From: Oscillospiraceae bacterium
Lineage (GTDB): Bacteria; Bacillota; Clostridia; Oscillospirales; Acutalibacteraceae
Assembly (NCBI GenBank): GCA_015066175.1
Contig: SVOW01000013.1
Location: forward strand, 38,562 to 102,561
Direction: 5' to 3'
DNA: 64,000 nucleotides
In this document: piece after piece, positions 1 through 64,000 of the stretch
How positions within the stretch are numbered: position 1 is the first letter of the stretch
Layout of the letters: every line of letters starts with the position of its first letter
The notes under the pieces: generated by a model
What the model was told of the DNA's origin: nothing
Seen by the model: only the letters and a program-made list of their open reading frames with translations
Database searches by the model: none
Position numbers and translations under genes: made by a program

Positions 1-1752
1 ACTGTGTGTAAGAAGTGTTCCTTTAGGTTTACCTGTAGAGCCTGATGTATAAATACAATAGCAATTATCTGCACCATCAACAAATACATTGGTATTATCA
101 GTGTTTGTATTACTAAGCAATTCACAAATATTTTCTTTTGTTACGCAGAACTTTGCACCGCTGTCCTCAAGCATATATTCTATTCTTTCCCGCGGATAAT
201 CAGGGTCAATAGGCATATATGCCGCACCGGATTTCAGAATTCCCAACATTGTTGTAATAAGATAACTTCTTCTCGGTAGCATAAATGCTACAATGTCACC
301 TCTGCCAATACCTTTTTCAATAAGTGAATGTGCTATTCTGTTTGCTTCTTCGTTAAGCTCTTTGTATGTAAGAGTTTTATCACAAGCAACAACTGCTACT
401 TTGTCAGGATTCTTTTCAACCTGTTCTTCAAACAATTGATGGACACACTTATCCCTTGGATAATCTACTTCTGTGTCGTTGAAATCAAAAAGAAGTCTGT
501 TCTTTTCTTCCTGTGAAAGAATACTTAATTCGTAAAGTTTCTTGCTGTCATCTTCAATAGCACTGAAAAGAATATTGCAGATGTGCTCATGAATTTTCTC
601 AATTTCATGTTCTGTAAACTTTTCAATGAGATAATCGTAATGAACACGGAATATACCTTCACTGTCACGGTCATCAATATGAATCTGCAAACTTTCAGTC
701 TGCATTCCGCTGTGATACCATGTTGTTTCAACCTCATCACCAAGAACTTTTGCATTCTGATAACTGAGCATAATATCATAAAGTTTTTCGGTAAAATTGT
801 GATTCTTTCTTAATTCTTCAAGTAAATCACCATAATTATACTTCTGGTGGCGAAGAACAGATAGTGCAGAAAGCTCAACCGCATTTAAGTTTTCAGTAAA
901 AGATTCTTCGTTGTTAAGTTCAATAAGAATAGGGGCAGTGTTAATAAACATACCCATTGTATTCTGCTCTTTCACACCGTTACGGTTAAGAACAGCTGTA
1001 CCGATATAGAAATTGTCGGCATTCATCTTAACTCTGTTCATATATGTAGAAACAGCAGACATAAACAGTGAAAATGCAGATACTTCTTTTTTCTTTGTGT
1101 ATGCAAGAATTTTTGAAGTATCTTCCTTATCAATAACAAATGTTGCTCTTTTTGCTTCAAAAGTATGAGCCTGCTTCTCGGAGATATAGGTTACTTCATC
1201 ACACTTTTTAAACTGTGAGATAAAATATTCCTTATCTTTCACATATCTTTTGCTATCAATGTACTTTTCTTCAGCAGTAACATAGTCAGCATAAGAATAT
1301 ACCTGTACTTCTTCACTGTTCAGAATTTTATTAAACTGTGTACCGATAAGGGATAAAGTCCACGCATCAGAGATAAAGTGATGCAGTTTTGCAAGTACAC
1401 CTTTTTTGTCAGGCAGTACAACAATTTTGACATCACAAAGTGAGCCGTAAAAATCAAGTGGCTCTTTTGCGTATTCAGAAGCAAAATCGTCAAGCTCTTC
1501 CTTGCTGTTGAAAGTCAGAACTTCTATATCTTGCTCCTTATATTTCGTTATGAACTGATATGGCTGTCCGTTTTCTTCTGATATTCTGATTCTCAAAGCA
1601 TCATTAAGGCGGTAAAGCTCGTTGACAGTTTTCTTCATTTCATCAACAGACTTATCAGTATTGATAAGCATACTGCCACAGACGATGGCAATAGCACCGC
1701 CTGTGAATTTCTCCATATCGTAGATTAATTTTTGAGGTTTACTTAGGTTCAT
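1..1752 (-). CDS. Non-ribosomal peptide synthetase, N-terminal part (condensation domain then start of adenylation domain); continues past the left window edge
   Basis: Absent from the ORF track because there is no stop codon in the window. The minus strand from ATG 1752 (AGGTG RBS upstream) reads MNLSKPQKLIYDMEKF... Motifs: HHFISDAWT (HHxxxD condensation motif), LTYKELNEEANRIA (A1-like) and, at positions 1-69, DNCYCIYTSGSTGKPKGTLLTHS (AMP-binding core). The ATG and the last codon share one frame. Confidence 0.85.
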   Translation of the reverse strand, partial: MNLSKPQKLIYDMEKFTGGAIAIVCGSMLINTDKSVDEMKKTVNELYRLNDALRIRISEENGQPYQFITKYKEQDIEVLTFNSKEELDDFASEYAKEPLDFYGSLCDVKIVVLPDKKGVLAKLHHFISDAWTLSLIGTQFNKILNSEEVQVYSYADYVTAEEKYIDSKRYVKDKEYFISQFKKCDEVTYISEKQAHTFEAKRATFVIDKEDTSKILAYTKKKEVSAFSLFMSAVSTYMNRVKMNADNFYIGTAVLNRNGVKEQNTMGMFINTAPILIELNNEESFTENLNAVELSALSVLRHQKYNYGDLLEELRKNHNFTEKLYDIMLSYQNAKVLGDEVETTWYHSGMQTESLQIHIDDRDSEGIFRVHYDYLIEKFTEHEIEKIHEHICNILFSAIEDDSKKLYELSILSQEEKNRLLFDFNDTEVDYPRDKCVHQLFEEQVEKNPDKVAVVACDKTLTYKELNEEANRIAHSLIEKGIGRGDIVAFMLPRRSYLITTMLGILKSGAAYMPIDPDYPRERIEYMLEDSGAKFCVTKENICELLSNTNTDNTNVFVDGADNCYCIYTSGSTGKPKGTLLTHS

Positions 1753-1771
1753 ATGTACACCTACTTTTATC

Positions 1772-2041
1772 ACATAATGCCGATTATGTTGTAATTCTAA
1801 TTTTTACTTTACTACTAAAATACATAAATATTAAAAATTATATCATTATATGTCATAAATATCAATATTTCCACTTAAAAAGTATGATAATAAATTGTTA
1901 GTTTAATAATTGCAAACAACGAAGTTAAGACCTTCTTGAAGCTTTTTCTGAAGAGCTTAGTTTTTTGTATGCTTTTTTTATACAAACAAATCGTAAGAAT
2001 AACCGCTTTTTCTTTGCAATACAACATAATCGGCATTATGT
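1772..2041. promoter_or_regulatory. Inverted-repeat-bounded segment, candidate invertible promoter (inverton) between the NRPS start and the recombinase stop
   Basis: Perfect 22-bp inverted repeat: ACATAATGCCGATTATGTTGTA (1772-1793) and TACAACATAATCGGCATTATGT (2020-2041). It encloses 226 bp of AT-rich DNA. The left arm ends 20 nt from the NRPS ATG. The right arm ends 3 nt from the recombinase stop codon. Confidence 0.45.
1837..1865 (-). promoter_or_regulatory. Sigma-70-like promoter inside the IR-bounded segment, pointing at the NRPS gene
   Basis: Minus strand reads TTGATA, a 17-nt spacer, then TATAAT (plus-strand tatcaa 1860-1865 and attata 1837-1842). Confidence 0.4.
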
Positions 2042-2043
2042 AA

Positions 2044-2879
2044 TCAAACAATCAAACGCATACTTTCCATACGCTGACGATGTTCATTACCAGTTGTTAT
2101 AATGTATATTCGTGTGGTGTTTATACTGCTGTGGCCAAGAATGTCTGCAAGTTTAGCGATATCTTTTTCAATACCGTAAAATGTTCTTGCAAATAAATGA
2201 CAGAGATTATGAGGAAAAACCTTATCAGGATTTACATTAGCCTGCTCACAAAGATTTTTCATTTCTCTCCAGATATTGGTACGGCTCATTGATTTACCGT
2301 TACGAGTTATAAAAATACAACCTGATTTTATTCCTTGCTCTGCTATATAGCGGAGCAATTTTTGTTTTAATTCCTTAACTATAAACACTGATCGACTTTT
2401 CCCTTTGCACGAAACCTTTGCTTCACCGTTTTTCACCGCTTCAACCGTTATATACTGCAATTCACTAACACGAATTCCTGTAGCACATATAGTTTGCAAG
2501 ATTAGATTAAGACGATTGTTGCCTTTTCTCTTCGCAGTATTAACCAACCGCATATACTCTGATTTCGTCAATTCTTTGTTTTCCGGACAATAAATCTGTC
2601 TTTGAACTTTAATTGATTTCACCTTACAATCAACCCAACCAAGAAATGAAAAAAAGACTTTTAAGAGATGCAATCATTGAATTGATGCTCCGTGCAGCAT
2701 AATTTTCATCAACAAGTTTGCTTTTATATGATATGACAGCTTCTTTTGTTATCACTGAATTAGATAAATGCTCGCACATCACGAAGATATTTTTCTATTG
2801 TAACACCACTCTTCTCCTCATTATGAAGATGGTCACGAAAATCTTCAATGGTTTTTTCTGTAATAGTTCTTTTCTTCAT
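2044..2879 (-). pseudogene. Tyrosine recombinase (XerC/D-like phage integrase family), disrupted
   Basis: The N-terminal fragment MKKRTITEKTIEDFRDHLHNEEKSGVTIEKYLRDVRAFI ends at an in-frame TAA (2760-2762). The SAM-like domain continues in another frame (KEAVISYKSKLVDENYAARSINSMIASLKSL). The frame shifts again in a T-run near 2650 into ORF 2044..2673. The catalytic domain keeps R (ATGIRVSEL), K and GHSSINTTRIY, but the HxxR box reads HNLCH, so the Arg is replaced by Cys. Confidence 0.75.
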
Positions 2880-2947
2880 TATATCTACCTCCAAATACTT
2901 TTCTTATATTTTACTCTAAAACACATAATTAATTTTTTATACCAAGT

Positions 2948-2963
2948 CAATCTTACATACTTT
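2948..2963 (+). repeat. Copy 1 of the 15-bp motif AATCTTACATACTTT
   Basis: Exact 15-mer shared with 5028-5042 and 5128-5142. Confidence 0.8.
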
Positions 2964-3197
2964 ATATGAAAAAAGAGACGTATGGAGCAGAAGTTAATCT
3001 TTTGATTAGCTCAACCTGTTTCAAGCGTCTCTTTTTGCGTTTCTGACGACTTGAAAATGATTGGAGGCTGATATTCACAGCGAAACTTAACGGCAATTCA
3101 AAACAACGTCTTAGTATTCAAATTTAACTTAATAGCCGTAAATAAACTGCAAGGAGGAATATTTATGAGAGAAACGCCCCCTCCGTAGGAGGAAATG

Positions 3198-3319
3198 TTA
3201 ATCGATGCCCCTGAATCGATTAACCCTGAGAAACAGCCTGTACAAATCGTACAGGTTGTTTCTCTTATGCCTCTCCGGCACAGAGGAGCGAAATGAGGTT
3301 ATGAGCTGTGCATAACCTC
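3198..3319 (+). other. Cluster of three hairpins upstream of the relaxase gene; candidate oriT
   Basis: Hairpin 1: TTAATCGAT/ATCGATTAA (3198-3223). Hairpin 2: GAGAAACAGCCTGTAC/GTACAGGTTGTTTCTC, 16 bp with one mismatch (3228-3264). Hairpin 3: GAGGTTATG/CATAACCTC (3295-3319). MobV-type oriTs typically sit just upstream of mob and contain inverted repeats. Confidence 0.35.
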
Positions 3320-3539
3320 CATTGAGTTGTTGGCTTTGGTAAACAAACACAATTTTCGTAATACGGTTTTGTAGCGAGGATTATCTGTTATCGACCTTGT
3401 GGGAGATAACATTTCTTAATGAAGAAACTTTTTTCTGAATAAGAAATCAATCCTCGTCAAAGAGTATGAAGAAACATTGAGGATGGTACCAAAGACAACA
3501 GTGCCACAAAAATATTCCAGTAAAGGAGAGTGATGCATT

Positions 3540-4493
3540 TTGGCACCACCAATGACAACCGCAACACATTTAGGAACAAAAGTAGCAATCGGACATAATG
3601 TGAGAGATCCGAAATGGATTGCAAAAGAAAAACATATCGATCCCAACGGAGTTTATGAAATCTGGTGTTACGAAGACATCAAAAAGAAATACGAGGAAAT
3701 CTTCAGCAAAGCAGTAAAAGAATACAATGAAAAGCAAAAAGACGATCACAGAAAAATAACCAACTATTATCAGAAAATCAAAAAATCAAAGCAGCAACAT
3801 GTGTGTTATGAAATGATCATTACAATCGGCAATAAGAAAAATAAGCCCTCTGATGAAATCGGCAAAGAAATCATGAGAGAGTTTATTGACGATTGGCAAA
3901 GAAGAAACCCAAATCTTGTTTTGGTATGCCTGGCATATCATGCTGACGAGGAAGGTGCACCCCACTTACATGTAGATTTTATTCCGATTGCCTACCAGAA
4001 TTCAAGAGGGATGAGTGTTCAGACTTCTTTAAGCAAGGCACTTAAAGAAATGGGTTTTAAAAACAAAAACGGTAAGTATCACGAAACAGAATCAATACAA
4101 TGGATAAATCGTGAAAGAGATTTTCTTGATAACCTTTGCAAACAAAGAGGTCTTGATATTCACCATCCTAACGCAGGTAAGGGATCAAAACACCTTGAAA
4201 AGGAAGCATATATCCTTACTCAAAAACTCAAAGAACTCAATACAAAAATAGAAAAAGCAGCCAGTGCAAGTAAATATGTTGCTGAGGCTAAAGAGTTTTT
4301 TGATGCATTTAACCAATTGTGCATTGATAAGGAATCTGACCCTGATTTTGAGAAATTCAAAAAACTCTTACAGGAAAAAGCAGAATATGAAAAAGAACTT
4401 GCACAAATTGTTTTTGCAAAAAACGTAAAACAACCTACATCTGATATAGATAAAAAACAAGATCCTTTATCAATTGATTATTATATGCATTGA
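3540..4493 (+). CDS. MobV-family (Pre/Mob) plasmid-recombination relaxase
   Basis: GHNVRD matches the HxxR motif. YHADEEGAPHLHVDFIPI matches HxDExxPHxH. The C-terminal half looks like a coiled coil. The start is TTG 3540 (AAAGGAG about 9 nt upstream) or ATG 3552. Confidence 0.8.
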   Translation: MAPPMTTATHLGTKVAIGHNVRDPKWIAKEKHIDPNGVYEIWCYEDIKKKYEEIFSKAVKEYNEKQKDDHRKITNYYQKIKKSKQQHVCYEMIITIGNKKNKPSDEIGKEIMREFIDDWQRRNPNLVLVCLAYHADEEGAPHLHVDFIPIAYQNSRGMSVQTSLSKALKEMGFKNKNGKYHETESIQWINRERDFLDNLCKQRGLDIHHPNAGKGSKHLEKEAYILTQKLKELNTKIEKAASASKYVAEAKEFFDAFNQLCIDKESDPDFEKFKKLLQEKAEYEKELAQIVFAKNVKQPTSDIDKKQDPLSIDYYMH

Positions 4494-5019
4494 TATCTTC
4501 CTGTTCAGAAAACTGTTTATCATTTAAAATCTGACATACTCTTTGCATTGATATTCTTTGCAATCTGTAAACACATTCGCAAGTACAAAATAAGAAAGTT
4601 ATTTTAGTACAGACAAAACATAACAATCCAGATAACACTAAACAAACATTTCATCACAAACTCTATATATCGTCAATTATTGTTAATGGATAATAACAAT
4701 GATTGATGATTATAAGTAAACAATTATAATTAATATCTTTACTGTCTTGTTTGATTTGCTTGTTTTGTCTGTTAAGAATTGTTCCTTGTCACGAATGTGT
4801 TGTTTGTCTCTTCATGGCTGATACCGCTTCTTTGATGTGTAATTGAGATAGATTGTTACTTTATTTGTAAAGCTTGTCTCGACTTTATGTGTAGAGTTTG
4901 TTTTGTTTGTTATATTTATTTGTTTTGATTGTCTTGTTTATCTGTCAAATGTTTAATGAGCCTATATATAATAGGCTCTAATTTGACAAAAAAACTGACA
5001 CAAATCAAAAACACAAATT

Positions 5020-5150
5020 TTCAAAGTAATCTTACATACTTTCTTTGAATGTTAAAACTCAATGCAATTAAATCTTTGCAAAAAGAATTTGAAACTATCA
5101 AAAATGCAAAAAACACTTTTTCAAACCAATCTTACATACTTTCCTTGAAA
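5020..5150 (+). repeat. Two direct copies, exactly 100 bp apart, of a ~30-bp unit containing AATCTTACATACTTT
   Basis: TTTCAAAGTAATCTTACATACTTTCTTTGAA (core 5028-5042) and TTTCAAACCAATCTTACATACTTTCCTTGAA (core 5128-5142). In each unit the core sits between TTCAAA and TTGAA inverted half-sites. Confidence 0.8.
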
Positions 5151-5220
5151 GGCAAAAAGAAGTGCAAATAAATTGCTTTGTTTTAACTTTCGCAAAATAA
5201 AATAAGAAAGGATGATTAAA

Positions 5221-5649
5221 ATGTTTAATTCATCAAACATTGCTGAAAGCATTACGACATCAGAACTCAGCACATTTTTAGAACAACCAATTACCGCAGA
5301 GAAGAATTTCACTTTACTCAGAAACGGGTATTATCCATTTAAAGTTCTTATCTGCAAACCCAGTCTTCTTCCCGGTTATGAAGACGACACCCCACGCCCC
5401 GTTGTCAGTGTCAGATTTGAAATTCTGAACGATAGCGGCAATGTGGTTATCAACCACACATTTTTTATCAACTCCTCATCTGCCCAAATGATTCATGAAT
5501 TTTTTGCATCAATTGGGCTTGCAGAAGAAGGAGAATATGTCCCTCGCTGGGATGAAGTTGTAGGATGCACAGGTGGATGTTATCTGGGCAAAAGAAAATT
5601 AGACTACAAAACAATCAATGTCATTGAACGTTTTGTGCCAAGAGATTAA
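5221..5649 (+). CDS. Hypothetical protein of the mobile element
   Basis: ORF 5212..5649. ATG 5221 has better spacing from the AGAAAGG RBS. I recognise no motif. Confidence 0.6.
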   Translation: MFNSSNIAESITTSELSTFLEQPITAEKNFTLLRNGYYPFKVLICKPSLLPGYEDDTPRPVVSVRFEILNDSGNVVINHTFFINSSSAQMIHEFFASIGLAEEGEYVPRWDEVVGCTGGCYLGKRKLDYKTINVIERFVPRD

Positions 5650-5668
5650 AAGAAAGGAACTCAAAATT

Positions 5669-7030
5669 ATGAAAAACGAAACTTATATTATCAAATTGTT
5701 ATCAACTATCAAACCTTCTTTGCTTACTGAAAATGAATTATATTGTGTTTGCAAGTCCCTGAAATCCGGAGGATGTCCATTCAGCTTCTGGAAAGCCTTC
5801 TGTAATCAAGATACCACAAAACACTGTTCCGAAATCTGTGAGGAAATTTGGAATTCATTTGATAACACTCTTAATCGTTTTGCTTTTGTTGAAATCAGAA
5901 ATCTTGCTAAAAAGTTCGGTTGGAAAGATGAAGATCATCTTTCCAATAGGTATCTTGATGTTGATGGAGATATAGCAATTCCATATATTGATTATTTACC
6001 AGATGCAGCAAAAAACTTTCCAATTAGTTTTTCCACTATAAGTGACAAAGAAAACTATCGCTTTGTTTCTATAACAGAAGTTCCGGAAAAATATAGCAAA
6101 ACCGAATTTATTATTCAAGGTCTTTTACAAAAAAGAAGCAATATGCTAATCACCGCAATCCCTAAAGCAGGTAAAACAATTTTTTCACAACAAATGACTG
6201 TATGTATCGCAGCAGGAATCTCCTTCCTCGGGTATGAGTGTAAAAAAGGAAAAGTATTATACCTTGACGCTGAAAACAATATGTATGACTCATATGAACG
6301 CATAAAGCAAATAGCAGGTCAATTAAATCTTGACACTGATAGTTATGGAGAAAATATCGTTTTCTACGATAAAAGCCTCGTACCATATAATGTAGACATT
6401 TTAGATGATTTAATTCAAAATGTGAAACCGGGTCAGTTTGATGTTATTATACTGGATCCTATTTACTTTTTATTTAGCGGCGACGAAAACAACAACAAAG
6501 AAATTAATGCCTTTATAAAAAAGGTTGATAATTTAGGTAAAGCGGCAGAAGCTTCTGTAGTTTTGATACATCACGAAACAAAAGCTTGCAAATTTACAAA
6601 AAATGTAGTTGATCGTGCATCAGGTTCAAACATTATTGCAAGATTCCCCTCTACTATCGTAAGTATAACACCAATAAAGGCTAAAAAGGATACTGTCGGA
6701 CTTAGAGAAAAATTAGAAATCGTTCTTCGTTTCGATAAAAGTCCGAAACCGATAAATATTGTTCTCAACGACGGAATTCATCGTAAAGAAAACGATATTG
6801 AGGCAACGGAAGGAACTGCAAAACTTTCAAGCAAAGCCTCAATTGATAACAAAAACCAAAAGTTTATAAATGCATATAACACATTAAAAGAATCTTGTGA
6901 AACCGTGAAAGCCACAGATTTGGCAGAATATCTTAATGTTGCACGTACAAGCATTTATAACTACATAAAAAACACACCCGGATTCACCATAGAAAAAGGT
7001 ATCATTATAAAATCAGAATGTAATGATTAA
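5669..7030 (+). CDS. Replication/primase-associated RecA-like ATPase (RepA / AAA_25-like) with a C-terminal HTH
   Basis: Walker A is AIPKAGKT and Walker B is VIILDPIY. The N-terminal Cys/Trp-rich region resembles a primase C-terminal domain. The C-terminal ATDLAEYLNVARTSIYNYIKN is HTH-like. ATG 5669 has the RBS AAAGGAAC and follows the upstream stop. Confidence 0.65.
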   Translation: MKNETYIIKLLSTIKPSLLTENELYCVCKSLKSGGCPFSFWKAFCNQDTTKHCSEICEEIWNSFDNTLNRFAFVEIRNLAKKFGWKDEDHLSNRYLDVDGDIAIPYIDYLPDAAKNFPISFSTISDKENYRFVSITEVPEKYSKTEFIIQGLLQKRSNMLITAIPKAGKTIFSQQMTVCIAAGISFLGYECKKGKVLYLDAENNMYDSYERIKQIAGQLNLDTDSYGENIVFYDKSLVPYNVDILDDLIQNVKPGQFDVIILDPIYFLFSGDENNNKEINAFIKKVDNLGKAAEASVVLIHHETKACKFTKNVVDRASGSNIIARFPSTIVSITPIKAKKDTVGLREKLEIVLRFDKSPKPINIVLNDGIHRKENDIEATEGTAKLSSKASIDNKNQKFINAYNTLKESCETVKATDLAEYLNVARTSIYNYIKNTPGFTIEKGIIIKSECND

Positions 7031-7110
7031 TAAGTTAATTAAAAATATTATTAAAAATAAACTTTGAAACCGGTTGTTATAAAAATCTATAGAAAGGAAA
7101 AGACGATATT

Positions 7111-7287
7111 ATGAATAACGAAAAAGTTTATATGACTATCGCCGAAGCCTCAAAAGCAAGTGGCATTAGTCAACACACAATCAGATGTCTTGTAAAATCA
7201 GGGCAGATTGCTCATGTAATGACAGGCATCAAATATCTTATTAATTATCCGAAAATGATGTCATTTTTCGAATCTCTTGAAAATTAA
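7111..7287 (+). CDS. Excisionase-type HTH DNA-binding protein (58 aa)
   Basis: Below the ORF-track size cutoff. Reads MNNEKVYMTIAEASKASGISQHTIRCLVKSGQIAHVMTGIKYLINYPKMMSFFESLEN. The RBS is GAAAGGAAAAG. It lies immediately upstream of the integrase gene. Confidence 0.7.
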   Translation: MNNEKVYMTIAEASKASGISQHTIRCLVKSGQIAHVMTGIKYLINYPKMMSFFESLEN

Positions 7288-7307
7288 TATCAGAAAGGAT
7301 AATGAAA

Positions 7308-8540
7308 ATGGCCAGTGCACGCATAAAAAGAAATAAAAATAATGAAATAACTGGATATGAAATAAGAGTATCACGAGGGTACGATGCAAGCGGAAAACAA
7401 ATAACTCCTTATTCTACAATATGGAAACTTCCTGAAGGCTGGAATAATTGGAGCAAGAAAAAACAGGACAAAGAGTTGGAAATAGCTAAAGCAAAATTTG
7501 AATTAGCCTGTCAGAAAGGTGAAGTCAAAACAAGAGCCGAGAAAAAAGCAGAAGAAGCAGAAAAAGAAAAACTTACAATTCAACAACAACTCGAGAAAGA
7601 TTCCGAACCCACTTTTGACGAAGCCTTTGAACTATATATAAACAAAACAAAATCTCAAAAGAAAATCAACACAATTGTTGGAATTAAAACCACAATTAAA
7701 AGAGCCTTGGTACATTTTAAAAATCAAAAACTTAAAGATATCACGGAAAACGATTGTCAGGAATACATTGACTTTCTTCTGGATGAGTGTGAGCTTGCAA
7801 TTCTAACCGTAATCAAGCACTACAAAACTTTGTCTGCCTTTTTCAATTGGTGTGTAAAAGATAAATTACTTGAATACAACCCTCTGCGCGGAGTAGTAAA
7901 ACCTGTAGATAATTCAGGAAATATAAAGATTAAAACTTTTACAATAGAAGAAATCAAAAAAATCGTAGAATACATAGAAAACGAAGAGCTAATATGGCAG
8001 GTAGCCACCTACCTGCTTATTGACTCAGGAATACGTCGCGGCGAATTAATCGGCATGAGATGGTGTGACATAAATTTAGAAACAGGTCGCATTGATATTA
8101 TAAACAACACTCAATATGCTGAAGGATATGGTATATATGATACAAACACTAAATCAGGAAAAAGCCGAGTTGTCTTCATAAACGATATTGTCATAGAAAA
8201 GCTTAAACAGTGGAAGGCTTTTCAAAAAGAAATAATTGAAGGACAAGGGCTGCCCTCCCCTGTTTATATTTTCACTCATCTTGATGGTAAAAGATTAAGT
8301 CCTCAGGCTCCTACTGTGTTTTTCAAAGATTTCGGAGAAAAATATGGGGTTGAAGATTGTCACCCTCACAAATTCCGCCATACTATGGCAACACTTATGA
8401 TTCAGAACGGTGCAGATATAAAAACAGTGTCCGAAAAACTCGGACACTCCAATATAGAAATCACTCTCAAACTTTATGTGCATACAAACGAAGAAGCACA
8501 AAAGGCTGCAAACAATAAATTTGCAGACCTTATATGGTAA
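7308..8540 (+). CDS. int: Tyrosine integrase (phage-integrase family, ICE/IME type), apparently intact
   Basis: Catalytic set present: GIRRGEL (R), KSGKSRVV (K), HKFRHTMA (HxxR) and LGHSNIEITLKLYVH (H and Y). The N-terminus is an arm-binding-like RIKRNKNNEITGYEIRVSRGYD. An alternative start is ATG 7302. Confidence 0.9.
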   Translation: MASARIKRNKNNEITGYEIRVSRGYDASGKQITPYSTIWKLPEGWNNWSKKKQDKELEIAKAKFELACQKGEVKTRAEKKAEEAEKEKLTIQQQLEKDSEPTFDEAFELYINKTKSQKKINTIVGIKTTIKRALVHFKNQKLKDITENDCQEYIDFLLDECELAILTVIKHYKTLSAFFNWCVKDKLLEYNPLRGVVKPVDNSGNIKIKTFTIEEIKKIVEYIENEELIWQVATYLLIDSGIRRGELIGMRWCDINLETGRIDIINNTQYAEGYGIYDTNTKSGKSRVVFINDIVIEKLKQWKAFQKEIIEGQGLPSPVYIFTHLDGKRLSPQAPTVFFKDFGEKYGVEDCHPHKFRHTMATLMIQNGADIKTVSEKLGHSNIEITLKLYVHTNEEAQKAANNKFADLIW

Positions 8541-8552
8541 AATTTTTCTGAG

Positions 8553-8652
8553 ATATTGGTTTTTTATTGGTTTTTTGTTTGCACTCAAAAAAGAAAACCC
8601 CGAGAACCGTAAGGTTTTCGGGGTAATTTGATGCAAAGAAATTATCTCTTTG
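8553..8652 (+). repeat. att-type direct repeat, copy 1 (duplicated rpsI 3' end plus terminator)
   Basis: Aligns with 12135-12233 with only a handful of mismatches. It contains the tandem ATTGGTTTTTT ATTGGTTTTTT, a terminator hairpin with compensatory stem changes, and ends in AAATTATCTCTTTG. The two flanks diverge immediately after that. Confidence 0.85.
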
Positions 8653-8901
8653 GTATCAATAATTTCAATAATATCGAGATATTATTGAAATTTGTGTATT
8701 GTGTTTTTTATCTGTGAAATTTCCCAATGTTTCATTTAATCGCTAAAACAAGCATTTGTATGAAGTTAAAAAACAAAATCTTTACATTTTCGTCATTATT
8801 TTGCGCATTTTTGAAATAATAGTTGCTTAATTTTAAAAATTACACCATAATTTCCTTAAATTAACAAACATCACATATTGAGAGAAATGAGGTATAATCA
8901 C

Positions 8902-10545
8902 ATGGCGAGAGTGTCTAAAAAAAGCGAGCGTAATAAACACTTATTTTATTTAATTCCTTCTGCTTTAATACTTTTTTTTATCTTGTTAATTCAAATCGCT
9001 TACTTTATTTTTGATTTAATTGTATCCTTAAAATTGATTGATACTATAAACGAAAATAATTTTACTGATGAAACATTTAATTTGATTAAAGAATTCTTAT
9101 CTTCTTTTGACAACCAACACATAACACTTGGTCTTGAAATAGTAGGAATAGCAATAAGCGTTTGGATAGGTCTGAATATTTATAACATCATAAAAAGGGA
9201 CAGTATAACAGACCTCATTTCAAGAACTGAAAAAGCTGAAAATACGCTAACCGAGTTTCACAAAGATTATATAGCATTCAATTTGATTTCGTTGGAAAAT
9301 GCAATAGTAAAAGAAGATAGAATCAATTTTTGTTTTCTTGAAAAATTCAAAAAATTTGATATTGAAATCCTTAGTTACAAAATAACAAAATACATAGTTT
9401 TAATAGAAAAAACCTTACAAAACATAATTGAATTGTACAACGCCGGCGAATATGTTAACATGGAATTGTATTTAAACGAATACAATAACGAACTCAAAGA
9501 AATTGAAACAACTTTGAAGCAATTACACATTAAAGATTCTAATGATTTAAAAATAATCGAAGGTTACATTAAATGTAGGATCGCTGATCTTTACTATTAT
9601 ACAGGTTTAAAGGAATATAAAACACACGAAAGTGAACGTGCTAAGAGATCTTTTAAAATTGCTGAAGAATATTACAAAAAAACCGGCTCAGTTCAATTCG
9701 ATGATAACGATAGCAAGCAAATTTTAAAAAGTTATGTTAATAATACATGCTCATATATAAATCATATTCTGTTTTTAATTGCCAGAAAAAATAAACTTGA
9801 TTTGGATGAAATAAACAAATTTATCGACAACGCATACAAGTACAGCAAAGACGCATGTAGCGATTTAGCTAATACACCTATCAAAACTGGTTATGCCAGA
9901 GACCATCGTAATTATGGTGTCAACAACGAACACTATGTTGAAAAAGAATACTGCCAAAACAAAGAAGCATGGATAAGCGGTATGTTCAATTCTCTCAATC
10001 AGTATATAATTGCACACAGTATTGACCCAAAAGACGTCAGTACACTGACATCCATTACCTCGTGTTCCTTAAAAATTTTCGATAGAATTATTAAGATCAG
10101 CTCTGCAGATTACAACGGTTGCAAAACAATTTTACAAGATAAAAAAACTATATCTTTAAATTTAACTTCCTTCAACTATGATAAATATATATTGACTTCT
10201 TTTAAACAAATTATTAATAAAGCATACAATTTCATAACAGCATCCCAAATAAACGAACCGTTCAACATTAGTACACATTATCATGCCATTCATGTTTTTA
10301 TGTATTTATACCTAACTGCAGATTCTGATGATGAATCAGAATATTATAAGCAAAAAGGACTTGACGAAATTAACATTTGCAATGCCATTTCATCTTGTAT
10401 AGGAAACGCCCCTGAAGCATTTCTCTATAAAGCGAGAAATTTTTATTGTGCCATTAATGACACAAATAAATCTGATTATTACAATTCCAAAATTAAGAAT
10501 GACACACCTTCTACCGAACAAAATCCAAAAAACTATAAACCTTGA
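8902..10545 (+). CDS. Orphan membrane-anchored helical-repeat protein (547 aa), function unknown
   Basis: ORF 8878..10545. ATG 8902 lies 8 nt after GAGGT. There are two hydrophobic segments (LFYLIPSALILFFILLIQIAYFIFDLIV and LGLEIVGIAISVWIGLNIY). The remaining ~440 aa are Lys/Asn/Tyr-rich and look alpha-helical. I see no nucleotide-binding or catalytic motif. Confidence 0.7.
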   Translation: MARVSKKSERNKHLFYLIPSALILFFILLIQIAYFIFDLIVSLKLIDTINENNFTDETFNLIKEFLSSFDNQHITLGLEIVGIAISVWIGLNIYNIIKRDSITDLISRTEKAENTLTEFHKDYIAFNLISLENAIVKEDRINFCFLEKFKKFDIEILSYKITKYIVLIEKTLQNIIELYNAGEYVNMELYLNEYNNELKEIETTLKQLHIKDSNDLKIIEGYIKCRIADLYYYTGLKEYKTHESERAKRSFKIAEEYYKKTGSVQFDDNDSKQILKSYVNNTCSYINHILFLIARKNKLDLDEINKFIDNAYKYSKDACSDLANTPIKTGYARDHRNYGVNNEHYVEKEYCQNKEAWISGMFNSLNQYIIAHSIDPKDVSTLTSITSCSLKIFDRIIKISSADYNGCKTILQDKKTISLNLTSFNYDKYILTSFKQIINKAYNFITASQINEPFNISTHYHAIHVFMYLYLTADSDDESEYYKQKGLDEINICNAISSCIGNAPEAFLYKARNFYCAINDTNKSDYYNSKIKNDTPSTEQNPKNYKP

Positions 10546-10627
10546 TATTACGGGGTTTGTGTTTCTTTGTTTAATTGGTTTTTCTATTTAAGACAAAGAA
10601 CGCAAATCAGAATAAACGCAGAAAAAT

Positions 10628-10654
10628 CCCTACCTCAGTTTGAGTGAGGTAGGG
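10628..10654. terminator. Bidirectional intrinsic terminator between convergent genes
   Basis: CCCTACCTCA gtttgag TGAGGTAGGG, flanked by A-runs and T-runs. Confidence 0.7.
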
Positions 10655-10659
10655 AAAAA

Positions 10660-11079
10660 TTATTCATTAATAATCTGCGGTGGAGTAATTATAGGAATAC
10701 CTCTTCCGATTTGAGCAGAAATTTCAGATATTATCAACGATATCTTCGCCATACATGTACCAAAAAACAAATCTTTGTTTTCTTTAGCAATTGCTAATAA
10801 TTCATCATTTGTTATAAAAGAGTCTTCTTCGTATCTTGATTTAAACCATAGCTTAATATCAAAAGAAACGAATATGCTAAAAATAACATTATTTGGAGAT
10901 TTAACCATACGTTCTACAGAGAGTAAAATACCATTTGTGTTTATTTCTTTGATATCAATTTTATCTTCATAATCAAGTTCAGCTTGTTCAGGATAATTTC
11001 TATAATCATTAGCAAGATATTCAACTTTTGTAAGAATTACTTCTTGTTCTTCTTTTAAATTATTAATAATTTCAACCAT
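10660..11079 (-). CDS. SecB-like chaperone candidate; third gene of the hicAB module
   Basis: ATG 11079 follows the RBS AAAGGAG, which overlaps the hicB stop. The C-terminal FFGTCMAKISLIISEISAQIGRGIPIITPP resembles the SecB segment LFPYARExIxxxVxRGxFPxLxLxPxNF. The upstream part looks like beta strands (VIFSIFVSFDIKLWFKS). The assignment rests on weak similarity plus context. Confidence 0.45.
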   Translation of the reverse strand: MVEIINNLKEEQEVILTKVEYLANDYRNYPEQAELDYEDKIDIKEINTNGILLSVERMVKSPNNVIFSIFVSFDIKLWFKSRYEEDSFITNDELLAIAKENKDLFFGTCMAKISLIISEISAQIGRGIPIITPPQIINE

Positions 11080-11092
11080 AATTGATTCTCCT

Positions 11093-11560
11093 TTATTTGT
11101 TTTCAAGACTAACCTGAAAACCTTTAAACATATAGTCCGATATAAAATTATTATTTAGTGATTGAATAGAATCAGCCAATGTATTAAGACTCTTAGAAAT
11201 AATAGCATGTTCCTGAGAAAGAGCATTTAAATCTAATGCTGCTATAATAGCTTGTTCAACAAATTGATTCAGTGTCATGTTTTGTTTAGCTGCGTCAATA
11301 GCGATTCTCTTATGATTCTCTGGCGAAATCCGCACATTAAATGACCCTTTAAAAGGTTTATCTGGGTTTTTACCATTAGCTTTACAAAACTCCAAATAAT
11401 CGTCAACGGCTTCTTGGAAAGCGACATTTAAATCTTGTAAATTATCAGCCTCAAATGTAACCAAATCGTTTATATGAAGTATTTTTCCGAATATTACACC
11501 ATCCTCAACACTTACTTCAGAACTACCATAATATCCATTGTATTCCAAAATATTACTCAT
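11093..11560 (-). CDS. hicB: HicB-family antitoxin with an RHH domain and a ~40-aa C-terminal extension
   Basis: The N-terminal fold is YNGYYGSSEVSVEDGVIFGKILHINDLVTFEADNLQDLNVAFQEAVDDYLEFC. The RHH domain is FKGSFNVRISPENHKRIAIDAAKQNMTLNQFVEQAI. An extra tail follows: SQEHAIISKSLNTLADSIQSLNNNFISDYMFKGFQVSLENK. The gene overlaps hicA by 4 nt. Confidence 0.85.
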   Translation of the reverse strand: MSNILEYNGYYGSSEVSVEDGVIFGKILHINDLVTFEADNLQDLNVAFQEAVDDYLEFCKANGKNPDKPFKGSFNVRISPENHKRIAIDAAKQNMTLNQFVEQAIIAALDLNALSQEHAIISKSLNTLADSIQSLNNNFISDYMFKGFQVSLENK

Positions 11561-11808
11561 ATTAATTCCCCCTCTTTAAGTTTTTCTTTTACCATTTTTA
11601 AAACGTATTGTTTGACGATGTTTTCAGGATGTGGTTTATGCAAACTTATAACATCGTCAAGTTCATTATTATAAAATTTTACCCTTGAACCATTTCCGCT
11701 GGTATCCTCTGTATAGCCAAAGTATGCCAACAAAGTTCTTAGTTCGTCATAAGTAAAATCTTTTGGCCTTCTACAAAAACGTTCAATTAACTTATCTTTT
11801 TGACTCAT
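11557..11808 (-). CDS. hicA: HicA-family mRNA interferase toxin
   Basis: Reads MSQKDKLIERFCRRPKDFTYDELRTLLAYFGY...GNGSRVKFY...SLHKPHP (YcfA/HicA pattern). The ORF-track start at 11835 is TTG. ATG 11808 is preferred. Confidence 0.8.
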   Translation of the reverse strand: MSQKDKLIERFCRRPKDFTYDELRTLLAYFGYTEDTSGNGSRVKFYNNELDDVISLHKPHPENIVKQYVLKMVKEKLKEGELI

Positions 11809-11850
11809 ACTCTTTTTACAGCACCGCCTTTGCAACTAACTTACAGTTGC

Positions 11851-11879
11851 ATTATAACTCGTAAATTAATTTTTGTCAA
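11851..11879 (-). promoter_or_regulatory. Consensus promoter for the hicA-hicB-secB-like operon
   Basis: Minus strand reads TTGACA, a 17-nt spacer, then TATAAT. Confidence 0.6.
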
Positions 11880-12134
11880 TATGGTGTGTGTAAAAATGTC
11901 AAATTTTAATAAAATATAAATATCTGTAAGCTATATTTTTATTATTACGCGCTTACGTGAAAATATAGAATTAAATTTCTATTCATTTAACATTTTACAG
12001 AACATTTGTTCTGTTGTCAACGTAAATTATGCCTATGAAAAAGTAAAGTCCCCTTATATGGACTTTTGTCACATAAGGGGGTAAATTATTTAATAATAGA
12101 TTATATTACTTATTGTAGTTAAAAAATTATTGAT

Positions 12135-12233
12135 ATATTGGTTTTTTATTGGTTTTTTGATTGCACGAAAAAAGAAAACCCCGGAAACCATAAGGTTTTC
12201 GGGGTAATTTGATGCAAGGAAATTATCTCTTTG
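12135..12233 (+). repeat. att-type direct repeat, copy 2; overlaps the last 11 nt of rpsI including the stop
   Basis: See 8553-8652. The rpsI stop codon lies at 12223-12225, inside the repeat. Confidence 0.85.
12167..12204 (-). terminator. rpsI intrinsic terminator (inside the att repeat)
   Basis: Minus strand reads CCCCGAAAACC ttat GGTTTCCGGGG followed by TTTTCTTTTTT. Confidence 0.8.
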
Positions 12234-12621
12234 AGAACTGGGGAGCACGACGTGCGCCTTTGAGACCATATTTCTTTCTTTCCTTCATTCTCGGGTCACG
12301 AGTGAGGAAGCCTGCTTTCTTAAGTGATGTTCTGAGTGATTCATCATACTGAAGAAGAGCTCTTGAAAGACCATGACGGATAGCACCAGCCTGACCTGTT
12401 ACGCCACCACCGTTTACACGGCAAACGATGTCAAACTTTTCTGTTGTGCCTGTAAGAGCGAGAGGCTGACGAACGATAAGTTTGAGTGTTTCAAGACCGA
12501 AATAATCGTCGATATCTCTGTCGTTGATTGTGATTTTACCTGTTCCTGCATAAACACGAACTCTTGCTACTGATTTCTTTCTACGGCCTGTACCATAGAA
12601 GTAAGGACTTGTTTCGTACAT
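12223..12621 (-). CDS. rpsI: 30S ribosomal protein S9
   Basis: [17 protein letters not shown]...[19 protein letters not shown]...[18 protein letters not shown]. Confidence 0.97.
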
Positions 12622-12640
12622 CTTAAATTACCTCCCTTTC

Positions 12641-13069
12641 TTAAAATTCCCAAGCTGTGGGCTGCTGAGCAGCATGCTTGTGTTCTGCGCCTTTGAATAC
12701 GCGGAGTCTTGTGAGAGCCTGACGGCCGATTACTGTTGAGGGAATCATACCTTTAACAGCAAGTTCAACTGCGAATTCAGGTTTTGTTTTCATAAGTGTG
12801 CTGTACTTAACTTTCTTCATGTTACCGATGTAACCTGTGTGATGATAGTACATTTTCTGGTTAAGTTTGTTGCCTGTGAGAACAACTTTTTCTGCATTGA
12901 TAATGATAACGTGGTCACCGCAATCCATGTGGGGTGCGAATGTGGGTTTGTGTTTGCCTCTGAGAAGTTTTGCAGCCTCAACAGCAACGCTACCGAGGGT
13001 TTTACCTTCTGCATCAATCACATACCACTTACGGCTGATTTCTGCCGCTTTAGGCATATAAGTTGACAT
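12641..13069 (-). CDS. rplM: 50S ribosomal protein L13
   Basis: RKWYVIDAEGKTLG...LLRGKHKPTFAPHMDCGDHVIIINAEK...YYHHTGYIG. Confidence 0.97.
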   Translation of the reverse strand: MSTYMPKAAEISRKWYVIDAEGKTLGSVAVEAAKLLRGKHKPTFAPHMDCGDHVIIINAEKVVLTGNKLNQKMYYHHTGYIGNMKKVKYSTLMKTKPEFAVELAVKGMIPSTVIGRQALTRLRVFKGAEHKHAAQQPTAWEF

Positions 13070-13155
13070 AATCTTTTCCTCCCGATTAATACTGAATTTT
13101 ATTTTTCTGAGTTTTCAGGGGATAACGGGTGCCCCCGCAACTCACGTACTCGAAT

Positions 13156-13184
13156 ATATTATCACAAGGTTAATTTTTTGTCAA
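13156..13184 (-). promoter_or_regulatory. rplM-rpsI promoter
   Basis: Minus strand reads TTGACA, a 17-nt spacer, then TAATAT. About 85 nt of leader precede the RBS GGGAGGAAAAG. Confidence 0.55.
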
Positions 13185-13290
13185 TACCTTTTTTAAAGTT
13201 TTTTAATTTAACATTTGCAATCTCGTTTTTGCTCGTTTTTTCTCGTTTTTTCTCCGTTTTGCTCATTTATGATTTTTAAAAATTTTTACA

Positions 13291-13318
13291 AAAAATCAGG
13301 AGGGGTGTTCTCCCCTCC
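13291..13318 (-). terminator. Terminator downstream of the M28 peptidase gene
   Basis: GGAGGGG/CCCCTCC hairpin followed by a T-run on the minus strand. Confidence 0.65.
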
Positions 13319-13333
13319 CCGAATTTTAATAAA

Positions 13334-14575
13334 TCAGTCCATTTTCCCGTTATCAAACATCTCAAGAGCCTTTACACTTGCAGCAAAACAGTTGCCCAGA
13401 CCTTCTTTGTTCATATTGTCGTAAGAGTCAAGTCTTGTGTGATAATAACGCTCAATCTTATGATTAAGGCCTGTGATACCTGCTGCTCTGTAGCCTGCCT
13501 GAGTGAATGCTGCTGAATCGCATGCACCACCAAAAGGCGGCACCCAGCCTTTTTTGCAGGGCACGTCAATTTCTGTTGCAGCCTGAATGAAGAAATCGCA
13601 AAGTTCTTTATCTGCTTTTACTGTGCCGTTTAAATCGCGGTAGTTTGCCATAAGGAATTTAGGGTCATAGATTGTATCATATGCATAGAAAATTGTGGGC
13701 ACATCTTTAAATTCGCCCTCGTGCATTTCGCACCATGCTTTTGAGCCACGAAGACCGCATTCTTCTGAGCCTGTGAGAATAACTGCGATTTCTGTGTTTT
13801 CAAGTTCAACGCCCTCATCTTTGAGTGCTTTGAGAATTGAAATGCCCATATAACAGCCTGAAAGGTTATCGTTTGCACCGTCAACAACTCTGCGATAATT
13901 TACAATGAAATAAAGCCCTATTGTGAAAGGAACAAAAATAAGCCCCCACAAACCAACTTTAACAACGATGTCGCTTGTGTCAGCCACGCCGAAGCCGATG
14001 CCGTTTTTGATAATATACCAGATTGAAATCACAGCATAGAAAAGTGCTGCAACCACAACGGAAACCATATGACCTTCAAAACATACTCCGCCGAAAGCGT
14101 AGTTTACGGGCCATTCCCACACGGCGTCAGGGTGACCGTTGAAAACGATTCTTCTTTTTGTTTCGCCTTTACATTTTTTGATTGCCGTTACGTTGTGGCT
14201 TGTTTTTTCTTTGAAGAAACGGTCAAGCACTTTTTTGTAAACGCCGAATTCGAGAATAACTGCAGCAAAGGCAGCAATTACGAAAACTATTGACAAAGCA
14301 GGGAAGAAGAAAAACGAAAGTATTGCTGCAAGAACAAATGATGCACTGAAAAATGCCCAACCATAAAATGCTACGGGATGAACTTTGAAAGATTCAACTT
14401 TCACTTCATCGCAGCCACAGTCTTTTTCAAGCACTTCTGCCATATATTCGCAGGCATCTTTTTCGCCCTTTGAGCCGGGGTCTCTTCTTTCAAAAGTTTT
14501 TATGATATGAGTGATTTCATCAACCATATAGTCTGATGCCCACTCTTTTTTGTTAATGATTTTACTGAGATTCAT
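13334..14575 (-). CDS. M28-family metallopeptidase with internal transmembrane segments
   Basis: Motifs are FNGHPDAVWEWP, NDNLSGCYMGISILKAL and LTGSEECGLRGSKAW. ATG 14575 follows AGGTGA. The ORF-track start is 14623. Confidence 0.75.
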   Translation of the reverse strand: MNLSKIINKKEWASDYMVDEITHIIKTFERRDPGSKGEKDACEYMAEVLEKDCGCDEVKVESFKVHPVAFYGWAFFSASFVLAAILSFFFFPALSIVFVIAAFAAVILEFGVYKKVLDRFFKEKTSHNVTAIKKCKGETKRRIVFNGHPDAVWEWPVNYAFGGVCFEGHMVSVVVAALFYAVISIWYIIKNGIGFGVADTSDIVVKVGLWGLIFVPFTIGLYFIVNYRRVVDGANDNLSGCYMGISILKALKDEGVELENTEIAVILTGSEECGLRGSKAWCEMHEGEFKDVPTIFYAYDTIYDPKFLMANYRDLNGTVKADKELCDFFIQAATEIDVPCKKGWVPPFGGACDSAAFTQAGYRAAGITGLNHKIERYYHTRLDSYDNMNKEGLGNCFAASVKALEMFDNGKMD

Positions 14576-14641
14576 TTTTTTCACCTGAAAATCAGGATGA
14601 GCAAACCCAACAGATTTGCTCATCCTGTTGATTTAAAATTT

Positions 14642-15685
14642 TTATCTGTTAACCCAGAATCTCGGCTCATCGCCGTCAAAGAATTTGTATGCTTCCTTGA
14701 GCATCATTGCAGGAGAATCTGAATAAGAGTTGATTGTATCACCACCGCGGTGGTTTGTAAGAGTTACATTATCAAGACCTAAAAGAGGACAAGTTTCGTC
14801 AATAGGCTCTTTATCGAAAACGTCAATTGCTGCACCCATAATGCTGCCTGTTCTGAGGGCATTTGCAAGTGCGTTGTAGTCAACCATGTATGAACGTGCT
14901 GTGTTGATGAAATATGCTGTGTCTTTCATCATGCCGAATTCACGTGCACCAAGGAGAATTGATTTCTTTGAAAGTCTTGCGTGAAGTGACACAATATCAC
15001 TTTCACGGAGAAGTTCATTAAGAGGAACAAATTTTGCGATATTCTTGTTGATGCCTGAATAATTTTCAAACATATCGTTGATGAGAATTTTGCAGTTGAA
15101 ACTGACAAGCTTATCATAAAGAAGTCTGCCTACAGTTCCGAAGCCGATAATACCAACTGTCATATCGCTCATTTCTCTGATTTTCTTTTCAGTGTTGGGA
15201 TATTTTTCTCTCCACTGTCCGTTCTGGATTGCCATTGCTGAACGTGAAATATTTCTCACTTCGTTGAGCATAAGGCCAACTGTATATTCTGCCACAGCGT
15301 TTGCATTATGTGCAGGGTTGAGAAGAACAGCAATCCCCTTTTCAGATGCAGCCTTGATATCAAGGTTTTCGTGACCGCCTCTGTTGCAGAGAATAAGTTT
15401 GAGATTTTTTGCTTTTTCAAGAAGAGTTTTAGTTACAGGGCAAAGGTGCACCATAAGGATTTCTGCATCTTCAATTGCTTCTTCAAGTCCTTCGGGGAGA
15501 GCAAGTGTTTCAAAGCCACCTGTTTCGATTATTTTAACAACATTTCTCATTTCGTGCCTGTCGTGTGAGCCGAAATAGAAATGTTTTACATCAAGCATTA
15601 AATCTTCATAACCTCTTTCGAGGCCTGCTTTCATCATTTCAGAAGTGATGAAAATATCGCCTACTGCTACGCACTTTTTAACCAT
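14642..15685 (-). CDS. D-isomer-specific 2-hydroxyacid dehydrogenase family, NAD-binding
   Basis: Rossmann motif VGIIGFGTVGRLL. Also SLHARL, AAIDVF..EP and LTNHRGG (catalytic R/E/H pattern). Confidence 0.8.
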   Translation of the reverse strand: MVKKCVAVGDIFITSEMMKAGLERGYEDLMLDVKHFYFGSHDRHEMRNVVKIIETGGFETLALPEGLEEAIEDAEILMVHLCPVTKTLLEKAKNLKLILCNRGGHENLDIKAASEKGIAVLLNPAHNANAVAEYTVGLMLNEVRNISRSAMAIQNGQWREKYPNTEKKIREMSDMTVGIIGFGTVGRLLYDKLVSFNCKILINDMFENYSGINKNIAKFVPLNELLRESDIVSLHARLSKKSILLGAREFGMMKDTAYFINTARSYMVDYNALANALRTGSIMGAAIDVFDKEPIDETCPLLGLDNVTLTNHRGGDTINSYSDSPAMMLKEAYKFFDGDEPRFWVNR

Positions 15686-15698
15686 AAACTAAACCTCC

Positions 15699-16415
15699 TT
15701 ACTTAATCTGTCCGTCTTGAATCATCATATTGCCGAGAAGCATATCAAATTCAGTTGTGATTTTGAAATTAGTTCTTTCACCTTTAACGATACCAACGCT
15801 CAAATCGTGCTCGAGATACATTCTGCCCGCTTCCATATAAGCGTCAATTTCTTCCTGAGTGAGTTTTTCGTAAAGGTCGTCAAACTGCTTAATTCTAAAA
15901 GTCTGGGGACCCTGATCAAGAAAAACTGTGTCACGGTTGGGAACAACTGTGCTCTGCTTGCCGTCTTCGGCAATAAGAACGGTGTCGATTGTGGGAACAG
16001 AAGTTGTTACCATATCATATTCTTTTGCGATTATGTAGTTATCGTTGATAATTCTTGAAGAAACGAAAGGTCTTGCACAGTCGTGAATGAGCATCATATC
16101 GTCTTGTGTAAGCTCTTCGCCTGCCAATTCAATGCTTTTCTTTACAATGTTTACCATTGAAAGGAATCTTGATGTGCCGCCGTGAATGATTTCAACACGT
16201 GAAGTGTCAATTTTATATTCTTCAAGCATATTTCTGCAATAATCTTCCCACTGGGGGTTCATTGCAAGAATAACTTTATCAATACATTCTTCTTTAAGAA
16301 ATGTATTGAGAGTTCTTATAATAATTGGTGTGTCACCGATTTTGAGGAACTGCTTGGGAACGGAACTTTCCATTCTTGAGCCGATGCCTCCTGCAAGGAT
16401 ACCTGCAAAATTCAT
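15699..16415 (-). CDS. IspD/TarI-family cytidylyltransferase (sugar-alcohol-phosphate type)
   Basis: N-terminal AGILAGGIGSRMESSVPKQFLKIGDTPII. The length and overall pattern match the IspD/TarI family. Confidence 0.8.
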   Translation of the reverse strand: MNFAGILAGGIGSRMESSVPKQFLKIGDTPIIIRTLNTFLKEECIDKVILAMNPQWEDYCRNMLEEYKIDTSRVEIIHGGTSRFLSMVNIVKKSIELAGEELTQDDMMLIHDCARPFVSSRIINDNYIIAKEYDMVTTSVPTIDTVLIAEDGKQSTVVPNRDTVFLDQGPQTFRIKQFDDLYEKLTQEEIDAYMEAGRMYLEHDLSVGIVKGERTNFKITTEFDMLLGNMMIQDGQIK

Positions 16416-16434
16416 TTTAATCAGCCTTCCTTTT

Positions 16435-18384
16435 TCAGATTTCTGTTTCGAATAATTCGCCTTTGATATTTACTTCTCTGAACTGTGCTTTTTCTTTGTT
16501 TTCAAAGATGTATTCGCCCATATCGATTCTTGCAAAGTTATGAGGTGCAGAACGCTTTGAGTAAGTGGGCAGAGTCATATAATTAGGTCCGTAAGCATAG
16601 TTAAGATAGCCTGTGTAATCAACAGGGATAGGTGCTTTTATGCCGTCAAAATCAACATAGTGCACTTCTTCAAGTCCGTCAATGGGCATTGCACCATCAA
16701 TAAGCTTTTTGCCTACGCTGTCAATAAGATATTTTGCATTTTTCTTGTTTTTATAGAAAGAAACGCCAAGTTCAAACAAGCCGTGATATACGCAATAAGG
16801 GATAAGTCTGAGGAAAGGAAGTGCAAGCTTTGAAGCTCTGTAATGGAAATTTTTACGCGGAGCATTATACCAACGCACTTCAAGAGCTTTTGTGATTGCA
16901 TAAAGGTAAGCCATATGCAATTTCTGCAGGAATTTATTGTTGCTTGTTTTGTCATAAACGAGAATATCGATGAAGATACCATCTTCAACACTGTTTTTGC
17001 TTGAATAGTTTGTTGAGAAATATGTACCTTTAAGACGCACTTTATCAATAGTGTAATGGCTTCCTGTGCCGTTTGTGGGGCAGGAATAAACAAACTGCTC
17101 GCCCATTTCTTCCTGGAAAACTTTACGGAATTTATTGTAATCTTCTCTGAGCATACCGATATCAAGGTCATCATCCCATGCGATGCTCATACCGTTTCTT
17201 ACTGCACCGAGAAGTGAGCCGCCTGCAAGGAAATACTGAATATTGTGCTTTTTGCAGATGCGTTCAATTTCGTTAAGAATATAAACTTCAAGGTCTTTAA
17301 GACGCTGGAGTTTGCCTTCGTAAAATGCAATAAGAGGCTCAATATCATATTCAACTTCTGAAAGATAGCAGACTGCGTGATAAATTGCAGTTGTTTGATT
17401 GCAGAAGGGTTTATAACTTGTTTTTCTGAATTTAAGGGAACCGAGAGACTTGCATTCTTTTTCTTCCAAATCGCCGATGTCGCATTTAAGTCGGAGAAAA
17501 TCTCTACATTTTGAATGAATTGCAAACTTGATTGTGGCTGCGTTTGTGGTATAGCTTGCCACATTGTAGGTGTGACCTTCTTTCACTTTGTAAAGAGCGA
17601 AAACAAGCGACGGAATAACATCGCGGATATAAGTCATAGTGAAATCAGAAGCATAGTCTTCCTTTGTGATTTCAACACACTGCTTTCTGAAAATATCTCT
17701 GATAGTTTCGTGCAGGTCATATGCAGGCATATGCTGTTTGTCAGGTGCAAAAACATTATCATAACGCAGAAGTGAAACTGAAATGTTTTCATCTCTCACT
17801 GCCTGACGGCATCTTTTTTCAAGGCTTGCATAAAAGCTGAAATCAGCCTTTGCTTCTGATGAATATTCTTCGATAAAATAGTTATATTCTCTTTCAGCAA
17901 GGTGATCAATCCCCTGAGGAATTGAGGGCATAAGGGGAAGCAAAGCGCCCATAACAACGCGTGCAGAATTGTTTTTCGCAAAACTGAACACCAAATCAAG
18001 AGAGTTGATGATTTTTTCTTCGTTTTTCTTTTCGTCACAGTTAACGAAGCAGATAACGCATGACCTTTCTTTTCTGCCGTTTTTAATGCAGGCAAAAGAT
18101 TGGAGCGCTATTTCTTCAACAACATTATCAGGGTTTGAAAAATATTCTGTCAACACAGGTGTTTTTTCACAAAGAGGCACAAAATAAGCCTTACCCTGAA
18201 AATAAACTGATTTCTGTGCGATAAGCCCCATTGCCTGAACAAGGTATTCCGACACAAAACTATCATCACAAACAAAATAATATTTATCGTAAAATTTCTT
18301 CTTTTCAAGAAAAACACGTGTTAAAACTTTGTCCACTGACGTGGCAGTCATTTCAATTTCGTCTGCAATTATCAAACTGTTCAT
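16435..18384 (-). CDS. LicD-family phosphotransferase fused to a ~350-aa N-terminal domain of unclear function
   Basis: The C-terminal half has YFLAGGSLLGAVRNGMSIAWDDDLDIGMLREDY, the LicD DxD core. The N-terminal half has no clear cofactor motif. Confidence 0.75.
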   Translation of the reverse strand: MNSLIIADEIEMTATSVDKVLTRVFLEKKKFYDKYYFVCDDSFVSEYLVQAMGLIAQKSVYFQGKAYFVPLCEKTPVLTEYFSNPDNVVEEIALQSFACIKNGRKERSCVICFVNCDEKKNEEKIINSLDLVFSFAKNNSARVVMGALLPLMPSIPQGIDHLAEREYNYFIEEYSSEAKADFSFYASLEKRCRQAVRDENISVSLLRYDNVFAPDKQHMPAYDLHETIRDIFRKQCVEITKEDYASDFTMTYIRDVIPSLVFALYKVKEGHTYNVASYTTNAATIKFAIHSKCRDFLRLKCDIGDLEEKECKSLGSLKFRKTSYKPFCNQTTAIYHAVCYLSEVEYDIEPLIAFYEGKLQRLKDLEVYILNEIERICKKHNIQYFLAGGSLLGAVRNGMSIAWDDDLDIGMLREDYNKFRKVFQEEMGEQFVYSCPTNGTGSHYTIDKVRLKGTYFSTNYSSKNSVEDGIFIDILVYDKTSNNKFLQKLHMAYLYAITKALEVRWYNAPRKNFHYRASKLALPFLRLIPYCVYHGLFELGVSFYKNKKNAKYLIDSVGKKLIDGAMPIDGLEEVHYVDFDGIKAPIPVDYTGYLNYAYGPNYMTLPTYSKRSAPHNFARIDMGEYIFENKEKAQFREVNIKGELFETEI

Positions 18385-18473
18385 TATATCACCTTAATAA
18401 TTAAAAATTATTACGCACTTTCGTAATTTATAATATACCATAACAGATGTAAAAAGTCAATATAAAACAAAAG

Positions 18474-18506
18474 CAACACCCGATCCGTTATAAGACTCGG
18501 GTGTTG
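18474..18506 (-). terminator. Terminator ending the oxidoreductase operon
   Basis: CAACACCCG/CGGGTGTTG hairpin followed by a T-run on the minus strand. Confidence 0.7.
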
Positions 18507-18521
18507 GTAGATTTTAAATTA

Positions 18522-19058
18522 TTATGCGTTGTAACCGATTTCGATTGCACCGAGGTTAACTTCCAGCATATCCTGATGTCTTGCTGAAACAACGTGTGCA
18601 AGTGCTTCTCTGAGATTATCGTAAGAAACAGCATCACATTCTTTCATAAGTTTACCTGCAATAATCATGTTAGCAAGCTTGGGAATGTTGTTTTCGTTAG
18701 CAAGCTGTGTTGCGGGAAGATAGAAAACTTCAACATCGTCTCTTTCTACTTTTCTGCCGATAAGAGAACTGTCGAGAATGATTTTACCACCTTTTTTAAC
18801 TGAAGCTTCGTACTTATCAAGTGACGGAAGATTCATTGCAACAAGGATATCGGGTTCGTCAATGATGGGAGAACCGATGGGGTCATCGCTGATGATAACG
18901 CTGCAGTTTGCAGTGCCGCCACGCATTTCGGGGCCGTATGAGGGAAGCCAGCTTACCTGCTTGCCTTCGTCAAGGCCTTTGTATGCCAAGAATTTACCTA
19001 CGAACAGAACGCCCTGTCCGCCGAATCCTGCAAAGAGGATGCTTGATGATTTACTCAT
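18522..19058 (-). CDS. 2-oxoacid:ferredoxin oxidoreductase, gamma subunit
   Basis: ILFAGFGGQGVLFVGKFLA. A 4-nt ATGA overlap with the beta subunit gene. Confidence 0.9.
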   Translation of the reverse strand: MSKSSSILFAGFGGQGVLFVGKFLAYKGLDEGKQVSWLPSYGPEMRGGTANCSVIISDDPIGSPIIDEPDILVAMNLPSLDKYEASVKKGGKIILDSSLIGRKVERDDVEVFYLPATQLANENNIPKLANMIIAGKLMKECDAVSYDNLREALAHVVSARHQDMLEVNLGAIEIGYNA

Positions 19059-19807
19059 TTTGTTTCCTCCTCTGCATAGATATCTTTATAAACGCCCAAG
19101 GGATAGTAGGGCATCATATTTTCTTCAAGCCATGTGAGTGCTTTTTCAGGTGTTACACCCCAGTTTGTGGGACAAGTTGAAAGCACTTCAACAAGTGAGA
19201 AGCCTTTGCCGTCAATCTGATTCTGGAATGCTTTTTTGATTGCTTTCTTTGCTTTGTTGATGTTTTTAACGTTGTTTACTGCAACTCTTTCGATGTAAGC
19301 AGCACCATCAACATTTGAAAGAAGTTCTGCAACTTTAACGGGATAACCTGCAACGTTTACATCTCTGCCGTAAGGTGAAGTCTGTGTAACCTGACCGGGA
19401 AGAGTTGTGGGAGCCATCTGACCGCCTGTCATACCGTAAATTGCATTATTTACAAAGATAACTGTGATATTTTCACGTCTTGCTGCTGAATGAACAGTTT
19501 CCGCAGTACCGATAGCTGCAAGGTCGCCGTCACCCTGGTATGTAAATACAACCTTTGAGGGGTCAGCACGTTTGATACCTGTTGCAACTGCAGGAGCACG
19601 TCCGTGAGCAGCCTGAATCATATCACAACCGAAATAGTTATATGCCATAACTGAGCAACCAACAGGTGCTACACCGATTGATTTACCTTCAATTCCAAGT
19701 TCATCCATTACCTCAGCAACAAGACGGTGGATAATACCGTGAGTACATCCGGGGCAGTAATGAAGAGGAGCATCTGTAAGTGCATGGGGTTTATCAAAAA
19801 CTACCAT
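19055..19807 (-). CDS. 2-oxoacid:ferredoxin oxidoreductase, beta (TPP-binding) subunit
   Basis: CPGCTHG, GDGD and the TPP-binding pattern GGQMAPTT. Confidence 0.9.
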   Translation of the reverse strand: MVVFDKPHALTDAPLHYCPGCTHGIIHRLVAEVMDELGIEGKSIGVAPVGCSVMAYNYFGCDMIQAAHGRAPAVATGIKRADPSKVVFTYQGDGDLAAIGTAETVHSAARRENITVIFVNNAIYGMTGGQMAPTTLPGQVTQTSPYGRDVNVAGYPVKVAELLSNVDGAAYIERVAVNNVKNINKAKKAIKKAFQNQIDGKGFSLVEVLSTCPTNWGVTPEKALTWLEENMMPYYPLGVYKDIYAEEETK

Positions 19808-20874
19808 TATTTGTCGCCTCCTTTGTTTGCTTCAATAATTGCGTTAAGAACCTGGTCAGGAGAAGGAATCATACCACCTGCTCTGTTGCAGAGTGATACA
19901 GGTTTCTTGCATTCTGTTGCAAGTTTAACGTCTTCAATCATCTGTCCCATTGACATTTCTACGCTGACAAAAGCTTTAACTTTGTCTGCTGCAGCTCTGA
20001 ATGCCTTTTTGGGGAAGGGCCAGAGTGTGATAGGTCTGATAAGACCAACTTTAATGCCCTGCTTTCTTGCTTCAAGAACTGCGTTCTTTGAAACACGTGA
20101 TGCAATACCGAATGCTGCAACGCAGATTTCTGCATCTTCCATCATAAATTCTTCGCAGAGTGCTTCGTTTTCTTCGATTGCTTTGTATTTTTCAAAACGT
20201 TCAAAGTTGAATTTTTCAAGTTCTTCGGGAACAAGTGAAAGAGAGTTTACAATGTTGTGTTCTCTTTCCATATTTGTGCCTGTAAGTGCCCAGGGTTTTT
20301 CGTATGTTTCAACTTCGCCCATATCAAGGCTTACAGGTTCCATCATCTGACCCATTGTACCGTCTGCAAGAATCATTGTGGGCATACGGTATTTGTCAGC
20401 AAGATTGAATGCTTTGAATGTAAGAGAAGCCATTTCCTGAACTGATGCAGGAGCAAGTACGATAAGGTGATAGTCACCATGACCGCTGCCTCTTGTTGCC
20501 TGGAAATAGTCTGACTGTGAGGGCTGAATACCACCGAGACCGGGGCCACCACGCTGCACGTTAACGATAAGTGCGGGAAGGTCGCAACCTGCGATGTATG
20601 AAATACCTTCACTCTTAAGTGAAATTCCGGGGCTTGAAGAAGAAGTCATTACTCTCTTACCTGTTGCAGCAACACCATAAACCATATTGATTGCTGCGAT
20701 TTCGCTTTCTGCCTGAAGGAAAACACCGCCCTCGATTTTGGGCATACGTTTTGCCATATAGGCAGCAACCTCTGTCTGAGGAGTTATAGGATAACCGAAG
20801 TAATGGCGGCAACCTGCCATAATAGCAGCTTCAGCAATTGCTTCGTTACCTTTCATCAAAACTTTTTCTGCCAT
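19807..20874 (-). CDS. 2-oxoacid:ferredoxin oxidoreductase, alpha subunit
   Basis: MKGNEAIAEAAIMAGCRHYFGYPITPQTE. ATG 20874 follows AGAGGTG. Confidence 0.9.
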   Translation of the reverse strand: MAEKVLMKGNEAIAEAAIMAGCRHYFGYPITPQTEVAAYMAKRMPKIEGGVFLQAESEIAAINMVYGVAATGKRVMTSSSSPGISLKSEGISYIAGCDLPALIVNVQRGGPGLGGIQPSQSDYFQATRGSGHGDYHLIVLAPASVQEMASLTFKAFNLADKYRMPTMILADGTMGQMMEPVSLDMGEVETYEKPWALTGTNMEREHNIVNSLSLVPEELEKFNFERFEKYKAIEENEALCEEFMMEDAEICVAAFGIASRVSKNAVLEARKQGIKVGLIRPITLWPFPKKAFRAAADKVKAFVSVEMSMGQMIEDVKLATECKKPVSLCNRAGGMIPSPDQVLNAIIEANKGGDK

Positions 20875-20879
20875 TATTC

Positions 20880-21086
20880 TCACCTCTCAACCTTAATTAC
20901 ACAATCAGGACACATTGTTGCGCAGAAAGCACAACCTACACATTTCTCACTGTCTGTAATTTCAGCGGGATGATGTCCTTTAACATTGATTTTATCTTTG
21001 GAAAGGGCAATAATCTTTTTGGGACATGCCACAACACAAAGACCGCAACCTTTACACAAATCTGTTGCGAAAGTTACCTTTGCCAT
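20880..21086 (-). CDS. 2-oxoacid:ferredoxin oxidoreductase, delta subunit (2x[4Fe-4S] ferredoxin)
   Basis: CKGCGLCVVACP and CVGCAFCATMCP. Confidence 0.9.
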   Translation of the reverse strand: MAKVTFATDLCKGCGLCVVACPKKIIALSKDKINVKGHHPAEITDSEKCVGCAFCATMCPDCVIKVER

Positions 21087-21098
21087 ACTATCTCTCCC

Positions 21099-21767
21099 TT
21101 AATCATATTTTCTTACGTGTTGCAAATTGAGGGGCATTATATTTTCTATTCTGCCTGACAATTCGTTGAATAACGTACTTTTGACTGTTGTAAGTTTTAC
21201 AGGTAAACCTGTAAGTGATGAAATTTCTTCGGCATATGAAACAGAAGAAAGCACATCTTCCGCAGTTGTTTCTTCGCCGAGATTTGAGTTGTTTACAATG
21301 GCTGTGAATTTAATTCCGCCTGCTGATTCAACCTCTCTCATCACTTCGACCGTACTCTCAGCATCGGGAGTAAGCGGTCTGAATTTATTGATTACAAAAA
21401 ACATTTCGTAGTCGTTTTCTTCGATAATTGACGGTGCATATCTGCCGAGAGCCAACGCTCCGCGGTCGTCACCGCCGATATCCATAACGGCGAAAGTTTC
21501 TTTGTTATCGATAATTGAATACATATCCTGAGGAATTGCAGGTAAATCAACGTTTGAGTTTGCGTAGACAGATGAAATTAATTTAATTCCCCTCTTCTGA
21601 AGCTCATCCTCACTGTCTTTTGCACGATAGTAGGGATTCACTATATCAAGGTCTGCCACGCACACATCAATACCTGCGTCTTTTATCTTTACTGCATAGT
21701 TTACGGCAATGTTTGTTTTACCTGAGCCGTAGTGACCTGCAAAAAGAGTTATACGTTTAAAGTTCAT
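21099..21767 (-). CDS. P-loop NTPase (MinD/ParA-like fold), function unknown
   Basis: MNFKRITLFAGHYGSGKTNIAVNYA. The ORF-track N-terminal extension to 21962 reads through a repeat element and is rejected. Confidence 0.7.
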   Translation of the reverse strand: MNFKRITLFAGHYGSGKTNIAVNYAVKIKDAGIDVCVADLDIVNPYYRAKDSEDELQKRGIKLISSVYANSNVDLPAIPQDMYSIIDNKETFAVMDIGGDDRGALALGRYAPSIIEENDYEMFFVINKFRPLTPDAESTVEVMREVESAGGIKFTAIVNNSNLGEETTAEDVLSSVSYAEEISSLTGLPVKLTTVKSTLFNELSGRIENIMPLNLQHVRKYD

Positions 21768-21964
21768 TTTGTTCACCGGATTTTCAAGTACAGCAGGAGC
21801 AAATCTCCGCCATACAATAGTTATACTTAATGCAAAGTGCATAGTGCATAATGCAGAGTTTATGGTGGGCAAAGCCCACACCCAAAATAACAAGCGTCTC
21901 AGACCCGAAATTCTGCATTTTGCATTCTGCATTGAAAATGTCATATTACCGATTTCACGCAATC
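21768..21964. repeat. Intergenic repeat element rich in TGCAT/GTGCAT heptad-like units, with a GTGGGCAAAGCCCAC hairpin
   Basis: Contains TGCAAAGTGCATAGTGCATAATGCAGAG and TGCATTTTGCATTCTGCATTG. The GCGTCTCAGACCCGAAA segment resembles GCGTCGCAGACCCGAAA in the 156-bp element at 53898-54053. Confidence 0.6.
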
Positions 21965-24253
21965 TTAAAGTTTGTTTCTCTGAATTTTGCCGCTTACTGT
22001 CTTGGGCAATTCATCCTTGAACACAACAATTCTGGGATATTTATAAGGTGCTGTGTGTTCTTTAACATATTTCTGGATTTCTTTCTTAAGTTCTTCTGTG
22101 CCTTCTGTACCCTTTGTAAGAACGATACTTGCCTTAACAACCTGACCTCTTACTTCGTCGGGTGCAGCAGAAACGCCACATTCAAGAACATAAGGAAGTT
22201 CCATAATAACGTTTTCAATTTCGAATGGTCCGATACGGTAGCCTGATGATTTGATAACGTCATCAACACGACCAACATACCAGTAGAATCCGTCTTCATC
22301 TCGCCATGCAGTATCGCCTGTGTGATAAAGTCCGTCGTGCCATGCTTCGTTTGTTTTTTCTTCATCAAGGTAGTAACCTTTGAAGAGACCGCAAGGAACT
22401 TTTTCAGATGTGCGGATAACAATTTCACCTGTTTCACCGTCTGCAACAGGGTTGCCGTCGGGGTCAACAATGTCAACATCGTAAAGCGGTACAGGTTTAC
22501 CCATTGAACCGAGTCTGTGCTCTGAGCCGAAAAGGTTACCGATAACAAGTGTTGTTTCTGACTGACCGAAGCCTTCCATAACCTGAAGTCCTGTAAGGTT
22601 TTCGAATTGTCTGAATACTTCGGGGTTAAGAGCCTCACCTGCGATAGTTGCATGTTCAATACTTGAAACATCGTATTTTGTAAGGTCTTCTTTAATCATC
22701 ATTCTGTACATCGTAGGCGGTGCGCAGAATGTTGTAATTTTGTATTTTGCAAACATAGGCAAGATATCTGAAGCATCAAAACGATCAAAGTCGTAAACAA
22801 ATACTGCTGCTTCGCAGAGCCACTGACCGTAGAGTTTACCCCACATTGATTTTGCCCAGCCTGTGTCTGAAATTGTAAGATGAAGTCCCTGGGGATTTAC
22901 ACAGTGCCAATAGTTGGCTGTAATAAAGTGACCCAAAGGATATTTGAATGAATGAGCAGCGATTTTGGGATAACCTGTTGTGCCTGATGTGAAGAACATA
23001 AGCATATAATCGTCACCGCAGGGTGTATCGTCTGTTCTTTCAAATACGTTGCTGTAGAGTTTGAATTCTTCGTCAAAGTTTCTCCAGCCTTCACGCTCTG
23101 CACCAACCATAATTTTAATCTGAAGTGAAGGTGCATTCTTTTCAGCAAGTTCAACCTGTTCATATGTACCGTCGTCTGCAGTACAAACAATAGCTTTAAC
23201 ATCTGCTGCATTGAAACGGTATTCAAAGTCGTGGTCTTTAAGCTGATGAGTTGCAGGAATTACAACTGCGCCAAGTTTGTGAAGACCGAGCACTGCAAAC
23301 CAGAACTGATAATGACGTTTTAAAACGAGCATTACCTTGTCACCTTTCTTAATGCCAAGTGACTTGAAGTAGTTTGCTGCCTGTGCAGAATATTCCATCA
23401 TATCCTTGAAAGTGAATATTCTTTCTTTTTTATCTTTTGAAACGTGAAGCATTGCCATTTTGTCGGGCAACTTCTTCGCGATTCCGTCAACGATATCAAA
23501 AGCAAAGTTGAATTTATCTTCGTTTTCAAATGAAAGTGAAAGAAGTGCGCCTCTTTCATCTTCTTTGGGATGAATAAAGTTATGATAAATTCTTCTGTTT
23601 GTTTTAACTCTCTTGGGTGCTGAAGTCAATTCAGTTTTAGCCTGTTCAAGTTCGGGAATAGGCTCACCTGTGGGGTTAAGAACCATTGCGTAGAATTCGC
23701 AATCTCTGCCACCTACTGCAGTCATACCGTGAGGTGTTGCACTATCGTAATAGATGCTGTCGCCTTCGTTGAGGATTGCAGTATGGTTGCCGACCTGAAC
23801 TTTCAAAGAACCACTGATAACGATATCACATTCCTGACCGTCATGTGAAGTCAGTTCAAGTGTTTTATCATCGTCACCTTCGTTATATTCGCACTTAACG
23901 TAAAGGGGTTCTGCGATTCTGTTTACAAAAGACGGAGCAAGGTTGTAATATTTAAGACCGTGAGCTTCCTGAATTTCCTGACCGCGACCTTTTCGTGTTA
24001 CAACGTAAGATTTAAGTGTGGGGCTGACACCTTCGATGATGTCGGTAACGTCAACCTTGAATGCCTGTGAACATCTGTAAAGGAAAGCGAAAGAAAGGTC
24101 GCGTCTTCCCTCTTCGCAGGATATGTACTCTTCAAGAGTTACACCTGTTTTCACAGCCATTTCAGCTTGTGTAAGACCTTCGATTTCACGCAGTTCGCGG
24201 ATACGTTCAGCCATTTCCATAATTTTAATGTCGAGTGTGCCTGTTTCTTTCAT
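21965..24253 (-). CDS. Fusion protein: XRE-type HTH + cupin + AMP-forming acyl-CoA synthetase (paralog 1)
   Basis: ATG 24253 lies 8 nt after AAGGAG. HTH: IRELREIEGLTQAEMAVKTGVTLEEYISCEEG. Cupin: GDSIYYDSATPHGM. AMP-binding: FFTSGTTGYPK, YHTGD and SGKIQRNKL. Confidence 0.85.
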   Translation of the reverse strand: MKETGTLDIKIMEMAERIRELREIEGLTQAEMAVKTGVTLEEYISCEEGRRDLSFAFLYRCSQAFKVDVTDIIEGVSPTLKSYVVTRKGRGQEIQEAHGLKYYNLAPSFVNRIAEPLYVKCEYNEGDDDKTLELTSHDGQECDIVISGSLKVQVGNHTAILNEGDSIYYDSATPHGMTAVGGRDCEFYAMVLNPTGEPIPELEQAKTELTSAPKRVKTNRRIYHNFIHPKEDERGALLSLSFENEDKFNFAFDIVDGIAKKLPDKMAMLHVSKDKKERIFTFKDMMEYSAQAANYFKSLGIKKGDKVMLVLKRHYQFWFAVLGLHKLGAVVIPATHQLKDHDFEYRFNAADVKAIVCTADDGTYEQVELAEKNAPSLQIKIMVGAEREGWRNFDEEFKLYSNVFERTDDTPCGDDYMLMFFTSGTTGYPKIAAHSFKYPLGHFITANYWHCVNPQGLHLTISDTGWAKSMWGKLYGQWLCEAAVFVYDFDRFDASDILPMFAKYKITTFCAPPTMYRMMIKEDLTKYDVSSIEHATIAGEALNPEVFRQFENLTGLQVMEGFGQSETTLVIGNLFGSEHRLGSMGKPVPLYDVDIVDPDGNPVADGETGEIVIRTSEKVPCGLFKGYYLDEEKTNEAWHDGLYHTGDTAWRDEDGFYWYVGRVDDVIKSSGYRIGPFEIENVIMELPYVLECGVSAAPDEVRGQVVKASIVLTKGTEGTEELKKEIQKYVKEHTAPYKYPRIVVFKDELPKTVSGKIQRNKL

Positions 24254-24560
24254 ACAAAGTTCTCCTTTTTTCTTCGGGGAGCTCAAACAAAAAGCCCGTC
24301 CCAAAGACTTAATCCTTTGAGACGAGCACCAATATCTGTTGCCCGCGGTACCACTCAAATTGCGTTTTTAAACGCCACTCAGGTTCAAACAAACCTTATG
24401 CATTAACGCAGCAATCACGGAAAAGTTCTACTCATATTTACATACTTTCTTCTTTTCAGCTCCGGAGCTACAAATTGTCGTTTCTCTTTACCGCACTTAC
24501 ACCAGACGGCGGCTCTCTTCGAAAGGGATAGCGACAACACTCTCCATCAAAGCCATTAAC
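24254..24560 (-). promoter_or_regulatory. T-box riboswitch leader 1 (hand-read specifier GUA, Val)
   Basis: Minus strand has stem I elements GAUGGAG (K-turn), AGAGAG (AG bulge) and GGUGUAA (distal loop). The T-box sequence AAUUUGAGUGGUACCGCGG is at plus-strand 24343-24361. A terminator at 24294-24327 is followed by UUUUUGUUUG. The specifier loop UUUGUAG lies next to the CUCC helix, with GUA at plus-strand 24469-24471. Confidence 0.8.
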
Positions 24561-24566
24561 ATTAGA

Positions 24567-24595
24567 ATTATATCAAAGTTTTAAATGTTTGTCAA
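24567..24595 (-). promoter_or_regulatory. Consensus promoter for T-box leader 1
   Basis: Minus strand reads TTGACA, a 17-nt spacer, then TATAAT. Confidence 0.7.
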
Positions 24596-24690
24596 TAAAA
24601 TTTATTGTTTAATGTTTTGGCAATATTTTGCCTGATATTATGAATTCTGCATAAATTGTGTACAGCAGAGAAAAAGCCCTGCCATATGAA

Positions 24691-24843
24691 CGCTAAATTA
24701 TAATTTATCTTGTAGATTAAATTTAATATCGTAGGGAACGGCGGTTTCCGACGTTCCGCAAAAAGCAAACATAAATTGGCGGTTTGTCGGCAAGCGCCAA
24801 ACCCTACAATGTTAAAATTAATTGCACGCTAAATTATAATTTA
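24691..24843. repeat. REP doublet module bounded by CGCTAAATTATAATTTA direct repeats
   Basis: Forward hairpin GTAGGGAACGGCGGTTTCCGACGTTCC at 24731-24757. An inverted partner at 24778-24810 has the reverse complement GTAGGGTTTGGCGCTTGCCGACAAACC. The 17-bp CGCTAAATTATAATTTA occurs at 24691-24707 and 24827-24843. The module is nearly identical to 34267-34407. Confidence 0.85.
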
Positions 24844-27104
24844 TTTCTTTGAATCTTACCGCTGATAGTTTTAGGCAGTTCGTCTTTGAAAACAACGATT
24901 CTGGGATATTTATAGGGTGCTGTTTTCTCTTTGACGTAGTTCTGGATTTCTTTTTTAAGTTCTTCTGTGCCTTCTGTGCCTTTAGTAAGAACAATGCTTG
25001 CCTTGACTACCTGACCGCGAAGTTCATCGGGTGCTGCAGAAACGCCACATTCAAGAACATAGGGAAGTTCCATAATAACGTTTTCGATTTCGAATGGTCC
25101 GATACGGTAGCCTGAAGACTTGATAACATCGTCAGCACGGCCCACATACCAGAAGTAGCCATCTTCATCTCGCCATGCAACGTCGCCTGTATGATACATA
25201 CCGTCGTGCCATGCTTCTTTTGTTTTTTCTTCATCGTTATGATAACCGAGGAACAATCCGTTGGGAACATATTTATCAGTACGTACAACTATTTCACCGT
25301 TTTCACCAACACCTACGGGGTTGCCGTCGGGGTCTACGATGTCGATATCATAAAGGGGAATGGGTTTACCCATTGAGCCTACTTTGGGCTGCATACCTGC
25401 AAGGTTTGCGATTGTAAGAGTTGTTTCTGTCTGACCGAAGCCTTCCATGATACGAAGACCTGTACTCTTTTCGAATTGTTTGAAAACTTCAGGGTTAAGT
25501 GCTTCACCTGCTGTTGTTGCGTGAACAATTGAGCTTAAATCGTACTGTGAAATATCCTGCTTGATTAACATTCTGTACATTGTGGGAGGTGCACAGAAGG
25601 TTGTGATGTGATATTTTGCAAACATAGGAAGAATATCTGCAGCATTGAAACGGTCAAAGTCATAAACAAACACTGCACCTTCGCAGAGCCACTGACCGTA
25701 GAGTTTACCCCAGAGTGCTTTACCCCAGCCCGTATCGGAAATTGTGAAGTGAACGCCATCTTCACGTACACAATGCCAATATTTTGCAGTGATAAAGTGA
25801 CCGAGAGGATATTTATGCGAATGTGCTGCAATTTTGGGATAGCCTGTTGTACCTGATGTAAAGAACATAAGCATGGGGTCGTTACCGCAGGCTGTGTCTT
25901 CTTCTCTTTCGTATTTACGGGTAAAGAGAACACTCTCATCATCAAAGTTGTGCCAGCCTTCTCTGTGACCTCCAACGATGATTTTCGTCCGGAGTGAAGG
26001 TGAATTCTTTGCTGCCATATCAACCTGTTCAGGTGTGTTATCAGTTGCAGTACAAACGATTGCTTTAACATCTGCTGCGTTGAAACGATATTCAAAATCG
26101 TGGTCTTTAAGCTGATGTGTTGCAGGAATTACAATTGCGCCAAGTTTGTGAAGACCGAGAATTGACATCCAGAACTGATAATGACGCTTGAGAACAAGCA
26201 TAACCTTGTCGCCTTTTTTGATACCCAATGATTTGAAATAGTTTGCAGCCTGTGCAGAACCGCGCTTCATATCGTTGAAAGTGAATCTTCTTTCTGTTTT
26301 ATCAATGCCGACGTGAATCATTGCAAGTTTATCGGGGTTCTTATCAGCAATAGCATCAACAACGTCAAATGCAAAGTTGAATTTATCGTCATCTGTAAAA
26401 GAAATTTCCTGAAGAACTCCGTTTTCATCTTCTGTTGTGTGAATGAATTTTTCACAGGTGAGATTTTTAGTAGTTCTTGCAGTAACAATGCTTGAAAGGA
26501 TTTCTTCTTCCTCAACATCTTCGTTACCTGCAAAAACAACTGCGAGGAAAGTACAGTCTTCACCGCCTACGGCAATCATACCGTGAGGCTCTGATGAATT
26601 GTAGAAAATACTGTCACCTTCGCGGAGAACTTCAGTATTGTCACCAATCTGCACTTTAAGAGTACCACTCAGAACCATATCAAATTCCTGACCTGAGTGA
26701 GTTGTTGTGTGGATAGGTTTTTCCTGCTGTTCAGCTGAATATTCATATTTAACAAAGTAAGGCTCACCGAGTTTTTTCTTGAATCTGGGAGCAAGGTTTT
26801 TGATTTCAATGCCATCTTCACTTGCAGTTACCTGGCCTTTGCCTTTTCTTGTAACTGTGTAAGAAGTAAGATTTGCACTCTGACCTTCAAGAATATCTGC
26901 AAGTTCAATTCCGAAAGCGAGTGAACACTTATGAATGAAAGTAAAGGGCAAATCTGTTTCACCCGCTTCATAAGTCTGATACAGTTCTGCAGAAATGTCA
27001 GTTTTATCAGCCATTTCTTCTACAGAATAGCCTGCGTCAAGACGCATCAGTCTGATTCTCCTGACGATTTCCATAAGTTGTTTGTCTGATGAATGATTTT
27101 CCAT
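24834..27104 (-). CDS. Fusion protein: XRE-type HTH + cupin + AMP-forming acyl-CoA synthetase (paralog 2)
   Basis: Same architecture as paralog 1, with long identical stretches in the synthetase part. ATG 27104 lies 8 nt after GGAGG; ATG 27110 is an alternative. The stop codon lies inside an AAATTATAATTT palindrome. Confidence 0.85.
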   Translation of the reverse strand: MENHSSDKQLMEIVRRIRLMRLDAGYSVEEMADKTDISAELYQTYEAGETDLPFTFIHKCSLAFGIELADILEGQSANLTSYTVTRKGKGQVTASEDGIEIKNLAPRFKKKLGEPYFVKYEYSAEQQEKPIHTTTHSGQEFDMVLSGTLKVQIGDNTEVLREGDSIFYNSSEPHGMIAVGGEDCTFLAVVFAGNEDVEEEEILSSIVTARTTKNLTCEKFIHTTEDENGVLQEISFTDDDKFNFAFDVVDAIADKNPDKLAMIHVGIDKTERRFTFNDMKRGSAQAANYFKSLGIKKGDKVMLVLKRHYQFWMSILGLHKLGAIVIPATHQLKDHDFEYRFNAADVKAIVCTATDNTPEQVDMAAKNSPSLRTKIIVGGHREGWHNFDDESVLFTRKYEREEDTACGNDPMLMFFTSGTTGYPKIAAHSHKYPLGHFITAKYWHCVREDGVHFTISDTGWGKALWGKLYGQWLCEGAVFVYDFDRFNAADILPMFAKYHITTFCAPPTMYRMLIKQDISQYDLSSIVHATTAGEALNPEVFKQFEKSTGLRIMEGFGQTETTLTIANLAGMQPKVGSMGKPIPLYDIDIVDPDGNPVGVGENGEIVVRTDKYVPNGLFLGYHNDEEKTKEAWHDGMYHTGDVAWRDEDGYFWYVGRADDVIKSSGYRIGPFEIENVIMELPYVLECGVSAAPDELRGQVVKASIVLTKGTEGTEELKKEIQNYVKEKTAPYKYPRIVVFKDELPKTISGKIQRNKL

Positions 27105-27425
27105 TTTCATAACCTCCGATTGTAATGGGTCTGAAACTCTGAAGCAATAAAAAAGCCGCCTCAAAGCTTCTTTGAAAACTTTGAGACGGAATAAACTCAA
27201 TCCGCGGTACCACTCAAATTGCGCCACTTAAGACGCCCCTCTGCAGAGCCTATCAGCTCCTTCGCACTAACGCAGCGTACACGTAAGACACTACTCGGTT
27301 AACCTTTTGCATCTTCAGCTCGGAAGTGATAGGACCTGAAAAGCCACACTGCAGTTTCACACCAGCCAACTGCTCTCTGAAAGTCTGAACAAATCGTCCG
27401 TCTTCGTCATCGCTTTTAAAATATT
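27105..27425 (-). promoter_or_regulatory. T-box riboswitch leader 2 (hand-read specifier AUC, Ile)
   Basis: Minus strand has GCGAUGACGAAG (K-turn plus lower helix), AGAGAG and GGUGUGAAA. The 3' side reads CCUAUCA-CUUC-CGAGC, with AUC at plus-strand 27328-27330. The T-box sequence AAUUUGAGUGGUACCGCGG is at 27202-27220. A terminator at 27155-27189 is followed by CUUUUUUAUU. Confidence 0.8.
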
Positions 27426-27431
27426 GAAAAA

Positions 27432-27460
27432 ATTATAGCACTGTTTTCAGGGTGTGTCAA
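27432..27460 (-). promoter_or_regulatory. Consensus promoter for T-box leader 2
   Basis: Minus strand reads TTGACA, a 17-nt spacer, then TATAAT. Confidence 0.7.
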
Positions 27461-27478
27461 TAGTTTTTTCTAAAAAAA

Positions 27479-28576
27479 TTACACAAGAGTAAGAAGCAAA
27501 TTAATGCCAAGAAAAGCAATATTTACCAAAGTAAACACCAAAATATACTTTTTGACATTAATCCCCTCTTTTGCTACAAGTTTAAATGAAATAAGGCTTG
27601 CCATTGAAGCGATAAGTGTGCCTAAGCCCCCCAGGTTTACACCCACCAGCAAATCTTTAACATTATTTGTGAAATTCGAAAGAAGTATTGCCGCAGGTAC
27701 ATTAGAAAACACCTGACTTGAAATTATTCCTACGGCAATTTCTTTATCTGCAACAATACTTTTCAAGAATGTATTCACTGCGGGAATGTTGCCTAAATTG
27801 CCGATGAAAACAAACAGAAAAACAAATGTAAGCAAAAGGCTGTAGTCTATATTTCTAAGTACTTTTCTGTCAAAAACCAAAACAGAAACAAGTGTTATAC
27901 CTAAAAGCACAAGAAAATGCACAACTCTGAAAACACTTAAAAGTGCCACCACAAAAAGAACAGAATAGATAATTATTCTGACATCAAAACTAAACTCCGT
28001 TTTTTCGTTTGCTATTTCGATTTTTTCCTTGCCTGTGAAAAGTGCTGAAACAACAATAAGTGCAAGCGACAATCCGGCATAGGGAAGAATGGCAGAAAAG
28101 AAATCAAGCATACTCATTTCATATTTTGAAAAAAGATACAGATTCTGCGGATTGCCTATAGGTGTTGCCATACTGCCTAAGTTTGCAGCAACAGTTTCCA
28201 GTGTTATTAAAATTATTGCCTTGTCTTTTTTACCGATTAAATTAAGCATAATCAAAGTAAACGGCACAAAAGTTATGAGCGCCACATCGTTTGTGATGAG
28301 CATTGAAGAAAAGAAGCAGAGAAGACACAGCACAATGCTCAACGAAGAAAAACGTTTTACATATTTCAGGAGCTTTTCTGCAAGAATTTTAAACACACCG
28401 ATTTTGTTAAGCCCTGCAGTAACTGCCATTAAACTGAAAAGTAATACAAGGGTTTTGAAGTCGATATAATCAATATACCCTTTATTGGGCACGACTATAA
28501 AACAAGACGCAACTGCAAGAACAAAAGACAAAACAAGCACAATTTCACTTTTAAGGAATTTTTTTACATTCTGCAT
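27479..28576 (-). CDS. Anion permease of the ArsB/NhaD / SLC13-like superfamily
   Basis: Polytopic membrane protein. Contains LGSMATPIGNPQNLYLFSKY. Confidence 0.65.
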   Translation of the reverse strand: MQNVKKFLKSEIVLVLSFVLAVASCFIVVPNKGYIDYIDFKTLVLLFSLMAVTAGLNKIGVFKILAEKLLKYVKRFSSLSIVLCLLCFFSSMLITNDVALITFVPFTLIMLNLIGKKDKAIILITLETVAANLGSMATPIGNPQNLYLFSKYEMSMLDFFSAILPYAGLSLALIVVSALFTGKEKIEIANEKTEFSFDVRIIIYSVLFVVALLSVFRVVHFLVLLGITLVSVLVFDRKVLRNIDYSLLLTFVFLFVFIGNLGNIPAVNTFLKSIVADKEIAVGIISSQVFSNVPAAILLSNFTNNVKDLLVGVNLGGLGTLIASMASLISFKLVAKEGINVKKYILVFTLVNIAFLGINLLLTLV

Positions 28577-28691
28577 AAAATCACCTGTTAAATTTTAGCA
28601 CATTATAAAGGAAAAATAAAGAGATATTTTATTGATTTTTAAAGTTGCTTCTTGTATAATCTACTATATATGGTATAAGGCAGGTTTATAA

Positions 28692-30854
28692 ATGGATATT
28701 ATTTTAACTTTATGTGATGAATTCAAGCTTAAAAACTGGCAGGTTGAGAATGTTGTGAAACTCATTGACGAGGGCAACACCATTCCCTTTATTGCACGTT
28801 ACAGAAAAGAAGCTCACGGCACTCTTGACGACCAGACTTTAAGAGCAGTCAACGACAGACTTGAATATTTAAGAAATCTGGACAAGCGTCGCGAAGAAAT
28901 TTATTCTTCAATCGAAAAGCAGGAAAAAATGACAGAGGAGTTAGCCGCTGAAATTGAAAAGGCAATGACTCTTGTTGAGCTTGAGGATATTTACCGTCCT
29001 TACAAGCAGAAAAGAAAAACACGTGCTTCTGTTGCGAAAGAAAAAGGTCTTGAGCCGTTGGCACTTGATATTCTTGAACAGACACCTGATTTCCCTGCTC
29101 CCATTGAAGAAGCAGAAAAATATATCGACGCCGAAAAAGGCGTTGAAACGGCAGAAGATGCACTCAAAGGTGCAATGGATATTATTGCTGAAATTATTTC
29201 TGACAATGCAGAAATCAGAAAAAGGCTTCGTAACCTTTTCACAGTATGCGGTAAGGTAATTACTGTTGCAACTGACGAAAACGCAGAAAGTCCTTACACT
29301 CAGTATTATGACTACAACGAGCCTGTTGAAAAAATTGCAGACCACAGAGTTCTTGCAATTGACAGAGCTGAAAGAGAAGGCTTTATAAAAGTAAAACTTG
29401 AGCTTGATATTACAAAGGCTCTCGGAGTTATCAACAGAATTTATCTTAAAAACACAGGTTCACTGGCAACCGACGTTGTACGCGATGCCGGCGCAGATGC
29501 ATATTCACGTCTTATTGAGCCAAGTGTTCAGAGAGAAATCAGAAATATGCTTACAGAAAAGGCTGATGTTTCTGCTATCAAAAATTTCTCAATGAACTTA
29601 AAACAGCTTCTTCTCCAACCTCCCGTTAAAGGCAAAACTGTTCTCGGTCTTGACCCCGGTTACAGAACAGGTTGTAAAGTTGCAGTTGTGGATTCCACAG
29701 GACGTGTGCTTGACACAGGCGTGATTTATATTACTCATTCAGAAGCACAGAAAGAATCCGCTAAAGTTACAATCAAATCACTTATAAACAAACACAAGGT
29801 TGACACCGTTTCAATCGGCAACGGTACTGCATCAAAAGAAACTGAAATTTTCACTGCAGATTTACTTAAAGAAATTGACAGAAAAGTTTCATATATGGTT
29901 GTAAGCGAAGCAGGTGCATCAGTTTACTCCGCTTCAAAACTTGCGGCAGAAGAATTCCCGCAGTTTGATGTTTCACTGCGTAGTGCAGTTTCTATTGCGA
30001 GACGTTTGCAGGACCCCCTTGCAGAGCTTGTTAAAATTGACCCGAAATCAATCGGTGTGGGTCAGTATCAGCACGATATGCCCCAGAATGAACTTGGCAA
30101 CGCTCTTGACGGTGTTGTTGAAGACTGCGTAAACAACGTAGGCGTTGATTTAAACACTGCATCTCCCTCACTTCTTTCAAGAGTTTCAGGCATCAATTCA
30201 GGTGTTGCAAAAAATATTGTTACTTACCGCGAAGAAAACGGTGCTTTCTCCGGCAGAAACGAACTTAAAAAAGTTCCTAAACTTGGTGCTAAAGCATTTG
30301 AGCAGTCAGCAGGTTTCTTAAGAGTTTCTGAAAGCAAAAACGTTCTTGACAACACAGGCGTTCACCCTGAAAGCTACAAAGCAGCAGAAACGCTTCTTAA
30401 AGTTTGTTCATACACTCTTGACGATGTTAAAAATTCCGCTATCGGCGAACTTGCAGACAGAGTAAATCAACTTGGTGAAGAAAAAGTTGCAGAGCATATC
30501 GGCGTAGGTGTGCCTACACTTCAGGATATTATAAAAGAACTTTCACGTCCCGGGCGTGACCCTCGTGATGAACTTCCGCCCCCGCTTCTCCGTACAGATG
30601 TTATGGAAATGAAAGACTTAAAACCGGGTATGCAACTCAAGGGCACAGTAAGAAATGTAATCGACTTCGGTGCTTTTGTTGATATCGGCGTCCATCAGGA
30701 CGGGCTTGTTCATATTTCACAGATTACAAATAAATTTATAAAGCACCCCTCAGAAGTGCTTAAAGTCGGCGATATTGTTACTATATGGGTTATAAGCGTA
30801 GATGAAGCGAAAAAACGCATTTCACTCACTATGAAAGAACCCAAGGCAGAATAA
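28692..30854 (+). CDS. tex: Tex-like transcription accessory protein (YqgF, HhH and S1 domains)
   Basis: IPFIARYRKEAHGTLDDQ, LGLDPGYRTGCKVAVVD and the C-terminal S1 domain GMQLKGTVRNVIDFGAFVDIG. Confidence 0.92.
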   Translation: MDIILTLCDEFKLKNWQVENVVKLIDEGNTIPFIARYRKEAHGTLDDQTLRAVNDRLEYLRNLDKRREEIYSSIEKQEKMTEELAAEIEKAMTLVELEDIYRPYKQKRKTRASVAKEKGLEPLALDILEQTPDFPAPIEEAEKYIDAEKGVETAEDALKGAMDIIAEIISDNAEIRKRLRNLFTVCGKVITVATDENAESPYTQYYDYNEPVEKIADHRVLAIDRAEREGFIKVKLELDITKALGVINRIYLKNTGSLATDVVRDAGADAYSRLIEPSVQREIRNMLTEKADVSAIKNFSMNLKQLLLQPPVKGKTVLGLDPGYRTGCKVAVVDSTGRVLDTGVIYITHSEAQKESAKVTIKSLINKHKVDTVSIGNGTASKETEIFTADLLKEIDRKVSYMVVSEAGASVYSASKLAAEEFPQFDVSLRSAVSIARRLQDPLAELVKIDPKSIGVGQYQHDMPQNELGNALDGVVEDCVNNVGVDLNTASPSLLSRVSGINSGVAKNIVTYREENGAFSGRNELKKVPKLGAKAFEQSAGFLRVSESKNVLDNTGVHPESYKAAETLLKVCSYTLDDVKNSAIGELADRVNQLGEEKVAEHIGVGVPTLQDIIKELSRPGRDPRDELPPPLLRTDVMEMKDLKPGMQLKGTVRNVIDFGAFVDIGVHQDGLVHISQITNKFIKHPSEVLKVGDIVTIWVISVDEAKKRISLTMKEPKAE

Positions 30855-30895
30855 TATAAATCAGATTATTTTATTTACCCGAAGGAGGTAAAATT

Positions 30896-33800
30896 ATGGC
30901 AACATATAATGCACCGTTCAGAGATAAAAACTCCGAACGCTACATGTACGCAGGCAGAATCGAAAGAATGATTGAAACTGTTGAACAGAAGCTTGTTATC
31001 AATTCACTCGTTCTTGACGATTATTATTTCTGCGACGGACAGGAAACTGTTGAAAACAAAGACAACGGCAGCTGGGAAGCATTCCCCGAAGGCAGACGCT
31101 GGGGTTCACCTGAATACTACTGCCGTTTCAAACATAGTTTCACAGTGCCCGAAGAATTCAAGGGCGGTAATGTTTTCTATGAAGTTATGCCTACATACGG
31201 TTCAGGCAGAGACGGCTGGAGAACAAGCGATACTCAGTTTATCATTTTTGCCAACGGCAAACTCATTCAGGGCTGTGACTCAAACCACAAGGAAGTTCTT
31301 CTTCTTGATAACGCTCAGGGCGGAGAAACTTTCGATATGCACCTTAACGCATACCTTGACAAACACGAATACAGAGGACAGAGAGTTTTCAAAGCAAGAA
31401 TCAAACAGATTGACCCTGTTTTATGGAAACTTATCTTCGACCTTAAAACTCCCCTCGAAATCGCTGAACAGTACGGTCCTGACGATATGGACCGCGTTGA
31501 TATCATCAAAGTTCTCAACGCTGCTGTAAACCTTCTTGTTATCGACTCAACTCACGAAGAGCTTGTTGAAAGTGCCAAGGCTTGTATGGATTATCTTGAC
31601 GCTAATCTTTACGGCAAAATGACACTTGATGTTACAACATCAGGTATCGGTCACACTCACATTGACGTTGCGTGGCTCTGGAGACTCCGTCAGACAAGAG
31701 AAAAAGCAGGTCGTTCTTTCGCAACAGTTTTAAAACTTATGGAAGAATATCCTGAATATAAATTCATGTCTTCACAGGCTCAGCTTTACGAATATGTAAA
31801 AGAAGATTACCCTGAAGTTTACGAAGGCATCAAAAAGATGGTAAAAGAAGGCCGTTGGGAAATTGAAGGTGCTATGTGGGTTGAACCTGACACAAACGTG
31901 CCCTCAGGTGAATCACTTGTACGTCAGTTCCTTGTTGGTAAGAGATTCTTCAAGAAAGAATTTGACGTTGACTGTAAAATCATGTGGGAACCTGACGTTT
32001 TCGGCTATTCTGCAGCACTTCCGCAGATTATCCGCAAGAGTGGTTGCGACTATTTCATGACAACAAAAATTTCATGGAACGAATATAACCGCGTTCCCTT
32101 TGATACATTTATGTGGAAAGGTATTGACGGCACAGAAGTGCTTTCTCACTTCTCGCCAAGCCGCAGCGGTGACGACGTAGGCACACGTTTCATGACTACA
32201 TATAACGCATATCTTTCACCCTCTGACATGATCGGCGGATGGCACAGATATTCACAGAAAGACCTTAACAACAATGTTCTTATGACATTCGGTTGGGGTG
32301 ACGGCGGCGGCGGCCCCACAAGAGAAATGCTCGAATACGGCAGACGCCTTAACAAAGGTCTTCCCGGATGTCCGAAATTCGTAAACGAACCTTCACTTGA
32401 TTTCTATAAACGCCTTGAAGAAGAAGTAGGCTCATCAGACAGACTTCCCACATGGGTTGGTGAACTCTATCTTGAATTCCACAGAGCAACACTCACTTCA
32501 CAGGCAGCAAACAAGAAGAACAACAGAAAGAGTGAAATTCTTCTTCACGACCTTGAAACAATCGCTTCAATTGCAAACATTGAACTCGGCGACGAATATC
32601 CCAGAGACGAATTTACTGCTGATTGGAAATGCATTCTTCTTCATCAGTTCCACGATATTCTTCCCGGTTCTTCAATCAATGAAGTTTATGAGGATTCTGA
32701 TATAGCATACGGCAATCTGCTTAAAGAAGGCAAAGCAAGACTTGACAGAACACTTCAGCTTATCGCCGAAAACGTTGCAACTGATGCAGATTCACTTGTT
32801 GTTTTCAACACTCTCGGCAAAGCAAGAAATGATGTTGTTATCACAGATATGCCTGAAAAAGAAAACTTCATTATCGTAGACAGCGAAGGCAATGAAATGA
32901 AATGGCAGAAAACTTACGATGGTAAGCTTTGCTTCCTGGCTGAAAACATTCCCGCTAAAGGTTACAAAGTTTTCTCTGTTAAAGACGGTGAAAAAGCAGA
33001 TAATTCTGTTATTGATGCAACAGCATCAGGCTTTGAAACAAAATATCTTAAGGCTGAATTCAATGCTGACTATAACATCACAAGCCTTATTCATAAAGAA
33101 ACAGGCAGAGATGTTGTGCCTGCAGGCGAAGTTATGAACAGACTTATTGCTTACGATGACAGACCGCACAACCACGAAGCATGGGATGTTAAAGCATACT
33201 ACAAAGAAATTTCATGGAATATCGACGATGTTCAGTCTGCTGAAATCATTGAAAACGGTGCAGTACGTGCAGTTTATAAAGTTGTAAGAAAGTTCAGAAA
33301 CACAATCTTCAACGTTTACTTCATAGTTTACGCAGATAATGACAGAGTTGACGTGGCTTATGACTTCGACTGGAAAGAAACACATATCCTTATCAAAGTT
33401 GATAACCCCGTTGATGTTAACGCTGCTAAAGCAACATTTGATATTCAGTTCGGTAACATCGAAAGAAATGCTCACGACAACACTCTCTGGGAATTTGCAC
33501 AGTTTGAAGTATGCGGTCACAAGTGGATTGACCTTAGTGAAAACGGCTTTGGTTTCTCACTTCTCAACGATTCAAAATACGGCCACGATATCAAAGACGG
33601 CAGAGTGAGAACATCCCTTATCCGTGCTTCAATGGAACCCTGTCACGACCAGGATAAAGGACCGCAGTATATTCTTACTGCGCTCTATCCCCATGCAGGA
33701 CTTGTTTGTGAATCTGCAGTTGTTGACCAGGCATTCTCACTTAACGTGCCTCTCCACTGCGTTAAAACTTCTGCACACGCAGGTAAACTCGAAAGCGTTT

Positions 33801-34060
33801 ACTCACTTGTTTCCTGCGACAAATCAAATGTTATCATCGAAACAGTCAAGATTGCAGAAGACAGCGATGAAGTTGTTATCCGTGCATATGAAACATGGAA
33901 TAAGAGAACAAACTGCACACTTTCTGTGAAGGGCGACATTAAAGAAGCTCACATCACAAATCTTCTTGAAGAAAACGAGGAAGAAATCACTGCAGTTGAT
34001 GGCAAATTTAATCTCACATTCCATCCATTTGAAATCAAAACAATCAAGATTAAACTTTAA
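30896..34060 (+). CDS. GH38 alpha-mannosidase, cytoplasmic type
   Basis: GHTHIDVAWLWRLRQTREK, WEPDVFGYSAALPQI and QFHDILPGSSI. Confidence 0.9.
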   Translation: MATYNAPFRDKNSERYMYAGRIERMIETVEQKLVINSLVLDDYYFCDGQETVENKDNGSWEAFPEGRRWGSPEYYCRFKHSFTVPEEFKGGNVFYEVMPTYGSGRDGWRTSDTQFIIFANGKLIQGCDSNHKEVLLLDNAQGGETFDMHLNAYLDKHEYRGQRVFKARIKQIDPVLWKLIFDLKTPLEIAEQYGPDDMDRVDIIKVLNAAVNLLVIDSTHEELVESAKACMDYLDANLYGKMTLDVTTSGIGHTHIDVAWLWRLRQTREKAGRSFATVLKLMEEYPEYKFMSSQAQLYEYVKEDYPEVYEGIKKMVKEGRWEIEGAMWVEPDTNVPSGESLVRQFLVGKRFFKKEFDVDCKIMWEPDVFGYSAALPQIIRKSGCDYFMTTKISWNEYNRVPFDTFMWKGIDGTEVLSHFSPSRSGDDVGTRFMTTYNAYLSPSDMIGGWHRYSQKDLNNNVLMTFGWGDGGGGPTREMLEYGRRLNKGLPGCPKFVNEPSLDFYKRLEEEVGSSDRLPTWVGELYLEFHRATLTSQAANKKNNRKSEILLHDLETIASIANIELGDEYPRDEFTADWKCILLHQFHDILPGSSINEVYEDSDIAYGNLLKEGKARLDRTLQLIAENVATDADSLVVFNTLGKARNDVVITDMPEKENFIIVDSEGNEMKWQKTYDGKLCFLAENIPAKGYKVFSVKDGEKADNSVIDATASGFETKYLKAEFNADYNITSLIHKETGRDVVPAGEVMNRLIAYDDRPHNHEAWDVKAYYKEISWNIDDVQSAEIIENGAVRAVYKVVRKFRNTIFNVYFIVYADNDRVDVAYDFDWKETHILIKVDNPVDVNAAKATFDIQFGNIERNAHDNTLWEFAQFEVCGHKWIDLSENGFGFSLLNDSKYGHDIKDGRVRTSLIRASMEPCHDQDKGPQYILTALYPHAGLVCESAVVDQAFSLNVPLHCVKTSAHAGKLESVYSLVSCDKSNVIIETVKIAEDSDEVVIRAYETWNKRTNCTLSVKGDIKEAHITNLLEENEEEITAVDGKFNLTFHPFEIKTIKIKL

Positions 34061-34132
34061 TCTGAATAACAAACAAACGAGCCGTTCAGTTAACCCTGAA
34101 CGGCTTATTTTATATCATAACAAAACTATTGA

Positions 34133-34407
34133 AAATTATAATTTAGCGTGGTATTAAAATCAGCATCGTAGGGGCGGATGCCAACATCCGCCCGAATAAA
34201 TTCACACAAAATCTGACGGGTCGATGTAGGCATCGACCCCTACAATGTAAAATCGAATATACATATAAATTATAATTTATATGGTTATTTAAATTAAATA
34301 TCGTAGGGAACGGCGGTTTCCGACGTTCCGCAAAAAGCAATTGGCGGTTTGTCGGCAAGCGCCAAACCCTACAATGTTAAAAATAGTATCACGCTAAATT
34401 ATAATTT
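34133..34407. repeat. Two adjacent REP doublet modules separated and bounded by AAATTATAATTT
   Basis: Palindromes at 34133-34144, 34267-34278 and 34396-34407. Hairpins: GTAGGGGCGGATGCCAACATCCGCCC (34168-34193), an inverted GTAGGGGTCGATGCCTACATCGACCC (34215-34244), and a copy of the 24731-24810 doublet (34303-34372). Confidence 0.85.
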
Positions 34408-34480
34408 AACAAACTATCCGCAAACTGATTCCATAAAAAACTCCCCTACCTTTTCAGGTAAGGGAGTTTAGTTTTATTGA

Positions 34481-36232
34481 TTAGTCATTGTAAAGTGACT
34501 TTTTAACATAAGATGTGTGAAGAATATCGTGAGCCTTGTGGCTTCCGGGTTCACCGAAGAATTCATCATAAATCATCTTGATTGCAGGGTTGTCCTGGCT
34601 CTTTCTCAAGGGCAGGTTCTTATCTGCTTCGTAGATAGCCTGAGCACGAAGGCCCTTAAGATCAACGAAGTTACGAACTGATGCAGGCTGGATGGGCTGA
34701 CCGCCGCCGTTTACACAACCGCCGGGACAAGCCATGATTTCGATAAACTGATAATCACAAGTACCTGCTTTAACTTTTTCCATAACTTCCTGAGCATTCT
34801 TGATACCGCTTACTGCAGCAACCTTGAGTTCAAGACCGCCAACTGTGTAAGTTGCTTCTTTGATGCCCTGTGTGCCTCTTACTTCTGTGAACTCAACACT
34901 GTCAAGTTCTTTACCTGTAAGAACTTCTGCAGCATAACGAAGAGCAGCTTCCATAACGCCGCCTGTTGCGCCGAAGATAACGCCTGCGCCTGTGCCTTCG
35001 CCGAGAGGATTATCAAACTGTTCGTCGGGAAGAAGGTCGAAGTTGATACCTGCAGTTTTGATCATACTTGCAAGTTCACGTGTTGTGATTGAGTAATCAA
35101 CATCTGCAAAACCTGCTGCTGACTGGTCATCACGTTTATTTTCGCCTTTTTTAGCTGTACAAGGCATAACTGCAACAACAACAATCTTTGCAGGGTCAAT
35201 GTTCATCTTCTGTGCATACCATGTTTTCATAACTGCACCGAACATCTGCTGAGGTGATTTACAGCTTGAAAGATTATCAATCTGTTCGGGATAGTAATGT
35301 TCGCAGAAATTAACCCAACCGGGTGAACATGATGTGATAAGGGGAAGTTTGCCGCCTTCTTTGATTCTGTGAAGAAGTTCTGTACCTTCTTCCATAATTG
35401 TAAGGTCAGCAGAGAAGTCTGTATCAAATACTTTATTGAAGCCAAGTCTGTGAAGAGCTGCAGCCATTTTACCTGTTACGTTTGTGCCTACTTTGTAACC
35501 GAAGCATTCACCGAGTGTAACACGGATTGAGGGAGCAGTGTTAACAATAACGAATTTATCAGGGTCGTTGATTGCATCAAATACAGCTTTTGTATCGTCT
35601 TTTTCATAAAGAGCACCTGTGGGGCAGTTAACAATACACTGACCACATTCTACGCAAGCGAAAGATGCAAGACCTTTTTCAAATGCAGAGCCGATGTGAG
35701 TATCGAAACCACGTGCGTTTGCACCGATAACACCAACATACTGGTTGTCACAAGCTGCAACACAACGACGGCAAAGGATACATTTGTTGTTATCTCTTAC
35801 CATGTGAGTAGCTGATGTGTCGATTTCCCAAACAGGTTTTTCGCCATCAAAGCGGCTTTCATCATCAACGCCATATTCAAGGCAGAGTTTCTGAAGTTCA
35901 CAAGAACCGCTTCTTACACAAGAGAGACATTTTCTTTCGTGAGTTGAAAGAAGAAGCTCAAGTGTAGTTTTGCGTGATTCGTGAACTCTGGGTGTGTTTG
36001 TGAAAACTTCCATACCCTCGTTTACGGGGAATACGCAAGCTGAAACAAGACGGTTGCCTCTGGGGCCACCAACTTCTACCATACAAAAACGGCAAGCACC
36101 GATTTCGTTCATTTCTTTAAGGTAGCAAAGTGTGGGGATTTCGATACCTGCATATCTTGCAGCTTCGAGAATTGTTGTACCGCCGGGCACGCTTAAGGGC
36201 ATGCCGTTGATTTTAATATTTACCATTTCCAT
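34481..36232 (-). CDS. hydA: [FeFe] hydrogenase catalytic subunit, bifurcating HydABC type
   Basis: N-terminal 2Fe-2S and 4Fe-4S domains. H-cluster motifs TSCSPGWV, MPCTAKKGE and EIMACPGGCVNGGGQP. ATG 36232 lies 8 nt after AAAGGAG. Confidence 0.92.
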   Translation of the reverse strand: MEMVNIKINGMPLSVPGGTTILEAARYAGIEIPTLCYLKEMNEIGACRFCMVEVGGPRGNRLVSACVFPVNEGMEVFTNTPRVHESRKTTLELLLSTHERKCLSCVRSGSCELQKLCLEYGVDDESRFDGEKPVWEIDTSATHMVRDNNKCILCRRCVAACDNQYVGVIGANARGFDTHIGSAFEKGLASFACVECGQCIVNCPTGALYEKDDTKAVFDAINDPDKFVIVNTAPSIRVTLGECFGYKVGTNVTGKMAAALHRLGFNKVFDTDFSADLTIMEEGTELLHRIKEGGKLPLITSCSPGWVNFCEHYYPEQIDNLSSCKSPQQMFGAVMKTWYAQKMNIDPAKIVVVAVMPCTAKKGENKRDDQSAAGFADVDYSITTRELASMIKTAGINFDLLPDEQFDNPLGEGTGAGVIFGATGGVMEAALRYAAEVLTGKELDSVEFTEVRGTQGIKEATYTVGGLELKVAAVSGIKNAQEVMEKVKAGTCDYQFIEIMACPGGCVNGGGQPIQPASVRNFVDLKGLRAQAIYEADKNLPLRKSQDNPAIKMIYDEFFGEPGSHKAHDILHTSYVKKSLYND

Positions 36233-36252
36233 TGTTGGCACACTCCTTTCAA

Positions 36253-38043
36253 TTAACCTTTGATAATAGCGCCGAACTTACATTTAGATTCGCAAACGCC
36301 GCACTTGATACATTTTGTAGTATCGATTGTGTGTACTTCTTTAACTGAGCCTGAAATTGCACCAACGGGGCAGTTTCTTGCGCAGAGAGTACAGCCTTTA
36401 CATTTATCTGCTACGATTGTGTAGTTAAGAAGAGCCTTACATACGCCTGCAGGACATTTCTTATCTACAACGTGAGCAATATATTCATCTTTGAAGAATT
36501 TGAGAGTTGCAAGAACGGGGTTGGGAGCTGTCTGGCCGAGACCGCAAAGTGAGTTTTCTTTGATGTAATGAGCAAGGCTTTCAATTTCATCAAGAGTTTC
36601 CATTGTTGCTTTACCGTCTGTAACTTTTTCAAGAAGCTCTCTTAAACGTTTTGTACCGATACGGCAGGGAGCACATTTACCGCAAGATTCATCAACTGTA
36701 AAGTCGAGGAAGAACTTAGCAATGTCAACCATACAGTTGTCTTCGTCCATAACGATAAGACCGCCTGAACCCATCATACAGCCGATTGCTGTGAGGTTAT
36801 CGTAGTCGATTTCTGTATCCATAAGTGATGCAGGAATACAACCACCTGAAGGACCACCTGTCTGTGCTGCTTTGAATTTTTTACCATTGGGAACGCCGCC
36901 GCCGATATCTTCGATGATTTCGCGAAGTGTTGTACCCATGGGAATTTCAACAAGACCTGTGTTCTTGATTTTACCACCGAGAGCGAATACTTTTGTACCT
37001 GCTGAACGTTCTGTACCCATTGACTTGAAGAAGTCTGCTCCGTGAAGGATAATCTGGGGAATGTTAGCAAAAGTTTCAACGTTGTTTTCTGTTGTGGGTT
37101 TAGCAAAAAGACCTTTAACTGCCGGATAGGGAGGTCTGGGTCTGGGCTCGCCTCTGTTACCTTCGATTGAAGTCATAAGAGCTGTTTCTTCACCGCAAAC
37201 GAAAGCACCTGCACCAAGACGGATGAAGAGGTCAAAGTCGAAGCCTGAACCGAAGATGTTTTTACCGAGAAGGCCGTGTTCTCTTGCCTGGTCGATAGCA
37301 ATCTGAAGACGCTGAACAGCGATGGGATATTCTGCACGAACATAAACGTAACCTTCTGTTGCACCTGTTGCGTAACCGCAGATAGCCATAGCTTCGATGA
37401 TACAGTGGGGGTCACCTTCAAGAACTGAACGGTCCATGAATGCACCCGGGTCACCTTCGTCAGCGTTACATACAACGTATTTCTGGTCTGCAGCGTTCTT
37501 TGATGTGAATTCCCATTTCATACCTGTGGGGAATCCGCCGCCGCCACGACCACGAAGTCCTGAATCCTTAACAACTTTGATAACGTCTTCGGGAGTCATT
37601 TCTGTCAAGCACTTTGCGAGAGCCTGATAGCCATCGTATGCGATATATTCTTCGATGTTTTCGGGGTCGATAACACCGCAGTTACGAAGAGCGATTCTCT
37701 TCTGTTTTTTGTAGAAGTTTGTTTCGTTGAGAGATTTGATTTCTTTTTCGCTTACAACTGTTTCATCATAGAGAAGACGTGTAACGATACGACCTTTGAG
37801 AAGGTGTTCTTCAACGATTTCCGGAACGTCTTCAACTTTAACTTCACTGTAGAAGCAGCCTTCCGGATAAACAATCATAATGGGGCCTAATGCACAAAGA
37901 CCAAAACAACCTGTTTTGATAACTTTGATTTCTTTATCGAGGCCTTTATCGGCAATCTCTTTTTCAAGAGCTTCGATAATTGCACCGCTGTTTGAGGAAG
38001 TACAACCGGTACCGCCGCAAACAAGCACATGTGAACGATACAT
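36253..38043 (-). CDS. hydB: NuoF-like NAD(H)/FMN-binding hydrogenase subunit
   Basis: GRGGGGFPTG and ESCGKCAPCR, with C-terminal 2x[4Fe-4S]. Confidence 0.92.
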   Translation of the reverse strand: MYRSHVLVCGGTGCTSSNSGAIIEALEKEIADKGLDKEIKVIKTGCFGLCALGPIMIVYPEGCFYSEVKVEDVPEIVEEHLLKGRIVTRLLYDETVVSEKEIKSLNETNFYKKQKRIALRNCGVIDPENIEEYIAYDGYQALAKCLTEMTPEDVIKVVKDSGLRGRGGGGFPTGMKWEFTSKNAADQKYVVCNADEGDPGAFMDRSVLEGDPHCIIEAMAICGYATGATEGYVYVRAEYPIAVQRLQIAIDQAREHGLLGKNIFGSGFDFDLFIRLGAGAFVCGEETALMTSIEGNRGEPRPRPPYPAVKGLFAKPTTENNVETFANIPQIILHGADFFKSMGTERSAGTKVFALGGKIKNTGLVEIPMGTTLREIIEDIGGGVPNGKKFKAAQTGGPSGGCIPASLMDTEIDYDNLTAIGCMMGSGGLIVMDEDNCMVDIAKFFLDFTVDESCGKCAPCRIGTKRLRELLEKVTDGKATMETLDEIESLAHYIKENSLCGLGQTAPNPVLATLKFFKDEYIAHVVDKKCPAGVCKALLNYTIVADKCKGCTLCARNCPVGAISGSVKEVHTIDTTKCIKCGVCESKCKFGAIIKG

Positions 38044-38056
38044 GCTTTTTTCCTCC

Positions 38057-38437
38057 TTATTCTGTAAGTGATGCTACTGTGTATTCAGTAACAGGATTTC
38101 CGTTTACAATATGGTCTGCAACGACTCTTGCGATTTTATCGGGAGTCATTTTGATATAAGTTACTTTTTCTTTACCGGGTGCGAAAACTTCAACGATGGG
38201 CTCATACTGGCACATACCGATGCAACCTGTCTGTGAAACAGTAACGTTTTTAAGGTTTCTTTTTGCTACTTCGTCAACGAAGCCGTTGAGAACGGGACGA
38301 GCGCCTGCTGCGATACCGCAAGTTGCCATACCTACAACAATTCTTGTAACTTCTGCGCTGCCGTCTGCTGATTCTCTTGTTGTGATGTTTGCCTGTGCTT
38401 TTGCTTTTATAGCAAGTAATTCTTCAAGAGTTTTCAT
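38057..38437 (-). CDS. Thioredoxin-like [2Fe-2S] ferredoxin
   Basis: VGMATCGIAAGA and GCIGMCQYEP. Confidence 0.75.
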   Translation of the reverse strand: MKTLEELLAIKAKAQANITTRESADGSAEVTRIVVGMATCGIAAGARPVLNGFVDEVAKRNLKNVTVSQTGCIGMCQYEPIVEVFAPGKEKVTYIKMTPDKIARVVADHIVNGNPVTEYTVASLTE

Positions 38438-38988
38438 TATGTTACACCTCCACGGATAATTTGTGATTGTTCGCTGATATAATCTTTAAGCCATAATCTG
38501 ACTTCTGTTTCGTTGAAACTTACGCCGCCGAGAATTTCTTTGAGATCTGCAGTTTTCAGAACAAACTCGTTATCGTCTTTTTTCAGGCGATAGACAAAAT
38601 CTATTTCCTCGTGCATTGTTATCAACATTAATATTGTGGCATCAATATCGCCCAAAGGGGTGAAATCAATGCTATCGGTTTTAAAATGGGCTGAGATTTC
38701 AGTGCCTTTGCCTAACTCTGATTGAAGAGATAAGCTTCCGCCTGTCATTTCTGCTGCCATTTTGAACAAGGGAATTCCCATGCCTACTTTTCTTGTAGTG
38801 CGTGTTGTGTAGAACGGGTCTTTAACACTTTTTAAAGTTTCCTCGCTCATTCCCCTGCCGTTATCACGGATTATTATCGAAAGAGTTTTTTCCTTTGTAT
38901 CTTCAAGGACATCAATTTCAATCAGGCTTGCACCTGCTGAAACTGAATTTTCGGTAATATCGAGAACGTTAAGTGATAATTCACGCAT
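38437..38988 (-). CDS. Histidine-kinase-like ATPase (HATPase_c only) embedded in the hyd operon
   Basis: LNVLDITENSV, DNGRGM and GMGIPL (N, G1 and G2 boxes). Confidence 0.75.
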   Translation of the reverse strand: MRELSLNVLDITENSVSAGASLIEIDVLEDTKEKTLSIIIRDNGRGMSEETLKSVKDPFYTTRTTRKVGMGIPLFKMAAEMTGGSLSLQSELGKGTEISAHFKTDSIDFTPLGDIDATILMLITMHEEIDFVYRLKKDDNEFVLKTADLKEILGGVSFNETEVRLWLKDYISEQSQIIRGGVT

Positions 38989-38990
38989 AA

Positions 38991-39488
38991 TTATGCTTTA
39001 TATTTTGCTACGATACCGGGAATGTCTTTTGCTTCAAGTTTGCCGTAAACTTCATCGTTTACAGTGATAACGGGAGCAAGACCGCAAGCACCGATGCAAC
39101 GGCAGTCTTCAAGTGAGAATTTACCGTCAGGTGTGCATTCTTTAGCGCCAATGCCGAGAACTTCTTCAAGTTTGTCAATAAGTTCCTGTGCACCTTTAAC
39201 ATAGCAAGCTGTACCAAGGCAAACTGAGAAGTTATATTCGCCCTTGGGAGAAAGTGAGAACTGTGCATAGAATGTTGAAACACCATAAACTTTTTCTACG
39301 GGTACACCCATTCCATCTGCGATCATTTTCTGCACCTCGATCGGAAGATAACCATAAATGCCCTGTGCTTCCTGCATTACGTGCATAAGAAGACTTTTGT
39401 CATGTTTGCTTTCCTCAATAACGGCCTGAAGCTTTGCAGCCTGTTCAGGTGTGCCGTTGAAAGGATTGCTGCTGATTTTTTTAACCAT
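38991..39488 (-). CDS. hydC: NuoE-like [2Fe-2S] hydrogenase subunit
   Basis: VCLGTACYVKGA and CRCIGACGLAPV. Confidence 0.9.
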   Translation of the reverse strand: MVKKISSNPFNGTPEQAAKLQAVIEESKHDKSLLMHVMQEAQGIYGYLPIEVQKMIADGMGVPVEKVYGVSTFYAQFSLSPKGEYNFSVCLGTACYVKGAQELIDKLEEVLGIGAKECTPDGKFSLEDCRCIGACGLAPVITVNDEVYGKLEAKDIPGIVAKYKA

Positions 39489-39626
39489 TACTGTTCCTCC
39501 TTTTCACAAATTGTACTTTCGCAAAAATTATAAATCAAAGCTTAACAATTTGCTAAAACATACGCTGTTATTGTAGCACATACACCACAAAAAATCAATA
39601 TTAAAACTACGATTTCAACACGATTT

Positions 39627-40331
39627 TTACAATATTGACAAAATTTTGTCAATTTCTTGTGCATCTACATTAATTTTGCCACCGGCAGAGCCGATATTCT
39701 CCAAATAATGTGCATCGGAGCTTGATAAAATGTTCATTTTTTCAAGCACCGGAAACCTTTTTATGTAGTCGCTTCTGTCTGCATCTTTTGTGATTTCCGC
39801 AGTAGTGAAACCCATATATTCATCAATCATACCAAGGTTTGAAATCACGCTGTAAGACGAACGGTCAATGTGTGCAGGAAAAGCTACACCGCCGAAACTT
39901 TTTATCAATTCAGGCACTTTGTCGAGTGATACGTTTGCAGCAGTTGTAAGAAGCAACTCTTCGCTGCCTGTGATGTTATCTTTATGGTCCATAATAAGCT
40001 GTTCACCGAAAATTTCAGATCTGTTTTTCACAGGCGGAATTCTTTCTCTGACATAAGAAGAAAAATCAAGGGCTTTTTCAAGGTCAGGAAAAAGGCACAC
40101 AACATGAACTTCTTCATCTGTGCACAATTCCATACCGGGGATTACAAGAATGCCCGCTTCTTCCCCCGCTTTTATTGCAGCAGGGCAGTTAAGGCAGGTA
40201 TTGTGGTCTGTCAGAGCAATAACGTCAAGCCCCATAATCTTTGCCATATTGACAAGATTATAGGGCGTCATATCATTATCTCCGCAAGGAGACAAGCAGG
40301 AATGTAAATGGAAATCGTAATTCAGTTCCAT
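39627..40331 (-). CDS. PHP-domain phosphoesterase
   Basis: DFHLHSCLSPCGD and ALTDHN. Confidence 0.75.
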   Translation of the reverse strand: MELNYDFHLHSCLSPCGDNDMTPYNLVNMAKIMGLDVIALTDHNTCLNCPAAIKAGEEAGILVIPGMELCTDEEVHVVCLFPDLEKALDFSSYVRERIPPVKNRSEIFGEQLIMDHKDNITGSEELLLTTAANVSLDKVPELIKSFGGVAFPAHIDRSSYSVISNLGMIDEYMGFTTAEITKDADRSDYIKRFPVLEKMNILSSSDAHYLENIGSAGGKINVDAQEIDKILSIL

Positions 40332-40343
40332 TTTACTCTCTCC

Positions 40344-40676
40344 TTACTTTAATTCTTCGTAGATTTTTGTTGCAGTTTCATAAGTGTTCATTTCTGTCTG
40401 CAACACGATTACACTGTTTTCCTGTGCACGTTTAAGTGCATCGGCATCAAATGCAGCATTTTCTGTAAGCACAATGCAGGCAACGTCAGAAAGCACCGCA
40501 ACACCTACAGAGTTCACATTACCCATAACGGTAAGCCAGATATCGTCGGCATTTGCCCTTGACATAACCCAGCTTAAAAGGTCGCCACAGTAGCAACCCT
40601 TTGCTTCGCGTGTTTCGATATCTGCTGCATTTAAAATTTTCATTGAATATTTTTCTGCTAAATCTTTGACTTTCAT
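40344..40676 (-). CDS. DRTGG-domain protein
   Basis: A small protein resembling the paralog at 44748..45098 and sitting in the same type of context. Confidence 0.6.
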   Translation of the reverse strand: MKVKDLAEKYSMKILNAADIETREAKGCYCGDLLSWVMSRANADDIWLTVMGNVNSVGVAVLSDVACIVLTENAAFDADALKRAQENSVIVLQTEMNTYETATKIYEELK

Positions 40677-40710
40677 AGGAAAAATCCTTTCAGGAGTTTA
40701 TTACAGATTC

Positions 40711-40740
40711 GTACGGGACGATGTGGGCATCGTCCCATAC
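40711..40740. repeat. REP hairpin flanking the RAYT gene (downstream side)
   Basis: GTACGGGACGATG TGGG CATCGTCCCATAC. Confidence 0.8.
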
Positions 40741-40754
40741 GGTGATAATTTAAG

Positions 40755-41213
40755 TTATAAAATATATTTTTCCACCCAACGGTATGGGTTTGATTCAATA
40801 TATTTCCATGTTTCCTCATAGTCTTGTCTGTTACGGATAACGTGGTCAAAATATGAACGTTGAAAAATCGAAAAACCTATATTCTTTGTAACCAACGTTT
40901 TGAATGACTTAATCCGTTTTTCGATTCCTGTAGGGGTCGATGCCCACATCGACCCGTCTATGATAATTATCATATGAATATGGTCGGGCATAATAACATA
41001 TTTATCAATTCCCGGAATTGATTTTATATATTTTTCAACAGTCTTTCCATATTCCGTCAGCACAACTCGCGGGACGATGTGGGCATCGTCCCCTACAATA
41101 ATCTCTGACAAAATCCGTTTGCGTCCATTAGTACACAACGTAATAAAATACGCACCGGGTGTGGAATAATCGTATTCTTTTAATCTCGTTTGTTTACGTT
41201 CAGGTAATGGCAT
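40755..41213 (-). CDS. IS200/IS605-like Y1 (HUH) transposase of the REP-associated (RAYT) type
   Basis: MPLPERKQTRLKEYDYSTPGAYFITLCT, the HUH motif PDHIHMIII and the C-terminal Tyr region QDYEETWKYIESNP. ATG 41213 is used. The ORF-track extension to 41255 is rejected. Confidence 0.8.
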   Translation of the reverse strand: MPLPERKQTRLKEYDYSTPGAYFITLCTNGRKRILSEIIVGDDAHIVPRVVLTEYGKTVEKYIKSIPGIDKYVIMPDHIHMIIIIDGSMWASTPTGIEKRIKSFKTLVTKNIGFSIFQRSYFDHVIRNRQDYEETWKYIESNPYRWVEKYIL

Positions 41214-41242
41214 ATATATACCGCCTGTTTTGTGGATTTTTG

Positions 41243-41268
41243 CGGTCGACCACAAGGGTCGACCCTAC
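41243..41268. repeat. REP hairpin flanking the RAYT gene (upstream side)
   Basis: The reverse complement reads GTAGGGTCGACCCTTGTGGTCGACCG. Confidence 0.75.
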
Positions 41269-41278
41269 AGTATCAATT

Positions 41279-42910
41279 TTAAATAATCTTATTATTTTTC
41301 TCAACAATTTCCCCTACGCAATGTGTTTCAAGTGTGTATGGGGCGTCGAAAACATTATTGGTGATTTCTGCTTTTGCAAGGTATGTAAGATAAAACAGAT
41401 GTCTATCTTCTTTGGGTTTTTGGAATGTGTTGCCTGTTACAACAAGCTCACCGTGGACAAAATGCGCGGAATTCTCATCCATCACTTTCGGGGAATATCT
41501 GATTACGGGGGCTCCCTTCCACATAGAAGCGTGCTCGCACTGTTTTACAATGTTGTTTCTGAAAACAACCTTTTTCGTATAGCCTGATTCAAACCAGAAA
41601 TTGCAATCATCTTCCAAAAGAAGCGCAGGTCCCCAAAGGCTGTCGAAAACATTATTTTCAATTACAACTTCGCCACGGGTTGTGCATAAAACTCCTCTGC
41701 CCGATGTTGTGCCGAAATTGCAGTTTCGCACATACAAATCAGGTGTCCACGTTGCGTTTTCCACAACGTCTTTGCCGACTTCTATGTTATCATTCAGATT
41801 CGTAAGATAAAGTCTGATATCTGTGTCGTTTAATTTTTCGTAAGATAAAACTTCCGTTTCGCCAAAAGGTGCAAGAGTATTCCACTTGATAAATTCAAGT
41901 TTATCGCCTTTTTCAAAAGCCTGAAAGCCCCAGCTTTCGGGATGCATAAAACGGACAGTTATAGTTTTTTTGCGTTTGTTTCTTCTGATAATTCTCAGAT
42001 GAGTGCCATGCACATTCACATAGTCATCGTGTGCACCCCACGCTTTTATGTTATCGAGGATTATTCTGCCTTTACAGCCTGAAAACTGAAAGAAATCGGC
42101 TGTGCTTGCAACTGTCCTTCCCTCTTTGGGTGTAAAATCGCAGTTTTCAAATTTTACATTTTCGCAGAATTGTGAAACAACACCGAGCCCGTGCATAAAT
42201 TTCATACGGATATTTTTAAATTCAAGATTTCTGCATCTTTCAAAGAAGCTGCCTGTCTGGTCGCGGACAATATTTCTTGACTGAATAATATGACCTACAG
42301 GAAAATCGGCATCTTTGTAAACAAGCTCTGCACGGAAAGTGTCTTCGCTTATTTTTTCTGCCTTTTTAAACTCAAGTGTTTCACGCCTGAAATCCCGTGT
42401 GAGCCTTGTTTCGGGATTGAAAATTTTTATAAATCTGCCCTGACCGTATGTTTTTCCCTGCCAGTAGGGTTTGCCGTTTTCGGCTGTTTCGCCTTTAAGA
42501 ATAAGGTCTTTTCCGTCAATATCAAAAATGCAATCACTGTTTACTCTGAATTCGCAGATACCATTGTTGTTTGAAAGAATTTCAAACTCCGTCATAGTGG
42601 GGCAGAAATAGTCTACTGCAAGATTTTCAACAGTGATGTTTTCACATTTATAAAAAAGCAACGGAGTCATTTTTCCGTGGACACAGATTTCTGCACCGTT
42701 TCCGCGGATTGTAATATTCTTTTTATTTTCAAGGAATATGGCACAATAACGCGTACCCTTGGGATTTTCGTGTCTTTTGGCTGTGTTTGAACAGTAGTAT
42801 CCTGTTTTCACGAAAGAATCTTCAGGTTTTATATGGTATATTCTGCCTTTTTCAAGTTCAACAACATCGCCGTCGGCAACATTTTCAAACAGTGTGCTCA
42901 GTTCATTCAT
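41279..42910 (-). CDS. Right-handed parallel beta-helix protein (putative cytoplasmic glycoside hydrolase or lyase)
   Basis: Repeated short strand motifs (ITIRGNG, ITVENLAV, VKFENCDF, LYVRNCNF, VVIENNVF, VVFRNNIV, ITNNVF). No signal peptide. The start codon lies 2 nt after the upstream stop. Confidence 0.6.
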   Translation of the reverse strand: MNELSTLFENVADGDVVELEKGRIYHIKPEDSFVKTGYYCSNTAKRHENPKGTRYCAIFLENKKNITIRGNGAEICVHGKMTPLLFYKCENITVENLAVDYFCPTMTEFEILSNNNGICEFRVNSDCIFDIDGKDLILKGETAENGKPYWQGKTYGQGRFIKIFNPETRLTRDFRRETLEFKKAEKISEDTFRAELVYKDADFPVGHIIQSRNIVRDQTGSFFERCRNLEFKNIRMKFMHGLGVVSQFCENVKFENCDFTPKEGRTVASTADFFQFSGCKGRIILDNIKAWGAHDDYVNVHGTHLRIIRRNKRKKTITVRFMHPESWGFQAFEKGDKLEFIKWNTLAPFGETEVLSYEKLNDTDIRLYLTNLNDNIEVGKDVVENATWTPDLYVRNCNFGTTSGRGVLCTTRGEVVIENNVFDSLWGPALLLEDDCNFWFESGYTKKVVFRNNIVKQCEHASMWKGAPVIRYSPKVMDENSAHFVHGELVVTGNTFQKPKEDRHLFYLTYLAKAEITNNVFDAPYTLETHCVGEIVEKNNKII

Positions 42911-42912
42911 AA

Positions 42913-44205
42913 TTATTCTTCTTTTCTGTAGGGTGCAGGGATGAGGCTTTCCATTTCGCTGTCGTCAAGCTGTTTGCGAAGCATAAAGATGCAGTCGTTT
43001 ACGCTTGCGTAACCTTTCACAACATCTTCTGCAAGTGCTTTGCAAGATGGTGCACCGCAAGTGCCACAGTCAAGGTTAGGAAGCATTTTCTGAATTTCTT
43101 TAATATCTGTCATCATACGCATTGCATCAACAATATTACCTGAAAGACGCATTACGGGAAGTTCTTCAAGGGGCTTCTGCCAGAACATTTCGTGAGGTAC
43201 ATTGTCATCACCTATTCTGTTACAGGCAACAGGCAGATATTTTTTCAGAGTCTGCAGACGATTTTTTGCAATATATGGGTTTTCTGCTGTAAGACAACCG
43301 CCTACGCAACCTTCAGTGCAGGCGTTAAGTTCAATAAAATCAACATTATTAAGTTTGTTATCCTCAATTTCTTCAAGGATTTTAATAACATTTTCGATAC
43401 CATCAACGTGAAGGCTGTTATCCAAAAGAAGCGCTGATGCTTCGCCACCGCTTACAGCCCAACCTACACCGATTCTGCCTGAATGCTGAATATTTTCGAT
43501 TTCGGTCACTTTCTTCATCTGCTGCATCATTACAGGATAAATATCGCTGATAGCAACAGCACCATCGAGATTTGATTTCTCGCTGAAAAGCGGCTGTTTG
43601 ATTGCAGTGATTTTTGCAGGACAAGGCGTAATGAAGAAAACGCCTATGTCTTCTGATTCGAGATTATGTTCTTTCATTGCCTTTTCACGTGCCATACGTG
43701 CTGCTTCCTCAAAGGGTGCATTAAGATTCACAACATTTGGGATAAGCTCGGGGAATGAAATTCTGATAAGTCTGCACACAACAGGACACGCCGATGAAAT
43801 CACAGGTTTTCTGAAAGCACCTGCTGCCATCAATTTTCTTGTTGCGTGTGACACAAGCTCTGCACCTTTTGAAACCTCGGCAACTTCATCAAATCCCATT
43901 CTTTTAAGCACATTCAGGATAATATTGATATCGTCAAGGTTTGCAAATTGACCGTAAAGGGCAGGTGCAGGAAGTGCAATTCTGTATTTATAATTTACAA
44001 TGCTTGTTAAAGATTCACGCTCTGCATATTTTGCGTGATGGGGGCAAACCCTGATACATTCACCACAGTCAATGCATCTTTCGTGAATCATTTTTGCCTT
44101 ACCTTTACGCACACGTATTGCCTCGGTAGGGCATCTTTTTATACAGTTCATACAACCAACACATTTTGATGTGTCAAGGCGTACTGAATGAAAATATTTA
44201 TCCAT
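42913..44205 (-). CDS. [FeFe]-hydrogenase-like protein, candidate sensory/regulatory hydrogenase
   Basis: N-terminal 2x[4Fe-4S] (CVGCMNCIKRCP, CIDCGECIRVCP). The H-cluster-like motifs are altered: SSACPVV versus TSCCP, TPCPAK versus MPCxxK, ELNACTEGCVGG. A C-terminal 4-Cys motif CGTCGAPSC is present. Confidence 0.7.
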   Translation of the reverse strand: MDKYFHSVRLDTSKCVGCMNCIKRCPTEAIRVRKGKAKMIHERCIDCGECIRVCPHHAKYAERESLTSIVNYKYRIALPAPALYGQFANLDDINIILNVLKRMGFDEVAEVSKGAELVSHATRKLMAAGAFRKPVISSACPVVCRLIRISFPELIPNVVNLNAPFEEAARMAREKAMKEHNLESEDIGVFFITPCPAKITAIKQPLFSEKSNLDGAVAISDIYPVMMQQMKKVTEIENIQHSGRIGVGWAVSGGEASALLLDNSLHVDGIENVIKILEEIEDNKLNNVDFIELNACTEGCVGGCLTAENPYIAKNRLQTLKKYLPVACNRIGDDNVPHEMFWQKPLEELPVMRLSGNIVDAMRMMTDIKEIQKMLPNLDCGTCGAPSCKALAEDVVKGYASVNDCIFMLRKQLDDSEMESLIPAPYRKEE

Positions 44206-44325
44206 AAAGACCTCCCGTTTTTTATAGAGAAGTAAAAGTAAATTACACTATTCCGAGAAAATAAAGCAACGCAAATAATCCCAGAAGCAATATGATAAAA
44301 GCAAACATAAAAAACCTGCTTATAT

Positions 44326-44748
44326 TTATTTCACAAGGAATTTAAGTGTGATTTTTGTGCCTACACCAACCTGGGTTTCAATAATCATATCGTCGGTGTA
44401 TTTTTTGATATTCGGAAGGCCCATACCTGCACCGAAGCCCAGCTGTCTTACATTTTCGGGTGCAGTTGAGAAACCTTCCTGCATTGCAAGGTCAACATCG
44501 GGGATACCGGGACCTTTATCATCAAGGATAACTGTGATACTTTCAGGTGAAATATCGCATGTAATCACGCCGCCTTCTGCGTGGATTACCATATTTATTT
44601 CGCCCTCATATACTGCGATTGCAACATTTCTTATTAAGTTTGAATCGAAGCCTAAATCTTTGAGTGTACGTTTGATTTTGCCTGAAGCTTCGCCTGCACA
44701 GGTGAAATCATTTTTGAGAACATCGTACTTAAATTTCAATTCTCCCAT
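44326..44748 (-). CDS. RsbW/SpoIIAB-like anti-sigma-type serine kinase (HATPase_c)
   Basis: AIAVYEGEINMVIH, DKGPGIPD and GFGAGMGLPN. Confidence 0.7.
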   Translation of the reverse strand: MGELKFKYDVLKNDFTCAGEASGKIKRTLKDLGFDSNLIRNVAIAVYEGEINMVIHAEGGVITCDISPESITVILDDKGPGIPDVDLAMQEGFSTAPENVRQLGFGAGMGLPNIKKYTDDMIIETQVGVGTKITLKFLVK

Positions 44749-45098
44749 TATCTTCCGCTGCCTCCGCGTAAACCTGCTTCATAAAGTTTTCCGCAGGCTG
44801 TGAACATTTCAAGGTCTGTTGCAATAAGGGGAATTTCGCGTTCTTCAGCCAGGTCAATCATTGCAATATCAGGTTTTTTGCCTCTTACAAAAACGATGCA
44901 TTTCATATCCATCATTTCTGCTGTTCTTACAACCTGAGGGTTAACAAGGCCTGTGAGCATAACAGCCTGCTCTTTTACAAATGCAAGCACATCGCTCATC
45001 ATATCACTTCCGCAGGCAGTATAAACATCTCTTTCAAGATAATCTTCTCCGTAAATTACACTGCCACCGAGTATTTCCACAAGTTCTCTAACTTTCAT
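44748..45098 (-). CDS. DRTGG-domain protein
   Basis: MKVRELVEILGG...GSDMMSDVLAFV...LTGLVNPQVVRTAEMMD. ATG 45098 is used. The ORF-track extension to 45257 is rejected. Confidence 0.65.
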   Translation of the reverse strand: MKVRELVEILGGSVIYGEDYLERDVYTACGSDMMSDVLAFVKEQAVMLTGLVNPQVVRTAEMMDMKCIVFVRGKKPDIAMIDLAEEREIPLIATDLEMFTACGKLYEAGLRGGSGR

Positions 45099-45380
45099 TT
45101 TCGGGTATCCTTTCGTATACATAAAGTTTAAGGGGACTTCTAAAAACCTATTGTATAAAATACGTTTAGATATTTTTTCGTCAGATGTGCTAAAAATTTG
45201 AAGTTTATGCTGTTGCATTAACAAGAATTTTTGGTGCAGATGACGGAAAAAGAGCAAGCGTAGTTTCGTGCAAGGGGTTTTTAGAGGTCCCCAGAAGTAT
45301 ATGCTGTTTAAATTTTATCACAACCTGCATGAAAATTCAACACAAAGACGAAAATACATATAATAAATACAGGTGGTTAT

Positions 45381-46046
45381 ATGAATAAACACAAAAAATT
45401 CTTTAAAACAAAGAAGAGATGCCGTTATTTATTATTGAAATTAACGGTTTTGGTTGCGTTATGCTGTCTTGTTGCGTTTATGGCTACTGCATTTTTCATA
45501 GACAAAAACGCTTTCGGAATTCTGCAGACAATATCAACCGACAAAGCAAAAAACGTTGCAATGCAGGCAATAAACGATTCGGTAAGCACTGTGATAGATT
45601 CAGACGAAGAAAGCTACAAGGAATTTGTAGATTACAGATATGACAAAGACGGAAACATTATTTCTGTGGGCACAAACACAAACCTTACAAACGCCATTGA
45701 AGGCAACATACTCGACGGCGTTGTGAAAAGAATCGACAGCCAATCACGTTGCCCTGTGAAAATTCCGATAGGCACTCTTACAGGCAACGATTTACTTATA
45801 GGCCGCGGACCTGCAATCACATTTTATATGAGCCTTTCAGGCAATGCACGAAGTGGAATTGAAAACCTGTTTGAAAGCACAGGAATAAACCAATCACGCC
45901 ATCAGATTCAGATAAGAGTTGAAGTTGACATCAGCATAATCCTTGCAGGAAAAAGCATGACAACATCTGTTGAAAACACCATCGTTATCGGCGAAACAAT
46001 CATTGTGGGACAGATACCCGAATCGTATGTCAGACAGCCACAGTAA
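45381..46046 (+). CDS. yunB: Sporulation protein YunB
   Basis: N-terminal TM segment, then IPIGTLTGNDLLIGRGPAITFYMSLSGNA...INQSRHQIQIRVEVDISII. Confidence 0.8.
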   Translation: MNKHKKFFKTKKRCRYLLLKLTVLVALCCLVAFMATAFFIDKNAFGILQTISTDKAKNVAMQAINDSVSTVIDSDEESYKEFVDYRYDKDGNIISVGTNTNLTNAIEGNILDGVVKRIDSQSRCPVKIPIGTLTGNDLLIGRGPAITFYMSLSGNARSGIENLFESTGINQSRHQIQIRVEVDISIILAGKSMTTSVENTIVIGETIIVGQIPESYVRQPQ

Positions 46047-46200
46047 ATTATAATTTGTTGTCACAAATTATAATTAGTGATATTTTGCTACGCAAAGTGA
46101 TATTGCATTGCAGTGATATATCGCTTACGCGTTGTGATATATTTCCTGACGGAAATGTTTCGGGTCTGCGACGCAATCATATAACGATAAATTATAATTT
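46045..46200 (+). repeat. 156-bp GTGATAT-repeat element, copy A
   Basis: Bounded by AAATTATAATTT at 46045-46056 and 46189-46200. Internally GTGATAT occurs four times at about 17-22-nt spacing. Its reverse complement is near-identical to 53898-54053; I saw 2 internal differences by eye. Confidence 0.9.
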
Positions 46201-46275
46201 ATCTTGTTGATTTGACAAATCGTAAAAAATAAAATATGATATTAGTAACAGACGTACAAACTTGAGGTGTTTTTT

Positions 46276-46707
46276 GTGGATAAGAAAATCAGAATCAAAA
46301 AGAAATTTATTATCATAGCTGTTGTGTTTGTGTTGATTGCCACACTTTCAATTGTGGGCGGTATACATATTTCAAACAGGATTGAAAAAGAAGAAAGCAA
46401 TCCTTTTATAGGCACGTGGAATTCAGAAGACAAAACGATAAGCATGGATTTTTCTGACAACGGCACTGCAAAAATAACTTACAACAACGCCCTGCTGCCT
46501 GCTCTCGGCACAAAATATAACGGCACAGTAAATGCAGTTTACGCATATGACGGCGAAAAGCAGGAAATGTCGGTTACGATAACTGTTTACACAAAAGAAA
46601 TCACAAGCCATTACACATATGAAATCGAAGGCAGAGAGCTTATACTTACCGACACATCTGCAAAAAAATCCCAGACATTTATCGCAGAGCATCAGGTTGA
46701 AGATTAA
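46276..46707 (+). CDS. Small secreted or membrane-anchored protein, unknown function
   Basis: N-terminal hydrophobic anchor IIIAVVFVLIATLSIVGG. GTG 46276 lies 6 nt after GAGGTG; GTG 46267 is an alternative. Confidence 0.55.
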   Translation: MDKKIRIKKKFIIIAVVFVLIATLSIVGGIHISNRIEKEESNPFIGTWNSEDKTISMDFSDNGTAKITYNNALLPALGTKYNGTVNAVYAYDGEKQEMSVTITVYTKEITSHYTYEIEGRELILTDTSAKKSQTFIAEHQVED

Positions 46708-46754
46708 ACAAAAGCGGAGATTCGCAACATAACGAATCTCCGCTTTTTATTTTG

Positions 46755-47018
46755 TCAGAAAACCGTTTCAAGAATCAGCAGACCTATTACTGCAGGTGTG
46801 CCGCCGATTATTGAAGAAATTATTGTATAGCCGTTTAACGGCAGGCTTATATCTGTGACAAGCCCTGCTGCATTCACTGCAAAAATTGCAATAATTCCTT
46901 GCAATGCACTTAAGAATACGCAGGAAAAGAATCGCTTTGTTTTGTAAGCTGCAACAATTATAATAAGGCACGCAATTGCAAGAGATGCAATCACACAGAA
47001 TTTAAACAATGAAGACAT
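46755..47018 (-). CDS. bofA: BofA-family inhibitor of pro-sigma-K processing
   Basis: 87 aa. The pattern FAVNAAGLVTDISLPLNGYTIISSIIGGTPAVIGLLILE aligns with B. subtilis BofA VNMFGGSLGIHVPINLVTTAISGILGIPGIAAL. Confidence 0.7.
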   Translation of the reverse strand: MSSLFKFCVIASLAIACLIIIVAAYKTKRFFSCVFLSALQGIIAIFAVNAAGLVTDISLPLNGYTIISSIIGGTPAVIGLLILETVF

Positions 47019-47100
47019 TTTATCACCTCATCAATATATATGAATAACGGCAATAAAAAATGCAGACAAACTGTTTCTAAGTTTGTCTGCTGTTTCTGTT

Positions 47101-48573
47101 TTATGACGTTTTATTGCTGTCTGTTTGCCACATAAGGTAAACATCGTTGCCGTCAACTCTGTACGCATCTGCGTCGGTTGTATTTCCTTCACAGAAACCT
47201 ACACCCGATTCCTGAAGTGCCTCAACGAAAGCATTTTTCATTTCCACATCTTCAAAGGTGATACAGGTTTCCATTGTAAGTTGACTCCTGTCTGTATATT
47301 TGTAAAGCCTTCCAGGAACAAATCCTGTCAGCCATGATGTTTTCTCATAACTTCTTTTCAGAAGTTTTTCGCCATTATTGTAACACGTAAATCCGAGATT
47401 TAAACTATCATCATAGTCCCACTTTGCTTCACTGTCATTTTCAGGTTTTGAATAGACACCTACCTCTGCACCAAGCAGAAAAAAGCTGTACTGACCTTTC
47501 CAAAACTGAACCATCCAATCCTTTCCGCCATAGTTGAATTCTACCCTTACGGTATCAAACCAAATTGGTATATACCCGCCTTGTGTATCATAATATTTAT
47601 TTACACTAATATGTCTTTCCCATGGGTCAGGTTCAGAATAGTAAACATTATCTTTTTCGTTCCAGAGGAAACCAAGAAGCTCTGCTTGTTGCTGCACCGT
47701 TTCATCGCCTTTGTTTGACTGTTCTAAAAATCCATTTTCCTGGTAAAACGAAAGTATTTCAGGCAAAAGAATTTCATGAGTGTAGTCAAAGCAGCTTGAA
47801 TGACCTCCGCCTTTTACCATTAATTCCTTTGCACCCGGGATTGATGCAGTAATTTTCTTCGAGTGAGAACGGTACATCATATCGCTCTGACCGTAAATAT
47901 TAAGAGTGGGTGCTGTGATTTTTTCAAGGTCTTCAAATTCAAGTGTAGGCTGGCCTACCATCATGCCCTGAATATCTCTTTTGAGTTTAACTGCAGGGTC
48001 ATTTGTGAAATATGCCTTGATGCACAAAAACCAGTATTCAAAAACTATGCCTATCTGATTTGTGAATTTTGTTCCCCTGTCGTTGATGTTTGCACCCATC
48101 GGAATGAGCGACAAAACTCTGTCTGCGTGTTTCACTGCAAAAACAAGGGCAAGGTTTCCGCCGTCGCTGAAGCCATAGAAATGTGCTTTTTCTATTTTCA
48201 GTTCATCTAAAAGGCACAGAAGGTCGTCTGCTTCCACATCAAAAGTAAGTTCACATTCCCCTCTTTCTGACTGACCTGTACCACGTGGTGAAACTGTGAT
48301 TACTTTAAAATGTTTTGAAAGTTCAGGCAGAAGTGTGCCGTCAAAATTGTGCATATCGTTGCCGTTACAAGGGAGCATTATGAGCACATCTTTACTTAAA
48401 TCGCCATAAATTCCGTATTCAATTTTTGCTCCGTCACGTGCTGTTATAAAGCCGTGTTCTTTTATTTCAGGCATCTGTGTTGCATAGCCTTCTGCTGAAG
48501 AAACAGCAGAAAAAACAGAAAATGTTGTTACCATAATTGCAGAAACGAGAAATAAGCTTATAAGTTTTTTCAT
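47101..48573 (-). CDS. Secreted alpha/beta hydrolase with a C-terminal DUF4474-like domain
   Basis: Signal peptide and nucleophile elbow GFSDGG. C-terminal WMVQFWKGQYSFFLLGAEVGVY. Confidence 0.7.
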   Translation of the reverse strand: MKKLISLFLVSAIMVTTFSVFSAVSSAEGYATQMPEIKEHGFITARDGAKIEYGIYGDLSKDVLIMLPCNGNDMHNFDGTLLPELSKHFKVITVSPRGTGQSERGECELTFDVEADDLLCLLDELKIEKAHFYGFSDGGNLALVFAVKHADRVLSLIPMGANINDRGTKFTNQIGIVFEYWFLCIKAYFTNDPAVKLKRDIQGMMVGQPTLEFEDLEKITAPTLNIYGQSDMMYRSHSKKITASIPGAKELMVKGGGHSSCFDYTHEILLPEILSFYQENGFLEQSNKGDETVQQQAELLGFLWNEKDNVYYSEPDPWERHISVNKYYDTQGGYIPIWFDTVRVEFNYGGKDWMVQFWKGQYSFFLLGAEVGVYSKPENDSEAKWDYDDSLNLGFTCYNNGEKLLKRSYEKTSWLTGFVPGRLYKYTDRSQLTMETCITFEDVEMKNAFVEALQESGVGFCEGNTTDADAYRVDGNDVYLMWQTDSNKTS

Positions 48574-48575
48574 TT

Positions 48576-49424
48576 TTACATCGCTCCGATATTTTTATAG
48601 AAATTAAACAGCCTTGTGAAAAGCTCATCCTTGAATTCAAGGATATCTGAATGGCCTGAATCAGGCACTCTTAATTCCTCTGCATTGGGAATTGACCTTG
48701 TGATTCTCTGCGAATGCCAGGGATACATCATATCATCATCTGCGTAAATATTAAGAGTGGGTGCAGTGATTTTTCCAAGGTCTTTGAATTTAAGCTTTGG
48801 CTGTGTGACCATCATTTTCTGAATATCACGTTTCAGGGCAATTTTTTCATCGCCTGTTATTTTTGCTTCAATGCAATATTTTATATATTTTGTGATAATG
48901 GGAATCTGACTGTTGATTTTTGTGCCCCAAGGGCTGATGTTAGCGCCCACAGGCACGAGAGAAAGCACTCTGTCAGGGTAATTCACAGCAAAAACTATGG
49001 CTAAATTTCCGCCGTCGCTGTAGCCGAAAAAATGTGCTTTTTCAATTTTCAGTTCATCTAAAAGGCACAGAAGGTCTTCTGCTTCAAGGTCAAAGGTAAG
49101 CTCGCCTGTACCTCTTTCCGAATTGCCTGTACCGCGCGGAGAAACTGCAATAACTTTGAAGTGCTTTGCAAATTCAGGCAGGAGATTACCGTCAAAGTTA
49201 TGCATATCCCCTCCGTTACAAGGGAGCATTATGAGCACATCTTTACTTAAATCGCCGTAAATTCCGTATTCAATTTTTACTCCGTCACGTGCTGTTATAA
49301 AGCCGTATTCTTTCATTTCAGGCATTTCGCTTGCGTATTCTTCCGCAGAAGATGTGAAAGAAAAAACAGCAAAACCTGTTACCATAATTACAAGGGCAAG
49401 AAATAAACTTAATACTTTTTTCAT
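48576..49424 (-). CDS. Secreted alpha/beta hydrolase, tandem paralog of the N-terminal part of 47101..48573
   Basis: Long shared stretches, for example GFITARDG.KIEYGIYGDLSKDVLIMLPCNG.DMHNFDG.LLPE. Nucleophile elbow GYSDGG. Confidence 0.75.
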   Translation of the reverse strand: MKKVLSLFLALVIMVTGFAVFSFTSSAEEYASEMPEMKEYGFITARDGVKIEYGIYGDLSKDVLIMLPCNGGDMHNFDGNLLPEFAKHFKVIAVSPRGTGNSERGTGELTFDLEAEDLLCLLDELKIEKAHFFGYSDGGNLAIVFAVNYPDRVLSLVPVGANISPWGTKINSQIPIITKYIKYCIEAKITGDEKIALKRDIQKMMVTQPKLKFKDLGKITAPTLNIYADDDMMYPWHSQRITRSIPNAEELRVPDSGHSDILEFKDELFTRLFNFYKNIGAM

Positions 49425-49513
49425 TGAGCAACACTCCTTTTAACACATTATAACAAATAAAAGCAAAAAAATAAAGCCTTGATTTTCAAGGCTTTATAAA
49501 TTTGTTGTTCTTA

Positions 49514-50335
49514 TTATTTGCCGATACCAAGAAGTCCGCCGATTGCATTAAGGTAGAATACCCACACATCAATAATACCTTTAAGGATTTCATAAAGGAA
49601 ATTGTAAACCTGTTCAAAAAGTGTGAGTGTTGTTTTGTCCTCTGCTTCATATTCAGGCACGTCAATTTCTGTGCCTTCATCAAGACGTACAACAACAGGA
49701 CGGCTGTATTCGTCAAGTTTGTTGATTGAAACTTCGTGTTTGCCTGCAGTGATATCATCTACACCAAGATAGATTTTACCTTCAGCATCTGTTGTGAAAG
49801 TTTTCACGCCAGATTTTGTTTCCCATGTGATTGTAGCTTTTGCAATAGGTGCTACTGTGCCGTTTTTGTCTGTGCCTGTGAAAGTGATAACACCGTCTTT
49901 TTCAACATTTTCAGCATTGATTGAAGGATAAACTGCATCAGGTGAAGCGTTGTAAAGAACGATTTCGCAATTCTTTTCAACCTTGAAAGTATCAATAGCG
50001 TCTGTTTTGATGGTGCCGTCTACTGCATACTGCCATACTGTTGATGTTACAGCCTGTTCGCCTTTAACCGATTTGATTACAAGAGAATTTTCTTCGTAAA
50101 CAACATCAATATTTGCTGCATCGATAACAGTTTTTACTGTGCTTAATTTGTCAACTGAAACTTTCTTTTCAGCAAGCTGTTTTGAAAGACCTTCAACTCT
50201 TACTGTTACTGTGATTCTTTCTACTGCGGGGGGAGTTTCTGTATTCTCGCCTTCAGCACTTACTGTGATTACACAGCCGAAAAGCATCATAACAGAAAGA
50301 ACAACGCTGATAATACGCATAAATTTCTTATTCAT
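49514..50335 (-). CDS. Secreted protein with a C-terminal membrane anchor (DUF4430-like domain)
   Basis: Signal peptide MNKKFMRIISVVLSVMMLFGCVITVSA. C-terminal hydrophobic helix. Confidence 0.5.
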   Translation of the reverse strand: MNKKFMRIISVVLSVMMLFGCVITVSAEGENTETPPAVERITVTVRVEGLSKQLAEKKVSVDKLSTVKTVIDAANIDVVYEENSLVIKSVKGEQAVTSTVWQYAVDGTIKTDAIDTFKVEKNCEIVLYNASPDAVYPSINAENVEKDGVITFTGTDKNGTVAPIAKATITWETKSGVKTFTTDAEGKIYLGVDDITAGKHEVSINKLDEYSRPVVVRLDEGTEIDVPEYEAEDKTTLTLFEQVYNFLYEILKGIIDVWVFYLNAIGGLLGIGK

Positions 50336-50409
50336 AAAAAAATCTCCTTTTCTGAATTTTTTACATAACTATTATACCTTTATTAAGAATAGATGTCAAT
50401 AAAGAATAA

Positions 50410-51144
50410 TTAAGGAATTATTAAAAGACCGTCGCTTTCAAGAATATAATCGTTTTCATGTACTGCTTTGACAACATCGTGGGAAGTGAGAATGGGAGTT
50501 TTTGTGCGTATAGCCGACAAGCCTTCGTGGCCGTATTCGTGGAAATCTGTGCCTGCAAGGAAAGGTTTGCCCACTGATTTGGCATACCTTGCTGCAAGAG
50601 CAGGGCGTTGGTTGTGGTTAGGATGAAGGTTAAGGCTTTCGTAAGCATCAACAGTTTCAGGCGGCATTATAATCTGACCGTTTCTGAAAGGATGAGCCTG
50701 CACAAGAAGCTTTGTTTCATCACAATAAGCCTTATAAAATTCTTCAAGTGTGCCCTGAAGCATAGTGAAAATATCGTAAAGATTTTCAGGCTCAATGCCG
50801 TAAAGCAAGTAATCGTTTCCGTTCTGATTGTTAAAACGCAATTCTGCCGCAAGGATAATGTTAAGCCCTTCTTTTGCACCCGCTTCACATGCACGATAAT
50901 AATCTCTGAGATAAAAATCAACAGAAGTTTTCACATCGTGGGTATTTATTCTTTTATAAAAATATTCATATGTGAAGTGATTTGCAATTGTAAGTGAATC
51001 ATATCCCAGATTTTTGTAGAGTTTCACTGCATCTTCGCTTACAACGTCGCTGCATGTGCTTGCAGGCTTTGTGTGTGCATGAAGCTCTGTTTTATAAGGA
51101 TAACTTTCTTCAAGTTTCTTTTTCAATTCGTCCTGGATTCTCAT
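50410..51144 (-). CDS. PHP-family metal-dependent phosphoesterase
   Basis: ELHAHTKPASTCSD. Confidence 0.6.
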   Translation of the reverse strand: MRIQDELKKKLEESYPYKTELHAHTKPASTCSDVVSEDAVKLYKNLGYDSLTIANHFTYEYFYKRINTHDVKTSVDFYLRDYYRACEAGAKEGLNIILAAELRFNNQNGNDYLLYGIEPENLYDIFTMLQGTLEEFYKAYCDETKLLVQAHPFRNGQIIMPPETVDAYESLNLHPNHNQRPALAARYAKSVGKPFLAGTDFHEYGHEGLSAIRTKTPILTSHDVVKAVHENDYILESDGLLIIP

Positions 51145-51159
51145 TTTTTACCTTCTTCC

Positions 51160-52950
51160 TTACTTTACCTGCATCCACACAAGCATTTCGTTTTCTCCCC
51201 TGTTTGCAAAAGCATAATAGGGAATAAGAGTTGCAGTAAACTCATCCATATCATCAGTTTTTTTGTAATAAAGCTTATTCTGTGCTTTTCTTCTGTATGC
51301 TTTCATTTTGACAACAGGTACATCTGTTAAATCTGACTGAGTTTCTTCAATTTCTGATGAAGAATCAAGAACAACATCCCTGAGCACCTTACCGTTATCT
51401 TTTTCTTCAAGACAATAAACAACAGGACCTCTCATAACAGCGTATCTGCCGCAGTTTTCATAAACAAGGGGATTTGATTCAACAAAATAAACAGGCATTG
51501 TAAGGTCAATTTCTGTTTCCATCCCGTCTTCAACGTCAAAATAAACATATCCGTCTTCTGTTTCAATGTCTTCGCAGAAATCAGGCACTCTCACTGCAAG
51601 TCTGCAGGGTTTGCCGTAATATGTGATTTTAACCTTGCCGTCTGCAGGATAGTTTGTCTGCTGAATTATTTTTCTACCATCAAAAGATGCTTCGCCTGAC
51701 ATAAACTGATGCACATAAACTGTGTTTTCATCATAAGTGTAAGCAAAATCACCTATTGCAGCCACAAAACGTATAACATTAGGCGGACAGCATGAGCAAT
51801 CAAAAACTTCAAGCCTTTCTGTTATGGGGAAACGCTCACCATTTTTGACGGACACATCTTTGTGACGCAATTCAGGAATAATTTCAAGGGGATTTTCGTA
51901 GAAAAATGCCTTTCCATCAAGGGAAATACCGCTTAAAAATCCATTATAAATTACTTTTTCGATTATATCAGCATAGATTTTTTTCTGCTCGATAAGCTGC
52001 ATTCTGTGTGCAAAATATGCAAGAGAAATTGCAGCACAAGTTTCAGTATATGCTCTCATATTCGGCAGGTCATACTTTATAGTAAATGCTTCACCATGGG
52101 GAGTAGAGCCAATTCCACCAGTGATATACATTTTGTGATTTACAATATCATCAAAAATCATTCTGCAGGCATTTTTCAATTCTTCATCGTCATAAATTCT
52201 TGCGATATCAGCCATACCGCTGTAAAGATAGCAGGCTCTTACGCAATGACCTTCGGCAGTTTCCTGCTCTCTGACAGGTTTGAAGCACTGGTCATACATA
52301 CCATCTACAAAAAATCCGTATGTATGCTCAAGTCTTTTTCCTCGCTCATCAATGAAGAATTTTGCAAGTTCAAGATATCTTTTTTCTTCTGTTGCAGAAT
52401 AAAGTTTCACAAGGGCAAGTTCAATTTCTTCATGGCCGGGAGTTGTGAAAGCAGCACTTTTTTCAATCTTGAAAACTTTCTCGATATAATCGGCATATCT
52501 GCACATAATCTTCAGAAATCTGTCGCGTCCTGTCTGCCTGAAATAAGCCACAGCAGCCTCCATCAGATGACCTGCACAGTAAAGCTCATGCTCAGTTCTG
52601 TGTGTAAACCTTTCTTCAGGCTTTACAACAGTAAAGAAAATGTTGAAATATCCGTTTTCATCCTGACCACATTCGATATCGTCAATTATTTTTTCGATTT
52701 TCTTTTCGTTTTCAGGTGTGATTTCGTGAAAAAGAGCCACGCCTTCAATCCATTTGGCAATATCTGAATCCCAGAAAATATGGGGCTGTTTATCGTCCCC
52801 TTCTTTCCATTTCATTTCAAATGCTTCAACACGGCCTGTGTCAAAGAATCTGTCATAAACACTGTCTATTGTTACGTTTCTGATAATATCCTGTCTTGTT
52901 TTCCAGAATCCGTCAGTGATGGTAATATCGCGGTAAGAAACTTCATTCAT
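51160..52950 (-). CDS. GH127 beta-L-arabinofuranosidase-like glycoside hydrolase
   Basis: ETCAAI and FDCSCCPPNVIRF, the Cys-rich GH127 signature. Confidence 0.8.
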   Translation of the reverse strand: MNEVSYRDITITDGFWKTRQDIIRNVTIDSVYDRFFDTGRVEAFEMKWKEGDDKQPHIFWDSDIAKWIEGVALFHEITPENEKKIEKIIDDIECGQDENGYFNIFFTVVKPEERFTHRTEHELYCAGHLMEAAVAYFRQTGRDRFLKIMCRYADYIEKVFKIEKSAAFTTPGHEEIELALVKLYSATEEKRYLELAKFFIDERGKRLEHTYGFFVDGMYDQCFKPVREQETAEGHCVRACYLYSGMADIARIYDDEELKNACRMIFDDIVNHKMYITGGIGSTPHGEAFTIKYDLPNMRAYTETCAAISLAYFAHRMQLIEQKKIYADIIEKVIYNGFLSGISLDGKAFFYENPLEIIPELRHKDVSVKNGERFPITERLEVFDCSCCPPNVIRFVAAIGDFAYTYDENTVYVHQFMSGEASFDGRKIIQQTNYPADGKVKITYYGKPCRLAVRVPDFCEDIETEDGYVYFDVEDGMETEIDLTMPVYFVESNPLVYENCGRYAVMRGPVVYCLEEKDNGKVLRDVVLDSSSEIEETQSDLTDVPVVKMKAYRRKAQNKLYYKKTDDMDEFTATLIPYYAFANRGENEMLVWMQVK

Positions 52951-53131
52951 AAGTGTAGCCTCCCTGCATAATTATTGTATGAGAAAATTTTATTACAAAG
53001 ACAATATTTTGTCAATAACAGTGCCTGATGAAATTAATAAAATGTTCACCGATTAGTCATTAGTTTTTACAGAATCCGTCAGAAAAAAGGTGTATTATAT
53101 AACTACAATAAAATAATAAAGGAGTGACGCC

Positions 53132-53551
53132 ATGGAAAAAAACAGATGCGTTCTGGTGTGTGTTACAGGTCAGAGCTCATGTGAAAGATTAATCCGTGCC
53201 GGTGCAAGAAGTGCAGAAAAAAATTCGTGTTCATTAGTTGTGTTAAGCGTTTTCCCCACAAACGGGTGTTTCGCCCCACAGCTTGAAGTAATAAGCGAAC
53301 TTGACAGATGCGCTAAAAGCAACAATGCTGAAATGCTCATTTTTTACAACGATATGCCTTTCCTCGTTGCAGCAAGCGTAGCAAAAAAGTATAACGCAAT
53401 CAACATAGTTACCGGTTTTTGCGAAAACGAAGTTTCAGCATTTGTTACCAGTCTTCATGCTGTTTTGCCTGAAACGCCAATCAGTATGGTAGATAAAAAC
53501 GAAAAGATTTTCAATATTCTGCCTGATTTGGTTTCTGAAAAAGTTAATTGA
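53132..53551 (+). CDS. Usp-like (KdpD N-terminal-like) small protein
   Basis: VLVCVTGQSSCERLIRAGARSA resembles the KdpD/Usp alpha-beta motif. Confidence 0.4.
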   Translation: MEKNRCVLVCVTGQSSCERLIRAGARSAEKNSCSLVVLSVFPTNGCFAPQLEVISELDRCAKSNNAEMLIFYNDMPFLVAASVAKKYNAINIVTGFCENEVSAFVTSLHAVLPETPISMVDKNEKIFNILPDLVSEKVN

Positions 53552-53618
53552 AATTTCCTAATTTTTGATATATTTTCCCCTCCGAACTCACTTTTTTTCA
53601 TTTTTTTGTGAGTTCAGG

Positions 53619-53661
53619 AAGACGGATATCCGTTTTTTACTGACTTGCGGATATCCGTCTT
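53619..53661 (+). terminator. Intrinsic terminator
   Basis: AAGACGGATATCCG/CGGATATCCGTCTT stem followed by TTCTTTG. It is preceded by a second hairpin, GAACTCAC/GTGAGTTC, at 53584-53615. Confidence 0.65.
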
Positions 53662-53732
53662 TTCTTTGTGCAAATGCAAAAAATTAAATGCATCAGGAAA
53701 GCTCCTGATGCATTTTTGCGTTTTGTCTTTAC

Positions 53733-54053
53733 AAATTATAATTTATCAGTATGTTTATGTATATCAGGCGTAGGGGCGCCCATTGGGCGTCAGTCTGAAA
53801 AACACGAAAAAAACGACGGCAACACCGTAGAATTTTCATTATAGTTCATGGCGGGACGGGAGACCCGTCCCCTACGATACAGCCACAAATGTACGGTAAA
53901 TTATAATTTATCGTTATATGATTGCGTCGCAGACCCGAAACATTTCCGTCAGGAAATATATCACATCGCGTAAGCGATATATCACTGCAATGCAATATCA
54001 CTTTGCGCAGCAAAATATCACTAATTATAATTTGTGACAACAAATTATAATTC
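53733..54053. repeat. Composite repeat: a REP module (53733-53909) plus 156-bp GTGATAT element copy B, inverted (53898-54053)
   Basis: Perfect AAATTATAATTT at 53733-53744 and 53898-53909. Near-copies (11 of 12) at 54021-54032 and 54042-54053. Hairpins GTAGGGGCGCCCATTGGGCGTC (53770-53791) and an inverted GTAGGGGACGGGTCTCCCGTCCC (53850-53876). Confidence 0.9.
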
Positions 54054-54057
54054 TCGC

Positions 54058-54600
54058 TTATCTGTGGAATCTGCCTGCCAATTCATTGTCGATTTCTTTC
54101 GGATATTTTGTTGACAACATCATCAGTGAAAGCAATGCTATCACGGCAGAGCCTAAAGCAAAATAAGCCTGACCGATAGCGTTTGTTGTGATATAGCCTG
54201 CAAGGGTGATAATGCCGTCAAACAACGCAAGCATTATAAAATAAATTGCACCGCGCGCGTGGCGTTTTTTGTCAGTCAGCGAAGTTACAAGGTAAACGAT
54301 AGCTGCAACTGCAAAAATCACAGGCAAAACAGTATAAAGTGCTGTGTTGAAAAAATCAAATATCTTTGACACAGCAAGGATAACTGCAGAAAGTATCACA
54401 ACGCCCAGCATTAACCATTTGCCGAAATACACATCATTTTTCTGAATATAATATTTCAGCGGTCTTAATTCGCCGTATTCGGGATATTCTGCAACTTTCA
54501 TATTTTCAATCAACGGTTTTTCGTCTGCAGCTTTTGCACCGCACAACGGGCAGACCGTTACGTTTTCCCCAAGGTCAACGTTACATTCTGTACATCTCAT
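54058..54600 (-). CDS. Zinc-ribbon membrane protein
   Basis: N-terminal CTECNVDLGENVTVCPLCG, followed by four hydrophobic helices. Confidence 0.6.
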   Translation of the reverse strand: MRCTECNVDLGENVTVCPLCGAKAADEKPLIENMKVAEYPEYGELRPLKYYIQKNDVYFGKWLMLGVVILSAVILAVSKIFDFFNTALYTVLPVIFAVAAIVYLVTSLTDKKRHARGAIYFIMLALFDGIITLAGYITTNAIGQAYFALGSAVIALLSLMMLSTKYPKEIDNELAGRFHR

Positions 54601-54612
54601 TTATTTTTCCTC

Positions 54613-55920
54613 TCAATCGTTACACTCAATTCTTACACGCACGCCTCTTTCACTGAGCACGCGGAAGAAAGTACGCTGAACATCCGTTTTCTTTGAATCA
54701 CTTGTGAAAGAAATATTTATCATTGAATTATAGGTAATCATTGCACAAAGAAGCTTCTTTGTGGGGCTTGAGCCTAAAAGGCATTCAACGCGTTCAACGT
54801 GTTCATACATTTCGGGCGGAAGTTTCACAATGCCCAGATTTGTCATACCGCTTGTGAATTTATTTTCACCTGCGTGGTCAAAAATGAACTGCATAACAGG
54901 TTTCTTAAGGAAATTGGGCACTACACGTAAAATGGGGTTTGAAGCATCCCTTGCGTTAACGCAAATCATCTTGTGCAATTCTTCTGTGTCAAGACCTGCT
55001 TCAAGCTTACCTTTCACCATTTCAAAAATTTCTTCAAAAGTAATATCTGTTCTGCCTTTGGGGTTGAAGCCTACATTTGTAAAGTAAGAGAAGTTTCTCA
55101 ATGATTTTGATTCAAAACGTGTTCTCAGGCTTGCAGGAATTGAAATTTTGATAGGTTTGTTAACAGGGCCCGGTGCATTTTTGTAGAAAGCATAAAGATA
55201 TGCAACCATAAGAAACTCAGTAATAGTCATTGAATGTGCCTTTGCAGCTGCTTTCAAATCTTCAACGGGAATAAGACCGTGGATTATTTTATAATAATTT
55301 TTGATAGCAGGTGCTTTGTAGCAATAAGCAGTTTCTTCCTTACGGCTTAAGCCTTTTTTCTTCTTATCATAATGCTTGCGGAAACTGTCTTCAAATTCGT
55401 ATTTTTTCGGTTTTTCTTCAATATCTGCAATATCTTCTGTTCTTGTGATTTTCACACCTTTGAGTTCAAGATAACGTGCAACAAGTGTTTTGTTGAAAAC
55501 AAGCGCAGCACCGCCATCGCAGATAGCGTGGAAAGTTTCAATTGAAATTCTGTTTTTATAGTAAAGCACACGCATTGCAGGTTTTGTGCTTTCACAAATC
55601 TGAATATATCTGCAAGGATAATAATCTTCAGGCTCAACTATATCAAGGTCGTCTTTTCTTTCAAAATAATACCAGAAAAGCCCTGATTTTACGTTTACGA
55701 AATATCCCGGAAAACGCGGTGCAATATCTTTAAGTGCCTGCCTGAGAATATCAGGGTCCACTTCTTCTTTCATAATAAATGCAAATCTGTATACAGTGCA
55801 CCAACCGTAGCGACGTGCATTAGGATAAATTGTTGCGGCAACATCAAGGGGAAACCACTGGGGAACTTCACATACTTCCTCGCAGTCTTCCTTGATGGGG
55901 TTAATTTTCCAATCAGTCAT
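54613..55920 (-). CDS. HxxxD-motif acyltransferase (condensation / alcohol-acyltransferase-like fold)
   Basis: ETFHAICDGGAALVF is an HxxxDG motif. About 435 aa. ATG 55920 lies 8 nt after GGAAGGG and overlaps the upstream gene by 8 nt. Confidence 0.55.
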   Translation of the reverse strand: MTDWKINPIKEDCEEVCEVPQWFPLDVAATIYPNARRYGWCTVYRFAFIMKEEVDPDILRQALKDIAPRFPGYFVNVKSGLFWYYFERKDDLDIVEPEDYYPCRYIQICESTKPAMRVLYYKNRISIETFHAICDGGAALVFNKTLVARYLELKGVKITRTEDIADIEEKPKKYEFEDSFRKHYDKKKKGLSRKEETAYCYKAPAIKNYYKIIHGLIPVEDLKAAAKAHSMTITEFLMVAYLYAFYKNAPGPVNKPIKISIPASLRTRFESKSLRNFSYFTNVGFNPKGRTDITFEEIFEMVKGKLEAGLDTEELHKMICVNARDASNPILRVVPNFLKKPVMQFIFDHAGENKFTSGMTNLGIVKLPPEMYEHVERVECLLGSSPTKKLLCAMITYNSMINISFTSDSKKTDVQRTFFRVLSERGVRVRIECND

Positions 55921-56332
55921 TTGCATTTCCCTTCCAGTTTTCATTTTTCTCTATTTTATATATACTCTGGCTTTCAATATCCATAATGGGTATAATAATA
56001 GGCATAATTCCTGAGTTTGCAGTAACAGTTGTAATCAGGCTTCTTGTGTAAGGGAAAAGAGTGTTGAATGTTTCTTTATGAAGCACTTCACGGGGGGCTT
56101 CCTTAAACTCAAAAAGACCCGACATCACAACTTTAAGGTTGAAAGTTTCAGGCTCTGATTTATCCTGAATTTCAACTGTAAGCTCACCTCGGCAGGTGCC
56201 GTTATTTGCATATTTCACGTTATAGGCATACTTTGTCTGTATTTCCATCGGTGTTGTTTTTGTTCTTTTGTTTACAAAAACAATTTCATCTGCCCTGTAG
56301 CCTTTAAGTGTTGCATTAATCATATTTTTCAC
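55913..56332 (-). CDS. SecB-like chaperone
   Basis: TFNTLFPYTRSLITTVTANSGIMPIIIPIMDI aligns with E. coli SecB [32 protein letters not shown]. The N-terminal strands FNLKVVMSGLFEF correspond to FLCEVQQGGIFSI. Confidence 0.6.
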   Translation of the reverse strand: MKNMINATLKGYRADEIVFVNKRTKTTPMEIQTKYAYNVKYANNGTCRGELTVEIQDKSEPETFNLKVVMSGLFEFKEAPREVLHKETFNTLFPYTRSLITTVTANSGIMPIIIPIMDIESQSIYKIEKNENWKGNAND

Positions 56333-56546
56333 TCCTGTTATTAAACAAAATACAAAATAATTTTATCACATTGCATTATCTTTTACAATAAATATCTGAA
56401 ATTTTTTAATTTTTAACATTTCAGCATCTTTCGAAAAAGTTGTTGAAAGTCTGAAAAATTATTATAAATTATTCTCACTGCTTGACAATATCCTGAAAAA
56501 AGATATAATTATATTGTAGATTAACATTGAAAGGAGATTTGTAAAC

Positions 56547-56762
56547 ATGGATATTAACGGTATCATCACTATGGTAACAGAGTTCTTCTCAAGCATCCCC
56601 TGGGAAAACGTAATCGGCGCTTTCAAGAACAGTATCGCAGGTATCAATTGGGATTCTCTCGAAAAACTTTTTGCAGGTATTGACTTCTCAAACGGAGCTC
56701 TTCAGACTGCAATCGACGCTTTTGTTGGTTTCTTCGAAACACTTTTCGGCACAGTAGCATAA
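56547..56762 (+). CDS. Small acidic helical protein (71 aa), unknown function
   Basis: RBS GAAAGGAGA lies 9 nt before the ATG. Promoter TTGACA-16nt-TATAAT at 56482-56509. Terminator at 56791-56820. Confidence 0.6.
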   Translation: MDINGIITMVTEFFSSIPWENVIGAFKNSIAGINWDSLEKLFAGIDFSNGALQTAIDAFVGFFETLFGTVA

Positions 56763-56790
56763 TTGTTACATACAACTGAAACGACAAAGA

Positions 56791-56820
56791 AAAAGGTGTA
56801 TCTGAAAAGATACACCTTTT
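56791..56820. terminator. Bidirectional terminator
   Basis: AAAAGGTGTATC tgaaaa GATACACCTTTT. Confidence 0.75.
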
Positions 56821-56842
56821 AGTTTTATTTATTCTGTTTTTG

Positions 56843-58555
56843 TCAGAATTCAGGCACACCGGTGTCTGAACCGTTATCCGGTGGCGGTGCCGCTGTAACA
56901 GGCGGCTCTGTCACTATGGGGTCGGTAGGCGGAGTTGTCTGCGGCGGCAAGGTTGTGTCATCTTCTTCCCAGGGCCAACCGCTGTTTCCTGTGGTTTCGC
57001 CTGTGTAACCTTCGCCTGTATAGCCTTCACCTGTGTAGCCCTCACCTGTGTATCCTTCGCCTGTGTAGCCCTCGCCTGTGAGAGTTTCTCCTGACAATGT
57101 TTCGCCTGTGTAGTTACCTGTGTAGTAGTTTGAACCACCGTTTGACTGAGGCTTCTGCTGGAGATAAGTTGTAAGAATATTGATACGGTTGGGATCAAGG
57201 GCAATGTTTGTTCTTCCGTAAAGAAGTTTCTGCAACTGCTGTGCAGCAAGCGGATAGTCAACAGCCCAGCATGATGCACCGTTGATTGTCGCTGTTGCTC
57301 TTGTTTCCTCAGTGGGGAAAGTTTCCTGATTCATCTTGTAATCTATCCAGTTTTCCGTAAGAGCCTGTTTACCATAATTAAGGATTACCGTCTGGTCCAT
57401 ATTTGTTTTAAGGTAAGGAAGAACTGCTTTGATTGCATTGTAAAGTTCAGTAAGTGATGCACCCTGAACCTTGCTCATAATGCCCATAATAACATTACGC
57501 TGGTTACCTGTACGGCTCACGTCACTGTCAGTGTAATAATATCTGATTCTTGAATAAGCAAGTGCCTGTGCACCGTTAAGGAGCACTGCATCGCCTGATG
57601 TAACATAATGCCTTGTTGTTCTGTTGATATATGATGCAAGCCCCGGCTCAATAGGCACATTAACGCCGCCGAGAGCATCAACAACATTTTCAAAAGAATC
57701 AAAATAAACGCTTGCGTAATAATCGATGTCTACTTTATAGTTTTTCTCAACAGTGTCGATAACGCCTTTAGGTCCACCGTATACACAAGCAGAGTTGATT
57801 TTTTCATATCTGTCTCTGCCGTCAACATTCATATAAATATAACTGTCACGCATAATTGACGCAAGAGTAATTGTCTTTGTTGACTTGTTTACTGATGCAA
57901 TAATCAACGAGTCGGCTCTGCCGTTTGAATTTTCGCCGCCATCGCCGTCCTGACCGATAAGCAGAATGTTGATAACGTTATCGCTATCCATAATTTCGCC
58001 GCCGTTTGTTGCCCAATCCTTGAGTTTGCCGTTAAGAGATGTGGCGTCAGAAACCTCGTACATGGTTTCAAAGTTTTCTTCAGGTGACAATGTCTGACCG
58101 GGCTGAGTAGGAATAGCTCCGCCTTCGTCAAAAATGCTGTCCATAGTACCTTTGAAAGAAATAAGTATACCAAGCACAAGAACAATACAAACTGATAAAA
58201 TTGTAATCAATAAAGAATAAAGAACTTTTTTTGCTGTACTTCCTTTTTCTTCCACAACCATAACCTCTTGTTCTTTTCTGTGCTTATTTTTTTTCGAAGC
58301 ACTGTGGTCTGATTTTCTCTCTTCAAAAACAACCTCTGCACTGCTCTGGACAACTTGATTCTGATAAGCTTCAGGTATAGCAACATTATCCTGAGGTATT
58401 TCATCCTCAATTTCAATACGGTCATTCATAAATGAAAAAGCATCTTCAGTAAGCTCGTCAATATTACTATTGCCTTTGTTGAAACTAATAAAGAGGTCGT
58501 TTCTGTTTTCAGAAACTTTATCTCTATTATTCCTCTCGCTCATAAAGTTATTCAC
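56843..58555 (-). CDS. LytR-CpsA-Psr (LCP) family protein with a repeat-containing, Pro/Thr-rich C-terminal tail
   Basis: TM anchor VLYSLLITILSVCIVLVLGILI. LCP core INILLIGQD...GRADSLIIASVNKSTKTITLASIMRDSY. Confidence 0.85.
   Translation of the reverse strand: MNNFMSERNNRDKVSENRNDLFISFNKGNSNIDELTEDAFSFMNDRIEIEDEIPQDNVAIPEAYQNQVVQSSAEVVFEERKSDHSASKKNKHRKEQEVMVVEEKGSTAKKVLYSLLITILSVCIVLVLGILISFKGTMDSIFDEGGAIPTQPGQTLSPEENFETMYEVSDATSLNGKLKDWATNGGEIMDSDNVINILLIGQDGDGGENSNGRADSLIIASVNKSTKTITLASIMRDSYIYMNVDGRDRYEKINSACVYGGPKGVIDTVEKNYKVDIDYYASVYFDSFENVVDALGGVNVPIEPGLASYINRTTRHYVTSGDAVLLNGAQALAYSRIRYYYTDSDVSRTGNQRNVIMGIMSKVQGASLTELYNAIKAVLPYLKTNMDQTVILNYGKQALTENWIDYKMNQETFPTEETRATATINGASCWAVDYPLAAQQLQKLLYGRTNIALDPNRINILTTYLQQKPQSNGGSNYYTGNYTGETLSGETLTGEGYTGEGYTGEGYTGEGYTGEGYTGETTGNSGWPWEEDDTTLPPQTTPPTDPIVTEPPVTAAPPPDNGSDTGVPEF
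56987..57106 (-). repeat. 15-bp in-frame tandem repeat encoding GE(G/T)(Y/L)(T/S) pentapeptides, about 8 units
   Basis: Protein reads GETLSGETLTGEGYTGEGYTGEGYTGEGYTGEGYTGETTG. The DNA units differ at wobble positions. Confidence 0.85.
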
Positions 58556-58726
58556 TTCCTAATCATTTCTTACGAATATATATTATCTCACATAATCATT
58601 ATATGTTTTTTCTTAATTGGAAATATGATACAAAAATATAATTAACAATTATTAAGTAGTTTAAAATTTTATGTTTATTGTAATAAAAAATTAACAATTT
58701 AATAAAAATTTGTATTTGTTTTAAGG

Positions 58727-58755
58727 TTGACAATGTACCATTTATATAGTATAAT
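58727..58755 (+). promoter_or_regulatory. rpsU promoter
   Basis: TTGACA, a 17-nt spacer, then TATAAT. Confidence 0.6.
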
Positions 58756-58809
58756 TGAATCCGTTAATACTAAATTTTGCCCCTGCAAACAGCGGAGGGA
58801 GGGAATAAA

Positions 58810-58986
58810 ATGAGTCAGGTAAAAGTTAAAGAAAACGAATCACTCGACAGCGCACTCAGAAGATTTAAGAGACAGACTTCAAGAGACGGCGTTATTCAGG
58901 AAGTTCGTAAAAGAGAGCACTATGAAAAACCTTCTGTTAAAAGAAAGAAGAAATCAGAAGCTGCTCGTAAACGCAAATTCAAATAA
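58810..58986 (+). CDS. rpsU: 30S ribosomal protein S21
   Basis: [58 protein letters not shown]. The RBS is GGAGGGAGGG. Confidence 0.95.
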
Positions 58987-59045
58987 GCATTTAGAAAGGA
59001 CAAGTAAACACTTGTCCTTTTTGCTTTCTGACCTGGAGTGATTTT

Positions 59046-60110
59046 ATGAATAATATAGAAAAACTTGCATCTGAATTAAAAAAGCACGAATGTCTACTGA
59101 TTCAGAGTGAAGTCAACAGAAAATATATCACAGGCTTTTCCTCAAGTGCAGGATATGTAGTTGTGGGCAATAACGGCTCTGCCTTTTTCACTGATTCAAG
59201 ATATATCGAAGCCGCCGAAGAAAGCATCACCGCCTGCCCTGTCCATCTTCTGAAGGATTTCAAAGAAGATGTGGCACAATATATTTTTGAACACGGATAT
59301 TCAAAAGTACACATTGAAACAGAAAGCACACCTGTTGCACGATTGAATTTTCTTGTAAAAATGCTGAAAAAAGCAAAAATCTGCGCCGATGGAAAGCTTG
59401 ATAACAACCTTTCACGGTTAAGGCAGATAAAAAATCAGGAAGAAGTTTCAAAAATCAAAAAAGCACAGGAAATTGCTGAAAAAGCATTTGATGACATTTT
59501 ATCTTTCATCAAACCCGGTGTGAGCGAAATTGAAATTGCTGCAAGGCTCGAAAATATAATGCGAATCAACGGCTCTGAAGGTTTTTCTTTTGACACAATC
59601 GCAATTGCAGGCAAAAACACATCAAAGCCTCACGGTGTGCCCACTGATAACAAAGTTAAAAGCGGCGATTTTGTCACAATGGATTTCGGCGCAGTTTATG
59701 ATTCTTACAGAAGTGATATGACAAGGACTGTTGCCGTAGGTGAAGTCAGCACAAAGCAGGCAGAAGTTTATAACATTGTTTTATCTGCCCAGGAAGAAGC
59801 ACTTAAAATTCTCAAAGCAGGAATAAAATGTGCTGATGCAGACAAAGCAGCGCGTGATATAATCAGAAATGCAGGCTACGGCGAATTTTTCGGACATACA
59901 TTAGGTCATGGTGTGGGAATAGAGGTACACGAAGCACCTAACCTTGCACCAAAAAGCAAAGCAATTCTCAAAGAAGGAAATGTCGTGACCGTTGAGCCCG
60001 GAATTTATCTTCCCAACGAATTCGGTGTGAGAATAGAAGATTTTGTTGTGATAACAGAATCAGGATATACAAATCTTACATCATCGCCAAAAAATCTTAT
60101 AGTATTATAA
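59046..60110 (+). CDS. M24-family Xaa-Pro aminopeptidase
   Basis: Metal ligands in FVTMDFGAVYDSYRSDMTRT, GHTLGHGVGIEVHE, VTVEPGIY and IEDFVV. Confidence 0.88.
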   Translation: MNNIEKLASELKKHECLLIQSEVNRKYITGFSSSAGYVVVGNNGSAFFTDSRYIEAAEESITACPVHLLKDFKEDVAQYIFEHGYSKVHIETESTPVARLNFLVKMLKKAKICADGKLDNNLSRLRQIKNQEEVSKIKKAQEIAEKAFDDILSFIKPGVSEIEIAARLENIMRINGSEGFSFDTIAIAGKNTSKPHGVPTDNKVKSGDFVTMDFGAVYDSYRSDMTRTVAVGEVSTKQAEVYNIVLSAQEEALKILKAGIKCADADKAARDIIRNAGYGEFFGHTLGHGVGIEVHEAPNLAPKSKAILKEGNVVTVEPGIYLPNEFGVRIEDFVVITESGYTNLTSSPKNLIVL

Positions 60111-60144
60111 AAGAAAAAGCAGGAGTTAAACTCCTGCTTTTTTA

Positions 60145-60873
60145 TTAAAGTCCTTTTTCGTTGAGATAAGCCTCTGCTTTTTCAAGAATCGCCTTATCAT
60201 TTTCAAACTTGAGAGTTGAAAGTGCGTTATCATACTGAAGCCATATATAGTCTTCAATTTCTTCACGCTGGATGATTGTCTGGGTATCACTTGTGCGTGC
60301 AAGGAAGATAGAAACTGATTTTTCGATTTTGCCCTGAATTGAATAATTTGATTTTTCTACAAAATCAGGGAAAATATCGATGTGAATACCTGTTTCTTCA
60401 AGCACTTCACGCCTTGCTGTGTCTTCATCAGTTTCCCCGCGTTCAATGTGACCTTTCGGGAAGCCCCAATGTGCACTTCTTCTGTTTTTAATAAGAAGAT
60501 AACGGCGCATACCGTTTATGATTCTGTAAACAACAGCACCGCAGGAATATTCATAAAGGCAATCAAGATGATATTTGCTTTTTCCTTCTGCATGTTTTAC
60601 GGCATCTTCAATCTGTGCCTGGATAAAACGCATCCTTTTTGGTGCAACAACATATACCACTGAGCCTGTGGCACGTCTGATTCTTGCAATTACTCTGCCG
60701 TCAAAATTCCTTACAGGATGGTTTATGCCCATAATATATGCCCACTGCGCATTTGTGCCGGGCTTGGTAGCATAATGCATTATTCCGTAGTTGAGCTGAT
60801 ATTTGTAACCAAACTGCTTATTGTAGGAATTAATAGGCTGAGTAACTTTTACTCTGACATATTTTCCTAACAT
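60145..60873 (-). CDS. NUDIX hydrolase with an uncharacterised ~100-aa N-terminal domain
   Basis: Nudix box GHIERGETDEDTARREVLEETG. Confidence 0.8.
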   Translation of the reverse strand: MLGKYVRVKVTQPINSYNKQFGYKYQLNYGIMHYATKPGTNAQWAYIMGINHPVRNFDGRVIARIRRATGSVVYVVAPKRMRFIQAQIEDAVKHAEGKSKYHLDCLYEYSCGAVVYRIINGMRRYLLIKNRRSAHWGFPKGHIERGETDEDTARREVLEETGIHIDIFPDFVEKSNYSIQGKIEKSVSIFLARTSDTQTIIQREEIEDYIWLQYDNALSTLKFENDKAILEKAEAYLNEKGL

Positions 60874-61072
60874 TTTTTCTCCCTCTGGGTGTAACGGCCT
60901 GAGAAAAAGACCGAAAAACGGTCACCGATTACACAATTAAACTGAATATGCTGATATTATACTACTTTCAGAAAAAAATACAAGGGGAAAAGACAAATTT
61001 TTTAAATTGGTTTTATATTTATCTGATTATGAATAGAATATACAAAACATATATGAAGGGTGAAAGAGAAAA

Positions 61073-61834
61073 ATGAAAACAATTTTCCTGACCAAGAAAA
61101 AGCTTGCAGTGATTTGTATAGTGCTGATTCTGCTCATATTATTCGCCATAACAGGAATAAGCCGCACAGCAATAACAACAGTAGCACAAAAAAGAATGTT
61201 GCCGATTTATTGCGTCGACACTGAAAAGAAATGTGTTGCCCTCACCTTTGATGCTGCATGGGGTAACGAAGATACGCAGGACCTGATTGATACATTGAAA
61301 AAATACAACGCCAAAGCCACGTTTTTTCTTGTGGGAAGCTGGGTTGACAAATATCCCGAAAGTGTAAAAGCACTTGCAGACGCAGGCCACAGCATACAGA
61401 ATCATTCAAATTCCCATCCTAACCTGCCACAACTTTCAACAGAAGGAATAACAAAGGAAATTACCCTTTGCAACGAGAAAATCCAGAAAATCACCAAAAA
61501 ATGCCCCACACTTATCCGACCGCCTTACGGTGATTACAGCAACAATGTAATCGAAGCTGTAAACGGATTGGGAATGTATACAATCCAATGGGACGTAGAT
61601 TCCCTTGACTGGAAAGACTTGTCTGCAGATGAAATTTACAACAGAGTGGTAAACAAAGTGCAGAATGGCTCTATTGTGCTGTTTCATAACGCAGCACTCA
61701 ACACACCTGAAGCATTGGGAAAAATTCTCGAAACACTTTCAAAAGACGGATATAAATTCGTAACAGTAGAAGAATTGATTTATAAAAAAGATTATACAAT
61801 TGACCATACCGGAAAACAATTCAAGTCAGAATAA
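61073..61834 (+). CDS. Polysaccharide deacetylase (CE4 / NodB homology, PdaA-like)
   Basis: TFDAAWGNEDT, ATFFLVGSW, HSNSHP and LFHN. Confidence 0.85.
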   Translation: MKTIFLTKKKLAVICIVLILLILFAITGISRTAITTVAQKRMLPIYCVDTEKKCVALTFDAAWGNEDTQDLIDTLKKYNAKATFFLVGSWVDKYPESVKALADAGHSIQNHSNSHPNLPQLSTEGITKEITLCNEKIQKITKKCPTLIRPPYGDYSNNVIEAVNGLGMYTIQWDVDSLDWKDLSADEIYNRVVNKVQNGSIVLFHNAALNTPEALGKILETLSKDGYKFVTVEELIYKKDYTIDHTGKQFKSE

Positions 61835-61877
61835 ATTCAGATATCATTGACGTCTGTTTTTATAGTAGCAACAAAAA

Positions 61878-62281
61878 CACCGCCGTGTCATTCTCGAACG
61901 TTAGTGAAGAATCTCGGCGGTGTTAAGTTTTATGTGTTGCCATTTTGAGATTCTTCGCTTATGCTGGGGGGATGACAACAAAATGGCAAGGTTGGTTGCA
62001 TAAAAATTATAATTTTCAGCTATTACTGATGTTGGTTTTATAATGATTTGCAAGCACGATGCCCATATCTGGTTTTTCAAATTATAATTTATAGTGCAAT
62101 TAATTTTAACATTGTAGGGTTTGGCGCTTGCCGACGAGCCTTGTAAAAATAATATATAAAACCAACGGCAACAACGTAGGGGAGCCGTTTCGGCTCCCGC
62201 GAAATTTCATCATAGTTCATGGCGGGACGGGCAACCCGTCCCCTACGATACAGCCGCAAATATACGGATAAATTATAATTT
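61878..62281. repeat. Composite REP cluster with three AAATTATAATTT palindromes
   Basis: Hairpin CACCGCCG/CGGCGGTG at 61878-61922. Palindromes at 62004-62015, 62079-62090 and 62270-62281. REP hairpins: GTAGGGTTTGGCGCTTGCCGAC (62114-62140), GTAGGGGAGCCGTTTCGGCTCCC (62176-62200) and an inverted GTAGGGGACGGGTTGCCCGTCCC (62221-62247). Confidence 0.85.
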
Positions 62282-62408
62282 TAAAAAACTCGCTATGGGC
62301 ACTGAACTGACTGATTATTCTGGAACTCACATCAGTGATAGCTGAAAATAATGATAGTTGAAAAAACAGTTTTAATCTGTTATACTTTTTTTGAAAGGAG
62401 TAAGAAAT

Positions 62409-63494
62409 ATGATTAACGAAATGATAAAGAAGTTGAATCTACCCTCACCGCTTGAAATAACAGGCAACAGAATTTCCACTGTGGAAGAATGGGAAAAGGC
62501 GAGGCCCGTTGTGTTGAAAACAATGCTTGAAAACGAATACGGATATATGCCTGAAGACCCTGAAAATGTAAATTTTGAGATAAAAGAATTTGACGAAAGA
62601 AGATACTGTGCCGGCAAGGCTTACTTTGCAAAAGTTGAAATCACATCAACCATAAACGGAGAAAACTTCACATTCCCCGTTACATATGTATATCCTAAAA
62701 AAGGCGAAAAGCACAAAACTATTGTGCACATAAACTTCAGACCAAATGTGCCTGACGAATATATGCCTACAGAAGAAATTATCGACAACGGCTTCGGTTG
62801 TGCTTCTTTCTGCTATAAAGATGTAACAAGCGACGACGGCGATTTCACAAACGGCCTTGCAGGTATTATATATAAGGATAAAGAGCGTACACTTCACTCA
62901 CCGGGCAAAATTGCAATGTGGGCGTGGGCAGCAATGCGTGTGATGGATTTTCTGCAAACAAGGGATGAAGTCGACAAAAACGCAATCACTGTTGCAGGTC
63001 ATTCACGCCTTGGCAAAACTGCACTACTTACTGCTGCTGTTGACACACGCTTTGCATGTGCACATTCAAACTGTGCAGGATGCAGCGGTGATGCTCTTAA
63101 CAGAGGTAAAATTGACGGAAACGAAACAATAGGTCACATCACAAGAGTTTTCCCCTATTGGTTCTGCGAAAAATATAAAGAATTTGCAGAGAAAGATGAT
63201 GAAACACCTTTTGACCAGCATTTTATGCACGCACTTATTGCACCGCGTAAAGTTCACGTTGCTTCTGCAGAAAAAGACCTTTGGGCTGCACAGCCACAGC
63301 AGTTTCTGGCATGCGTTGCAGCAGATGAAATTTACAAAATTTACGGAATAAAAGGTTTTGTTTATGAAGAAGACGATTTCCTTAAAGCAGGCAAATTCTT
63401 AAATGACGGAAACATTGGATTCTGTTACAGAGAAGGGGTACACTATTTCTCCCGCGATGACTGGCACGGTCTGATGGATTTTTTAAACAAATAA
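62409..63494 (+). CDS. Alpha/beta hydrolase, probable CE15-like glucuronoyl esterase
   Basis: GHSRLGKTALL resembles the CE15 GxSRxGK nucleophile motif. The N-terminal STVEEWEKARPVVLKTMLENEYGYMP pattern also fits. ATG 62409 follows AAAGGAG. Confidence 0.65.
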   Translation: MINEMIKKLNLPSPLEITGNRISTVEEWEKARPVVLKTMLENEYGYMPEDPENVNFEIKEFDERRYCAGKAYFAKVEITSTINGENFTFPVTYVYPKKGEKHKTIVHINFRPNVPDEYMPTEEIIDNGFGCASFCYKDVTSDDGDFTNGLAGIIYKDKERTLHSPGKIAMWAWAAMRVMDFLQTRDEVDKNAITVAGHSRLGKTALLTAAVDTRFACAHSNCAGCSGDALNRGKIDGNETIGHITRVFPYWFCEKYKEFAEKDDETPFDQHFMHALIAPRKVHVASAEKDLWAAQPQQFLACVAADEIYKIYGIKGFVYEEDDFLKAGKFLNDGNIGFCYREGVHYFSRDDWHGLMDFLNK

Positions 63495-63551
63495 CTCTGT
63501 ATATATATATAGAAAAGCGACTGAATGATTAATTCAGTCGCTTTAATTGTT

Positions 63552-64000
63552 TTAAATGTAAGGTGCCGGGTCTATAGTATTTCCCCACATACCATCACGG
63601 ATTTCAAAGTGACAGTGAGCACCTGTGGAGTTACCTGTTGTGCCCATAATTGCTATCTGCTCGCCCTGAGCAACTCGCTGACCCACATAAACATTCAATG
63701 TGTAGTTATGTGCATAGAGAGTAAGGAAACCGTCATCGTGGGTGATCATAACTGTGTTTCCGTAGCCTGAACACCAGCCTGCGTAAGAAACAGTACCTGC
63801 TTTTGAAGCAACAATCTGCTTTGTGAAAGGTCCTGTCTGTCCGCCTGAACCACCACATGAAATATCAATACCTGCGTGGAGTTTATACACACCTGTTACG
63901 GGGTTAACTCTGTAGCCGTAGGGTGATGAAATATAACGGTCTGAATAAGGTACGGGGTTGGTGTAGCCTGTGGGGTTAACAGACGGAACATAGTTTGTTG
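63552..64000 (-). CDS. M23 (LytM-type) peptidase, C-terminal part; continues past the right window edge
   Basis: ISSPYGYRVNPVTGVYKLHAGIDI...YAHNY...GTTGNSTGAHCHFEI. The frame stays open upstream of the ORF-track GTG to position 64000. Confidence 0.85.
   Translation of the reverse strand, partial: TNYVPSVNPTGYTNPVPYSDRYISSPYGYRVNPVTGVYKLHAGIDISCGGSGGQTGPFTKQIVASKAGTVSYAGWCSGYGNTVMITHDDGFLTLYAHNYTLNVYVGQRVAQGEQIAIMGTTGNSTGAHCHFEIRDGMWGNTIDPAPYI

Follow-up and report, generated by a model that had tools for sequence, protein, structure and literature searches.

Why should a bacterium place acyl-CoA synthetases and a 2-oxoacid:ferredoxin oxidoreductase behind RNA switches that read uncharged tRNA? 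The question is raised by positions 18474-27460 of a 64,000-nt stretch of DNA from an Oscillospiraceae bacterium (GCA_015066175.1, contig SVOW01000013.1, 38,562-102,561 of the forward strand; hereafter the window), where two transcription units are encoded, with all their elements, on the minus strand. An electron-bifurcating-type [FeFe]-hydrogenase is also encoded in the window and marks the host as a ferredoxin-based anaerobe. The answer that we favor, with a probability of roughly 78%, is that the locus serves the tRNA-gated salvage of branched short-chain fatty acids into Ile and Val. Nutritional use of such acids by rumen and gut bacteria is a trait known since the 1960s, and the operon would be a candidate gene set for it. 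The earlier note on this DNA had regarded the gene set and its regulation as poorly defined; in agreement with this, our literature searches returned no paper describing the regulon and none linking a T-box to these genes. The switches and the synthetase genes that follow them are:

27432-27460, minus strand: Ile-unit promoter, TTGACA-17-TATAAT, 12/12 consensus matches, TG before the -10 hexamer
27179-27419, minus strand: T-box leader A, RF00230, 99.3 bits, E 1.2e-20, full model (1-219 of 219)
27146-27189, minus strand: terminator hairpin and U-run of T-box A (attenuator), 15-pair stem, then CTTTTTTATT
24834-27110, minus strand: Ile-type HTH-cupin-acyl-CoA synthetase, 758 aa, proposed 2-methylbutyrate-CoA ligase (Pfam HTH_3, Cupin_2, AMP-binding, AMP-binding_C)
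24567-24595, minus strand: Val-unit promoter, TTGACA-17-TATAAT, 12/12 consensus matches, TG before the -10 hexamer
24315-24559, minus strand: T-box leader B, RF00230, 95.7 bits, E 9.5e-20, full model (1-219 of 219)
24284-24327, minus strand: terminator hairpin and U-run of T-box B (attenuator), 14-pair stem, then TTTTTGTTTG
21965-24253, minus strand: Val-type HTH-cupin-acyl-CoA synthetase, 762 aa, proposed isobutyrate-CoA ligase (Pfam HTH_19/HTH_3, Cupin_2, AMP-binding, AMP-binding_C)

Two consensus promoters, two T-box leaders and specifiers for Val and Ile had been read from the sequence alone in the earlier note, and all of them hold. Both leaders exceed the RF00230 gathering score of 93, and the Stem I model scores leader A at 84 bits. 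Specifier positions were read from the cmscan alignment together with the sequence and checked against 141 aligned Stem I sequences, giving AUC (Ile) at 27330-27328 in leader A and GUA (Val) at 24471-24469 in leader B. The T-box sequence AGUGGUACCGCG of leader A lies at 27214-27203 and that of leader B at 24355-24344; the terminator stems (27189-27156 and 24327-24294, respectively), each followed by a T-run, are found also in the minimum-free-energy folds of the two leaders. Across 141 related leaders, Stem I is 93.8% paired with compensatory changes in 18 of 19 pairs, a level reached by none of 500 shuffles. Near-consensus promoters lie at the equivalent place in 41 of 44 orthologous Ile leaders, and TTGACA is kept in 63 of 68 orthologous Val leaders. 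Among 80 related loci, all 75 leaders in front of a Val-type synthetase have a Val specifier (GUA 71, GUC 3, GUG 1) and all 44 in front of an Ile-type one have AUC, so that the pairing of specifier with synthetase paralog is strict over 119 leaders; in 19 of 19 leaders in front of a neighboring LeuA-like gene, the codon is one for Leu. As a point against the reading, 20 of the 44 Ile leaders have C in place of the canonical purine 3' of AUC. The UGGU bulge presumably pairs with the A73 discriminator that we expect in tRNA-Ile and tRNA-Val. The RNA elements, their specifiers and the conservation of both are established.

The genes behind the leaders are the AMP-forming synthetases that the earlier note had announced as far as their catalytic domains are concerned, but they are not plain synthetases, an N-terminal HTH-cupin module having been overlooked. 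The catalytic domains are 53-56% identical to M. acetivorans Macs (PDB 3ETC), the closest solved synthetase (Ile-type, 56%; Val-type, E 2.9e-186), and conserve both Trp259 of the Macs pocket and the Gly standing in place of Acs Trp416. The best NCBIfam model is MbcS at 450 bits, below the equivalog cut-off of 850, which places both proteins outside the MbcS orthologous group. More than 8000 homologs share the HTH-cupin-synthetase architecture, and the NCBI names for members of the family go no further than AMP-binding or cupin domain protein. Because the catalytic domains of the two paralogs have barely diverged, distinct substrate specificities of the Ile- and Val-type enzymes are not assured. 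Of the class-discriminating residues, the one that we take to line the acyl pocket is Gly in Ile-type enzymes, which it shares with Macs, but Ala in those of the Val type. Macs prefers 2-methylbutyrate, and enzymes of its type adenylate a broad range of C3 to C8 acids (PMC10455477). This breadth and the near identity of the paralogs could also indicate that the synthetases act on other short or medium acids and the oxidoreductase on 2-oxoglutarate or pyruvate, the T-boxes coupling carbon or redox metabolism in general to the state of Ile and Val supply with no direct precursor-product relation. The strict specifier-paralog pairing and the putative pocket residue argue against such an arrangement, which we consider quite unlikely also in light of the subunits described below.

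The classes are told apart mainly by the module of ~245 residues at the N-terminus of both synthetases, which consists of an XRE-type HTH and a metal-type Cupin_2 domain. This module resolves into two monophyletic clades, each following its specifier without exception (43 of 43 and 74 of 74), whereas the catalytic domain does not separate by specifier, and 12 of 15 class-discriminating positions lie within the module. Its invariant residues H137, E141, and H175 align with His/Glu residues of the HppE metal site. A search for an operator returned none, and our literature searches yielded no paper describing an HTH-cupin-synthetase fusion. The module likely provides a second layer of control, and its ligand is probably a small molecule specific to the branch, for example the amino acid made at the end, its 2-oxoacid, or the acid. 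O2-dependent chemistry by the module is unlikely in an anaerobic host.

The Val unit continues beyond its synthetase gene as follows:

21768-21964, minus strand: structured intergenic spacer, a long imperfect TGCA-rich hairpin (MFE -56.1 kcal/mol, z -2.79)
21099-21767, minus strand: SIMIBI-class P-loop NTPase, 222 aa (weak Pfam CbiA/ParA match)
20880-21086, minus strand: oxidoreductase delta, 68 aa, 2x[4Fe-4S] ferredoxin-like (Pfam Fer4 family; NCBIfam PorD_KorD and OGOR_delta below cut-offs)
19807-20883, minus strand: oxidoreductase alpha, VorB-type (Pfam POR_N, PFOR_II; NF005507 VorB, 546 bits versus a cut-off of 399)
19055-19807, minus strand: oxidoreductase beta, thiamine diphosphate-binding (Pfam TPP_enzyme_C; PorB_KorB family below cut-off)
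18522-19058, minus strand: oxidoreductase gamma (Pfam POR, E 9.5e-36)
18474-18506, minus strand: intrinsic terminator closing the Val unit, perfect 10-bp stem CAACACCCGA/TCGGGTGTTG, 13-nt loop, then CTTTTGTTTT

The P-loop protein, the four oxidoreductase subunits in the order delta-alpha-beta-gamma, and the closing terminator lie where the earlier note had put them. The terminator (18506-18474) was read directly in the sequence; the automatic scan overlooked it because its loop limit was 8 nt. The TGCA-rich spacer occurs once in the window and is particular to this lineage, the equivalent gap being ~20-35 nt in most related loci. For the P-loop protein, the AF2 model (pLDDT 84.8) has ATPase-type HypB and the SRP/FtsY GTPases as its top Foldseek matches, and no related locus with the oxidoreductase is without the gene, which always lies between synthetase and oxidoreductase; we propose that the protein may be a maturation or assembly factor for the Fe-S/TPP enzyme. 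Regarding the oxidoreductase itself, the top-scoring NCBIfam models for beta, gamma, and delta are generic or of 2-oxoglutarate type, and the best scores of delta and beta against 2-oxoglutarate oxidoreductase models would suit an enzyme for 2-oxoglutarate; yet all these matches are below cut-off, those of 2-oxoglutarate type far below, while alpha passes the VorB cut-off.

The gene families and the operon architecture are established, and we compared the locus with 80 related loci. The string of one or more synthetases, P-loop protein, and VorDABG is kept in most of them, and the branched-chain aminotransferase IlvE lies within or directly after the string in ~39 of 80, which supports the transamination step that the earlier note had inferred and again speaks against an oxidoreductase for unrelated 2-oxoacids. 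No aminotransferase adjoins the operon in the window or in its near-identical relative L001. In ~17 related loci, a lone synthetase with a Val leader stands among unrelated neighbors with no oxidoreductase nearby. Ile and Val are the normal sources of branched-chain fatty acid primers, and the lone synthetases could mean that these enzymes only supply isobutyryl-CoA and 2-methylbutyryl-CoA for lipids when Ile and Val are scarce, amino acids not being the product. The acyl-CoA is indeed a natural branch point, and the best model, MbcS, has branched-chain lipid primer supply as its described role (PMC10026030, PMC11167679). However, in most loci, including the window, a VorB-type oxidoreductase is under the Val leader as well, and in about half of the sample so is IlvE; with primers as the sole goal, both would be pointless or would consume the amino acid. 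Moreover, T-box control serves the supply of the cognate amino acid to its tRNA in every characterized case (PMC2494555). We therefore regard lipid priming as the sole function as unlikely.

Salvage into amino acids would proceed as follows. Uncharged tRNA-Ile(GAU) would pair with the AUC specifier of leader A and, through the free 3' end, also with the UGGU bulge there, stabilizing the antiterminator so that the Ile-type synthetase is transcribed; uncharged tRNA-Val(UAC) would act likewise at the GUA leader B and switch on the genes for the Val-type synthetase, for the P-loop protein, and for the four oxidoreductase subunits. With ATP, the synthetases would convert 2-methylbutyrate and isobutyrate to their CoA thioesters, and the VorB-type oxidoreductase, working in the reverse direction, would use CO2 and reduced ferredoxin to carboxylate these to 2-oxo-3-methylvalerate and 2-oxoisovalerate, from which a branched-chain aminotransferase, presumably encoded elsewhere in the host genome, would finish Ile and Val. 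This putative route from acid through acyl-CoA and 2-oxoacid to amino acid is strongly supported by comparison; the substrates and the direction of the reactions in vivo are inferred. The same genes might instead serve a kind of amino-acid fermentation in which Val and Ile are oxidized via aminotransferase and oxidoreductase, yielding branched acyl-CoAs and acids; 2-oxoacid:ferredoxin oxidoreductases are reversible and work oxidatively in Clostridium sporogenes and Pyrococcus. We consider this highly improbable: T-box leaders turn on when the cognate tRNA is uncharged and the amino acid thus lacking; AMP-forming synthetases push acid toward acyl-CoA, the reverse conserving no energy; and the ADP-forming synthetases or phosphotransacylase plus kinase of fermenters are absent among the genes here (Pfam/NCBIfam). 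An AMP-forming synthetase behind a starvation-induced T-box favors the anabolic direction. What counts against salvage is that the oxidoreductase genes sit only behind the Val switch, a point on which the earlier note was silent, and that the terminator scan (loop limit 8 nt) between the Ile synthetase gene and leader B gave none evident, so that the supply of carboxylation during starvation for Ile only is hard to account for.

Among known systems, the switches most resemble the T-box branched-chain amino acid operons of Firmicutes such as Bacillus ilv-leu (PMC2494555), sharing the RF00230 family, the Stem I specifier, the T-box sequence, the competing terminator and antiterminator, and the logic by which uncharged cognate tRNA switches on supply of its amino acid. 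They differ in that the genes here encode fatty-acid activation and reductive carboxylation rather than the acetolactate-synthase pathway and that tandem leaders of different specificity each precede their own paralog; neither that survey nor the T-box database paper mentions these genes. The enzymes resemble Macs and the anabolic VOR (2-oxoisovalerate:ferredoxin oxidoreductase) of methanogens, in which branched acids are used for Ile and Leu synthesis (PMC10658910), in having a related catalytic domain and an alpha subunit of VorB type, but here they form a Clostridia operon with riboswitch control and a dedicated P-loop protein, and Macs is without the HTH-cupin module. S. aureus MbcS activates 2-methylbutyrate and isobutyrate (PMC10026030) and feeds lipid primers, is without the module, and is not described as T-box controlled. 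The module itself, with a five-helix XRE-like domain at its N-terminus and then a cupin barrel, resembles XRE-cupin regulators (PuuR; V. cholerae 1Y9Q) and the Fe(II) enzymes HppE, HEPD, and MPnS, although it falls short of the PuuR model (26 bits versus 211) and, unlike all of these, forms one protein with an adenylate-forming enzyme. BirA, which is both biotin protein ligase and bio repressor, is an adenylate-forming enzyme with an N-terminal DNA-binding domain, unrelated in sequence and fold; by analogy, a BirA-like fusion with putative DNA binding could here couple pathway flux to transcription.

Two transcription units, both on the minus strand, lie between 27460 and 18474, and each is headed by a perfect sigma-70-type promoter and a leader of the T-box class, RNA elements that activate gene expression in response to uncharged cognate tRNA.

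Features of the two transcription units and of the genes directly downstream.
27460-27432, minus strand: promoter of the Ile unit, TTGACA-17-TATAAT with TG ahead of the -10 element, 12/12 consensus matches
27419-27179, minus strand: leader A, RF00230, 99.3 bits, E 1.2e-20, model positions 1-219 of 219
27330-27328, minus strand: specifier of leader A, AUC
27110-24834, minus strand: Ile-type synthetase, 758 aa
24595-24567, minus strand: promoter of the Val unit, TTGACA-17-TATAAT with TG ahead of the -10 element, 12/12 consensus matches
24559-24315, minus strand: leader B, RF00230, 95.7 bits, E 9.5e-20, model positions 1-219 of 219
24471-24469, minus strand: specifier of leader B, GUA
24253-21965, minus strand: Val-type synthetase, 762 aa
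21767-21099, minus strand: P-loop protein, 222 aa
21086-18522, minus strand: oxidoreductase delta, alpha, beta and gamma subunits, in that order
18506-18474, minus strand: intrinsic terminator closing the Val unit, perfect 10-bp stem
14642-18384, minus strand: LicD (649 aa), IspD-like cytidylyltransferase and D-2-hydroxyacid dehydrogenase, directly downstream of the operon

The earlier note had proposed two promoters, two T-box leaders and a Val unit running from a synthetase through a P-loop NTPase and a delta-alpha-beta-gamma oxidoreductase to the terminator, and all of these elements were recovered in place. In the RF00230 covariance search that it had suggested as a check, both leaders exceed the gathering threshold of 93 bits over the full length of the model. 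Folding of the leaders, likewise suggested, gave terminator hairpins of 15 pairs (leader A) and 14 pairs (leader B), each with a U-run. The T-box sequence AAUUUGAGUGGUACCGCG with its UGGN bulge is identical in the two leaders, and because the terminator hairpins overlap its 3' half, both are classical transcription-attenuation T-boxes. Stem I of each has the K-turn base GAUGA...GAGC and the AGAGA and UGGUG motifs of the distal platform, and the specifier site lies immediately 5' of the four-pair helix above the K-turn. We conclude that leaders A and B are RF00230 members of the transcriptional class, with tRNA-dependent antitermination as the predicted mode of action. No tRNA genes were found within the 64-kb window.

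As a further test of the specifier readings, we compared the window with 80 related loci from species-representative genomes, drawn from at least 598 matching stretches; most of these loci come from Acutalibacteraceae, Oscillospiraceae, Ruminococcaceae and Christensenellales whose genomes were assembled from gut samples of ruminants and humans, and one of them (L001, from roe-deer rectum) is collinear with the window and 98% identical to it. A Stem I covariance model built from 42 leaders detected 141 leaders in the window and the 80 loci. A Val codon was read in 75/75 leaders ahead of a Val-type synthetase (GUA 71, GUC 3, GUG 1), AUC in 44/44 leaders ahead of an Ile-type synthetase, and a Leu codon (CUC 17, CUG 2) in all 19 leaders ahead of a neighbouring LeuA-like gene, so that the Val and Ile readings of the earlier note agree with every corresponding leader in the relatives. 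Synonymous specifier changes with variable flanks are the pattern predicted by selection on amino-acid identity. Across the 141 leaders pairing in the Stem I helices stands at 93.8% and 18/19 pairs show compensatory changes, a level approached by 0/500 shuffles and by no shifted register. The base 3' of AUC is C in 20 of the 44 Ile leaders rather than the purine that follows the specifier codon in the textbook T-box. One clade of Ile-type leaders (L024, L032, L035, L037, L041, L048, L050 and L053) carries an extra conserved segment, AAATATCACAAATAAAAGC, between promoter and Stem I.

No clear terminator was found between the Ile-type synthetase and the Val promoter (spacer 24596-24833, minus strand); therefore, Ile-induced transcripts should run into the terminator of the Val leader. 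The oxidoreductase genes stand behind the Val leader only, and for carboxylation capacity under Ile-only starvation leakiness, co-limitation and another oxidoreductase are possibilities. The same spacer repeats the last bases of the synthetase gene (AAATTATAATTTAGCG twice) and contains two short hairpins without U-runs; it looks like the scar of a tandem duplication. Between the Val-type synthetase and the P-loop gene, a gap of 20-35 nt in most related loci is ~199 nt in the window (21768-21964, minus strand) and contains an extended, imperfect hairpin whose arms are rich in TGCA (MFE -56.1 kcal/mol, z -2.79; single copy in the window), which may be an inserted element or a site of mRNA processing or stability.

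The dominant gene order in the relatives is Ile leader, synthetase, Val leader, synthetase, P-loop gene and VorDABG (the four oxidoreductase genes). In about 39 of the 80 loci a class IV branched-chain aminotransferase gene (IlvE; model NF009897, 482 bits against a cut-off of 307) follows the Val-type synthetase or VorG, which places the transamination proposed as the last step inside the operons themselves. In the window and in L001 the LicD-type cell-wall genes, which are genes of cell-surface decoration, stand where the aminotransferase sits in relatives and, because they replace ilvE there, the aminotransferase gene must be elsewhere in the genome. Four related loci have two synthetases back to back, the second without a Val leader; an Ile leader precedes the pair in L062 and L070, and none was detected in L060 or in L034, where the contig is cut. 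A lone Val-leader synthetase amid unrelated genes occurs in ~17 loci. A search for its functional partners downstream gave unrelated neighbours, a CN hydrolase and dap genes in one locus (L010) and NUDIX and glycosyltransferase genes in another (L059). A CitMHS-family transporter upstream of the operon (27479-28576) was rejected as a conserved uptake partner, its only other occurrence being in the near-identical L001.

Adjoining the cluster in relatives, and absent from the window, is a third T-box with a Leu specifier; further examples of the unit that it heads are in L013, L022, L064 and L075.

Examples of the Leu T-box unit.
L069:16760-21733: Leu T-box unit
L024:346-5747, minus strand: Leu T-box unit

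Its first gene encodes a divergent LeuA-like protein (HMGL-like and LeuA_dimer; 254 bits against an IPMS cut-off of 532), its second an 836-aa protein in which a xylose-isomerase-like TIM barrel (AP_endonuc_2) is fused to an acyl-CoA ligase, and its third an Amidohydro_2 protein. As genes for leucine supply these are an unusual set, which may represent an undescribed leucine-related route.

The earlier note had described the synthetases as plain AMP-forming enzymes. The AMP-binding domains are present (Pfam AMP-binding, E 1e-66; AMP-binding_C, E 1e-20); overlooked were ~245 N-terminal residues comprising an XRE-type HTH and a Cupin_2 domain. An ADP-forming, energy-conserving synthetase had been considered for the long ~800-aa open reading frames, which extend into the leaders, and was discarded on the Pfam assignment of AMP-binding and N-terminal HTH-cupin domains. 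The catalytic part is 53-56% identical to Macs, the Methanosarcina acetivorans acyl-CoA synthetase (PDB 3ETC; E 2.9e-186), with which it shares the AMP-binding domains and a Macs-type acyl pocket. Macs prefers 2-methylbutyrate, and its pocket is due to a Gly that replaces Trp416 of Acs and to the alternative Trp259 (PMC10455477). Both pocket residues are conserved here, as the Gly of GFGQSET and the W of MWGKLYG, and are invariant across homologs. The best curated match is the model for MbcS (NF047394), the S. aureus enzyme that activates 2-methylbutyrate and isobutyrate; because the scores of 450.6 and 450.0 bits are well under the cut-off of 850, the window synthetases are relatives of MbcS and not members.

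When 117 synthetases were sorted by the specifier of their own leader, 15 alignment columns were conserved within the Ile and Val groups yet different between them; 12 of these are in the HTH-cupin module and three in the catalytic domain. One of the three directly follows the GW motif; here the Ile-type synthetases share the Gly of Macs and the Val-type synthetases have Ala. We take this position to correspond to an acyl-pocket residue of Acs, in which case Ala would fit a smaller pocket for isobutyrate. The Gly/Ala difference beside the GW motif is a hint in favour of the predicted preferences for isobutyrate and 2-methylbutyrate. Identity of the catalytic domain is 0.76-0.77 within the groups and 0.72 between them, and a neighbour-joining tree rooted on Macs leaves the types unseparated, which speaks against clean Ile/Val orthology of this domain. 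Because synthetase paralogs of the same genome (0.755 identical overall, 0.889 in the C-terminal part) are as alike as orthologs, gene conversion is suggested.

The N-terminal module follows a different pattern.

HTH-cupin modules (~245 N-terminal aa).
26370-27110, minus strand: module of the Ile-type synthetase
23513-24253, minus strand: module of the Val-type synthetase

In both synthetases HTH_3/HTH_19 and Cupin_2 occur in tandem with Pfam scores over the cut-offs. The modules of the 117 proteins form two fully monophyletic clades that match the specifier (Ile 43/43, Val 74/74), with identities of 0.61-0.64 within a clade and 0.45 between clades. An AF2 model searched with Foldseek matched the XRE-cupin regulator 1Y9Q and the enzymes HppE, HEPD and MPnS. 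The module has three invariant residues, His137, Glu141 and His175, and in alignment they coincide with the metal-binding site of HppE. The tandem arrangement is that of the PuuR-type XRE-cupin regulators, but the module falls short of the PuuR equivalog (NF007408), at 26 bits against 211. An operator for the HTH was sought by screening shared k-mers and inverted repeats in aligned promoters, 44 from Ile leaders, 68 from Val leaders and 18 from Leu leaders; apart from the two promoter hexamers (-35 and -10) and a tract rich in A/T farther upstream they have nothing in common, and no shared palindrome or operator was found near the 112 orthologous promoters. The most economical reading of the module is a branch-specific ligand sensor, which may act on DNA, the enzyme or both. 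More specifically, we propose tentatively, and at somewhat less than even odds, that the ligand of this candidate sensor is the amino acid of its branch (Ile or Val) or the corresponding 2-oxoacid or acid, that the invariant His-Glu-His site may bind it, and that the module then gates the enzyme or binds DNA. This proposal is based on the perfect agreement, in all 117 proteins, of the T-box specifier with the module and not with the catalytic domain.

For the oxidoreductase, Pfam identified POR_N/PFOR_II, TPP_enzyme_C, POR and Fer4 domains on the four adjacent genes. The alpha subunit scores 546 bits with the VorB model NF005507 (cut-off 399); in the beta, gamma and delta subunits the Pfam domains are those expected, but the scores stay under every subfamily-specific cut-off. 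By alpha-subunit score and subunit set the enzyme is of the VOR four-subunit type, with a corresponding predicted activity. Its use of branched 2-oxoacids and acyl-CoAs in the reductive direction is suggested by context, namely IlvE in related operons and the T-box logic.

The P-loop protein, annotated by NCBI as hypothetical, has the Walker A sequence GHYGSGKT (pattern GxxGxGKT) and matches Pfam CbiA weakly, at 24.6 bits slightly under the cut-off of 25.4. Its confident AF2 model (pLDDT 84.8) was matched by Foldseek with probability 1.0 to HypB (5AUQ/3VX3) and FtsY/Ffh at TM 0.5-0.6, and this model assigns the protein to the SIMIBI class, with ATPase-type HypB and the SRP GTPases as closest neighbours; none of the specific SIMIBI subfamily models recognized it. 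A NifH-like, ATP-driven donor of low-potential electrons was rejected on the single, unconserved Cys and the HypB-/SRP-type structural neighbours. The gene is present in every related locus that has the oxidoreductase, and we infer that its product is a maturation or assembly factor for this enzyme.

AMP-forming synthetases commit acids to CoA thioesters, and reductive carboxylation of branched acyl-CoAs has long been known from labelling studies in rumen bacteria. In the salvage pathway that we propose, the synthetases would commit branched acids to CoA thioesters when the cognate tRNA is uncharged, and the VorB-type enzyme with reduced ferredoxin would add CO2 to isobutyryl-CoA and 2-methylbutyryl-CoA, giving the 2-oxoacids that correspond to Val and Ile. 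A catabolic direction of the cluster conflicts with both the switch logic of the T-boxes and the AMP-forming type of the synthetases. Neither does a pure lipid-primer role of the synthetases explain the cluster, as it leaves the co-transcribed oxidoreductase and aminotransferase unaccounted for. Reductive carboxylation of the same kind as in the proposed salvage pathway is known in methanogens (PMC10658910).

Elsewhere in the window, an [FeFe]-hydrogenase large subunit lies beside a NuoF-like flavoprotein (34481-38043, minus strand) in the manner of electron-bifurcating HydABC, which fits a ferredoxin-based anaerobe. A match to Gut-1 RNA (RF01706), a family known from gut metagenomes, is at 53953-54023 (minus strand; 50.1 bits against a gathering score of 50), and an AAA_25/RecA-like ATPase beside a phage-type integrase (5618-8540, plus strand) is probably an integrated mobile element.

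Isobutyrate, 2-methylbutyrate and isovalerate are required by, or stimulate, many anaerobes of the rumen and gut; these "isoacids" serve as feed additives, and isotope work of the 1960s-1980s established that they are carboxylated to Val, Ile and Leu. To our knowledge, the bacterial genes for this carboxylation and their control are still vague. The T-box specifier is a built-in label that ties each synthetase paralog to one amino acid, and a complete candidate gene set is offered by the conserved series synthetase, P-loop protein, VorDABG and IlvE, which occurs in hundreds of species of Oscillospirales and Christensenellales of ruminant and human origin. This makes the old isoacid question directly testable and the cluster a marker to predict isoacid dependence from metagenomes. 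The HTH-cupin synthetases, whose database names are generic, bring to light an uncharacterised family, more than 8000 strong, of putative sensor-enzyme fusions.

A link of T-boxes to acyl-CoA synthetases or ferredoxin oxidoreductases was not found in the full-text literature searched, which takes in few subscription journals, and neither a T-box regulon survey (PMC2494555) nor the T-box database paper (PMC7778990) connects T-boxes to these genes. Neither the RNA class, nor the two enzyme families, nor the physiology is new; the regulon, the tandem Ile/Val design and the putative sensor-enzyme fusion appear, within that search, to be undescribed. If the sensor reading is true, each salvage branch would be under double control, its RNA responding to tRNA charging and its protein to a small molecule, and an enzyme doubling as a regulator would represent a BirA-like design in amino-acid salvage.

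Follow-up and report, generated by a model that had tools for sequence, protein, structure and literature searches.

The gene for a REP-associated tyrosine (Y1/HUH) transposase (RAYT, or TnpAREP) in a gut Clostridia bacterium contains, within its own coding sequence, two GTAG-headed REP hairpins of 26 nt each that are in frame, mutually inverted, and placed so as to bracket the segment coding for the HUH motif. We consider that this gene is probably a compact REPtron, that is, an intact RAYT of the subclass 2.4 type with its cognate REP/inverted REP (iREP) pair located inside the open reading frame (ORF) and not flanking it. RAYTs and REPs rank among the most abundant bacterial repeat systems, and such an arrangement bears on how a RAYT stays tied to its repeat family and on how its activity is restrained. 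Coordinates refer to the window (the whole 64,000-nt stretch of DNA that was analyzed) unless another contig or locus is named.

The RAYT gene and its product

The RAYT coding sequence spans positions 40755 to 41213 on the minus strand (152 amino acids plus stop; start MPLPERKQ in the ORF list) and specifies a small, domesticated transposase. The ORF is intact, with the HUH motif at H78-I-H80 and the catalytic Tyr138 in WKYIESNP, and H78, H80, and Y138 were invariant across 79 sequences of relatives. The window protein scored below the cutoffs of both NCBIfam NF047646 (REP_Tyr_transpos; 56.5 bits, curated cutoff of 80) and Pfam PF01797 (Y1_Tnp; 16.6 bits, cutoff of 23), and thus its membership in the RAYTs rests on motifs, fold, and profile matches; a precomputed PF01797 match is present in many of its close homologs. 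When the AlphaFold model of the protein (pLDDT of 85.6) was searched with Foldseek, the best match was 4er8_A, the Escherichia coli RAYT-REP complex (E value, 4e-7; TM, 0.60), and the profile of the RAYT family also matched 4er8 (E value, 7.5e-13). Together with the intact HUH and Tyr, these matches bear out the identification of the gene as a RAYT in an earlier note on this DNA. The residues by which E. coli TnpAREP contacts GTAG, as listed in PMC6006769 and PMC8266576 (Q95, E100, H101, and R104), correspond in the profile alignment to Q118, D123, H124, and R127 of the window RAYT, all of them invariant or nearly so in the family.

The consensus motifs of the RAYT family were PNHIHLI, WQRSY, and YIDxNP, while the window RAYT has DHIH, FQ, and YIESNP and ends 14 amino acids past the Tyr, with no C-terminal extension. 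Judged from sequence, this set (N/DHIH, WQ, YIxxNP, and no tail) fits TnpAREP subclass 2.4 of Quentin, Siguier, Chandler, and Fichant (2018; PMC6006769), with the motif definitions (NH[IFV]H, WQ, and YIxNNP) taken from the text of that paper. Subclass 2.4 is equivalent to RAYT group 4 of Bertels et al. 2017. Identity as an IS200/IS605 TnpA insertion sequence was ruled out, given that the hairpins are inverted and inside the ORF, not subterminal and on the same strand; the presence of only two diverged paralogs in the genome and the lack of an extra ORF between the flanking genes also speak against it.

Hairpins inside and beside the gene

The first in-gene REP copy (hp1; 41071 to 41096, minus strand) has the sequence GTAGGGGACGATGCCCACATCGTCCC, read as GTA GGG GAC ..., and codes for residues 40 to 48 (VGDDAHIVP). 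The second copy (hp2; 40930 to 40955, plus strand) has the sequence GTAGGGGTCGATGCCCACATCGACCC, with the GTAG head on the template strand, and codes for residues 87 to 95 (GSMWASTPT). Positions, opposite orientations, and peptides were thus found as previously reported in the earlier note. Both hairpins have a 4-nt loop on a 9-bp stem without mismatches, and when folded as single-stranded DNA (ssDNA) each of them reaches -10.7 kcal/mol (z of about -4.6). The core pattern GGGWCGATGNNNNCATCGWCCC occurs 4 times in the 64,000-nt window versus 0 expected (100 shuffles), and the hairpins have a G+C content of 65%, versus 33% for the remainder of the RAYT gene. Between both copies there is an inter-REP segment of 115 nt (40956 to 41070, minus strand), which codes for the helix of residues 54 to 63 and for the two strands that bear the HUH motif. 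In the predicted mRNA fold, hp1 pairs with hp2 around this segment in a duplex of roughly 30 bp (minimum free energy of -77.4 kcal/mol; z of -8.1).

In the AlphaFold model, the hp1 peptide forms the tip of a beta-hairpin (E36-39/E49-52) that is absent from E. coli TnpAREP, and the hp2 peptide makes up the loop that follows the HUH strand and has pLDDT values below 50 at residues 90 to 94. The placement described earlier, one peptide after the N-terminal strands and the other directly after the HUH strand (H78-I-H80), therefore holds, and the check for surface loops proposed with it had a positive outcome. The corresponding variable region was modeled by Quentin et al. (PMC6006769) as peripheral to the DNA-binding surface.

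The gene had also been described as flanked on both sides by GTAG-headed hairpins, which proved right only upstream. There, a hairpin with the exact span 41244 to 41268 (minus strand; GTAGGGTCGACCCTTGTGGTCGACC) lies 30 nt before the start codon; it belongs to a repeat family other than that of hp1 and hp2, and one more copy within 2 mismatches is found in the same genome at C13:18657. The downstream palindrome (40711 to 40740), located 15 nt past the stop codon, has the same stem and loop as hp1, but its plus strand runs GTAC...ATAC and its minus strand GTAT...GTAC, and neither foot is GTAG. Since both feet are one base off GTAG, we refer to it as a double foot.

Repeats and second RAYT of the same genome

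The 2.63-Mb assembly contains about 205 GTAGGG-headed hairpins belonging to several families. Although ORFs of at least 120 amino acids make up 89% of the genome, they hold only 10 of these 205 hairpins, and 5 of the 10 are in the two RAYT ORFs. The largest repeat set is a REPIN-like inverted doublet of 76 nt (31 copies), made up of GTAGGGGCGGATGCCCACATCCGCCC, a conserved 24-nt spacer, and inverted GTAGGGGTCGATGCCTACATCGACCC. An extragenic example is found in the window at 34168 to 34243 (plus strand, 76 nt), where the 24-nt spacer lies between a GCGGATG-type REP and a GTCGATG-type REP in inverted orientation. The hp2 copy belongs to this doublet family, with 33 copies within 1 mismatch in the genome. 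The earlier reading of the in-gene hairpins as REPs holds, and they belong to families of their own genome. The hp1 stem is found only at hp1 and in the palindrome at 40711 to 40740, without extragenic copies elsewhere in the genome, and it differs in two stem pairs from the abundant partner REP (GCGGATG type).

In comparison with REPINs, the extragenic 76-nt doublets (31 copies) fit the description. The in-gene pair shares their orientation, and a similar fold is possible, but its spacer is 115 nt long, coding, and single copy. Derivation of the 76-nt doublets from the hp1-to-hp2 segment by internal deletion, for which tblastn matches were suggestive, was dropped after spacer alignment; aligning the 24-nt doublet spacer with the 115-nt in-gene spacer gave no significant similarity (P values of 0.05 with shuffles and 0.03 with random genome segments).

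The gene copy number is low, with two RAYT paralogs (39% identical) in the genome. The second one (contig C16, 77201 to 77662) has an in-frame inverted pair of its own, with both copies being GTAGGGGCGCCCATCGGGCGTCC and the peptides VGAPIGRP and GRPMGAPT. This pair shows a G.T wobble on the GTAG strand and has few extragenic relatives. Several abundant REP families of the genome match neither RAYT, for instance, GGGACGGGT (25 copies) and GGTTTGGCG (23 copies). Further REPs in the window, at 53853 to 53875 and 62176 to 62246, belong to a 23-nt family (GTAGGGGACGGGTCTCCCGTCCC and a doublet with GTAGGGGAGCCGTTTCGGCTCCC), and GTAGGGGACGGGTCTCCCGTCCC is identical to the in-gene hairpin of a RAYT from another species (locus L069). 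Outside the window, at C9:46082 to 46298, a cluster of four REPs from three families lies within an ORF of at least 120 amino acids, which is either a spurious ORF over a REP array or a further case of in-frame REPs.

Family-wide layout of the in-gene pair

We compared the window gene with 80 loci (20 kb) from different Oscillospirales species, many of them from metagenome bins, giving 81 genes in all. At least one in-gene GTAG hairpin was present in 76 of the 81 genes and both were present in 64, with a mild bias toward hairpin-bearing genes in these counts because the query used to rank the loci by similarity included the hairpin peptides. In the homologs, hp1 is located at about nt 114 to 135 on the coding strand, and hp2 follows the HUH codons on the opposite strand, at about nt 246 to 354. 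All 71 plus-strand in-gene hairpins of the homologs (71/71) share the hp1 site and frame (GTA GGG), even though two frames are free of stops. Seven genes, six of which form one clade, keep the DNA element of hp2 but read it in a second frame (..GTPPLQ). By contrast, 27 other RAYT-type genes from the phylum, most of which are longer, all lacked an in-ORF GTAG hairpin.

Hairpin-bearing genes were found in both halves of the tree, and one small nested clade (L033, L040, and L068) lacks both copies, which argues that the pair is ancestral to the set and was lost once or a few times. The two sites therefore do not derive from repeated independent insertion. In this sense, the simple in-frame insertion put forward in the earlier note did not hold; the segments are not lineage specific, as the same two sites are occupied in 76/81 homologs, with a constant frame for hp1. 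The DNA of the homologs at these positions is palindromic, and the opposite finding, which the note would have counted against its proposal (the same peptides encoded by nonpalindromic DNA), was not made.

Extra in-frame REPs have accumulated at the post-HUH site in loci L001, L008, L011, L013, and L043 and at the first site in L012, L017, L072, and L075. The additions, in genes such as L013, L011, L008, L043, and L072, are REPs or whole doublets. These additions indicate that the hp1 and hp2 sites behave as real REPs. GTAG REPs within 150 nt on both flanks were found in only 2 of 62 genes with both in-gene copies versus 3 of 4 genes with none, a contrast that comes from one small clade (L033, L040, and L068) and thus represents effectively one evolutionary event.

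One pair of loci, L005 and L018, have RAYT genes that are 97% identical, with the same Oscillospirales-type hairpins, one record being titled Bacteroidaceae bacterium and the other "bacterium"; this near-identity reflects either misbinning or recent transfer.

Link to the extragenic REPs of each host

Among the 34 of the 20-kb loci that had extragenic hairpins nearby, 22 had a hairpin that differed by at most 2 nt from an in-gene copy. In a cross-locus control, such a match occurred at a rate of 14%, and none of 5,000 permutations reached the observed count. Genome-wide, copies of the in-gene hairpin within 3 mismatches numbered 33 (G001) and 32 (G002) in two Ruminococcus flavefaciens genomes, while two other genomes had 10 and 5. 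The assemblies G003 and G006, which are drafts of unknown completeness in which repeats are often left unassembled, have only the two in-gene copies, perfect and mutually identical.

Conservation of the hairpins at the DNA level

Within a gene, hp1 and hp2 were on average 1.9 nt apart, with 22 of 64 pairs being identical, whereas between genes the mean was 7.8 nt. There were 41 distinct hp1 sequences, and the peptides vary as mirrored pairs, such as VGADALGGP/GPPRASAPT, VGTGVLDCP/GQSGTPVPT, and VGKAALCLP/GRQRAAFPT. The only constant parts of the peptides are those dictated by GTAGGG and CCCCTAC (VG... and ...PT). Changes in the stem are compensatory, with 6 of the 9 stem pairs altered on both sides among 63 aligned copies, and they change the protein too. 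The stem covariation score was 0.479, compared with 0.136 for shuffled alignments (0/500 reached the observed value) and at most 0.127 for slid controls; as hairpins were picked with at most one mismatch, the percentage of paired positions is inflated, but the diversity of pair types is not. For example, close homologs show S..T, T..S, A..P, and P..A, i.e., all four Watson-Crick pairs at one stem position, at which the first bases of two codons pair.

Synonymous sites follow the same pattern. In gene pairs with 70 to 80% protein identity, synonymous third-position differences amounted to 42% outside the hairpins versus 5% inside, about an 8-fold reduction. In close relatives (about 60 to 73% protein identity), VGDDAHIVP and GxMWASxPT rank with the most highly conserved blocks. 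Throughout the family, the hairpins keep the GTAG head and a GGG/CCC foot, and one large clade keeps a single purine-purine mismatch, which has the same orientation relative to GTAG in hp1 and hp2 and recalls the stem irregularity required by E. coli TnpAREP. With regard to G.U versus A.C wobbles as a discriminator between RNA and DNA, the sole recurrent non-Watson-Crick pair was the purine-purine one.

The two copies differ mainly in the loop and at one stem pair, which is compensated, and therefore each local hairpin is the conserved unit. The long-range hp1:hp2 duplex was rejected as the selected unit, since it is the predicted minimum-energy fold but the differences between copies favor the local hairpins. 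At L004 (10109 to 10134), the stems are identical and the hp1 loop AGGG is the reverse complement of the hp2 loop CCCT, a loop "flip" of the kind that recombination or template switching inside the palindrome would produce.

Taken together, the concerted evolution of the copies, their match to the REPs of the host, the compensatory stems, and the frozen synonymous sites indicate that the DNA hairpin is the conserved object and that the surface loops of the protein follow from it.

What the in-gene pair may do

On this basis, we favor the compact REPtron proposed above. A REP and an inverted REP sit in frame before and after the HUH-coding segment, at positions that code for loops, and the enzyme would recognize hp1 and hp2 as ssDNA, each on its own GTAG strand, as suggested by conservation of the residues that contact GTAG and by analogy with the TnpAREP of E. 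coli. The in-gene pair would then take the cis role that flanking REPs have in classical REPtrons, as a recognition site or seed copy that is always linked to the gene and whose loss would destroy it. Throttling of expression, through binding of the protein or through strong mRNA structure, would be a likely side effect. The data are compatible with the autoregulation suggested in the earlier note, i.e., putative binding of the enzyme to its own gene or mRNA. A broader version, tentative at this point although possible, extends the proposal to all of subclass 2.4: a cis REP/iREP pair would be obligatory, either flanking the gene or, mostly, in the ORF, where it would determine the sequence of two loops of the protein, with the hairpin and not the peptide under selection and serving as recognition site, as a seed copy carried along with the gene, and as a binding site for expression feedback.

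The main rival explanation, which we regard as rather unlikely, is the one implied by Quentin et al. 2018 (PMC6006769), in which the hairpins are functionless in-frame insertions tolerated in two permissive loops and kept REP-like by REP copying or gene conversion. Repeated overwriting by REP copying, or gene conversion, could indeed generate both the concerted evolution and the synonymous conservation without selection at the level of the organism. Moreover, model confidence is reduced in the loops at both sites, E. coli TnpAREP has a short post-HUH loop, the variable region has been placed off the DNA-binding surface (PMC6006769), one clade manages without either hairpin, and in several genes in-frame REP arrays have grown at both sites, which thus act like ordinary REP landing places. 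While array growth and loop positions are accounted for in this way, frame, persistence, and synonymous sites are explained poorly. The sites are constant, with a single frame in 71/71 hp1 copies in spite of two stop-free frames, and hairpins occur in both halves of the tree; perfect, identical pairs persist in draft assemblies without another copy to convert from, synonymous differences are about 8-fold fewer within the hairpins, and in-gene pairs are distributed complementarily to flanking REPs.

An effect of mRNA structure in cis, where hairpins or the duplex slow translation or attract a double-strand RNase independently of any recognition by the protein and so hold the amount of transposase very low, would be in line with the long-range hp1:hp2 duplex (-77.4 kcal/mol; z of -8.1). 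Transposases are commonly restrained by mRNA structure, IS200 being a known case. Hairpin-mediated downregulation of RAYTs has also been discussed (PMC3733652). However, an RNA roadblock needs neither the invariant GTAG head and GG..CC foot nor a purine-purine mismatch oriented relative to GTAG, the frequent compensated differences between hp1 and hp2 stem pairs keep the local hairpins perfect while introducing mismatches in the long duplex, and the in-gene sequences follow the REP families of each genome. We consequently see mRNA structure as an improbable sole cause. Scarcely credible, and contradicted by the data, is the converse reading in which selection acts on the peptides as working parts of the protein, with the DNA palindromes being incidental. 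The conservation of VGDDAHIVP and GxMWASxPT among the closest relatives would agree with it, but across the family the peptides are nearly free (VGADALGGP, VGTGVLDCP, or VGKAALCLP) while geometry, GTAG, and foot are fixed. One DNA element is read in two frames, amino acid changes come in base-pairing pairs with synonymous sites frozen, and one clade is missing both peptides.

Comparison with known REP/RAYT systems

In-frame REP "insertions" in subclass 2.4 genes were reported by Quentin et al. 2018 (PMC6006769), and since the core phenomenon has been known from that publication, the gain here is refinement and not discovery. The window RAYT shares with subclass 2.4 the N/DH[IV]H, WQ, and YIxxNP motifs (at the family level), the lack of a C-terminal extension, GTAG-headed REPs with a three-G-C foot, and an in-frame REP between HUH and Tyr in the beta3-alphaC loop (hp2; residues 87 to 95). 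The 8-amino-acid extra segment of subclass 2.4 (PMC6006769) may be the counterpart of the hp1 peptide. In that study, however, the in-gene REPs are described as insertions of variable length and sequence between HUH and Y, whereas the family analyzed here has two fixed sites, including one upstream of HUH, that are inverted, concerted, nucleotide constrained, and mostly without flanking REPs. No description of a fixed inverted two-site pair (including the pre-HUH site) was found in the literature searched, with subscription journals outside its coverage, and the same is true for concerted or compensatory evolution, nucleotide constraint, and the near absence of flanking REPs. The hosts differ as well: they are Clostridia here, and PMC6006769 lists Cyanobacteria, Bacteroidetes, and "various phyla"; the earlier remark that REP/RAYT systems are mainly described in Proteobacteria does not apply to this RAYT subclass.

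The E. coli REPtron, in which TnpAREP is flanked by REP/BIME sequences (4er8; Ton-Hoang 2012; Messing 2012; Corneloup 2021, PMC8266576), has a common fold (TM, 0.60) and the HUH, catalytic Tyr, and GTAG-contact residues in common with the window RAYT, along with a genome-wide family of GTAG-headed hairpins that often form inverted pairs. The stem irregularity, a recognition feature, is a further likeness. The E. coli system differs in that REPs flank the gene, the post-HUH loop is short, and a C-terminal tail (absent here) is present. Activity has been demonstrated only for the TnpAREP enzymes of E. coli, Stenotrophomonas, and Marinomonas.

In the REPIN-RAYT systems of Pseudomonas and Enterobacteria (Bertels and Rainey 2011; Bertels et al. 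2017, PMC5581495), the RAYT is likewise of low copy number and apparently vertically inherited, and it is linked to inverted REP doublets (31 of 76 nt here) and codiverges with the repeat. Here, in contrast, the linked doublet is within the ORF, with a coding "loop" of 115 nt, and the RAYT group is another one. Intragenic REPs and Rickettsia palindromic elements (Di Nocera et al. 2013, PMC3733652) are also palindromes translated in frame in loops of functional proteins, but they are sporadic and found in unrelated genes, while in this case the repeats lie in the gene for their own enzyme, at sites that are conserved in the family.

The family is thus a clear natural case in which DNA secondary structure overrides protein sequence conservation within a coding region. 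Recognition hairpins in the enzyme's own frame are also a clean experimental handle, with both partners in one 460-bp gene. The natural variants provide dozens of matched enzyme-hairpin pairs, and recoding that breaks the stems is able to separate effects at the DNA level from those at the protein level.

Gene neighborhood and ORF fusions

In the window, the neighbors of the RAYT gene (region 39627 to 42910) are a gene for a 543-amino-acid beta-helix protein (41279 to 42910) and ORFs of 110 (40344 to 40676) and 234 (39627 to 40331) amino acids. All of them, including the RAYT gene, lie on the minus strand and lack an obvious terminator, and the RAYT may be transcribed by read-through from the neighboring genes. 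In three Faecousia species (L002:9218 to 10477, L011:9146 to 10543, and L013:9215 to 10588), the RAYT frame is continuous with that of an upstream protein with an XRE-type helix-turn-helix and TPR. The resulting single ORF of 420 to 466 amino acids combines Pfam HTH_3/HTH_31, TPR, and Y1_Tnp in one product and is possibly a regulator-RAYT fusion.
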